Shown: positions 1 through 27,457 of the stretch, piece by piece | Position numbering within the stretch: position 1 is the stretch's first letter | How the letters are laid out: each line of letters opens with the position of its first letter | Source: Candidatus Woesearchaeota archaeon | GTDB taxonomy: Archaea; Nanobdellota; Nanobdellia; Pacearchaeales; GW2011-AR1 | Length of the DNA stretch: 27,457 nucleotides | Direction of reading: 5' to 3' | Assembly: GCA_964598985.1 (NCBI GenBank) | Contig: CAZRDP010000001.1 | Span: forward strand, 99,730 to 127,186 | Position numbers and translations under genes: made by a program | Notes under the pieces: model-generated | What the model saw: the letters and a program-made list of their open reading frames with translations, nothing else | The model's database searches: none | What the model was told of the DNA's origin: nothing

Positions 1-1284
1 AATTATACTTCGGAAAAAAAGAAAGATATACGTGAAAAAAATTACATTAAAATTGCTGCGAAAATGCAAAACATCCTCACTAGAATTAGGCTGAATCTTT
101 CAAGAAATAAAAATAAAATATTTGTCTCTGGCGGAGAACCATATTTTGGTAACCTGACAAAAGAACTTCTCAAAAATAAAAAAAACAGAGTATTCAATTT
201 TAGCGGGAAATTGAGCAGAAGTTTTTTTGTGGGTTTGAATTATCTTCCTTTTTATGAATTCAAAGGAATAAAATTTTCTGAAGAAGAACTTAAAAAGGAT
301 GCGATTGATTTGGAAAAAAATATTGATAAAAATTTTTCAAAAATTTACGGAATCGAGACAGAAATAGAAAATTCGATTAAAAAAAAGTTAATTTCGATTG
401 TAAATACAAATTCAGAGGTTTTTTCAAAATTGGAGGAATTTTATTCGTTTATAAAAGATGAAAAAATTGATTTAATTATAACCAGCGAAGAAAGTGATCC
501 TTTATCCAGGGGCATTATTCAAATTGCAAATAAATTCAATGTTCCGACGATGATTTTTCAACACGGATTATTTATGAGCGAAATTGCAACATACTCAAAT
601 GCAGATTATGTGTTTTCGATAGAGGAAAAACAGAAAGACCTTTATCTTAAAAGTTCTTCAAAAAAAACAAAAGTAAATGTTATGGGAATACCCCGTTATG
701 ATTCGTTCAAAAAAACAGAAAAACAAAGAAAAGAAAAAATAATTTTGTACATTATGGAAGTTTCAAGGAAACTTGATATGGTTCCGGAAACACATCTTAC
801 AAAAAAACAGCAAAAGGAAATTTTGAGAATTATTTTTAATGTTATGAAAAAATTCAAAGATTATAAATTGATAGTTAAAACGAGACCGGGGTGGGAAATG
901 GCAGGACTTCCGGAAAGTATTGCAAAAGAACAAAATTTCAAAAATGCGGAATTTATAGAAAAAACGGATAATAATCAACTTTTGAATGATTCTGATTTGA
1001 TAATTGTGAATTTTTCCAGCATGGGATACGAAGCACTTCTCCTCAAAAAACCAGTTATTTCACTTTCATATAAAAATGTAAAAAAGTTTAACCCTTATGA
1101 AAAAATAGAAGTCGTTGAAAAAGTTTATACAGAAAAAGAATTGTACGATTCAATTGTAAAAAATTTGAAAAAAGGCGGGTATAGAGAAGAGGGTTTGGAA
1201 AAATATTTTGAAGTTAATAAAAATAGTTCTCAAGATATTTCTAATTTTATAAACAAAGTTTTAAACATGTATAAAAGAAGATAA
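1..1284 (+). CDS. GT-B-fold surface-polysaccharide biosynthesis protein (CDP-glycerol glycerophosphotransferase / UDP-GlcNAc 2-epimerase-like fold), 5'-truncated by the window
   Basis: Frame 1 is open from base 1 (NYTSEKKKDIREKNYIKIAAK) into the listed Met at 64. Motifs IFQHGLF, VMGIPRYD and DLIIVNFSSMGYEALLLKKPVI; lies in a sugar cluster. Confidence 0.65.
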   Translation, partial: NYTSEKKKDIREKNYIKIAAKMQNILTRIRLNLSRNKNKIFVSGGEPYFGNLTKELLKNKKNRVFNFSGKLSRSFFVGLNYLPFYEFKGIKFSEEELKKDAIDLEKNIDKNFSKIYGIETEIENSIKKKLISIVNTNSEVFSKLEEFYSFIKDEKIDLIITSEESDPLSRGIIQIANKFNVPTMIFQHGLFMSEIATYSNADYVFSIEEKQKDLYLKSSSKKTKVNVMGIPRYDSFKKTEKQRKEKIILYIMEVSRKLDMVPETHLTKKQQKEILRIIFNVMKKFKDYKLIVKTRPGWEMAGLPESIAKEQNFKNAEFIEKTDNNQLLNDSDLIIVNFSSMGYEALLLKKPVISLSYKNVKKFNPYEKIEVVEKVYTEKELYDSIVKNLKKGGYREEGLEKYFEVNKNSSQDISNFINKVLNMYKRR

Positions 1285-1316
1285 ATGCTTTTAAAGGACT
1301 TGTTTTTAGAAAAAAT

Positions 1317-2336
1317 ATGCTGAAAGAAATAAAAGGAAAGAGAATCTTAATTACCGGCGGAGCAGGATTTTTAGGAAGAGCGTTGACAAGAGAGTTATTG
1401 AAATATGAACCTCAAAGTATAAGAATCTTCAGCAGAGACGAATTTAAGCATTATAAAATGAGCCAGGAATTTGGGCTTGAAAGCACGAAAGGACCGCTAA
1501 GATTTTTGCTCGGCGACGTAAGAGATTATGAAAGATTAAAAAGAGCGACGAAAGGATGCGATATTGTTATACATGCTGCAGCTCTGAAAAGAATTGACAT
1601 GATTGAATACAACGTCGGAGAAGCGATAAACACAAACGTTTTCGGAAGTTTAAATGTTATGAAAGCATGCATTGAAAATAATGTAAAAAAAGTAGTATTC
1701 GTTTCAACGGATAAAGCGTGTCTGCCGATTAATACTTATGGTGCAACAAAATTTCTGGCAGAAAGAATTTTTATTGAAGGGAATTACAGCAAAGGTAAAT
1801 CTCCGACGTGTCTTGTGGGGGTAAGATATGGCAATGTTATAAACAGCACAGGTTCAGTCATTCCGTTTTTTTTGGAGAAAATAAATAAAGGGGAGCCTTT
1901 GCCAATCACCGACGATAGAATGACGCGTTTTTTAATAACTGATAAACAGGCAGTAAATTTAATTTTCAATGCAATACTACATGGTGAAGGAGGAGAAATT
2001 TTCGTTCCGAAGTTGCCTTCATTCAATATTAAAGAGTTGGCAAAAGGATTATGTGATTTAAAAGGAAAACCTTTCAAATATGAAATTTCCGGTATAAGAC
2101 CCGGCGAAAAATTACATGAATTTATGGTCAACGAAGCTGAAAGCATAAGAGCAAAAGAATTCCAGAATTTTTTTGTGATAACATCGGAAGTCGAAAAATA
2201 TATTAAGAAAAAAAATAAATTTTTAGAAAAAGGGAAACCAATGACAAAAAAAACTTACAGTTCTGAAGATTCATTAATTTCGGGAAACGAATTATTGGAA
2301 TATCTTAAAAAGATTAAAATTTTGGATAAAGAATGA
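1317..2336 (+). CDS. pseB: UDP-N-acetylglucosamine 4,6-dehydratase (PseB/FlaA1-like, Polysacc_synt_2)
   Basis: TGGAGFLG, FSRDEFKH, HAAALK, STDKACLPINTYGATK, RYGNV..S.GSVIP, TDDRMTRF, GIRPGEKLHE. Confidence 0.88.
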   Translation: MLKEIKGKRILITGGAGFLGRALTRELLKYEPQSIRIFSRDEFKHYKMSQEFGLESTKGPLRFLLGDVRDYERLKRATKGCDIVIHAAALKRIDMIEYNVGEAINTNVFGSLNVMKACIENNVKKVVFVSTDKACLPINTYGATKFLAERIFIEGNYSKGKSPTCLVGVRYGNVINSTGSVIPFFLEKINKGEPLPITDDRMTRFLITDKQAVNLIFNAILHGEGGEIFVPKLPSFNIKELAKGLCDLKGKPFKYEISGIRPGEKLHEFMVNEAESIRAKEFQNFFVITSEVEKYIKKKNKFLEKGKPMTKKTYSSEDSLISGNELLEYLKKIKILDKE

Positions 2337-3235
2337 AAATCCTCATAACAGGCGCGAAAGGACTTCTCGGTTCAAATTTATGCCTCATGTATTCTGAAAA
2401 AAATGAAGTTATAGCGACTGGAATAAACAAACCGGATTTTAATTTCTGCAAAAATTATGAAATGGATATAACAAAAAAAAAGGACTTGAAAATTATTGAA
2501 AAAGAAAAACAGGACTTAGTTATAAATTGCGTCGCTATAACAGATATGACTCTTTGCGAGGATAATCCAAAATTAGCTGAAGATGTAAACGCTTTTGGCG
2601 CAAAGAATCTTGCAGAAATTTGCAAAGATAATAACATTTTTTTTATTCACATTTCAACCGACGCTGTGTATGGTGACGGGAAAGGAAATTATAATGAAAA
2701 AGATAAAACAAACCCTTTGGGAGTTTAGGGAAAAACAAAATTATGGGGGGAAAAATATGTTGAAGAAATCGGAGGAAAATACGCCATTGTAAGAACAACC
2801 ATATACGGTTGGAATCACCTTGATAAATTTAGTTTGGGCGAATGGGTTTTGGATAAACTTGAAAAAAATGAAACTTTCAAAGGATTTACGGATATAAAAT
2901 TTACACCAATATTGACGACTAATCTTGGAGAAGCATTGTTAGAAATATACCATAAAAATTTTAATGGGATTTTGAATGTTGCGAGTCCGGATGTCTGCAC
3001 TAAATACGAATTTGCAAAAAAGATTGCAGAGGTTTTTGGAAAAAATTCTAATTTGGTTACGCCTGCTTCTTCGGATGAATTTAATTTTAAAGCAAAAAGG
3101 GCAAAAGACATGTATTTGAATTGTGATAAGGCGCAGAGATTATTGAAGACAAAACTTCTTAATGTAGAAGATGGTCTGAAAGAATTCAAAAATCTAAGAG
3201 AAGATGGATTTTTGGAGAGATTAAAGAATATATAA
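2333..3235 (+). pseudogene. RmlD-like (dTDP-4-dehydrorhamnose reductase family) SDR, 300 codons with one in-frame TAG at 2726-2728
   Basis: ORFs 2333..2728 and 2834..3235 share a frame. Read-through gives GAKGLLG...HISTDAVYGD...NPLGV*GKTKLWGE...VRTTIYG...FTPILTTNL..., so the TAG replaces the Tyr of YxxxK. Confidence 0.85.
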
Positions 3236-3279
3236 TTTTTTACGATAAAATTTAAAAATATCGAACATAGAGAATATTT

Positions 3280-4344
3280 ATGATAAAAATAGGAAATTCT
3301 ATAATTGGAGAGAATCAGCCGACTTATTTTATTGCAGATATAGCGGCAAACCACGACGGAGATTTGGAAAGAGCAAAAAAACTTATTTATCTTGCAAAAG
3401 AAAACGGAGCGAACGCGGTGAAGTTCCAGCATCATGATGTAAAACATTATGTAAGTAAAAAAGGTTTTGAATCTCTCGGGGGGCAATTCTCGCATCAGGC
3501 GAAATGGGAAAAACCTGTTTTTGAAGTTTACAAGGATGCAGAAGTCCCACTTGATTGGACACCCCTGTTAAAAAAATATTCTGACGAAATCGGGATTGAT
3601 TTTTTTTCAACCCCGTACGACCTAAATATGGTTGACCATTTAGACCCTTATGTTCCTGCTTTTAAAATCGGCTCAGGGGACATTAATTTTCCTCAAATGC
3701 TTGAGAAAGTTGCAAAAATGGGAAAACCTGTTTTACTTGCCACCGGCGCTTCAACTATTGAAGAAGTTGTTAAAGCGGTTGATACAATTAAAAAATATAA
3801 CAAAGACATAATTCTGTTTCAATGCAATACAAATTATACAGGAAGCGAAGATAATTTTAAGTACATTAATTTAAATGTGCTTAATGCATACAAAAAATTA
3901 TTTCCGGAGATAATTCTGGGGCTTTCCGACCACACCCCAGGGGATGTTACAGTTTTGGGGGCAGTTTCATTGGGTGCGAGAACAATTGAAAAACATTTTA
4001 CCGACGACAATTTAAGAGCAGGACCGGACCATCCTTTCTCTATGAACCCTGTTTCATGGAAAAATATGGTTGATAGAACAAGAAAACTTGAAAGTTCTTT
4101 GGGAACTTCAACGAGAAAAGTTGAAGATAATGAAAAAGAAACAGTCGTACTTCAGAGAAGATGCATACGGGCAAATCGGGATATTAAACAAGGGGAAAAA
4201 ATTTTGAAAGAATATTTGGAATACCAGAGACCTGCCCCTGCAGGAAGTTTGAGTCCGGAGAATGAAAGATATATCGTCGGAAAAAAAGCATTAAAAGATA
4301 TTCTAAAAGAGGAACCATTTAAATTAGAGCACTTGGGGGAATAA
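3280..4344 (+). CDS. neuB: Nonulosonic acid synthase (NeuB/PseI family) with C-terminal SAF domain
   Basis: IADIAANHDGD, AVKFQ, FSTPYD, FKIGSGD, GLSDHT, IEKHFT, PDHPFS; SAF-like C-terminus RRCIRANRDIKQGE. Confidence 0.92.
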   Translation: MIKIGNSIIGENQPTYFIADIAANHDGDLERAKKLIYLAKENGANAVKFQHHDVKHYVSKKGFESLGGQFSHQAKWEKPVFEVYKDAEVPLDWTPLLKKYSDEIGIDFFSTPYDLNMVDHLDPYVPAFKIGSGDINFPQMLEKVAKMGKPVLLATGASTIEEVVKAVDTIKKYNKDIILFQCNTNYTGSEDNFKYINLNVLNAYKKLFPEIILGLSDHTPGDVTVLGAVSLGARTIEKHFTDDNLRAGPDHPFSMNPVSWKNMVDRTRKLESSLGTSTRKVEDNEKETVVLQRRCIRANRDIKQGEKILKEYLEYQRPAPAGSLSPENERYIVGKKALKDILKEEPFKLEHLGE

Positions 4345-5027
4345 TGAAAGTTCTTGTTGTTGCAGCGCACCCCGACGACGAAGTTTTAGGTTGCGGAGCA
4401 ACTATTGCAAAGCACGCAAAAAAAGGAGACGAAGTTGAAATTTTAATTTTAGGCGACGGAATTACTGCAAGATATGAAGAACATGAATTAAACAATCCTG
4501 AAGTTTTAAAACAAGTTTCCGAGATAAATAAACATGCTTTAAACGCCGGGAAAATGTTGGGTGCAAAAAAAGTTGAACTAAAAGGTTTTCATTGCGGAAG
4601 ATTTGATAGATATCCTTTAATTGATATAACAAAAATTATTGAAAAAAAACTTAACGATTTTAAACCGGAAAGGGTTTACACGCATGGGCCTGTTGACGCA
4701 AATAATGACCACAAGATTGTTTTCAAAGCTGTTCAAATTGCAACAAGACCCATACGGCGAAATTATTTTGTTAAGGATGTTTTCATAATGGAAAATTTAT
4801 CCGGTTTAGAATGGGGGTTTGACGGAAGTTTCAGACCTGATTATTACAATGATGTTGAAAAAACAATTGGACTTAAAATAAAAGCAATGCAAGAATATTC
4901 CGGAGAAAAAAGAAAATTTCCGCATCCGCGGTCTGACAAAGCAATAATTGCGCTATCAATAAAGAGGGGTTCTGAATCCGGCTTGGATAATGCTGAAGCA
5001 TTTAAAGTTTTGAGGATGATAAATTAA
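4344..5027 (+). CDS. PIG-L/LmbE-family N-acetyl sugar deacetylase
   Basis: AAHPDDEVLGCG, THGPVDANNDH, FPHPRS, AEAF; 1-nt stop/start overlap with neuB. Confidence 0.88.
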   Translation: MKVLVVAAHPDDEVLGCGATIAKHAKKGDEVEILILGDGITARYEEHELNNPEVLKQVSEINKHALNAGKMLGAKKVELKGFHCGRFDRYPLIDITKIIEKKLNDFKPERVYTHGPVDANNDHKIVFKAVQIATRPIRRNYFVKDVFIMENLSGLEWGFDGSFRPDYYNDVEKTIGLKIKAMQEYSGEKRKFPHPRSDKAIIALSIKRGSESGLDNAEAFKVLRMIN

Positions 5028-5028
5028 A

Positions 5029-5682
5029 ATGAAAAAATTAGAAAAAGTTGTTGCTGTAATCCCTGCTTTTAACGAAGAAGCAACTATAGAAAAAATTTTG
5101 AAAGAAACAAGAAAATACGTCGATGAACAAATTTTGATAGATGACTGTTCAAGTGATAATACTCACAAAATCGCAGAAAAATATGCATTAGTTTTCAGAA
5201 ATAAAAATAATTTGGGATATGATGCATCGTTGAACAAAGGATTTGAATTGGCAAAAAGAAATGGAGCAAGTATAATAATTACACTTGATGCTGACGGACA
5301 ACATAATTCTGATGAGATACCAAATTTTGTCAACCCGATAAAAAATAATGCGGCGGATATCGTCGTGGGAATAAGACCTTTTACAAACAGATTCATGGAA
5401 AAAATATTTCGGAAGTATGGGTTAAAAAAATTTGGGGTTGATGACCCCCTTTGCGGAATGAAGGCCTACAATATTAAAGTGTATGAAAACGCAGGTTTTT
5501 TTGACAATATGAAATCTATCGGGACTCAACTTACATTTTTATCCTCATTAAAGGGATATAGAGTTCTAAGTATTCCAATAAATTATAACAAGAGAAAAGA
5601 TACTCCGCGTTTTGGAAATCAGATAAAAGGAAATATTAAATTATTTTACGCATATTTAAGATTAAAAAAATATTTTAGATGA
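5029..5682 (+). CDS. Glycosyltransferase family 2 (DPM1-like)
   Basis: IPAFNEE, IDDCSSD, NLGY, TLDADGQH, DIVVGIR, DPLCGMKAY. Confidence 0.88.
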   Translation: MKKLEKVVAVIPAFNEEATIEKILKETRKYVDEQILIDDCSSDNTHKIAEKYALVFRNKNNLGYDASLNKGFELAKRNGASIIITLDADGQHNSDEIPNFVNPIKNNAADIVVGIRPFTNRFMEKIFRKYGLKKFGVDDPLCGMKAYNIKVYENAGFFDNMKSIGTQLTFLSSLKGYRVLSIPINYNKRKDTPRFGNQIKGNIKLFYAYLRLKKYFR

Positions 5683-6374
5683 AAATGAAAAATGTAATAC
5701 TTACAATAAAGTCATGGAATGTTGAAAATGCTAGAAAGTTAAAACTTGAAGATAAAGAAAACGAATGGAGCATATTTACAGAACATAGCCCTGAGACATA
5801 CAAAAAAATAGAGTCCATCAATCCGAATTATATTTTTGTCCCGCATTGGTCATGGATAATTCCGGAAAGCATATGGAAAAATTATGATACAGTCGTTTTT
5901 CATCCGACGGACTTGCCTTACGGAAGAGGCGGAACTCCTATCCAAAATTTAATTATACGCGGGATTTACAAAACAAAACTAAGTGCGTTGAAAGTTAACG
6001 GGCAAATTGACGCCGGTCCAATATATCTTAAAAAAGATTTTGATATGTCTGAAGGGAATATTGATAAAATATTAAGGCGTGCTTCAAAGATTTATTTTGA
6101 AGAGATGATTCCTGAAATAATAAATAACAGAATATCTCCAAGACCTCAGGAAGGGGAAGTTGTAATTTATAAAAGAAGAAAACCCGAAGATAGTGATTTA
6201 AATTCGATTTTGAAAGAAAAAAAATCTGACCCGCGAAAAATTTATGATTTTATACGGATGCTCGACGGCGAAGGTTATCCCAGAGCATATCTTAATTTGG
6301 GAGATAAAAGAATAGAATTTTATGACGCCCGTCTCCTTGAATATAAGGTTAGTTCTGAAGTAGTGATTAAATAA
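5679..6374 (+). CDS. Formyltransferase (Fmt-like, probably a sugar N-formyltransferase)
   Basis: FVPHWSWII, FHPTDLPYGRGGTPIQNLI, IDAGPIY, YDFIRMLDGEGYPRAY; sugar-cluster context. Confidence 0.82.
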   Translation: MKMKNVILTIKSWNVENARKLKLEDKENEWSIFTEHSPETYKKIESINPNYIFVPHWSWIIPESIWKNYDTVVFHPTDLPYGRGGTPIQNLIIRGIYKTKLSALKVNGQIDAGPIYLKKDFDMSEGNIDKILRRASKIYFEEMIPEIINNRISPRPQEGEVVIYKRRKPEDSDLNSILKEKKSDPRKIYDFIRMLDGEGYPRAYLNLGDKRIEFYDARLLEYKVSSEVVIK

Positions 6375-6404
6375 ATTTTTAATTAGAAGATACATTAAAT
6401 AAAT

Positions 6405-7088
6405 ATGAAAAAAGAAAAAATCATTGCAATCATTCCGGCGCGCGGAGGAAGCAAGGGGATTCCCAGAAAAAATTTGAAATTGATAAACAGAAAACCTCTT
6501 CTTGCATATCCTATTGAAGCTGCACTCGGAGTTGAAGAAATTGACAGAGTAATCGTCTCAACTGACGACGATGAAATAGCAGAAACCGCGAAAAAATTTG
6601 GAGCGGAAGTCCCTTTCATGAGACCAGAAGAATTATCCGGGGACGAAGTTTTGACTGTTCCGGTTCTTCAGCACGCTGTTGATTGGCTAAAGGAAAATGA
6701 AAATTACGACGCAGACATAATCATTCTTCTTTATGCGACTTCGCCAATGCTGACAAGTGGGAAAATAAAAGAAGGTATTGAAAAAATAAATGGGCATAAT
6801 GATGTTGATTCAGTGGTCAGTGTTTGTAAAGATGACAAATACCACTGGAAAGAAGAAGGCGGAAAGCTAATCAGATTTTATCCTATGGAAATTATGCCGA
6901 GACAAATGATGACTCCTTTGCTAAGAGAAAATGGGGCATTGTATATTGTGAGAAAGGAAATAATGAAAAAAACAGGGAGATACATTGGCGGAAATATAAG
7001 ATATATCCTAATGAAAGAAAAAGAAACCTGGGATATAGATACCGAAGAAGATTTTGAAATTATTGAAGAGCTGATGAAGAAGAATTAA
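6405..7088 (+). CDS. neuA: CMP-nonulosonic acid synthetase (NeuA/PseF cytidylyltransferase)
   Basis: IIPARGGSKGIPRKN, VSTDD, AEVPFMRP, LYATSP, ENGALY, DIDTEEDF. Confidence 0.92.
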   Translation: MKKEKIIAIIPARGGSKGIPRKNLKLINRKPLLAYPIEAALGVEEIDRVIVSTDDDEIAETAKKFGAEVPFMRPEELSGDEVLTVPVLQHAVDWLKENENYDADIIILLYATSPMLTSGKIKEGIEKINGHNDVDSVVSVCKDDKYHWKEEGGKLIRFYPMEIMPRQMMTPLLRENGALYIVRKEIMKKTGRYIGGNIRYILMKEKETWDIDTEEDFEIIEELMKKN

Positions 7089-8439
7089 TTTTTTTTCTGT
7101 AAAAAACCATCCCCAAAACGGAAACAGTTTTTGAAATCAGCGTCGCGGTTGTTGCACCGATAACAGCGTATATTGAACCGAATTTTAATAAAAATGTTAC
7201 TAATGAAAATGCAAGAACAACATTAAGTATCGTCGTAACAATAGAAAGATTGGCCAAAAATTTTGTTTTTCCCATTGAAGTGAAATATGAAATATAAATT
7301 CCTTCAAGAGACATTATCATGATTAAAGGTGAGAATACCTTTAGGACAATCACTGAACTGAGATAATTATTCCCCAAAATAATTTTAATAATCAAAGGGG
7401 CGAAAATAAAAACCCCTGCTGAAGCAAAAAAAGAAATTAAAAATATAAGCCGGGAAGATTTTTTCAATCCGAGCTCCAACTTTTTTTTGTCTAACTTACT
7501 AAAAATCGGATACATCACAATTGAAAATGCTAAAAATGCCATCAAAGAGCCAATAATACTGCTCGCTCCGCTGTAATAACCAATATATTCTCCTGCAACG
7601 AATTTACCAAGGATAAGGAGGTCTATATAACTGTAAAGTGTCGTCGATAAAATTGTGATAACTAAAGGAAGCATAAACCGGTTTATTTGTTTTTTTTCCT
7701 CCTCAGAAATTTTATTATTTGGTATTGACTTGAAAGATATTTCCTTTTTTGAAAATAGAAACATAAATACTAGGGTGGCTAAATATGCTATTGAAATTCC
7801 AAAGGCAAGAATGAAAAGTTTTTTTTCCTGAGTCATTGCAGAATCAACTAACAAAAAGAAAACTCCAAGAACAAAAACAAAACGCGATATTTGAAAAAAT
7901 ATTTCTTTGAAGAATACTGGCTTGAGATTATTTGCTGCTCTGAATCTGTATTCGAGAAAATTTGTCATACCATAAAGAATAATTATTAGAGGACCAAAGA
8001 GTAAAGCCGAAAAAATCGGTTTTTCATAATAATTTTGAGCTATAAATTTTGAAGTAAATATTAAGAATAAAGATACAGATAAAATAAGAATTATCTTCAA
8101 TTTGAACAAATATTTAAGAAATCTGGCCGCCTTTTTTTTCTTTTCAAGATTTGGCGAGATAAACTTTATTATCGCTGAACTTATTCCTGGGTCAGTGAAA
8201 GAAATCATTAAAAAAATTGTACCAATTACAAGATTGTAAAGTCCAAATAATTCAGGCATTAAAATCCTGGCTAAAATTATAGTAAAAATTAGAGCAAGAA
8301 ATTTTCCGGCAAGAGCAATTCCAAACTGATATGCGCTGTTCTTAATCATCAAACCCATATTTCCCGAAAAATCTCTTTTTCTAAAACGATTAAAAATATT
8401 TTTAAAATCATTTTCCTCCCTGGTTATGAAATTATCCAT
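7060..8439 (-). CDS. Wzx/MATE-like oligosaccharide flippase
   Basis: 459 aa with many TM segments; ILARILMPELFGLY, LYSYIDLLILGKF, GYYS; overlaps the neuA 3' end by 29 bp. Confidence 0.85.
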   Translation of the reverse strand: MDNFITREENDFKNIFNRFRKRDFSGNMGLMIKNSAYQFGIALAGKFLALIFTIILARILMPELFGLYNLVIGTIFLMISFTDPGISSAIIKFISPNLEKKKKAARFLKYLFKLKIILILSVSLFLIFTSKFIAQNYYEKPIFSALLFGPLIIILYGMTNFLEYRFRAANNLKPVFFKEIFFQISRFVFVLGVFFLLVDSAMTQEKKLFILAFGISIAYLATLVFMFLFSKKEISFKSIPNNKISEEEKKQINRFMLPLVITILSTTLYSYIDLLILGKFVAGEYIGYYSGASSIIGSLMAFLAFSIVMYPIFSKLDKKKLELGLKKSSRLIFLISFFASAGVFIFAPLIIKIILGNNYLSSVIVLKVFSPLIMIMSLEGIYISYFTSMGKTKFLANLSIVTTILNVVLAFSLVTFLLKFGSIYAVIGATTATLISKTVSVLGMVFYRKKINSSSSALQ

Positions 8440-8468
8440 GGAAATTAAAGAAAAAAATTGTTTTTATA

Positions 8469-8927
8469 TTATTCTATTTCTTTTAATTTTTTGAATTTGA
8501 AATAATCATAAATAATTGAAATTTTACCTATCCTTTTCTTTTTATAAATTAGATATGCGAAATCTAAAATTAAATGGAATGAAAAACCAAATAAGATAAA
8601 AAAGAAAATTTTATTTATAAAAATCCCGAGCAGAGACAAAACCAAAATCGGTTCAATGCCGTGCAAAAAATAAAATCCAGAATAATATTTTTTTCTTTCC
8701 TCCCTCGGAATTTTTTCCATTTTTAATTTTTTGTCAAAAAAATATTTTACCGATTTTTTTGGGTTGAAATTCTTCTTTTTCAAAATATAGTAAATATAGT
8801 GGTCAATGTCAATTAAAAAACTGGATAGAAAAATTATTCCCGCATAAAAAAAACTTACTTTAGGAAATATCAAAAATATTGCAGAAGAAAAAATAAATCC
8901 CAGGAGGATGTGGTATTTCGGGAGCAT
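8469..8927 (-). CDS. Membrane metal-dependent hydrolase-like protein (YdjM/DUF457-like)
   Basis: N-terminal His (PKYH), IDIDH, FLHG.E and FHLILD motifs within TM helices; starts 1 nt after the secD stop. Confidence 0.65.
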   Translation of the reverse strand: MLPKYHILLGFIFSSAIFLIFPKVSFFYAGIIFLSSFLIDIDHYIYYILKKKNFNPKKSVKYFFDKKLKMEKIPREERKKYYSGFYFLHGIEPILVLSLLGIFINKIFFFILFGFSFHLILDFAYLIYKKKRIGKISIIYDYFKFKKLKEIE

Positions 8928-8928
8928 T

Positions 8929-10461
8929 TTAGCCCTTCTGAATTCTCTTTATAATCTCGCCGAATGCAGGTCTTGTTATTAAAATTCCGAGAGTTAAACC
9001 GATTATTGTCGTGGATGCAAATCCTTTTAGCAATCCTCCCCCGGCAAGATAAAGAGGAATCATTGCAGCAACTAATGTAAGATAGGCACCCATTATAACG
9101 GTGAAAGCATTTTTTATTCTTGCCTTTAAACTCATGTGAACTTCACGTTTTGTTTCATCCAAAATAACAATCTGGTCATTAACTCCCGTACCTATTGCTG
9201 CGAGAATACCTGCAATCGCCGCCAAATCAAGATTTATATCAAGAAGGGCCGCAACACCGAGGGTGATTATGATTTCAGAGATACCCATGCTCAAAACAGC
9301 GACGGATTGTTTGAATTTTTTGTATTTAATGAATATAACTATCGCAACGCTTACCAATGCAACTAACCCAGCAACGAATATAGTCGTAACAAATTTCCCT
9401 CCTAAATTTGGGGAAATAACGTCTAGATTCAATACTTCTAATTCGTAAGGAAAGCTTCCTGTAATAAGCACTGTCTGAAGTTTGTGCATTTGAGATTCTG
9501 CGACGTCGTATGCATCTTCCTGGGTTTCACCGGATCCTGAACCCGAAATTGATATTTGTGTTGCAACCTGCCCCTTGAGGTCTTCGCTTATCAACAAAGT
9601 GTCGACGAGCTGGTCATCCAAATACAAATCAAGAGGTTTTGAAAGATATCCCGGATTTGAAGAGTTTACAGGAATTCTGTTTGTGATATCTGCATGTCTT
9701 TTAGCTGCTTCTTCGCTCAAATAAATTGAGAATTTAAAATTGCAAAAATACCCGGAAGAACTTTGCTGACAGGTTTCTATGTAAGCGCATGTTGCATCAT
9801 TTCTGCATACGGAAGCAATATCTTTATTTCCTCCGACGAAAACCGTTTCATTTCCAATTTTGGCCTCGAATTTTCCCTGGCTTTCAATCATATCCTTCAA
9901 ATCTTCAGGGGTTGCTCCGGCGATTTCCATTCGGACATAATTATTTCCTGCGAGGTCGGAAAACGGCGTAACTTTTATATCTTTTAAACCATAGTTATTT
10001 ACTCTGTTTTCAATTACATCAGCCAAATCTGTTGCTTCCTGAGACGTCAATTCAACACCTTCGGCACGAATTATTGCTCTTGCCCCGCCAGATAAATCTA
10101 ATCCGGTTTTTATACTCGTCTTCGGTAATTTTGAAACAGTTATGTCGGGAGCATTCTTCGAGAATAGAATTATTTCTGAATCCTTTGTTGTGACTATCGT
10201 TTTTACATCTTTTTCCGACGGGAACTTGCTTTGAATATAAGATGAATAATCCTGAGCATTTTCTATTTTTTGATTATCTATTCCGATAATAATTTGCCCT
10301 GCTCTCAATCCTGTTTCAAATGCAGTTGAATTTGAACCCACACTTGTTACTAAAACACCTTTTTGAAATAATGTGAATCCGTTTGGAGATATGAACACGG
10401 ACAACAAAGCAAGAACCAGCACTATCAAATACAACCAAATTTTAAATCCGAGTTTTTTCAT
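8929..10461 (-). CDS. secD: Protein translocase subunit SecD (archaeal type)
   Basis: GLDLSGG, large extracytoplasmic loop, IAGILAAIGTGVNDQIVI, LKGFASTTIIG..ITRPAF. Confidence 0.92.
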   Translation of the reverse strand: MKKLGFKIWLYLIVLVLALLSVFISPNGFTLFQKGVLVTSVGSNSTAFETGLRAGQIIIGIDNQKIENAQDYSSYIQSKFPSEKDVKTIVTTKDSEIILFSKNAPDITVSKLPKTSIKTGLDLSGGARAIIRAEGVELTSQEATDLADVIENRVNNYGLKDIKVTPFSDLAGNNYVRMEIAGATPEDLKDMIESQGKFEAKIGNETVFVGGNKDIASVCRNDATCAYIETCQQSSSGYFCNFKFSIYLSEEAAKRHADITNRIPVNSSNPGYLSKPLDLYLDDQLVDTLLISEDLKGQVATQISISGSGSGETQEDAYDVAESQMHKLQTVLITGSFPYELEVLNLDVISPNLGGKFVTTIFVAGLVALVSVAIVIFIKYKKFKQSVAVLSMGISEIIITLGVAALLDINLDLAAIAGILAAIGTGVNDQIVILDETKREVHMSLKARIKNAFTVIMGAYLTLVAAMIPLYLAGGGLLKGFASTTIIGLTLGILITRPAFGEIIKRIQKG

Positions 10462-11360
10462 TTTGCTTTTTCCTTACGCAGAACATGCCATTTAATTATT
10501 GAAACATTTGTTATCCAAGTGTTAATTAAGTCAAAGGACAACCCGATTGAAATTATTAAAAAAATCTGAGTCAGCACTGCTGAAAAAGATTTTACGACGA
10601 AGAGTGCCGCGACGACGGCTAGCAAAGATACCAAAGTCATTGTTATTCCGGTTTTAAATGCACCATAAATTTTCTCATTTAAATTTCCGTCGTGTCTTTT
10701 CAAAACCCTATCTGTGAGAAGTATATCTGTGTCGACTGAATAACCAATAAGCATGAGTACTGCAATTATCCCTCCCGTTGAAACTTTAACACCCAATAAA
10801 TTTATTGCCGTAATAGTCATAATAATGTTGATAAAAACACAAAAGATAACTGTAATTGAAGGTGTAAACTTTTTGAATAAAATAAAAACCACGACGGCCA
10901 TAAGCGCAAATGCGAGTAGAACTGCTATAATTAATTGTTTGTAAAAATCAGATGTGAAAGAAGATTCGGAAAATTCAAAACTACTATTATCTTCGGTGAG
11001 GGGGTGCCCAAAATAATCTTCTAAAATATTTCTTGTTGAATCTCCGTCCAAGGTTGTTTCAATAATTACGGCTATCTGCTCTCCCGTTACTAAATCGGAA
11101 ACCTCCCTGATGTTTAAATCGGGAAGTTTGTTACCGAGATCCTGATTTAGAATATCTATATCCTGTTTTTCATAGATTGTTACGGAAGTTCCACCAAGAA
11201 GAGAAATATCTTTGTGAATGATATCTCCGGTTTGTGAATAAAAAATTATAAGATAAATTACAGAAAACAAAATAATTAATCCTGGGATTATCAATAATTT
11301 TTTGTAATGTCTGTCGTGCCAATTCTTTTTTGTATTTTCCTGTGTTTGATTTTCTTCCAT
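10458..11360 (-). CDS. secF: Protein translocase subunit SecF (archaeal type)
   Basis: DISLLGGT, LMLIGYSVDTDILLT, GITMT; ATGA overlap with secD. Confidence 0.92.
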   Translation of the reverse strand: MEENQTQENTKKNWHDRHYKKLLIIPGLIILFSVIYLIIFYSQTGDIIHKDISLLGGTSVTIYEKQDIDILNQDLGNKLPDLNIREVSDLVTGEQIAVIIETTLDGDSTRNILEDYFGHPLTEDNSSFEFSESSFTSDFYKQLIIAVLLAFALMAVVVFILFKKFTPSITVIFCVFINIIMTITAINLLGVKVSTGGIIAVLMLIGYSVDTDILLTDRVLKRHDGNLNEKIYGAFKTGITMTLVSLLAVVAALFVVKSFSAVLTQIFLIISIGLSFDLINTWITNVSIIKWHVLRKEKAK

Positions 11361-11374
11361 TTTTTAATCTGCTT

Positions 11375-11394
11375 CATGCGCGGACGGGGATTCG
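11375..11394 (-). repeat. Direct copy of the tRNA-Gly 3' end (18 nt) plus 2 nt of trailer
   Basis: catgcgcggacggggattcg is identical at 11375-11394 and 11469-11488. Confidence 0.95.
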
Positions 11395-11396
11395 TG

Positions 11397-11422
11397 CTGA
11401 AAACATCTCTTCGAGATTTTCG
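11397..11422. repeat. 26-bp hairpin element, copy 1
   Basis: ctgaaaacatctcttcgagattttcg is identical to 12253-12278; atctc/gagat stem with gaaa/tttc extension. Confidence 0.95.
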
Positions 11423-11470
11423 CGTCGCTCGCCGATGCGTCGTCGAACGAAACAAGTTCGAATCCGTCCA

Positions 11471-11542
11471 TGCGCGGACGGGGATTCGAACCCCGGTCAT
11501 CTGGTTGGAAGCCAGAGATTCTAACCACTGAACTATCCACGC
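11471..11542 (-). tRNA. tRNA-Gly(TCC)
   Basis: GCGTGGA/TCCGCGC acceptor stem, TCTGG-CTTCCAA-CCAGA anticodon arm, GGTTCGAATCC T-arm; CCA not encoded. Confidence 0.96.
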
Positions 11543-11565
11543 TTTAACAAAGATAATAAAATCGG

Positions 11566-11572
11566 TTTTAAA
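11566..11572 (-). promoter_or_regulatory. Archaeal TATA box with upstream A-rich BRE-like tract for tRNA-Gly
   Basis: Minus strand reads GCAAAAACC-TTTAAAA, 24-30 nt upstream of the tRNA 5' end. Confidence 0.6.
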
Positions 11573-11624
11573 GGTTTTTGCTTTTCGGGATAATGTTTAT
11601 TAAGATAAAAAAATTAACTTTTCG

Positions 11625-12110
11625 ATGAAAAAAGGGTTGAAATTTTTTTTGCTTGTTTTTGGTTTGTGTGCTGTGATGGGATTTATTACACTTATGGAAG
11701 TGATTGATTTTGACTTGTTCAGCAAAGTTTTTCTTTTTATAAAAAGCCCGGCGTCGTGGTTTGTTGGTCTTAGCCTGGCTTATGCAATTTCAAATTTTTT
11801 CCAGAAAAGAATAATAAGATTTTTTTCGAAAAAGAAAAATGTGGACGAGAAAACCAGCGAAGGCAATTTTGAAATTTTTTTGGTTACACTCATTTTGACC
11901 TCGCTTATGACCCCATTCATAAAACAACTCGCGGTTTATTTTTTCACGAATTTTTTTATTTATTTTCATGTCATAATGCTACAATCAATGATAATACTTT
12001 ATCTTTTTTTTAAACTTAAAAATAATTATGAAATATCCAGCAAATACTTTTTGACGTCGGAAGTTATCGCTTTGATATTTACTGCTATAATTCTTTACTT
12101 CGTTGCTTAA
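11625..12110 (+). CDS. Hypothetical multi-pass membrane protein
   Basis: 161 aa with about 5 hydrophobic segments; TTTATTAA about 25 nt upstream. Confidence 0.7.
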   Translation: MKKGLKFFLLVFGLCAVMGFITLMEVIDFDLFSKVFLFIKSPASWFVGLSLAYAISNFFQKRIIRFFSKKKNVDEKTSEGNFEIFLVTLILTSLMTPFIKQLAVYFFTNFFIYFHVIMLQSMIILYLFFKLKNNYEISSKYFLTSEVIALIFTAIILYFVA

Positions 12111-12119
12111 TTGATTTTA

Positions 12120-12195
12120 CGCGCTCGGAAGGATTTGAACCTTCGACTCCCTCCTTAGGACGGAGGTACTCTAATCCAGGCTGAGTTACGAGCGC
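12120..12195 (-). tRNA. tRNA-Arg(CCT), with G at position 32
   Basis: GCGCTCG/CGAGCGC acceptor, ACTC/GAGT D-stem, CCTCC-GTCCTAA-GGAGG anticodon arm, GAAGG-TTCAAAT-CCTTC T-arm. Confidence 0.92.
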
Positions 12196-12205
12196 ATATT
12201 TTCGC

Positions 12206-12252
12206 AGGCGATTTTCTCATCCATGCGGGAAACAGGATTCGAACCTGCGCAA
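12206..12252 (-). repeat. 47-bp tandem copy of the tRNA-Leu 3' end (29 nt) plus trailer
   Basis: Identical to 12280-12326; extends to 55 bp with 1 mismatch; 74-bp period. Confidence 0.95.
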
Positions 12253-12278
12253 CTGAAAACATCTCTTCGAGATTTTCG
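12253..12278. repeat. 26-bp hairpin element, copy 2
   Basis: Identical to 11397-11422. Confidence 0.95.
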
Positions 12279-12297
12279 TAGGCGATTTTCTCATCCA

Positions 12298-12381
12298 TGC
12301 GGGAAACAGGATTCGAACCTGCGCAAGCACTAAGCTACGAGAGCCTTAATCTCGCCCGTTTGACCACTCCGGCATTCCCGC
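12298..12381 (-). tRNA. tRNA-Leu, class II; canonical folding gives anticodon AAG
   Basis: 84 nt. GCGGGAA/TTCCCGC acceptor, CCGG..ACGG D-stem, CGAGA-TTAAGGC-TCTCG anticodon arm, long variable arm, A discriminator. Confidence 0.9.
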
Positions 12382-12404
12382 TTGTTTTTTAAAAAAATTG
12401 AGAG

Positions 12405-12411
12405 TATAAAA
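12405..12411 (-). promoter_or_regulatory. TATA box for the tRNA-Leu/tRNA-Arg transcript
   Basis: TTTTATA on the minus strand, 24-30 nt upstream of 12381. Confidence 0.55.
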
Positions 12412-12466
12412 AAGTATATTTTTGAAACATCTAAATCTTTTTAAAACCGGAGTATTTTTACTTCTT

Positions 12467-12625
12467 ATGGGAAACAGCGTTACCTTGAAAATGGCAGTGA
12501 TTGCAGGCGCTTCAAAAGCACTGAAATTGAAAGCGGAAAATGTTCGTTGGACCGACGAGAAAGTTCTTCAAAAAATCAATCAGGAAGTCAGAGAAATTAT
12601 CGGAAAACTCAATAAGGAAGAATAA
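12467..12625 (+). CDS. Small hypothetical protein (52 aa), resembling small Pacearchaeota proteins
   Basis: ATG at 12467 lies about 22 nt after TATA tttttaaa (12438-12445), a better start than the listed TTG at 12422; motif LKMAVIAGASKAL. Confidence 0.6.
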   Translation: MGNSVTLKMAVIAGASKALKLKAENVRWTDEKVLQKINQEVREIIGKLNKEE

Positions 12626-12729
12626 CAAAATTTAAATAGGCCGGTACTGTCCGACAAGATGGGAAAGTTTCAAGCTGTCTTATTTTTATTTTTAGAAAGA
12701 TAATTAAACTATTTTATACAAGATACCCT

Positions 12730-12903
12730 ATGCATAAAGAGGTTTTGAGATTAATTTTTTCAATTTCAGGTTTAATTTTTGTTTTTCTTACAATGACTTT
12801 AGGTGTTCTAACGCTTAAAGGGAAAAGGATTTCAAATTATCATAAAATTTCTGCAGGAATTATTTTTTTGCTTATTTTAATTCCTGTTATATTAAATCCA
12901 TAA
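12730..12903 (+). CDS. Small two-TM membrane protein (57 aa), absent from the ORF track
   Basis: MHKEVLRLIFSISGLIFVFLTMTLGVLTLKGKRISNYHKISAGIIFLLILIPVILNP*; stops 1 nt before the next gene. Confidence 0.65.
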   Translation: MHKEVLRLIFSISGLIFVFLTMTLGVLTLKGKRISNYHKISAGIIFLLILIPVILNP

Positions 12904-12904
12904 A

Positions 12905-13588
12905 ATGAATTATGAAAAAAAGATTTCCAAAATTATAAGATATCTTAGAACAAAAAACAAGGTTTTGATTTTATCCACTTCTAATCGTTGGGGTGATGAA
13001 AAACCAAAGAGTCTTTTTTTAGCTGAGAAAATTTTTAAAGAATTGGATAATGCAAAAATAATTGATATTTCTAGATTAAAAATTTACAAATGCGAAGGAA
13101 ATGTTTCTTCTTCAAAAGGAAATATTTGCGGGGTTAAAGGGGCTTGCTTGAAAGATAAAAATAAAAACCCGTCGGGACTTCATTGTTGTTGGGCTTCAAT
13201 AAATAATAAAGACGATGAACTTTGGAAAGTTACAAAAGAACTTTTTGAATCTGATTGTGTTTTGTTCTTTAGTTCTGTTCGTTGGGGGCAAACAAATTCA
13301 ATCTATCAAAAACTTTTGGAGAGGTTGACATTCATTGAAAATAAAGCAACAACATTGAAGGGTGAAAATATCTTAGAGGATAAAGAAGCTGGACTAATTT
13401 TATTGGGGCATAATTGGAATGGACATAATGTTTTGAAAAACCAAAGAAATGCATTGAATTATTTTGGATTTAAAACTCCTAAAAAATTATTTTTAAATTG
13501 GCAATATACGGATAATTCTTATGATGAAAGTGCTGAAGGGTACAAAAAGGCAATTGAAAAATTTAAAGGAGATTTTGGAACTAGATGA
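12905..13588 (+). CDS. NAD(P)H-dependent FMN reductase / iron-sulfur-flavoprotein-like flavodoxin-fold protein
   Basis: VLILSTSNR, Cys-rich insert, DCVLFFSSVRWGQTNSIYQKLLERL, KEAGLILLG. Confidence 0.7.
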   Translation: MNYEKKISKIIRYLRTKNKVLILSTSNRWGDEKPKSLFLAEKIFKELDNAKIIDISRLKIYKCEGNVSSSKGNICGVKGACLKDKNKNPSGLHCCWASINNKDDELWKVTKELFESDCVLFFSSVRWGQTNSIYQKLLERLTFIENKATTLKGENILEDKEAGLILLGHNWNGHNVLKNQRNALNYFGFKTPKKLFLNWQYTDNSYDESAEGYKKAIEKFKGDFGTR

Positions 13589-14312
13589 ATTTTTCCAAAC
13601 CTTTAATATATTCTTTATTTATTCCTTCCAGCCTAAATATCACAACTTTTTTGAAACCTGCTTTTTGAACAAATTCCAAATCTTTTTGTAAATTTTCCGG
13701 AGATAAAATTGGTTCATTTCCGAGAATGCCTGTTGCAATTGTTCCAAGAGAAATTGAATAATTTGATTTGTTTTTAATTTGAAACATTTTATTTTTCCAT
13801 TCTTCCTGATTTTTTAACGAACTCATGCTTGAATAAAACATCAAACTTTTTTCATGTTCAACAGGATAATCTAAACCAAGAAATTTTGCAAGTTTGGAAT
13901 ATGCTCCACGAATATATTCCGCCGTCGTTATCCTTTCTTTATTTTGTTCAAGAAAATTTTTGATTAATTTTTTATTTTTTACAAAATGAAAAATATTTTT
14001 GAAATACATTTTCCATCTTTTTCTCAAAGGAAGTTCCAAATCAATCAGCAACGGATTTTTTATTTTATTTAGTTCATTAAATAATTCTGTTAAATCTTCC
14101 GTGTTTGCAAAAGGAGAAATCCAATAAGAATTTTTTACAATTGGCCAGTAAGCCACCTCTAAATCTTTTTTATATTTCTTAGTGAGTTTTTCATATTTGC
14201 GAAATTCTTTAAGCGATTTTGAAGCAATAAATATTTTCGTCGGAAATTTTAATAATTTTAATTTTTTAAAATTCTGTTCAGAAGGAAATTCTTCATAAAA
14301 TTCTATATTCAT
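13581..14312 (-). CDS. Conserved hypothetical protein
   Basis: 243-aa ORF 30 nt downstream of rpoN; ends in TAG with an 8-bp convergent overlap. Confidence 0.75.
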   Translation of the reverse strand: MNIEFYEEFPSEQNFKKLKLLKFPTKIFIASKSLKEFRKYEKLTKKYKKDLEVAYWPIVKNSYWISPFANTEDLTELFNELNKIKNPLLIDLELPLRKRWKMYFKNIFHFVKNKKLIKNFLEQNKERITTAEYIRGAYSKLAKFLGLDYPVEHEKSLMFYSSMSSLKNQEEWKNKMFQIKNKSNYSISLGTIATGILGNEPILSPENLQKDLEFVQKAGFKKVVIFRLEGINKEYIKGLEKFI

Positions 14313-14342
14313 TAAATTAATAATTTTTAGAACTAATTAAAA

Positions 14343-14540
14343 TTAACTTTTCTTAAATTTAGAAACAATTTCAATCGTATCTGTCTGTCCGAGGAAAACA
14401 CTTCTGCAGCACATTCTCTCAACACCTAATTCGTCAAGGACTTTCTTTTTGTTTTCACCTTCGTCGGTTCTTTTCTTGAATTCTTCCCACAAATGACCTA
14501 TGGGCTTGCCACACGAAAAACATCTTACCGGAATTATCAT
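14343..14540 (-). CDS. rpoN: DNA-directed RNA polymerase subunit N (Rpo10)
   Basis: MIIPVRCFSCGK...LGVERMCCR; TATA at 14562-14569 suggests a leaderless mRNA. Confidence 0.96.
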   Translation of the reverse strand: MIIPVRCFSCGKPIGHLWEEFKKRTDEGENKKKVLDELGVERMCCRSVFLGQTDTIEIVSKFKKS

Positions 14541-14662
14541 AATATTAGTGCTTGAAGATAGTTTTTAAAGTTTTTGATGAATAACCGAAAAATATTAATT
14601 CCGTATACAAATCTTTAAAAACTATTTCAAATTAAATCAAAATATCCAAAAGAGGAAACAAG

Positions 14663-14857
14663 ATGAGATGCATTTATTGTAAGTCTGAAATACATGACAA
14701 CAGATCCATGGAAATTTGTGATAAATGCGGGGTTAATGTATGGGGTGCAAAAATGTTCAGCGCAATCCGCCAGGCCACAGATGAAGCAAGAGATAACAAC
14801 GATTTATGCAGGACAAATATGAATCCTGAAGAGGTTCCGAACGTCGGCAAATCATGA
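14663..14857 (+). CDS. Small Zn-finger protein (two CxxC pairs)
   Basis: CIYC...CDKC, WG.KMF; GAGGA SD-like site upstream. Confidence 0.7.
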   Translation: MRCIYCKSEIHDNRSMEICDKCGVNVWGAKMFSAIRQATDEARDNNDLCRTNMNPEEVPNVGKS

Positions 14858-14896
14858 TATAGATAGTTTTTTAAAGCGCATATTTCTGAATAATTT

Positions 14897-15151
14897 ATGG
14901 TAAATAAGAAGCCGATAAGAGAACGCGGAAAAATTCAACTGAGCAAATATTTCCAGAAATTCAGCGACGGGGAGAATGTTACAGTTGTCAGAGAAAGATC
15001 GCAAAAAATTAATTTTCCGACAAGAATTCAAGGAAGAACCGGCGTAATTGAAGGAAAACAGGGACGGAATTATTTTGTAAAAATTGAAAAAGAAAAAAAG
15101 AAATTTCTCATAGCGCCTATACATTTAAAAAAAATAAAAACTTCAGAATAA
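14897..15151 (+). CDS. rpl21e: 50S ribosomal protein L21e
   Basis: LSKYFQKF..G, FP.RIQGRTG.I.GKQG, IAPIHLK; TATA near 14869-14876. Confidence 0.92.
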   Translation: MVNKKPIRERGKIQLSKYFQKFSDGENVTVVRERSQKINFPTRIQGRTGVIEGKQGRNYFVKIEKEKKKFLIAPIHLKKIKTSE

Positions 15152-15152
15152 A

Positions 15153-15458
15153 ATGATAATTAGTACAACTGAATTAAGTATGGCAGAAGCCGTAGAATAC
15201 GTCGACAAAAAGGACGAACAGGGAGCGAAAGCAATTGCGTTTATAAAAAAATTTACGGATACCGATGTGAAAAATGCAAAAGATATGAGAAAAAAACTCC
15301 GTGAGTTAAATATGATAAAACTTAACGGACAAAATATTACAAAAATTATTGATATGCTTCCTGAAAATGCCGAGGAAATAAATAAAATACTCTTGAGCGC
15401 AAATTTGGACGAAGATGAAACAAAAAAAATCATTGACATTGTTAAACAATTCAAATAA
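15153..15458 (+). CDS. rpoF: RNA polymerase subunit F (Rpo4)
   Basis: KIIDMLPENAEEI HRDC-like motif; canonical position after rpl21e. Confidence 0.85.
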   Translation: MIISTTELSMAEAVEYVDKKDEQGAKAIAFIKKFTDTDVKNAKDMRKKLRELNMIKLNGQNITKIIDMLPENAEEINKILLSANLDEDETKKIIDIVKQFK

Positions 15459-15463
15459 AAAAA

Positions 15464-16003
15464 ATGGCACGCGAAGAAAATGCAATAATACTAGAATACT
15501 TGCCGAACGGTTATCCGTTGTCGAAGAAAATGCTTCCTATAGCGCAAGCTATTGGTGAAAATAATTTAATACTTCTTGAATTGATTCCGAGAAAAGGCAT
15601 TCAGTTGAATTTAGGCGAAGTTGTTTACATCGGCGAAGGAAAAAGAGATAAAATTTATTATATAAAAGGAAGATTGCACCGCGAGAAATTGACAGAGACC
15701 GCAAAAAAACAATTAGAAGAATTTATAAAGGATATTGTTAAAAAAAGAGAGAAAGAATTCGTGAATTTTTTCAATAAAGCTGATGCAATAAATAAGAGAA
15801 CTCATCAGATTGAATTGATTCCGGGCATGGGAAAAAAACACATGCAGGAAATACTTAAGCAAAGGAAAGAAAAAGAATTTGAGTCGTTTGAAGACATGAA
15901 AAGCAGAATTCCGAATCTTCCAGACCCTGAAAAAGCCGTCGAGAAAAGAATTTTTCAGGAATTAACAAACCTCGAACGACAAAATTTATTTTGCGTAAAT
16001 TAA
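15464..16003 (+). CDS. DUF655 putative nucleic-acid-binding protein
   Basis: AQAIGE..LILLEL, RTHQIELIPGMGKKH, FESFED; canonical position after rpoF. Confidence 0.88.
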   Translation: MAREENAIILEYLPNGYPLSKKMLPIAQAIGENNLILLELIPRKGIQLNLGEVVYIGEGKRDKIYYIKGRLHREKLTETAKKQLEEFIKDIVKKREKEFVNFFNKADAINKRTHQIELIPGMGKKHMQEILKQRKEKEFESFEDMKSRIPNLPDPEKAVEKRIFQELTNLERQNLFCVN

Positions 16004-16004
16004 A

Positions 16005-16502
16005 ATGGAACAAAAACAAACACAACAGAAAAGCACAGAAAGAGTAGTCAGAATTCTGTCAAAAGATATAGAAGGAAAAACAACATTATATTCGGGGCTG
16101 ACAAAAATAAAAGGAGTCTCGTGGGGGCTTTCAAATGCAGTTTGCCACATACTGAAAATAGACAAAACAAAAAAAATAGGAGAATTGTCTCCGGAAGAAA
16201 TAAAAAAAATTGAAGAATTTATTAAAAATCCGGACGTTCCGATTTTTTTGATGAACAGAAGAGGAGATTTGGAAACGGGCGAGGACAAACATCTTCAGGG
16301 AACAAATCTTGAATTGAGAAAAGATTTTGATATAAAAAGATTAAAACAAATAAGAAGTTACAGAGGATTAAGGCATAGTTTAGGACAACCGGTGAGAGGT
16401 CAGAGAACAAAGGCGCATTTCAGAACTAACAGAAGAAAAGGTTCGGGAATAAAGAGAAAAGCACAAAAAACTGAAAAACCTTATGAAGGAGGAAAAAAAT
16501 AA
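16005..16502 (+). CDS. rps13: 30S ribosomal protein S13
   Basis: LTKIKGV, NRRGDLETG, IRSYRGLRH..GQPVRGQRTK. Confidence 0.96.
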   Translation: MEQKQTQQKSTERVVRILSKDIEGKTTLYSGLTKIKGVSWGLSNAVCHILKIDKTKKIGELSPEEIKKIEEFIKNPDVPIFLMNRRGDLETGEDKHLQGTNLELRKDFDIKRLKQIRSYRGLRHSLGQPVRGQRTKAHFRTNRRKGSGIKRKAQKTEKPYEGGKK

Positions 16503-16511
16503 TTTTTTAAA

Positions 16512-16997
16512 ATGAAAAGAAAACATAAAAATTATTCGCGACCGAAAAGACCTTTTGACAAAACAAGAATTGAAGAAGAAAAAGTTATAGTAAAAGAATA
16601 CGGACTGAAAAATAAAAGAGAAATATGGAAAGCTGAAGCAAAAGTAAAACTTATAAGAGAAAGAGCAAAAAAAATGGTTTCGGCGAAAGAAGAAGACAGA
16701 AAAGAATTTTTTAAAAGATTAAATGAAATGGGAATAAAAGTAAACTCCATTGCTGACGTGCTTTCGTTGACAAAAGAAGACTGGTTGAAAAGAAGGTTGC
16801 AAACTGTCGTCGTCAAAAAAGAACTCGCGAAAACTCCAAAAGAATCGCGACAAATGATAACACACAAAAAAATTCTTGTTGATGGGAAAGCTGTTAACAT
16901 TCCGTCATACATCGTCCCTGTGGAATTTGAAGAAAAAATTTCTGTAAAGCGTGTAAACCCTAAAGCAAAAAAAATAGAAGGAAAACAAAATGCCTAA
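16512..16997 (+). CDS. rps4: 30S ribosomal protein S4
   Basis: YGLKNKREIW, RRLQTVV, RQMITH..I.V.G...NIPSYIV. Confidence 0.95.
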   Translation: MKRKHKNYSRPKRPFDKTRIEEEKVIVKEYGLKNKREIWKAEAKVKLIRERAKKMVSAKEEDRKEFFKRLNEMGIKVNSIADVLSLTKEDWLKRRLQTVVVKKELAKTPKESRQMITHKKILVDGKAVNIPSYIVPVEFEEKISVKRVNPKAKKIEGKQNA

Positions 16998-17478
16998 GAG
17001 TGAAACAAAAGAAATCACCGACGAGAAAATTGATATTTCTGAAGATGGCGAAGAAATACAAGCTGAAATCAAGGAAGAAAAAATTTTGAAACCGAAGAAA
17101 GAAAAAGAAACGGAATCTATAGTTCACATTTATACTTCTTTCAACAATACAATTGTCCACGTTACGGATATGTCCGGAAGAACCATTGCAAAAGTTACAG
17201 GAGGAATGGTAACAAAACATTCACGTCTTAAAGCTAATCCGACAATTGCGATGTTTATTGCAAAACGCGTCAGTGAAGCGATGAAAGAAAAAGGTATAAA
17301 ATCAATTTATGTCAGAATAAGAGCTAAAACAGGAAATCCGACTCCTGGACCGGGAGCAAATGCCGTCGTCAAAAGTTTAACAAAAGAAGGATTCAAGATA
17401 CTCAACATATTAGACACAACAAGAATTCCGAGAGGCGGTCCTAAAAAGAAAGGAGGCAGAAGAGGAAGACGGCCTTAA
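16990..17478 (+). CDS. rps11: 30S ribosomal protein S11 with a charged N-terminal extension
   Basis: HIYTSFNNTIVHVTD, PGPGA, DTTRIPRGG, GGRRGRR. Confidence 0.95.
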   Translation: MPKSETKEITDEKIDISEDGEEIQAEIKEEKILKPKKEKETESIVHIYTSFNNTIVHVTDMSGRTIAKVTGGMVTKHSRLKANPTIAMFIAKRVSEAMKEKGIKSIYVRIRAKTGNPTPGPGANAVVKSLTKEGFKILNILDTTRIPRGGPKKKGGRRGRRP

Positions 17479-17513
17479 GTAAACTTATTAAATTAAAAAA
17501 ATAATAAAATAAA

Positions 17514-18221
17514 ATGGAAAAAATAAATGAAAAAGAAAGTAAAATTGTGTTCAGAGCGGAAATTGAAGACAGCCTTGCCAACGCAATAAGAAGGTCCATT
17601 TTCTTAATTCCCGTCGCTGCTGTCGATGAAGTTGAAATTTCAAAAAATGATTCGCCTTTGTACGACGAAACGATTGCACACAGAATAGGTCTTATCCCTA
17701 TAAAACACAGCGCAAAAAAAGAAGGGAAATTAAAATTGAAATCAAGCAGAGAAGGTTTTGTTTATTCAGGGGACATGGAAGGAGATGTGAAAGTTGTTTA
17801 TGATAAAATTCCAATTACTCTTTTGAGCAAAGGACAGGAAATAGAATTAACAGCGACGACAAAATTAGGAAAGGCATCTGAACACTCAAAATTTTTGCCC
17901 GGATTATTTGTTTACAGAATTGCTTATGAATTAATAGTTGATAAAGATGTTGCGGAAAAAGTTAAACAAATTGCGCCGTATGCTGAAGTAAATATTAAGG
18001 GAAATAAAGCAGTAATTTTGGATAATAAAGAAAGAGAGGTTGCTGATATTTGCGAGGGTATTTGCGATAAGGAAGGAAAGGAGATGGAGGTTAAACCCAC
18101 GAAAGAATTGGTTATAACAATTGAATCGTTCGGGCAGATTGGAGTTAAAGATATTTTTACAAAAGCAGTTGATGCTTTGAAGAATGAACTTAATGAGTTT
18201 TCTAAAAAGTTAAGCAAATAA
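17514..18221 (+). CDS. rpoD: DNA-directed RNA polymerase subunit D (Rpo3)
   Basis: LANAIRR, NDSPLYDETIAHRIGLIP, LLSKGQEI, G...EHSKF.PG, IESFGQ. Confidence 0.94.
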   Translation: MEKINEKESKIVFRAEIEDSLANAIRRSIFLIPVAAVDEVEISKNDSPLYDETIAHRIGLIPIKHSAKKEGKLKLKSSREGFVYSGDMEGDVKVVYDKIPITLLSKGQEIELTATTKLGKASEHSKFLPGLFVYRIAYELIVDKDVAEKVKQIAPYAEVNIKGNKAVILDNKEREVADICEGICDKEGKEMEVKPTKELVITIESFGQIGVKDIFTKAVDALKNELNEFSKKLSK

Positions 18222-18223
18222 GG

Positions 18224-18317
18224 TATTTCAGTTTAGAAATTTTGCAAAAAAAATATGTTTTCACGACGAGGAATTTTCATGAGTTATTTCAGCACGAAAA
18301 TTTTGCAAAAAAAATAT
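18224..18317. repeat. Two-copy direct repeat (61-bp period) containing the palindrome TTTTGCAAAA
   Basis: aaattttgcaaaaaaaatat at 18237-18256 and 18298-18317, each preceded by tatttcag. Confidence 0.85.
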
Positions 18318-18348
18318 CCTCACAACAAAATGAAGGAGGATATTTTTT
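18309..18348. terminator. Bidirectional terminator-like hairpin between rpoD and the island
   Basis: 13-bp stem aaaaaatatcctc/gaggatatttttt with a 14-nt loop. Confidence 0.65.
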
Positions 18349-18352
18349 AAGG

Positions 18353-18631
18353 TTATTTACATACTAATTCTCCGGGATAAATCAATAGTTTACCGAAAAT
18401 ACCAATGCAAAGAACTACTGCCTGGATTACTGCTGAAAGGACATGAGCATCTTGAGATAATTTTTCACCTTCTTTGCAAAAACTAATGCCGTGATCATCA
18501 TCTAAAAAAATAAACGAAGAAATTATGTAAAAAAGAACTGCATAATCTAACCTCCAAAAAAGTCCTAGAGGTATATAGATTATTGAAAGAATTCCCAAAC
18601 ATACCCAATTATTGCTTAATATTGTTTTCAT
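18353..18631 (-). CDS. Small membrane protein (about 3 TM)
   Basis: 92 aa hydrophobic ORF with an AT-rich leader like those of neighbouring island genes. Confidence 0.6.
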   Translation of the reverse strand: MKTILSNNWVCLGILSIIYIPLGLFWRLDYAVLFYIISSFIFLDDDHGISFCKEGEKLSQDAHVLSAVIQAVVLCIGIFGKLLIYPGELVCK

Positions 18632-18674
18632 AACTTTAAATTTTAGAGATTAATATTATTTGATTATATGTTGT

Positions 18675-18690
18675 TTCGTTTTAAAACGAA
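18675..18690. promoter_or_regulatory. Perfect 16-bp palindrome (candidate operator)
   Basis: ttcgttttaaaacgaa, in the position equivalent to the inverted repeat in modules 19283 and 20308. Confidence 0.45.
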
Positions 18691-18710
18691 TTATTATTTT
18701 CGTAAGAAAA

Positions 18711-18732
18711 GAAAACCTCCGAAGAGGTTTTC
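18711..18732 (-). terminator. Intrinsic terminator-like hairpin
   Basis: gaaaacctc-cgaa-gaggttttc, followed by a T-rich tract on the minus strand. Confidence 0.7.
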
Positions 18733-18752
18733 GAAAGTTTTACATTGACTTT

Positions 18753-19247
18753 TTAATTCCGGTTATTCTGAATCATTTTTACAAATCTTTCATAATCGGT
18801 TTCTCCGGCAGATTTCAGGTTGTTTTCAGTCGCAGATTTTAACGATGTTTTTGTTGCAGACCCGTGACCACAATTGGAAACAAACCCAGACAATTCAAGT
18901 TCAACATTATCACCGTCCATATAATCGCGTTTTTTATTTACCTCTCCGGTAAATTTGAAATTAATCGGGCTGGTGAAAAATTCAATTTTGAAATGATTCC
19001 CGTCAATTTCGGACATCGGTCCAAACTGGCTGTAACCGCTTCCGTCGGAAAAGGAAAAGTTTCCGTACAAATTTTCTCCGTTTTGTTCAACGTTCCGGAA
19101 GTGAAAATTAAAAGTTTGGTCGCTCAAAACAAAGCTTCCAGAAAAATCTCCTTCAAGAGGCAGAACGGAATCTTCTTTTTCGCACGAAGTGAAAATAGCT
19201 GTTGAAAAAACAACCGCAATAATTGAAAATAAAACACGTGTTTTCAT
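18753..19247 (-). CDS. Bacteroidota-type lipoprotein
   Basis: Signal peptide II MKTRVLFSIIAVVFSTAIFTS-C followed by the acidic tract EKED. Confidence 0.75.
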   Translation of the reverse strand: MKTRVLFSIIAVVFSTAIFTSCEKEDSVLPLEGDFSGSFVLSDQTFNFHFRNVEQNGENLYGNFSFSDGSGYSQFGPMSEIDGNHFKIEFFTSPINFKFTGEVNKKRDYMDGDNVELELSGFVSNCGHGSATKTSLKSATENNLKSAGETDYERFVKMIQNNRN

Positions 19248-19282
19248 AATGTAAATTTTTAATAGTTAAAAATAATTTACTT

Positions 19283-19383
19283 ATTGATTGACCATTATAT
19301 ATTGACCTTGCTACAAAAATTTGTGCAGGATGTGAATTTTCGTAAGAAAAAACTCCTTCAAAAAAGAAGGAGTTTTGAAATGT
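19283..19383 (-). repeat. About 100-bp intergenic module M1 (terminator + inverted repeat + ttgacc direct repeats)
   Basis: First 49 bp identical to 20308-20356; hairpin aaaactccttc/gaaggagtttt at 19349-19376. Confidence 0.92.
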
Positions 19384-19398
19384 AGTAGGTGAATGTTA

Positions 19399-20271
19399 CT
19401 ATTCATCTTCTTTTTCCATTGCTGGAGATGATTCCGCCATCTTCATTGGAAGGTCCCCTACAATTAATGTCGGAGAAATGCCTTTTTCAGTGATAATGAT
19501 CTTTGTATTGTCTTCGAGAGACGCCTGAAGAACCTCCCATTGCTTAAGGATTTGGGAGTTTCCGGTGAAAGTTTTGTTAACAAGTTCAAATGCTTTTGCT
19601 TTTCCCTGGGCCTCTAAGATTCTTGATTGTTTCTCCCCCTCCGCTATTTTGATAGCAGCCCTTCTTTTCCCATCTGCTTCTGTTTCAGCAGCAGTGGCAA
19701 AATCTCTTGCGGCGTCTTTTTCATTCTCTGCCTTAATCACTTTATTCATTGTCTCCTGAACATCACTTGGAGGGTTAATCTCCTTTAATTCAACACGAAC
19801 AATGTTGACCCCCCAGCTTTCGGTTTCTCCATCCATTGTTTTGGCAAGTTTTTTGTTTAAATCATTCCGTTTGGAATTAACATCTCGGAACGGCATATCG
19901 CCAATCACATTTCTCGCGGTTGTCTGAGCTAATACAATAATTTGATCTTCCACATCATTTACATTGTATAGCGCATTCTTCAGGTTTTCTTCATCTCCTT
20001 TGATTTTATAAAAAACCACCAGGTCAACTTTAGCATTGAGATTATCTTTAGTGATAATCTCTTGAGGATCAACATTCGCCATTCTCTCGGTGACATTCAT
20101 TTTAATCATTCTTTGAATAAACAAAAAGATAAAATGAATGCCCGGATTTGCAAACTTAGAGTATTTCCCTAAAGTTTCGATGGCGGCTCTTTGCGTTGGT
20201 CTAACAACCCGGATTCCTACTATTAAATAAAATCCGAGTACCGACAATAAAATAATTAATGTTAAATTCAT
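19399..20271 (-). CDS. SPFH/band-7 (stomatin/prohibitin-like) membrane protein
   Basis: N-terminal TM, ETLGKY...PG, QEIITKDN...VD.VVFYKI, RNVIG, RVELKEI.PP, coiled coil. Confidence 0.9.
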   Translation of the reverse strand: MNLTLIILLSVLGFYLIVGIRVVRPTQRAAIETLGKYSKFANPGIHFIFLFIQRMIKMNVTERMANVDPQEIITKDNLNAKVDLVVFYKIKGDEENLKNALYNVNDVEDQIIVLAQTTARNVIGDMPFRDVNSKRNDLNKKLAKTMDGETESWGVNIVRVELKEINPPSDVQETMNKVIKAENEKDAARDFATAAETEADGKRRAAIKIAEGEKQSRILEAQGKAKAFELVNKTFTGNSQILKQWEVLQASLEDNTKIIITEKGISPTLIVGDLPMKMAESSPAMEKEDE

Positions 20272-20307
20272 AACTTTAAAATTTAATCGTTAATACTAAA
20301 AATAAAA

Positions 20308-20407
20308 ATTGATTGACCATTATATATTGACCTTGCTACAAAAATTTGTGCAGGATATGAATTTTCAAAGAAAAAACTCCTTCAAAAGTGAAGGAGTTTT
20401 TTGAATG
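20308..20407 (-). repeat. About 100-bp intergenic module M2
   Basis: Near-identical to M1; 14-bp stem aaaaaactccttca/tgaaggagtttttt at 20371-20402. Confidence 0.92.
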
Positions 20408-20435
20408 TTAAATTATTAAATTGTTAATTTCGGAA

Positions 20436-21032
20436 TCACCATCGGGGTAATTCCCATCGGTTTTCATCGTATACAAAAATTTGTTTTCCTATCCAAATGG
20501 CATATGTCGGAGTCCCGTAATTCTTCACTTTGTTGATTGCAACATTTTCACCGTCCTCTGATTCAATAATCTGGTATGGATATTCAACAGACAATTGACT
20601 TCCACTCTCAAATTTCCAGACCAGCGACGGGAATTTGAATTCCGAAGAATATTCGTATAAATTACGATGCTCTTCATCGGTTGCGTAACAACATTCCTTT
20701 AATCTCAAAAGGATAATTGTTTCTGAATACACCGGCTCATAAATTTTATCCTTTTCAAGAGGTTTCATGAAGAAATCATTATCTCCTCCGGGAACTTCCA
20801 TGTAATACGTATCCAGGAAATCCTTTGCATACCCCTGAACAGAAACTTGAGGAATTTCTTCCACAATTTCAACTGGCACAGGTGTTTTATGCCAGGGCCA
20901 TTTGAACTGCAAATCAGGATTAACCATTAAGATTGTGACAAAAACAACAGGGGCAACCCCCAGTGATATGGTGGCTACAATTAAAACCCGTCTCCAAACA
21001 GAGAATTTTTCTTTTTTTTCATTTTGTGTCAT
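20436..21032 (-). CDS. Hypothetical protein with an N-terminal TM anchor
   Basis: 198 aa, one hydrophobic segment, AGGA 8 nt before the ATG. Confidence 0.7.
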   Translation of the reverse strand: MTQNEKKEKFSVWRRVLIVATISLGVAPVVFVTILMVNPDLQFKWPWHKTPVPVEIVEEIPQVSVQGYAKDFLDTYYMEVPGGDNDFFMKPLEKDKIYEPVYSETIILLRLKECCYATDEEHRNLYEYSSEFKFPSLVWKFESGSQLSVEYPYQIIESEDGENVAINKVKNYGTPTYAIWIGKQIFVYDENRWELPRW

Positions 21033-21040
21033 AATACACG

Positions 21041-21065
21041 TCCTTTCTTTATTTTAAGTTAAAGT
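21041..21065 (-). repeat. 25-bp stop/RBS junction repeat, copy 1 (copy 2 at 21628-21652)
   Basis: tcctttctttattttaagttaaagt is identical at both gene junctions. Confidence 0.9.
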
Positions 21066-21619
21066 AAAAATCCTATAGAAAATCCGGCTGTACCAATATC
21101 CCATTTATCATCTGCATCGCTGTCAATGTTTACCTTGGAATATTTTGCCTCAATATACAATTCTACTCCCCTAAAAAGGGAAATTGAATAACCGATTCTT
21201 CCCTCAATGCCAATTCCATTTTTTGAAGAAGTTTCGGTTACGGACTGACTATTTCTAATTATTTCCTCATCCAATACAATGGAAACAAATACAGGTGCTG
21301 CACCGATGTAAAAGTTTGCGGGATGATAGTCAAACCAGATTGCAAGTTCGTGATAACCTAAGTCTTCTGTTTCACTCAAAGTTTTCCAATGCGAGGAAGC
21401 AAAAAGTGATGCGGTGAGATTCTTTTGAACTTCAAGCCCATAACTTACTTCCAATCCCAACATTGCACCTACATCTTCGATTCTGGAATTATTGAAAGAC
21501 CGTTCAGAGAAACCTACTTTTACAAATTTATCTTTTTTCTCAGAACTCGTTGAATCCTGCGCTTTAATTTCTACTGAAAAAATAAGCGCGATAAACGTAA
21601 TTAAAATTAAATTTTTCAT
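21059..21619 (-). CDS. Signal-peptide protein with outer-membrane beta-barrel-like pattern
   Basis: SPI ending IKA-Q; alternating amphipathic strands (GLEVSYG, GIEGRIGYSI, LYIEAKYS, AGFSIGFLL). Confidence 0.65.
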   Translation of the reverse strand: MKNLILITFIALIFSVEIKAQDSTSSEKKDKFVKVGFSERSFNNSRIEDVGAMLGLEVSYGLEVQKNLTASLFASSHWKTLSETEDLGYHELAIWFDYHPANFYIGAAPVFVSIVLDEEIIRNSQSVTETSSKNGIGIEGRIGYSISLFRGVELYIEAKYSKVNIDSDADDKWDIGTAGFSIGFLL

Positions 21620-21651
21620 TTTAATTTTCCTTTCTTTATTTTAAGTTAAAG

Positions 21652-24018
21652 TTACTCCACAATTATTTTTTGTGAAAAAGAGCTTTTGTCTGCAATAAAT
21701 TGCAGCAGATACATCCCGGGTTTAATTTCCGGCAAAGAGAATTCAAAATAGGACGGCACATTTTCAGATTCAGATATTACCTGCCCGCTTAAAGAAGTCA
21801 TCCTAAAAGAAAGTTTATTTGAATTATGACAAATGAACAAAACTTCATTCACGGGATTCGGATAAACCTGAACTGAATTCAGCGAACCATCTATTTCTAT
21901 TCCGTTAACCGAAGAATTCTGAATGATTACTGCTGAAACATTTATTTCCCCCGATGAAACGAAAATCGTGGCAATCCTTGAACTCTCAGAATCATTGCGT
22001 GTAAATGTTGCAGTTATGGTGTCGTCATAAATTCCTTCAAAAGGATTTACGGTTAACCATTCAGCGTCGTCGGATATTTCCCAACCGGAATTGGAATTAA
22101 TGCTCAAAAAAATACTCCCTGCATCCGGAGGCACTTCCTGATAATCCGGCGTGATATACAGAGTTACAGCATCAGGTTCTGATTGAGTTAAAGTTACGGT
22201 TTCTGATACTCCGGAACCCGACGCTGTAATGTTAGCAGTGCGGGAATTTGTTGAAGAATTTGCATCATAAGAAACACTTATTGTACTGCCGTCGACTTTT
22301 GTTGCAGTCAACCAGGATGCATCATCGGAAACTGACCACACGACATTTGATGAAACTTCGAACGTTGCTGTTCCTGATGAAGAATTTACTGTTTTGCTGT
22401 TCGGAGAAACATTAATATAAAATGTCCCATTTTGAACAACCGTTACAACTTCGGATAAACCTCCGGTCCCATTCACTGTAATATTTGAAATGCGGGAATT
22501 TGTTGAAGTATTCTCGTTGTAATTTATTGTAATCGTGTAATCGTCGACTTTTGTTGCAGTCAACCAGGATGCATCGTCGGAAACATCCCAATAAACATTG
22601 GCACTTACATTAAATGAATTTGTTCCCGAAGACGAATTTACCTCCCGGGTATTCGGAGATACATCAAGATAAGCTTCAGAACCTGATTGAATCAAACTGA
22701 CGTTTTCAGAAACTCCGGAACCTGATGCACTTATATGGCCTGTTCTGGAATTCGAATATGGATTTTCGTCGTAAGTCACAGTTATTGTGCTTTCGTTTGT
22801 TTTCGTTGCAGTCAGCCAGGATACATCGTCGGAAACCGACCACACTACATTTGAATTTACATTGTAAGTAGTCGTGCCTGGTGATGAACCGACAGTTTTA
22901 CTGTTTGGATTCACGTCGAGATATAATGCAATCCCCGATTGAGTTAGTGTAACTGTTTCGAATATTCCCCCTGATGAAGCGGTTATATTCGCTGTTCTCG
23001 AAGACGTTGAAGAATTCTCGTTGTAACTTACAGTTATTGTGCCGCCGTCGGTTTTTGTTGCGGTTAACCATGATGCATCGTCAGAAACATTCCAGCTAAC
23101 ATTTGAACTTATATTAAAATAAGAGGTTCCCGAAGACGAATTTACTTCAAGGTTGTTTGGAGATACATCAATGGAAGGTGATGCTCCTGCTTGTTGCACA
23201 ATAACCGTTTCAGACAAGTAACTTGTATAAGCAGTTATATTGGCTCTACGTGAACTTGTTGAAGTATTCTCATTGTAACTTACAGTTATTGTGCCGCCGT
23301 CGGTTTTTGTTGCAGTTAACCATGATGCATCGTCGGAAACATCCCAGCTAACATTCGTATGTACTTCAAATACCCCTAATCCGGGTTGTGCACTTACAAT
23401 GGGAAGACCATCAGGGTCTACATCGAGATAAGAGTATTGAAAAGTTAACTTGGGTTTGTAAGTTGAACTTCCTTCTTTTGTATAAAAGAAACATGCATTC
23501 CCATCAGGAGTAATTTCTCCATCAATTATTCCAAACGGACTTAAGCCAAACCCGTGGTTTGAACGCCCCTCTTCTAACCATTGCTTAACTATTGGAGTCA
23601 TATTAATAGATAAACTGGTTCCTCCTGTTCCGGCAAAAAAATATTGATCGAAAAAGGAAGTATTAGGAGCATTATTCCACGTTACCGAACTCTCAGACCA
23701 AGATTGAGTAATTCTGAAAACCTCCCCCACGACACGTTCGACAGGAATTCCGGGATAATAGTATAGTTTTAATTCGGCACTATGCACGTGAACCTGCCCC
23801 GTGAAAGAACCAAGGTCAAATTTAAAAATTGGAGCGCATGCCCTCCCATCAGGTTCCAAACCAAGAGGAACTAAAGCATCATTTCCCCAATTAGATGAAG
23901 GAGCGGCTTCACTTAAAAATGCATCTGCGACAAGTGTGGCTACCCTCGTACTTTGGGAGATACAATTATTGAAAATTAAATTTCCAATAAATACTGAAAT
24001 TAAAATTAAATTTTTCAT
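21652..24018 (-). CDS. Secreted protein: DNRLRE-like domain + 6 BACON repeats + T9SS (Por) C-terminal sorting domain
   Basis: ADAFLSE...NWG...FKFDL...SAELKLY; six W.(V/I)SDD..WLT repeats; C-terminus VYPNPV..VLFI...SGQVI...GMYLLQ...QKIIVE. Confidence 0.85.
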   Translation of the reverse strand: MKNLILISVFIGNLIFNNCISQSTRVATLVADAFLSEAAPSSNWGNDALVPLGLEPDGRACAPIFKFDLGSFTGQVHVHSAELKLYYYPGIPVERVVGEVFRITQSWSESSVTWNNAPNTSFFDQYFFAGTGGTSLSINMTPIVKQWLEEGRSNHGFGLSPFGIIDGEITPDGNACFFYTKEGSSTYKPKLTFQYSYLDVDPDGLPIVSAQPGLGVFEVHTNVSWDVSDDASWLTATKTDGGTITVSYNENTSTSSRRANITAYTSYLSETVIVQQAGASPSIDVSPNNLEVNSSSGTSYFNISSNVSWNVSDDASWLTATKTDGGTITVSYNENSSTSSRTANITASSGGIFETVTLTQSGIALYLDVNPNSKTVGSSPGTTTYNVNSNVVWSVSDDVSWLTATKTNESTITVTYDENPYSNSRTGHISASGSGVSENVSLIQSGSEAYLDVSPNTREVNSSSGTNSFNVSANVYWDVSDDASWLTATKVDDYTITINYNENTSTNSRISNITVNGTGGLSEVVTVVQNGTFYINVSPNSKTVNSSSGTATFEVSSNVVWSVSDDASWLTATKVDGSTISVSYDANSSTNSRTANITASGSGVSETVTLTQSEPDAVTLYITPDYQEVPPDAGSIFLSINSNSGWEISDDAEWLTVNPFEGIYDDTITATFTRNDSESSRIATIFVSSGEINVSAVIIQNSSVNGIEIDGSLNSVQVYPNPVNEVLFICHNSNKLSFRMTSLSGQVISESENVPSYFEFSLPEIKPGMYLLQFIADKSSFSQKIIVE

Positions 24019-24036
24019 GATATAAAGTTTAGATTA

Positions 24037-24699
24037 TTAATTAGAACAAATTTTAATATTAATATCGTGCGGAGCAGTTTCGTGTCCGCCGAAGTAAGGA
24101 GATTCAAGCAAGGCGTGAACTTTTGCATTCGGAGTTTTTTGTTTGCTGATTGTAATTTCTGCAAATTCAAATGTATTCAGGTTTTGAACATAAAAATAAA
24201 AACCTTCTTCATTCAAATCTTCCACTATGCAAAATATTTCATCGCCAATTTTTACATCTGATAATAAAATTTTCTGGATGTGCCCGGATATGTCGGGTAA
24301 ATGGACAATGCAACCTACATCAATTTGATTTTCCGAAGGACAGCGCCATGTAATTCTCGCCGAGTATTTTAAAATATTTTTGGCGAGGATTTCTCCGTGG
24401 TTGCCGCAGACAATTCCGCGAATTTTATTGTGCCCGTTTACAAATTCCGCATCAGGATTGTAAAACATTGAACCGTCAACGGTAAAAGTAAAAGAAACTT
24501 TTAAGCCGTATCTTTGCAAATGCAAAATTTGAAATTCCTCCGGATTAAATCCTTCAGAATAATGTTGTCCGGATTTTATTAGATAATTATTGCATTCGCC
24601 AACTTCGGGCAAATCCGGAAATTTTTCACATGCAGGAAATAAAATTACAAAAAGAAAAGCGCCCAAAGAGAGCACTTTTCTAAGAAATAAATTTTTCAT
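24037..24699 (-). CDS. Bacteroidota-type lipoprotein, beta-sandwich-like
   Basis: Lipobox LFPA-C-EK; YLIKSGQHYS, SARITWR and PYFGGHETAPHDI recall an uncharacterised Bacteroidota family (from memory, not searched). Confidence 0.7.
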   Translation of the reverse strand: MKNLFLRKVLSLGAFLFVILFPACEKFPDLPEVGECNNYLIKSGQHYSEGFNPEEFQILHLQRYGLKVSFTFTVDGSMFYNPDAEFVNGHNKIRGIVCGNHGEILAKNILKYSARITWRCPSENQIDVGCIVHLPDISGHIQKILLSDVKIGDEIFCIVEDLNEEGFYFYVQNLNTFEFAEITISKQKTPNAKVHALLESPYFGGHETAPHDINIKICSN

Positions 24700-24708
24700 T
24701 TTGGATTT

Positions 24709-25269
24709 TTAAAATCTGTAAGAAAAACCTATTCGGTTCTCGTAATAAATCTCCCCTTCACGACGGGAATTTTTGCAGATGCTCTGATAAGCAACAAGAT
24801 TAACAGATGATCTTTTTTGTTTGCATCCAGATAATTCAGACCCGTGGCCGCGCCAGGAAAATAATTGAATACTTTCACGAAGGTAAATCGCTGCGGAGAA
24901 ATCACCTTCTTCAGGACCAGCATCCAAATCAGCCCCAAGCTTTCCGCCGACGCGAAAATCAATTCCGGACTTTTCACGGAACAGTGGAATCCTTAAAAAA
25001 AGAAAATCCGCGCCAGTTAGCAGGTTCATCCAATCGGTGTAATGTTGATAAGATAAAACCATATTAACTCTTGAATTTATTTCGCCGGAAAAACCAAGTT
25101 CCCAATTTCCCAGAAAATTTGGATTTGGATCAAGAGTTGATTCCAGTTCAATATACGGCCAAGCAGGTCCGACATTTTTATATCGGAATTCTTTTTTGGC
25201 AGGATACTGCGCATTTATTTCAATTGATGAAATTAGCGCAAGAATTAAAAAAACAATTTTTGTTTTCAT
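24709..25269 (-). CDS. Signal-peptide protein, outer-membrane beta-barrel-like
   Basis: SPI ending INA-Q; amphipathic strands; C-terminal IGFSYRF matches the aromatic-x-Phe beta-signal pattern. Confidence 0.7.
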   Translation of the reverse strand: MKTKIVFLILALISSIEINAQYPAKKEFRYKNVGPAWPYIELESTLDPNPNFLGNWELGFSGEINSRVNMVLSYQHYTDWMNLLTGADFLFLRIPLFREKSGIDFRVGGKLGADLDAGPEEGDFSAAIYLRESIQLFSWRGHGSELSGCKQKRSSVNLVAYQSICKNSRREGEIYYENRIGFSYRF

Positions 25270-25272
25270 AAT

Positions 25273-25854
25273 TTACTTTTTAAATTCAAGAATTTTCCCT
25301 ATTCCGGTTGGAGGAAGTTTGAAACCCAATTCTATTCTTGGGTCCCATTTGTCCTGCAAACCAGAATTAATCATAAACCCAATCTTTGTATAAAAAACCC
25401 GGTTGCCGTTGAAGCCAATGCAAAATGCATGTCCGTCGGATGTTCTATCAATAAAATTATTATCTGAAACTTTCAAAATTTCAGAATCTGCATTAGTTAT
25501 GTAATTATAACTCAAAAACAGAAAATCTGAATCTGAAAATTTCTTTAGATAGAAATTGACACCTCCTGAAAAAGAATGGAGGGGTATTCCGCACCATTCA
25601 GAGTATTTCCAGTATCCCTCAAATTCCAAGGGGCCGAAGACAATATAAGCATCCAGCGACGGAAAAAGCAATGTTCCCATACGTATTGAAGTCCCGCAAC
25701 TTACTGAAATCAACGGGACATCATAACATAAGTCATAATATTCTGAACATTTTTCTCTCAAAGCATTTTGGTTTCGGATGCTCGCGATATCATTTTGTGC
25801 GCCTACATTGTAAACACACAAAATAATTCCAAAAATCAAAATTATTTTTTTCAT
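25273..25854 (-). CDS. Signal-peptide protein, possible beta-barrel
   Basis: SPI ending VGA-Q; strands FSGGVNFYL, LFLSYNY, YTKIGF, IELGFKL. Confidence 0.6.
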   Translation of the reverse strand: MKKIILIFGIILCVYNVGAQNDIASIRNQNALREKCSEYYDLCYDVPLISVSCGTSIRMGTLLFPSLDAYIVFGPLEFEGYWKYSEWCGIPLHSFSGGVNFYLKKFSDSDFLFLSYNYITNADSEILKVSDNNFIDRTSDGHAFCIGFNGNRVFYTKIGFMINSGLQDKWDPRIELGFKLPPTGIGKILEFKK

Positions 25855-25865
25855 TGTGGTGAATT

Positions 25866-26000
25866 TTAAAAATTCTTACTCTTTTGACTTTTATCAAGGC
25901 TGCACATTATCCTTTTGAGGTGTTTTTCACTACCATCTTTTAAATTGTGAAAAGCAGGAACCTCTGCGGATAAAAACTGAGGAACGTTTTTTACTTTCAT
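25866..26000 (-). CDS. Possible small protein (44 aa, MKVKNVPQF...)
   Basis: Internal ATG with an AT-rich leader 10 nt after the upstream stop; the longer listed start overlaps another ORF. Confidence 0.35.
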   Translation of the reverse strand: MKVKNVPQFLSAEVPAFHNLKDGSEKHLKRIMCSLDKSQKSKNF

Positions 26001-26010
26001 GTTAATTAAG

Positions 26011-26148
26011 TTAGCGTTTTCTATAAAACAAAGAGCGGAGCGGCAAAGTAAAGGCCAGAAAAAGAATTGCAAAAACTCCTCTCCAGATTTTTAATTCCCA
26101 CAAAACATTTTTGAATGTTGTGAAAATTTTTTTAATCATTTTTTTCAT
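26011..26148 (-). CDS. Possible small single-TM protein (45 aa, MKKMIKKIF...)
   Basis: Internal ATG downstream of hairpin 26188-26226; one hydrophobic segment. Confidence 0.4.
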   Translation of the reverse strand: MKKMIKKIFTTFKNVLWELKIWRGVFAILFLAFTLPLRSLFYRKR

Positions 26149-26187
26149 ATGATTCAAATCAGAAGTGATTTTATAAGATTGAAAAAA

Positions 26188-26226
26188 GAAAACCTTTTCC
26201 CGACGGAAAAATGAGAAAAGGTTTTC
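26188..26226 (-). terminator. Terminator-like hairpin after the lipoprotein gene
   Basis: 12-bp stem gaaaaccttttc/gaaaaggttttc; nested ttttcc-cgac-ggaaaa alternative. Confidence 0.6.
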
Positions 26227-26246
26227 GCGTAAAAACACCCGATGAA

Positions 26247-27173
26247 CTATTCAATCCACGAATATCCGACGTAAATCGAAGTTATGTTAAACTGCTCGTT
26301 TCTTGAAACTCCGTATGCAACGCCGTTGATTTTTCTTACTTTTACCACGAACCTTCTTCCGGTGTAATCTCCTTTCGGAAAAGAATAGTTGAAAGATTCA
26401 TAAGCAGAATTATTGTAAACATCAAAACCAGAAGTTCCGCCGACGATTTTTCCGTACAGGACTTTTTCTGCACCCGTGTTTGATTCTTCAATTACTTCGA
26501 TGAAATACGGAAGTGAAGAACCCCACAAAACAGAAATTGTATCTGTGTTTGAATTTATATCCTTGTAAACAGGATATTTTGTCCATGCAGAATCGCCTCC
26601 GCCGAAGAAATATCTATTTGTGAAATCACTTTCAGACGCATTGTGGTTTTCAAAACCAACCGCGACATAATCCGGGCTGCTTCCAGTGTTGAAATCGTAG
26701 AAGAAATCAGCATGGTGGGTATTTTGAATTGTTGTGTCTCCGGGCTCGACGATTATTTCCGGGCAAATGGGTTGTGCCAATTCAAGATTTCCATCGCAAT
26801 CATAAACAAAGAAAGTGTCGCAACCCTCGGCATTATCCTCGTAAAACCAAATAGGATTGCACGGCTCTTCTCCGGGAGGAACAGAATCCTTACAACGGGT
26901 TTCATCAAAAATAATTTCATCACCGCGAAAAACCTGGAAGCGAATTTCGCCGAACCGGCAACTTTCCGTCGGTAAATCTGTTTCAGTAGATAAAACGCGG
27001 ACCTTTCCGTCGGAAGATACGGTTGTATCGCAAATAATTGTGATGTTATTATTTATGATTGTTGTATCTCCTCCTTGCTGGAGGGGTAAATAAATTTCGT
27101 AGATGTCCTCATCACATGCAAACACAATGAATGCAGTGAAAATACCAATTAAAAAATAATTTAACTTTTTCAT
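26247..27173 (-). CDS. Bacteroidota-type lipoprotein, Cys-containing N-half and beta-rich C-half
   Basis: MKKLNYFLIGIFTAFIVFA-C-DED; three DTT(I/V) motifs. Confidence 0.75.
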   Translation of the reverse strand: MKKLNYFLIGIFTAFIVFACDEDIYEIYLPLQQGGDTTIINNNITIICDTTVSSDGKVRVLSTETDLPTESCRFGEIRFQVFRGDEIIFDETRCKDSVPPGEEPCNPIWFYEDNAEGCDTFFVYDCDGNLELAQPICPEIIVEPGDTTIQNTHHADFFYDFNTGSSPDYVAVGFENHNASESDFTNRYFFGGGDSAWTKYPVYKDINSNTDTISVLWGSSLPYFIEVIEESNTGAEKVLYGKIVGGTSGFDVYNNSAYESFNYSFPKGDYTGRRFVVKVRKINGVAYGVSRNEQFNITSIYVGYSWIE

Positions 27174-27217
27174 TTCAAAATATTTAGATTAATTTTAATA
27201 CTAAAATATCTCGCACG

Positions 27218-27457
27218 CTACGCGAGTTCGCGAATCACCAAACCACCCGGATTGGAGTCACGCAGATCCTCAATCACGGCATTGGAATCCAAGTCCCCGA
27301 CGAAAACGCACCGAAAACAACCCTTGTCAGAAGGAACATAATGTGTTCTTCCGGAACCAGATTTTATATTAATTCCATACTCATCAACATCCTGAAAATT
27401 ATAGTTTCCGCTCTGAAAGGCAGTTGTTTGGGTGTAAATTGATTCTTCAGTTAAATA
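27218..27457 (-). CDS. 3' end of a gene running off the window; candidate DGR target with C-terminal variable region
   Basis: Open frame of 79 aa ending ...GCFRCVFVGDLDSNAVIEDLRDSNPGGLVIRELA* (TAG 27218-27220); not in the ORF track. Confidence 0.7.
   Translation of the reverse strand, partial: YLTEESIYTQTTAFQSGNYNFQDVDEYGINIKSGSGRTHYVPSDKGCFRCVFVGDLDSNAVIEDLRDSNPGGLVIRELA

Follow-up and report, generated by a model that had tools for sequence, protein, structure and literature searches.

Organization of the locus

The stretch of DNA analysed here (the window, 27,457 nucleotides) belongs to the 695-kb, 85%-complete genome of a DPANN-type archaeon. Its first eight genes lie on the + strand in the order GT-B protein, PseB-like dehydratase, RmlD-like reductase, NeuB, PIG-L deacetylase, GT2, Fmt-like protein and NeuA; they are followed by a convergent Wzx gene. 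This gene order, which had been proposed in an earlier note on the same DNA, agrees with both the ORFs and the family matches, although two ORFs needed correction: the GT-B gene is incomplete and the reductase is one frame. ORF and family searches of the window identified no DegT aminotransferase or GNAT between the cluster genes, which bears out the earlier statement that pseC and pseH are absent from the cluster.

The GT-B gene (1–1284) encodes the C-terminal 427 residues of a ∼576-residue protein, cut by one 10-N scaffold gap (G000:C1:99720-99729) that directly precedes base 1 of the window. Its homologues are 570–590 residues in length, and the alignment starts at their residue ∼170. The missing 136 residues of the N-terminus sit upstream of the gap, where the ORF shares 67% identity with the N-terminus of P0242. 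Pfam and NCBIfam matches (Glyphos_transf, 27.4 bits; Capsule_synth, 25.9 bits; Epimerase_2, weak) assign the protein to the BFO_1060/TIGR04396/TagF-like type. For its AF2 model (pLDDT 89.7), the VIA Z values are 23.7–20.5 for UDP-GlcNAc 2-epimerases, 19.7 for MurG and 19.4 for TagF; the hhalign value against the 546–578-residue GT-B proteins of bacterial modules (see below) is 93.5%. The ORF also holds the only PseG-like signal of the genome (13.7 bits). We consider GT-B a candidate CMP-nonulosonate transferase; a function as NeuC-like UDP-sugar hydrolase is less likely.

The second gene (1317–2336) encodes a PseB-like, inverting-type UDP-GlcNAc 4,6-dehydratase (Polysacc_synt_2, 315.7 bits). 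It scores 347.5 bits on the PseB model TIGR03589, below the cut-off of 407.75 bits, versus 241.5 bits for FnlA. The NeuA/PseF-like CMP-nonulosonate synthetase (6405–7088; CTP_transf_3, 102.8 bits) behaves similarly, with 166.6 bits on the PseF model TIGR03584 (cut-off 205.7 bits). The Wzx-type flippase (7060–8439, − strand; Polysacc_synt, 99.3 bits) has ∼10 TM-like windows.

The RmlD-like, NAD(P)H-dependent 4-ketoreductase (2333–3238; RmlD_sub_bind) appears as two ORFs, 2333–2728 and 2834–3235, which are a continuous frame broken by one TAG at 2726–2728. Read through the TAG, the protein scores 183 bits on TIGR01214 (cut-off 224). The TAG aligns with the catalytic Tyr of the YxxxK motif; this Tyr is invariant in 62/62 homologous reductases, as is the Lys at position +4. 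With this nonsense codon, the route would be recently inactivated or polymorphic in the population, unless the codon is a consensus error; as assembled, the genome may not have a working pathway. If the reductase were a true pseudogene, the cluster could be a decaying remnant and the organism would make no nonulosonate, or another one. Neither TAG recoding across the genome nor a suppressor tRNA was found, and there is no second copy, the window gene being the sole strong RmlD_sub_bind gene in the genome. The island is also sporadic: among 40 relatives, NeuB was found in three, and no orthologue of the window reductase was found. Against decay, the remaining 299 reductase codons are open and the GxxGxxG, STD and Lys motifs are kept; the frames of the seven other complete genes (PseB to NeuA without the reductase, plus Wzx) are uninterrupted, and the first gene is cut by the scaffold gap only. 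In a metagenome consensus, one altered third codon position may stem from an error or from a minority allele. We regard the remnant explanation as rather unlikely.

A reductase-associated clade of NeuB synthases

The NeuB-family synthase (3280–4344; PF03102, 225.5 bits) scores 259 bits on NeuB_NnaB (cut-off 399.65) and 233 bits on PseI (cut-off 340.25). It is equidistant from the solved NeuB, PseI and SpsE proteins (158, 152 and 145 bits, respectively), and relatives sharing 56–81% identity are widespread. The earlier note had called for a NeuB phylogeny against characterised synthases. In our tree, which contains 109 rows classed by neighbouring genes and none of the characterised synthases, the window NeuB falls into a clade of 53 rows with SH-like support of 100, apart from the DegT-associated synthases. 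Within the clade, 45 rows have a reductase only, five have both enzymes, one has DegT only and two have neither; an RmlD-like reductase is thus nearby in 50 and an aminotransferase in six. Outside the clade, the corresponding numbers are four, two, 32 and 18. Judged from this tree, the window NeuB is a member of a distinct reductase-associated clade.

We also counted genes within 8 kb of NeuB in 64 well-flanked bacterial loci of this clade. CMP-transferase is present in all 64, PseB in 61, the reductase in 60, both PseB and reductase in 57, and DegT in 11. The reductase occupies gene position −1 relative to NeuB in 53 loci and PseB position −2 in 41. PseB-reductase-NeuB, the usual order, is found in several phyla and constitutes a conserved syntenic module; no NeuC or other precursor gene lies within these modules. 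Two archaeal relatives (G266 and G436) possess PseB-reductase-GT2-NeuB-type clusters. The PseB-like protein of the window shares 40–47% identity with the module PseB proteins, which clear the cut-off at 510 bits, whereas its reductase shares only ∼33% identity with the module reductases. Reductase and DegT aminotransferase co-occur in one archaeal relative and in about 10 Acidobacteriota loci; therefore, "replacement" of one enzyme by the other is not strict.

The earlier proposal that C4 is reduced rather than aminated gains from the reductase-linked clade and the synteny, and is weakened by the TAG at the catalytic Tyr and by the loci with both enzymes. It could also be that two unrelated pathways are adjacent, with PseB and the reductase producing a UDP-2-acetamido-2,6-dideoxy-L-hexose (of L-RhaNAc, L-QuiNAc or 6-deoxy-L-AltNAc type) that enters glycans directly, and NeuB and NeuA producing a different nonulosonate from another precursor. 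L-FucNAc, L-QuiNAc and L-RhaNAc biosynthesis is known to involve C4 reduction of PseB/FnlA-type 4-keto products, and NCBIfam has a model, NF047837, for such a reductase; the window reductase, however, scores only 15 bits on it. The genome does encode a WecB-type epimerase, its sole Epimerase_2 gene, but this type is non-hydrolysing and the gene lies 26 kb upstream, adjoining AglB. Together with the recurrence of the module and the tracking of the reductase with one NeuB clade, these points make two adjacent pathways improbable.

The deacetylase, the Fmt-like protein and the short GT2

The PIG-L/LmbE-family N-deacetylase (4344–5027; PF02585, 83 bits) contains the AHPDDE motif and shares 42–52% identity with the PIG-L proteins of viral cassettes. 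The short Fmt-like protein (5679–6374; Formyl_trans_C_2, 53.6 bits; Formyl_trans_N, 33 bits) is of the 1ZGH family, matching PDB 1ZGH at 2e-71, and is encoded by the only Formyl_trans_N gene of the genome. His75 and Asp111 are invariant in the family; different from canonical formyltransferases, Val replaces the catalytic Asn. Among loci anchored on the Fmt-like gene, PIG-L and NeuB are both present in 22/22 well-flanked ones from metagenomes, and PIG-L in 54/60 from viral contigs. DegT is missing from each of the 16 viral loci whose NeuB belongs to the window clade, and 12 of them carry PseB and the reductase, giving the full PseB-reductase-NeuB-PIG-L-Fmt set. From its family, the Fmt-like protein is predicted to transfer an N-formyl (or N-acyl) group to the amine freed by deacetylation.

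Chemical evidence exists for formylated nonulosonates, in one case from an archaeon (10.64898/2026.04.20.719630; PMC6137143). The preprint on Ca. Kuenenia stuttgartiensis (10.64898/2026.04.20.719630) describes free-amine and formyl CMP-nonulosonates, and the cluster of the organism has a deacetylase and a formyltransferase. The N-formylated legionaminic acid of a haloarchaeon, cited in the earlier note, is documented as 5-N-formyl legionaminic acid in Halorubrum sp. PV6, where a predicted formyltransferase lies inside the cluster (PMC6137143). Unlike the window, both clusters contain LegB and the aminotransferase LegC and lead to 5,7-diamino sugars. The suggested exchange of N-acetyl for N-formyl is consistent with this literature and with the recurrent PIG-L/Fmt pair beside NeuB; the missing catalytic Asn argues against it, and since the 85%-complete genome yielded no FolD or FTHFS, the formyl donor is without an encoded source.

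The short GT2 (5029–5682; PF00535, 95 bits) is of GT-A fold with a DAD motif, and no TM-like window was found in it. Its family is nearly uniform in length (211–227 residues, ∼215, with a few outliers at 145–239), and its gene adjoins NeuB in four further loci (L079, L154, L273 and L277). GT2 may supply NeuB with its substrate, either as a UDP-sugar hydrolase or as a transferase. The structures nearest to its AF2 model (pLDDT 94.9) are DPMS (VIA Z 23.5) and ArnC (22.3), the Fmt-like protein weakly matches ArnA, and the genome encodes, close to AglB and 21 kb upstream, an ArnD-like CE4 deacetylase. GT2, PIG-L and the Fmt-like protein might then form an Arn-like lipid-carrier pathway that attaches a formylated amino sugar to dolichyl phosphate, independent of the nonulosonate. 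We consider this very unlikely: the soluble GpgS fits GT2 almost as well (21.8), the protein has no membrane segment, the ArnA, ArnC and ArnD scores are far under their cut-offs, and the Fmt-anchored loci, which pair the gene with NeuB or PIG-L, mostly have no GT2.

Proposed pathway and relation to known systems

The closest known system is the CMP-pseudaminic acid pathway of Campylobacter jejuni and Helicobacter pylori, PseB-PseC-PseH-PseG-PseI-PseF. Like that pathway, the window encodes an inverting UDP-GlcNAc 4,6-dehydratase, a PEP-condensing NeuB-family synthase and a CMP-activating enzyme, and the logic is shared: UDP-sugar, free 6-deoxy-hexosamine, nonulosonate, CMP-sugar. Different from it, the window has no PseC, PseH or PseG; an RmlD-like 4-ketoreductase stands between PseB and a synthase of a separate clade, PIG-L and Fmt-like genes are added, and the predicted product has one nitrogen instead of two. 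The genome search suggested earlier found no PseC, PseH, PseG or NeuC at family grade, nor the dTDP-rhamnose genes RmlB and RmlC, in the 695 kb; the best DegT/PseC match is partial (30 bits/15.6 bits, contig C5). That a canonical pathway has its pseC, pseH and pseG in the 15% that was not assembled is slightly less probable even than the lipid-carrier explanation: PseB, PseI and PseF are among the top NCBIfam matches, but every Pse equivalog cut-off is missed and the NeuB clade is the reductase-associated one.

The FnlA/FnlB/FnlC, WbjB/C/D and WbvB/WbvR/WbvD pathways to UDP-2-acetamido-2,6-dideoxy-L-hexoses share the PseB/FnlA-type dehydratase and, after it, a C4 reductase whose substrate is the UDP-4-keto-6-deoxy-HexNAc. 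Their products are used directly as UDP-sugars, whereas the window pair is syntenic with NeuB and the CMP-transferase; moreover, the window dehydratase favours PseB over FnlA and its reductase is RmlD-like, not WbjC/CapF-like.

On the basis of families and synteny, we propose an aminotransferase-free route. The PseB-like enzyme would convert UDP-GlcNAc to UDP-2-acetamido-2,6-dideoxy-β-L-arabino-hexos-4-ulose, and the RmlD-like enzyme would reduce C4 to a hydroxyl, with no PseC amination, giving UDP-6-deoxy-L-AltNAc or its C4 epimer. At some stage of the route, PIG-L would remove the N-acetyl group and the Fmt-like protein would put an acyl group, most likely formyl, back on the amine. UDP could be removed by the short soluble GT2 or by GT-B, with its 2-epimerase-like fold. 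NeuB would condense PEP with the free 6-deoxy-hexosamine to a 5-acylamido-3,5,9-trideoxy-non-2-ulosonate, a 7-hydroxy, 9-deoxy skeleton of fusaminic-acid type, and NeuA would make the CMP-sugar. The large GT-B may then transfer the nonulosonate, and Wzx may flip the glycan on its lipid carrier, to serve glycosylation of the AglB type.

Fusaminic acid of Fusobacterium nucleatum is 5-amino-3,5,9-trideoxy-L-glycero-L-gluco-non-2-ulosonic acid; no description of its biosynthesis was found in the literature searched. Compared by product, not by sequence, it has the same predicted skeleton: 9-deoxy, 7-hydroxy, a single nitrogen at C5. Reasoned from established PseB and RmlD chemistry, the route would be stereochemically coherent with fusaminic acid: a PseB-type dehydratase plus C4 reduction is expected to give an L-configured precursor, the C4/C7 configuration not being derivable from sequence. 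Fusobacterium has acetimidoyl as its N-acyl group, whereas formyl is predicted for the window.

Taken together, we put at about an even chance that this is a sporadically acquired island for surface glycans, whose genes specify a pseudaminic-acid-type nonulosonate pathway in an uncharacterised form without an aminotransferase. Gene content alone points to a 5-N-acyl 7-hydroxy-9-deoxy nonulosonate, with formyl the probable acyl group, as its likely product. Many bacteria and marine viral contigs carry this gene set as well, likewise uncharacterised.

Organization and genomic setting of the cluster

The cluster contains eight co-directional genes, all on the forward strand and within window positions 1–7088, in the order that the earlier note had read from the DNA. 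The first encodes one GT-B protein (1–1284) and is followed by the genes of one PseB-like UDP-GlcNAc 4,6-dehydratase (1317–2336), one RmlD-like reductase (2333–3238), one NeuB-family synthase (3280–4344), one PIG-L deacetylase (4344–5027), one GT2 glycosyltransferase of 217 residues (5029–5682), one short Fmt-like protein of the formyltransferase family (5679–6374) and one NeuA/PseF-like cytidylyltransferase (6405–7088). Two corrections are needed: the reductase is one frame with a single TAG, and the GT-B frame represents only the C-terminal part of a protein of ∼576 residues. One Wzx-type flippase gene (7060–8439) is located on the reverse strand, convergent with the other eight. Neither DegT aminotransferase nor GNAT acetyltransferase is present among the cluster genes.

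The genome is 695 kb in size; it is composed of 41 contigs and is estimated to be 85% complete. An archaeal-type block on the forward strand (15464–18221), comprising DUF655, ribosomal proteins S13, S4 and S11 and one RpoD/Rpb3-like subunit, confirms the domain. Members of the archaeon's phylum have genomes of 0.5–2 Mb, consistent with the DPANN affiliation proposed in the earlier note. Among 40 relatives, no orthologue of the reductase was found (best identity 31%) and NeuB was detected in only three, with identities of 26–35%; therefore, the cluster is a sporadic island. Elsewhere in the window, the reverse strand encodes SecD and SecF (8929–11360), with an N-terminal PDZ domain on the SecD-like protein, and one 788-residue protein (21652–24018) with six BACON repeats and a Por_Secre_tail (T9SS-type) C-terminal domain, which is unusual in an archaeon.

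Upstream of the window, one divergent deoxysugar cluster is located on the opposite strand (L001:11348–19228 of the fetched locus, G000:C1:91347–99227 of the genome). It contains GDP-mannose 4,6-dehydratase, two methyltransferases (one TylF-like), a NUDIX protein, a cytidylyltransferase-like protein, a sugar C-methyltransferase and a carbamoyltransferase; it is followed by a GDSL protein and a form-III-like RuBisCO, and a second Gmd is present at L001:69–1112. The AglB/STT3 gene lies 27 kb upstream of the window. It opens the region L005:8272–16880 (G000:C1:70271–78879), where it is followed by a WecB-type 2-epimerase, a GNAT, two CoA-transferase-like subunits, a GT4 and an ArnD-like CE4 deacetylase. 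Removal of N-formyl or N-acetyl by this CE4 enzyme after flipping is conceivable in principle; its score of 76 bits is far below the cut-off.

The PseB-reductase-NeuB module and the canonical pathways

The NeuB of the window scores 225.5 bits on PF03102, well over the gathering cut-off of 22.1. Its relatives number thousands, and those with 56–81% identity are distributed across many lineages. On the two closest contigs, the NeuB proteins are 81% and 80% identical and the Fmt proteins are 67% and 61% identical, respectively; the 40-kb contig also carries a GT2 of 79% identity. No close NeuB relative was found in the GenBank phage collection (best 29.8%). For comparison, we collected 80 NeuB loci from species-representative genomes, mostly of Chloroflexota and Acidobacteriota, with some of Bdellovibrionota, Desulfovibrionaceae and Pelagibacteraceae, and used the 64 with sufficient flank for the counts. 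PseB is present in 61 of these 64 loci, RmlD-like reductase in 60 and both in 57; DegT aminotransferase (the PseC-type family) occurs within 8 kb in only 11. All 64 contain a cytidylyltransferase. The arrangement is also conserved: the reductase occupies position −1 relative to NeuB in 53 loci and PseB position −2 in 41, and a GT4-like gene follows NeuB directly in 61 of the 64 (position +1 in 58 loci by the gene-position tally). The bacterial module PseB passes the PseB equivalog cut-off with 510 bits. TIGR03589 is also the best NCBIfam match of the PseB-like protein in the window, which scores 347.5 bits, below the cut-off of 407.75.

We then constructed a NeuB tree of the 109 sequences that remained after de-replication of all loci at 80% identity. 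The window's NeuB is one of 53 rows that form a clade with an SH-like support of 100, and the rows nearest to it are viral contigs. Within this clade, 45 rows have the reductase only, five have both reductase and DegT, one has DegT only and two have neither; outside it, the corresponding numbers are 4, 2, 32 and 18. The window's NeuB scores 233 bits on PseI (TIGR03586, cut-off 340.25) and 259.2 bits on NeuB_NnaB (TIGR03569, cut-off 399.65), missing both, and it is equidistant from the solved NeuB, PseI and SpsE proteins (158, 152 and 145 bits, respectively). The phylogeny called for in the earlier note yielded a separate, reductase-associated clade, in a tree labelled by gene context only and without characterised PseI, LegI or NeuB sequences.

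The canonical enzymes of the pseudaminic acid pathway were also searched in the 85%-complete genome. The best genome-wide PseC match, on contig C5, reached 30 bits on PF01041 (partial) and 15.6 bits on TIGR03588. PseG is matched best inside the first ORF, with only 13.7 bits (cut-off 153.55). PseH is absent from the cluster, and the GNAT 26 kb upstream scores only 25.6 bits (cut-off 93.1). The NeuA/PseF-like protein misses the PseF cut-off (TIGR03584, 166.6 versus 205.7 bits). For the sialic acid pathway, no hydrolysing epimerase NeuC was found in the genome; its sole Epimerase_2 gene, 26 kb upstream beside AglB, encodes a WecB-type, non-hydrolysing enzyme (213 bits for WecB versus 56 for NeuC). 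A pseC/pseH pair directly upstream would speak for the canonical route, but that region holds the GDP-mannose-type deoxysugar cluster instead, and no pseC, pseH, pseG or neuC equivalogs were recovered genome-wide. RmlC is absent from the genome as well, and so is the RmlB equivalog (best 108 bits, cut-off 365).

One group of loci complicates the picture. In about ten loci of Acidobacteriota and related lineages (including L060, L068, L070, L074, L084, L088 and L089), reductase and aminotransferase coexist, in the order PseB, DegT, cytidylyltransferase, RmlD-like reductase, NeuB, GT4, CE4 deacetylase and FemAB-like GNAT. PIG-L and Fmt are replaced by this different deacetylase/acyltransferase pair.

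The reductase gene and the release of UDP

The reductase gene is a single reading frame interrupted by one TAG at 2726–2728; the remaining 299 codons and the motifs are intact. The TAG aligns with one Tyr that is kept in 62 of 62 homologous reductases, and the Lys at +4 is also invariant; therefore, the TAG occupies the position of the catalytic Tyr of the YxxxK motif, and the protein as encoded lacks the catalytic Tyr of extended SDR enzymes. Recoding of TAG was rejected: TAG is an ordinary, rare stop, with which 37 of 401 long ORFs end, and the splitting of in-frame ORF pairs by TAG is not enriched (3 of 45). No suppressor tRNA was detected by ARAGORN among the 22 tRNAs found in the 85%-complete genome. 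The absence of both TAG excess and suppressor tRNA indicates that the gene is broken as assembled. One of the 22 is a tRNA-Leu with anticodon AAG.

With the stop read through, the window's reductase scores 183.2 bits on the RmlD model TIGR01214 (equivalog cut-off 224.05). The scores of the bacterial and window reductases are all ∼183–185 bits, and judged by this model they are RmlD-like proteins, not RmlD.

Free sugar is required by NeuB-type synthases. UDP must therefore come off before condensation, and neither PseG nor NeuC was found in the genome. The short GT2 is one candidate. In structural comparisons, its model (pLDDT 94.9) resembles the catalytic domain of DPMS (Z 23.5) and ArnC (22.3) and, nearly as closely, the soluble GpgS (21.8). 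A polyprenyl-phosphate glycosyltransferase of the DPMS/ArnC/GtrB type is unlikely: the GT-A domain fits, but the protein is soluble without any TM-like window, its C-terminus aligns with residue 229 of the ∼355 in DPMS, and the family is almost uniformly 211–227 residues in length. Close GT2 relatives adjoin NeuB in one Pseudobdellovibrio locus, one metagenome locus and two archaeal genomes from the class of this archaeon; in one of the two archaeal genomes, the order is PseB, reductase, GT2, NeuB, X, PIG-L and cytidylyltransferase. In bacterial modules, the gene that follows NeuB encodes the GT4-like protein, not GT2. By position only, both are candidates for a PseG-like “transfer to water”. 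When viral contigs were searched with an alignment of the short GT2, all matches were distant and partial.

The GT-B protein is the other candidate. Its gene is split by one 10-N scaffold gap (G000:C1:99720–99729, L004:894–903) directly before window base 1. The homologues are 570–590 residues in length and align from their residue ∼170; one 170-residue ORF just upstream of the window shares 67% identity with the N-terminal part of the nearest homologue, and the upstream 136 residues and the open frame of the window seem to be separated by ∼15 missing codons. The best fold matches of the GT-B model (pLDDT 89.7) are UDP-GlcNAc 2-epimerases, including the hydrolysing NeuC/SiaA (Z 23.7–20.5), followed by MurG (19.7) and TagF (19.4). 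The homologues match NeuC with 22–34 bits; the protein itself scores 23.6 bits on Epimerase_2, below the gathering score of 30.6. It passes Glyphos_transf (PF04464, 27.4 bits, cut-off 22.1) and the Capsule_synth threshold, matches BFO_1060 and TIGR04396, and is distantly homologous (hhalign 93.5%) to one GT-B of 546–578 residues in 45 of the 64 bacterial modules. We consider a CMP-sugar transferase the probable function and a NeuC-like hydrolase the less likely one. Membership of the LIC12162 family, like the transferase in the SAR11 locus, was rejected (BLASTP E 0.38).

The PIG-L/Fmt-like pair and the proposed route

The window's route offers no nitrogen other than the C2 amine of the hexosamine, which is N-acetylated; therefore, deacetylation must precede any new N-acylation. 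The PIG-L protein scores 83 bits on PF02585 (cut-off 28.2), and the N-terminal AHPDDE metal-binding motif was read in its translation. The Fmt-like protein scores 33 bits on Formyl_trans_N (cut-off 26.1), with the match limited to profile positions 59–157. It belongs to one family of ∼225–235 residues with 3816 matches, which includes the structural-genomics entry PDB 1ZGH (2e-71). We fetched 160 loci anchored on this family, with an alignment as query for the viral scan; scans of viral contigs with a single Fmt or reductase protein gave nothing useful. PIG-L and NeuB are present in all 22 well-flanked metagenome loci; 20 of them contain DegT, and their NeuB proteins belong to other clades (31–35% identity to that of the window). 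PIG-L is also found in 54 of 60 well-flanked viral contigs with the Fmt-like gene. DegT is present in none of the 16 viral contigs whose NeuB belongs to the window's clade (58–64% identity), and 12 of the 16 have PseB and a separate reductase gene. One viral locus has the order GT4-Maf, NeuB paralogue, Maf-like, PseB, reductase, NeuB, GNAT, PIG-L, Fmt, one unknown gene and cytidylyltransferase. The pair therefore represents a general tailoring unit of nonulosonate clusters, found with both aminotransferase-type and reductase-type cores.

Two other loci were noted. In one Pelagibacteraceae single-cell genome (L048, 121–8030), two tandem NeuB paralogues are followed by GT2, PIG-L, Fmt and NeuA, and further by one LIC12162-family transferase (516 bits) and one HisH/HisF-like pair. 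In the archaeal relative G266, the 235-residue protein encoded between NeuB and PIG-L is not Fmt-like (hhalign 0.7%).

Formyltransferases such as GART, FMT and ArnA use one Asn-His-Asp triad, in which Asn is located two residues before His. In 25 members of the Fmt-like family, His75 and Asp111 are invariant, and the residue two before His is the nearly invariant Val73, so that the triad is incomplete. In the 85%-complete genome, FolD (PF02882) was not found, FTHFS is represented only by a 17-bit fragment, and the Fmt-like gene is the only Formyl_trans_N gene. Formyl transfer is thus a plausible but insecure assignment; uptake of the formyl donor from the host is possible, as is transfer of another acyl group. 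There are precedents for formylation in other pathways. According to a 2026 preprint, CMP-nonulosonates with free amine and formyl groups were detected in Ca. Kuenenia stuttgartiensis, whose Leg-type cluster contains a deacetylase and a formyltransferase (10.64898/2026.04.20.719630); 5-N-formyl legionaminic acid occurs in Halorubrum sp. PV6, and a formyltransferase is predicted within the leg cluster of this archaeon (PMC6137143).

In the proposed route, the PseB-like enzyme would dehydrate UDP-GlcNAc and invert C5, and the RmlD-like enzyme would reduce C4; if its stereochemistry is that of RmlD, the product would be UDP-6-deoxy-L-AltNAc, an analogue of the PseC product with a hydroxyl at C4. 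N-deacetylation and re-acylation would follow, UDP would be released from the sugar, and condensation with PEP would produce a 5-acylamido-3,5,9-trideoxy-nonulosonate, to be activated by CMP, transferred and flipped. By our own reasoning, the skeleton may be the 7-hydroxy analogue of Pse or of fusaminic configuration, depending on the face of C4 attack. The reading of the earlier note is thus supported in part. As far as gene content and phylogeny can tell, its core, a route that lacks the aminotransferase and exchanges the N-acyl group, has strong comparative support from the module and the NeuB clade; against it stand the reductase broken as assembled and the coexistence in Acidobacteriota, and the product is a predicted one.

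To our knowledge, Neu, Leg and Pse are the only characterised nonulosonate routes, and our literature search found no paper on a PseB, reductase and NeuB route, on the trideoxy nonulosonate or on fusaminic acid biosynthesis. We tentatively suggest that the reductase-clade NeuB, PseB and RmlD-like reductase may constitute an undescribed route to 5-amino-3,5,9-trideoxy (fusaminic-acid-type, 7-hydroxy) nonulosonates, distributed widely among Chloroflexota, Acidobacteriota, SAR11, marine viral contigs and DPANN archaea, with PIG-L/Fmt giving the 5-N-formyl form, which is unreported for this sugar class. Nonulosonic acids cap microbial surface glycans and control the adsorption of phages, recognition by the immune system and contact between symbiont and host. 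The module is conserved in most of the 64 genome loci with sufficient flank and in at least a dozen viral contigs; it represents a concrete, testable enzyme set, and its cultured carriers include Thermanaerothrix solaris and Leptolinea tardivitalis. In DPANN archaea, the module suggests surface sugars that were acquired laterally and can be switched, and the TAG at the catalytic Tyr could be one such switch.

Follow-up and report, generated by a model that had tools for sequence, protein, structure and literature searches.

Flexible islands of envelope genes occupy fixed chromosomal hotspots, often adjacent to tRNA genes, in Haloquadratum, Prochlorococcus, SAR11 and Alteromonas. Diderm bacteria encode small eight-stranded barrels of the OMP_b-brl type (PF13505; the OmpA N-domain, OmpX/Ail, OprF-N, NspA and Opa), and Bacteroidota encode type IX secretion system (T9SS) type-A cargo proteins with a Sec signal peptide, a BACON array and a C-terminal Por_Secre_tail domain (CTD). 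To our knowledge, DPANN archaea have neither an outer membrane nor machinery that handles outer-membrane proteins. Lipoproteins are prevalent in DPANN, with an archaeal AliA/AliB pathway; AliA (arCOG02177) is reported across the group “with some gaps”, and processing by AliA/AliB has been demonstrated in Haloferax only (PMC12462473). The literature leaves open whether bacteria serve as hosts for DPANN archaea (PMC8204110).

Organization of the locus

The window, the whole stretch of DNA analysed here, comprises 27,457 nucleotides of a woesearchaeotal genome (G000); a MAG of the same genus is labelled “Nanobdellota archaeon” at NCBI. It has no gaps, lies between two scaffold gaps and carries an archaeal core (S13, S4, S11, an Rpb3-type RpoD, DUF655 and SecDF). 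A preliminary description of this DNA had listed bacterial-style envelope genes next to rpoD, and all of them are present with intact frames on the minus strand of positions 18353–27457, pointing toward rpoD (convergent). The features are as follows.

17514..18221, plus strand: rpoD, Rpb3-type RNA polymerase subunit D (Pfam RNA_pol_A_bac and RNA_pol_L), the conserved core flank
18282..18621, no strand: strain-specific 340-nt indel with a 92-aa ORF (18353–18631), no Pfam match
18753..19247, minus strand: lip164, lipobox protein (..IFTSC-EKED), called from sequence
19283..19376, no strand: repeated intergenic module, second copy at 20308–20400, copies 93–94% identical (repeat families D3 and D9)
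19399..20271, minus strand: SPFH/Band-7 (HflK-like) membrane protein (Pfam Band_7, 125.5 bits; TIGR01933, 112 bits, below its cut-off)
20436..21032, minus strand: tm198, N-terminally anchored exported protein, distant relative of the genus-wide “GC-KKK-polyPro” lipoprotein family
21059..21619, minus strand: omp186a, signal peptide (..IKAQ-D) and predicted eight-stranded OmpA/OmpX-type barrel (ESM Atlas model)
21652..24018, minus strand: 788-aa protein with signal peptide, DNRLRE (CBM96-like) domain, six BACON repeats and T9SS type-A CTD (Pfam BACON_2, BACON and Por_Secre_tail; NCBIfam)
24037..24699, minus strand: lip220, lipobox protein (..LFPAC-EKF), called from sequence
24709..25269, minus strand: omp186b, signal peptide (..INAQ-Y), beta-rich barrel-like candidate with the C-terminus FSYRF (language-model features)
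25273..25854, minus strand: omp193, signal peptide (..VGAQ-N) and eight predicted antiparallel strands (AF2 model)
26247..27173, minus strand: lip308, lipobox protein (..IVFAC-DED), called from sequence
27218..27457, minus strand: C-terminal portion of an array protein of 318 aa, continuing past the scaffold gap (L043 gene order; tblastn to G000:C1)

Beyond this gap follow a 448-aa membrane protein, another lipoprotein (in the sister strain L043), a HerA-like ATPase and tRNA-Leu(CAA). About 102 other bases replace the 340-nt indel in L043, a JGI contig, and in the Logan contigs from runs X2 and X3, and its ORF is probably neither a conserved gene nor a member of the envelope set. Read on the minus strand, the intergenic module consists of a terminator-like hairpin+T stem followed by a TATA-like ATATATAA box. 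The L046 and G017 arrays likewise contain Band_7 genes, and tm198 matches the profile of the polyPro family (lipPPP; E 1.7e-6), which was found in 11 species.

Linkage to the archaeal chromosome

The rpoD–island join recurs with identical gene order on the 126-kb contig L043, where the island is 96.2% and the core 95.6% identical; divergence from this sister strain is equal in array and core. Logan contigs from landfill and groundwater span rpoD to lip164 at equal depth over core and island, so that the coverage check called for in the preliminary description revealed no break. In two other species (G013 and L046), rpoD is linked to array orthologues with 26–85% amino acid identity. The join was thereby found in at least four independent assemblies from three species, and archaeal genes flank the array on both sides on contigs of 126–358 kb.

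Composition showed no extreme break either: the codon usage and GC3 of the array are inside the genome's own distribution, and the tetranucleotide distance of the island is at the 93rd percentile, mildly atypical and no extreme outlier. The pooled dN/dS was 0.25 in the array vs 0.16 in the core (lip164, 0.25; lip220, 0.26); the intact genes are under purifying selection.

A hypervariable array at a fixed site

In at least 10–11 species of the genus, the array occupies the site between rpoD and a HerA/FtsK-like ATPase, x162 and tRNA-Leu(CAA), and the same arrangement is found in a second genus (G093). RpoD shares 52–69% amino acid identity in all genus members and G093. At the opposite flank, an operon encoding a coiled-coil protein and the ATPase lies next to tRNA-Leu(CAA); ATPase, x162 and tRNA are 50–68% identical (the ATPase 57–68% among species) and hold an unchanged position in all genus members examined as well as in the second genus. 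Weak matches link the ATPase to CedD/HerA/Zot and to phage terminase P-loops; it has a C-terminal wHTH and, as judged by eye, no membrane segments.

The variable stretch from rpoD to the ATPase measures 2.2–15.3 kb, and its families are mostly different between species. The kinds of genes are constant across arrays, comprising lipobox proteins, signal-peptide OMP_b-brl-type beta-barrels, a DNRLRE/CBM96 protein and often SPFH, and profile searches linked omp186a, tm198, the 788-aa protein and lip308 to genus families. Since relatives' genomes carry the same rpoD-to-ATPase/tRNA-Leu(CAA) array, the “island” represents one species' form of a family-level array, hypervariable and co-oriented, and not, as first described, a discrete insertion into one chromosome.

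The array resembles flexible genomic islands in its fixed site between conserved flanks, species-specific content, small strain-level indel, tRNA proximity and dominance of exported or surface proteins. It differs from them in holding barrels, lipobox proteins and a putative T9SS-CTD adhesin rather than glycosyltransferase or S-layer genes, in its archaeal host without an outer membrane, and in always being headed by the conserved ATPase operon.

Lipobox proteins

The lipobox cysteine is kept in every orthologue of lip164, lip220 and lip308. The lip164 orthologue of G013 adjoins rpoD (45% identity; ..LSSAC-KKED), and that of lip220 in the same species is 47% identical (..LFASC-EKI). Orthologues of lip308 occur in G013 (43%), L046 (51%) and L043 (94%), and a profile match (E 7e-6) links the protein distantly to the lip350 family of the genus. 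Across orthologues the cysteine is followed by EKED/KKED, EKF/EKI and DEDI/ETEN/ERPN/TKEY, and the most conserved lipoprotein family of the genus has C-KKK. By a strict pattern, lipobox proteins are rare in G000 and clustered in the array, which holds three of five; C-E-K/R lipobox proteins also occur among the core genes. Searches for Lgt (PF01790) and LspA (PF01252) gave no match in G000 (85% complete) and matched 10 control genomes.

The three lipobox proteins described earlier are confirmed. Their acidic residues had been taken as an export signal needing an outer membrane. Given C-E-K/R lipoboxes in core genes and an archaeal lipoprotein pathway, the acidic signal need not imply one. The array proteins share with AliA/AliB lipoproteins a Sec-type signal peptide and a lipobox cysteine that is conserved in orthologues; the pathway itself has been shown in Haloferax only, and the lipobox proteins of G000 are few and grouped in the array.

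Barrel-like proteins

The strongest of the three barrel calls is omp186a, predicted to form an eight-stranded OmpA/OmpX-type barrel. Its ESM Atlas model (pTM 0.73) has TM 0.69–0.80 to OMP_b-brl, OmpA_membrane and Opacity clusters, and its Atlas neighbours are mostly Bacteroidota clusters. The match to Pfam OMP_b-brl (PF13505) was 17.8 bits, under the gathering score of 28.7; genus relatives reached 22–25 bits, and one (G018) exceeded the cut-off with 42.7 bits. An 84% identical orthologue adjoins rpoD in L046. Omp193 is a candidate OmpA/OprF-N-like barrel of moderate strength (AF2 pLDDT 52, pTM 0.54; Atlas TM 0.55–0.64 to OMP_b-brl clusters), with OprF-N, OmpA, Ail and OmpX as best PDB matches and orthologues in G013 (42%) and L046 (31%). 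AF2 gave no usable model of omp186b (pLDDT 37), so its barrel reading comes solely from language-model features, in which the neighbours include OMP_b-brl/DUF6646 clusters (0.95–0.97). The earlier report of three barrel-like proteins is thus best sustained for omp186a.

The FSYRF terminus of omp186b becomes SYRC in the L046 orthologue (48% identity) and LTLIL in that of G013 (26%). The C-terminal residue in the omp186a family (alignment A2, 12 sequences) is F in 7/12 and L in 5/12, and many array barrel homologues end in L/I or have a K-rich tail beyond the last strand. Conservation of the sorting signals among homologs is thus partial.

These proteins resemble diderm PF13505 barrels in having a signal peptide, approximately 160 mature residues, eight antiparallel strands, weak-to-clear PF13505 matches and, for omp186a, TM 0.7–0.8. 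They differ in that the C-terminal aromatic is variable, the G000 proteins are below the Pfam cut-off, and G000 and 23 relatives lack Omp85/BamA (PF01103, found in 0/24 genomes of the genus and matched in 7 control diderms). The preliminary description was right that the genes are chromosomal in a DPANN archaeon and have bacterial (FCB/Bacteroidota-like) envelope features without outer-membrane machinery, as judged from Omp85/BamA, Lgt and LspA.

The DNRLRE-BACON-CTD protein

The 788-aa protein is, from its sequence, a putative glycan-binding surface adhesin. It begins with a signal peptide (MKNLILISVFIGNLIFNNCISQ..., read off the translation), followed by a DNRLRE domain (NCBIfam, 86.6 bits) and six BACON repeats with a 252-nt period (repeats D1/D2). 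The T9SS CTD reported earlier is well supported: Por_Secre_tail (PF18962) matched aa 718–787 with 36.2 bits (cut-off 27) and TIGR04183 with 37.9 bits (cut-off 23), and YPNP and G-Y-L motifs are present. SprA_N had no match in G000, but this model also matched none of the control genomes.

The BACON+CTD block (aa 197–774) is 46% identical to P0009, a protein on a Bacteroidota-type contig with hybrid two-component systems, and the 788-aa protein is linked through its N-terminal domain to the lip531/CBM96 family of the genus (E 8.6e-9). The protein resembles Bacteroidota T9SS type-A cargo in its Sec signal peptide, BACON array and C-terminal Por_Secre_tail, with the homology extending through the CTD. 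It differs in being encoded by an archaeon, where neither an outer membrane nor a T9SS is expected, and in that its DNRLRE domain also belongs to a lipoprotein family of the archaeal genus itself. CTD genes are not confined to this locus: roughly one in four genomes sampled in the archaeal order has Por_Secre_tail (37/151), one of them a single-contig genome, and G000 has a second gene with this domain. These features fit the fallback suggestion that captured genes were repurposed as adhesins.

Expression signals

Of the bacterial-style terminators reported earlier, hairpin+T sites are clear 3' of lip164, the SPFH gene and tm198, but terminator-like hairpins are not enriched overall (11 observed vs 7.2 ± 2.9 expected). 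The Bacteroidota -7 motif TAnnTTTG occurred in 16% of array upstream regions vs 10% of core ones, showing neither enrichment nor a fixed distance. Thirteen array genes of sister species have a GGAGG Shine-Dalgarno sequence at -13; Bacteroidota are not known to use such sites widely. Core genes have a fixed-distance BRE/TATA signal that is missing from the array genes of the genus (p 7e-8), indicating that array expression differs from that of the core. One RNA-labelled run was sparse and probably DNA.

Discussion

The best explanation, which we consider probable, is that the array encodes the archaeon's own surface proteins, partly derived from captured bacterial modules. It builds on the observed join to the chromosome, a divergence in step with that of the core, purifying selection, and homology to relatives' arrays.

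Bacterial-looking genes starting straight after rpoD, in an island that borders a scaffold gap where its contig ends, could indicate Bacteroidota DNA joined to an archaeal contig by misassembly or binning. Such an artefact is refuted, its probability being negligible, by the identical join in at least four assemblies from three species, equal depth and divergence on both sides, genome-like codon usage and archaeal genes at either end of the array on 126–358 kb contigs. Alternatively, an integrated mobile element or virus could have carried the array in beside tRNA-Leu(CAA) together with the ATPase, its genes serving the element; the tRNA-proximal location, single coding strand, mostly orphan genes, mildly atypical tetranucleotide composition and the P-loop and wHTH matches of the ATPase are consistent with this. 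However, the flanking ATPase, x162 and tRNA are conserved like core genes at a fixed place in two genera, array and core have diverged equally from the sister strain, and codon usage fits the genome. No integrase domain was found among the array and flank genes scanned, nor a tRNA-Leu(CAA) fragment repeat at the rpoD end, and we regard cargo of this kind as improbable.

According to the preliminary description, the genes might be kept for expression or sorting in a Bacteroidota host to which DNA or RNA is delivered; the adjoining DNA-pump-like ATPase might carry out such a delivery. Sorting signals that look built for an outer membrane, BAM and T9SS, which are not expected in the archaeon, the missing core-type leaderless promoter and a DNA-translocase-like ATPase at the head of the array point this way. 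Against it stand the unenriched and unpositioned TAnnTTTG, GGAGG sites in sister species that are not known to suit Bacteroidota translation, the TATA-like box in G000's own intergenic module, archaeal codon usage, an ATPase apparently without membrane segments and a search that found no transfer machinery, making expression in such a host very improbable. Unlikely, though to a lesser degree, is a host-directed toolkit, in which barrels, lipoproteins and the CTD adhesin, once exported by Sec, would target the outer membrane of a putative diderm (Bacteroidota/FCB-type) partner, either acting on it or becoming inserted in it. Attachment points or metabolite-uptake pores in a partner membrane would explain the retained outer-membrane folds: OMP_b-brl-type barrels with alternating-strand patterns, often with terminal F/W, are under selection without Omp85. 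The Bacteroidota-type relatives of the BACON+CTD block, the Atlas neighbours of omp186a, a gene turnover fitting a host-interface arms race, and the occurrence of the organism in landfill, digester, wastewater and manure samples, habitats rich in Bacteroidota, also agree with this reading, as does the literature in leaving bacterial hosts of DPANN open (PMC8204110). Yet the terminal aromatic varies among homologues, and G000 yielded no SLT, M23 or Amidase_2 wall hydrolases. BAM operates from the periplasmic side, and insertion from outside would therefore have to be spontaneous.

If the array encodes the archaeon's own surface, its proteins would be made in the archaeon and exported by Sec (SecDF is encoded in the window), the lipobox proteins may be lipid-anchored via an archaeal AliA-type pathway, and the DNRLRE-BACON-CTD protein would serve as a glycan-binding adhesin at the cell surface. 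Diderm bacteria of the FCB group may be the source from which the barrels and the BACON+CTD block were captured. The “sorting signals” of these proteins, the last barrel strand and the CTD beta-sandwich, would be retained mainly as parts of the folds, persisting because they are integral to these and not because BAM or T9SS acts in the archaeon. We know of no assembly of OMP_b-brl transmembrane barrels in a single archaeal membrane, and “native surface protein” thus does not account for where the barrels would reside; candidate places are the membrane of the archaeon, vesicles and a partner's membrane. The whole array would then form a rapidly changing contact surface of a partner-dependent cell. 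Because DPANN archaea are without an outer membrane or its handling machinery, bacterial envelope genes are unexpected in them, and so is a DPANN chromosome that carries fast-evolving genes for putatively lipid-anchored proteins, barrel-type proteins and a T9SS-tagged putative sugar-binding adhesin.

Gene order and linkage of the array to the archaeal chromosome

The window of 27,457 bases is gap-free and flanked by two 10-N scaffold gaps of its contig (C1) in the source genome, G000, which comprises 695 kb in 41 contigs with 85% completeness and 0.9% contamination. Its left two thirds are archaeal core, and the DPANN assignment holds because one protein of a same-genus MAG is labelled “Nanobdellota archaeon” at NCBI. 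From 18353 to the window end, all genes lie on the minus strand and converge on rpoD.

Features of the window and of the operon beyond it
Left two thirds of window, core: nonulosonate/polysaccharide cluster and SecD/SecF
Left two thirds of window, core: three tRNAs
Left two thirds of window, core: L21e-Rpb4-DUF655-S13-S4-S11-RpoD (Rpb3 type) operon
18353 on, minus strand, array in order: 92-aa ORF; lipobox protein lip164; SPFH/HflK-like protein; N-terminally anchored exported protein tm198; barrel-like protein omp186a; 788-aa protein (DNRLRE, 6 BACON, T9SS type-A CTD)
To window end, minus strand, array continued: lipobox protein lip220; barrel-like proteins omp186b and omp193; lipobox protein lip308; C-terminus of a 318-aa protein
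G000:C1:133294-136417 (beyond the window, same scaffold) and L043:280-3429: operon of 162-aa coiled-coil protein, 136-aa protein and 657-aa HerA/FtsK-like ATPase, adjoining tRNA-Leu(CAA)

The translated sequence bore out the lipoboxes (FTSC-EKED, FPAC-EK and VFAC-DED) and the signal-peptide proteins, one with an FSYRF terminus, given in the preliminary description; the signal peptides end in ..AQ. Within the core, the RmlD-type reductase gene at 2333-3235 looks split, a 131-aa N-terminal ORF (2333-2728) being followed by a further frame.

L043, a 126-kb JGI metagenome contig of a sister strain, has the same gene content and order as G000 and spans the ribosomal operon, the array, the HerA-like ATPase and tRNA-Leu(CAA). 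The two are 96.2% identical across 8,856 island bases and 95.6% identical across 5,658 core bases, with 18282-18621, which holds the 92-aa ORF, as the sole strain-specific indel; pairwise dN/dS was 0.25 for the pooled island and 0.16 for the adjoining core. The rpoD-lip164 join was bridged by Logan contigs from one landfill run and one groundwater run, and Logan word depth for core versus island was 16.1 versus 15.4 and 12.3 versus 12.7. Two other species of the genus carry the join as well: rpoD is followed by a lip164 orthologue (45% identity) in G013, a second contig of which has lip308, omp193 and lip220 in order, and L046 shows rpoD (73% identity) followed by an array with omp186a (84%), omp186b (48%) and lip308 (51%). 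An assembly artefact or chimera was therefore rejected, as the join recurs in L043, the Logan contigs and two other species, and depth in the Logan contigs is equal on both sides.

The preliminary description had proposed checking coverage across the join and the composition of island versus core; depth was equal over both parts. In synonymous codon usage and GC3, the island genes fall inside the genome's spread, and the 788-aa gene lies at the median. By tetranucleotide distance the island ranks at the 93rd percentile of genome chunks, an unusual value though no extreme one.

A variable array between conserved flanks

The stretch after rpoD is variable: it measures 15.3 kb in G000 and 2.2-12.5 kb in ten other species of this genus. 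Beyond it, the ten species encode a HerA/FtsK-like ATPase of 650 aa (57-68% identity to the copy of the G000 lineage), a coiled-coil 162-aa protein and tRNA-Leu(CAA). In transcription order the array is headed by conserved x162-x136-ATPase genes. The ATPase gave weak DUF87, Zot, CedD and HerA matches and has a C-terminal wHTH; a PDB sequence search with it returned no match. At least 10 species of the genus share the ATPase, 162-aa protein and tRNA gene, and the first two also occur in G093, a two-contig assembly from another genus of the same family with the same layout.

Between these flanks, content varies by species and style is constant. The lipobox families include one with a “GC-KKK-polyPro” pattern, present in 11 species, as well as a 531-aa CBM96/DNRLRE lipoprotein, a 215-aa family and a 350-aa family; the array also encodes beta-rich signal-peptide proteins of 140-290 aa, often with a C-terminal F, W or L. 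Profiles of these genus families reach the G000 proteins: that of a 257-aa barrel family matched omp186a (E 3e-5), the polyPro lipoprotein family tm198 (E 2e-6), the 531-aa family the N-terminus of the 788-aa protein (E 9e-9) and the 350-aa family lip308 (E 7e-6). What had been described as a discrete island is instead the local state of an old, fast-evolving array. Since both the site and the families recur across the genus, it is no insert peculiar to this chromosome, and a recent single insertion was rejected.

A ~64 bp repeat (86% identical) occurs at window 18622-18684, the rpoD end of the array, and at G000:C1:131775-131838, 13 kb further along, with weak copies in many genus members. 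Elsewhere in G000, small genes in the array style, with ..AQ/..SQ/..GQ signal-peptide ends or lipoboxes, were found at C4:39010-39816, C5:503-1319, C8:527-820, C13:3800-4837 and C24:2905-3348; several are at or near contig ends, and they suggest other variable surface-gene spots.

Barrel-like proteins and the 788-aa protein

The ESM Atlas model of omp186a (pTM 0.73) had TM scores of 0.69-0.80 to OMP_b-brl, OmpA_membrane and Opacity clusters, and its closest language-model neighbours were Bacteroidota barrel clusters (0.97-0.98). For omp193, eight antiparallel strands were predicted with low confidence, the nearest structures being OprF-N, OmpA, Ail and OmpX. With a pLDDT of 37, the AF2 model of omp186b (4-sequence alignment) could not be used; language-model feature neighbours of this protein include OMP_b-brl and DUF6646 clusters, and its orthologues came via synteny, a word-based homologue search having returned only itself.

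With a four-sequence profile, a full HMMER search recovered relatives of ~185 aa that consist of the barrel alone; each of the three examined with their contigs adjoins rpoD or other array families of the archaeal genus. In the family alignment, the last strand has the usual alternating pattern (FxGGLIFxF). OMP_b-brl matches occur in 4 of the 24 genus genomes, and the barrel family in 4 of 151 genomes of the order, from three genera of one family, which makes it much rarer than Por_Secre_tail. A third genus has a lone 208-aa barrel-family gene on a 302-kb contig (G112:C1:171248-171874; L055:9749-10375), flanked on both sides by long ORFs resembling archaeal housekeeping genes.

Residues 197-774 of the 788-aa protein, CTD included, are 46% identical to a protein adjoining hybrid two-component regulators, which are typical of Bacteroidota, and its named homologues come from Bacteroidales, Bacteroidota and Ignavibacteriae. 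The DNRLRE domain at its N-terminus recurs in the genus' own lipoproteins. Together, these sequence matches point to a native domain fused to a captured BACON+CTD block. Related loci for the protein were sought in GTDB genomes and none was found. Of the 151 genomes sampled from the order, 37 contain Por_Secre_tail, 25 of them above cut-off, and a one-contig genome is among the 37.

The BACON repeats (window 22168-23370) follow one another in tandem with a regular 252-nt period, and their units share 61-85% identity. Logan contigs are interrupted or skip ahead within the repeats, a sign that copy number may vary, or assemblies may have collapsed, in other samples. A second T9SS-type CTD gene of G000 (C7:25208-26665; L045:5209-6666; 43 bits) also encodes a dockerin domain; its signal peptide ends in ..GYGQ, and it adjoins Cys-rich proteins with C-terminal membrane anchors.

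Sorting signals and envelope machinery

Omp85/BamA was found in 0 of 24 genomes of the genus with a model that matched seven control diderms. Lgt and LspA were not found in G000, and the SprA_N search matched no control genome. The sorting signals proposed earlier held up in part: the lipobox Cys is kept throughout, with variable residues behind it (C-KKK in the most conserved lipoprotein of the genus), and the FSYRF end is not retained in orthologues. Several barrels have extra residues beyond the last strand.

Two further lipobox proteins, of 600 aa (G000:C1:25003-26805; ..NLSSC-ERPEFED, DNRLRE-like C-terminus) and 347 aa (G000:C1:28945-29988; ..ALNSC-EKK), sit among core genes resembling ribosomal-protein and cell-division genes, so the array is not the sole place for C-E-K/R lipoboxes. 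Published work describes lipoproteins as common in DPANN and dependent on the archaeal AliA/AliB (PMC12462473). Given these core-gene lipoboxes, the variable residues and ends, and the archaeal route, the signals alone need no bacterial machinery.

Expression signals

Upstream of G000 core genes, a sharp BRE/TATA-like signal (A-rich/TTT/A-rich) occupies positions -36 to -22 relative to the start codon, as would be expected if archaeal transcripts are leaderless. Seventy genus array genes with their own upstream spacer lack it (p 7e-8), and their expression architecture therefore differs. The core BRE/TATA PWM was applied to the nine G000 island genes, most of which are operon-internal. Scans for sigma-70 promoters and for the bacterial-style terminators of the preliminary description were at chance level. 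The Bacteroidota -7 motif TAnnTTTG, present in 16% of array versus 10% of core spacers, was neither enriched nor positioned. GGAGG lies exactly 13 nt before ATG in thirteen array genes of sister species, and a duplicated intergenic module of G000 consists of a hairpin followed by a TATA-like box. Together with the codon match, these signals favour expression in the archaeon over the earlier suggestion of a Bacteroidota host.

Array genes of sister species (loci L017-L031) share the motifs GGAGGACAAAA at -13 and TTATTGTTTAA at ~-24 to -36 and, 48-134 nt ahead of the gene, a hairpin element with TCTG..CAGAACAA; all three are absent from G000's own array. The RNA-labelled run X13 is probably DNA and sparse.

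Discussion

Most probably, the products of the array form a variable contact surface that belongs to the archaeon itself. They would be exported by Sec and in part lipid-anchored, and the 788-aa protein may be a glycan-binding adhesin that incorporates a module captured from bacteria. A mobile-element origin of the array is unlikely because its flanks behave as core genes; a PHROGs search with the array proteins gave no match.

The OMP-type barrels might reside in the archaeal membrane, in vesicles or in the outer membrane of a diderm partner. Insertion into a partner's outer membrane would fit the habitats (landfill, digesters, wastewater and manure) and the possibility, left open in the literature, that DPANN archaea have bacterial hosts (PMC8204110), but a search for cell-wall hydrolases of three common families (SLT, M23 and Amidase_2) found none. 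The products of this dedicated, rapidly diversifying array (bacterial outer-membrane-type barrels, lipoproteins and a T9SS-tagged glycan adhesin) might serve the whole family-level DPANN lineage either to plug into a diderm partner's outer membrane or to place barrels in an archaeal membrane without BAM, a reading that we consider rather improbable. If the former were true, it would give a first molecular handle on archaeon-bacterium episymbiosis, and either case would imply barrel biogenesis beyond the known BAM/SAM world.

Outer-membrane-type beta-barrels and T9SS sorting domains are regarded as characteristic of diderm bacteria and organelles. In the present case, both are fixed, selected and diversifying in archaea without BamA, which raises the questions of how the barrels fold and where they go. 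The literature searched for OMP-type barrels and Por_Secre_tail/T9SS CTDs in DPANN contained no direct report; the window adds the family-level locus structure, an array adhesin with a T9SS C-terminal domain, and the testing of linkage and selection at population level. The array offers candidate interface proteins for tests of possible bacterial partners of some DPANN archaea, and it illustrates how a reduced genome retains one surface-innovation hotspot, fed by cross-domain gene capture.
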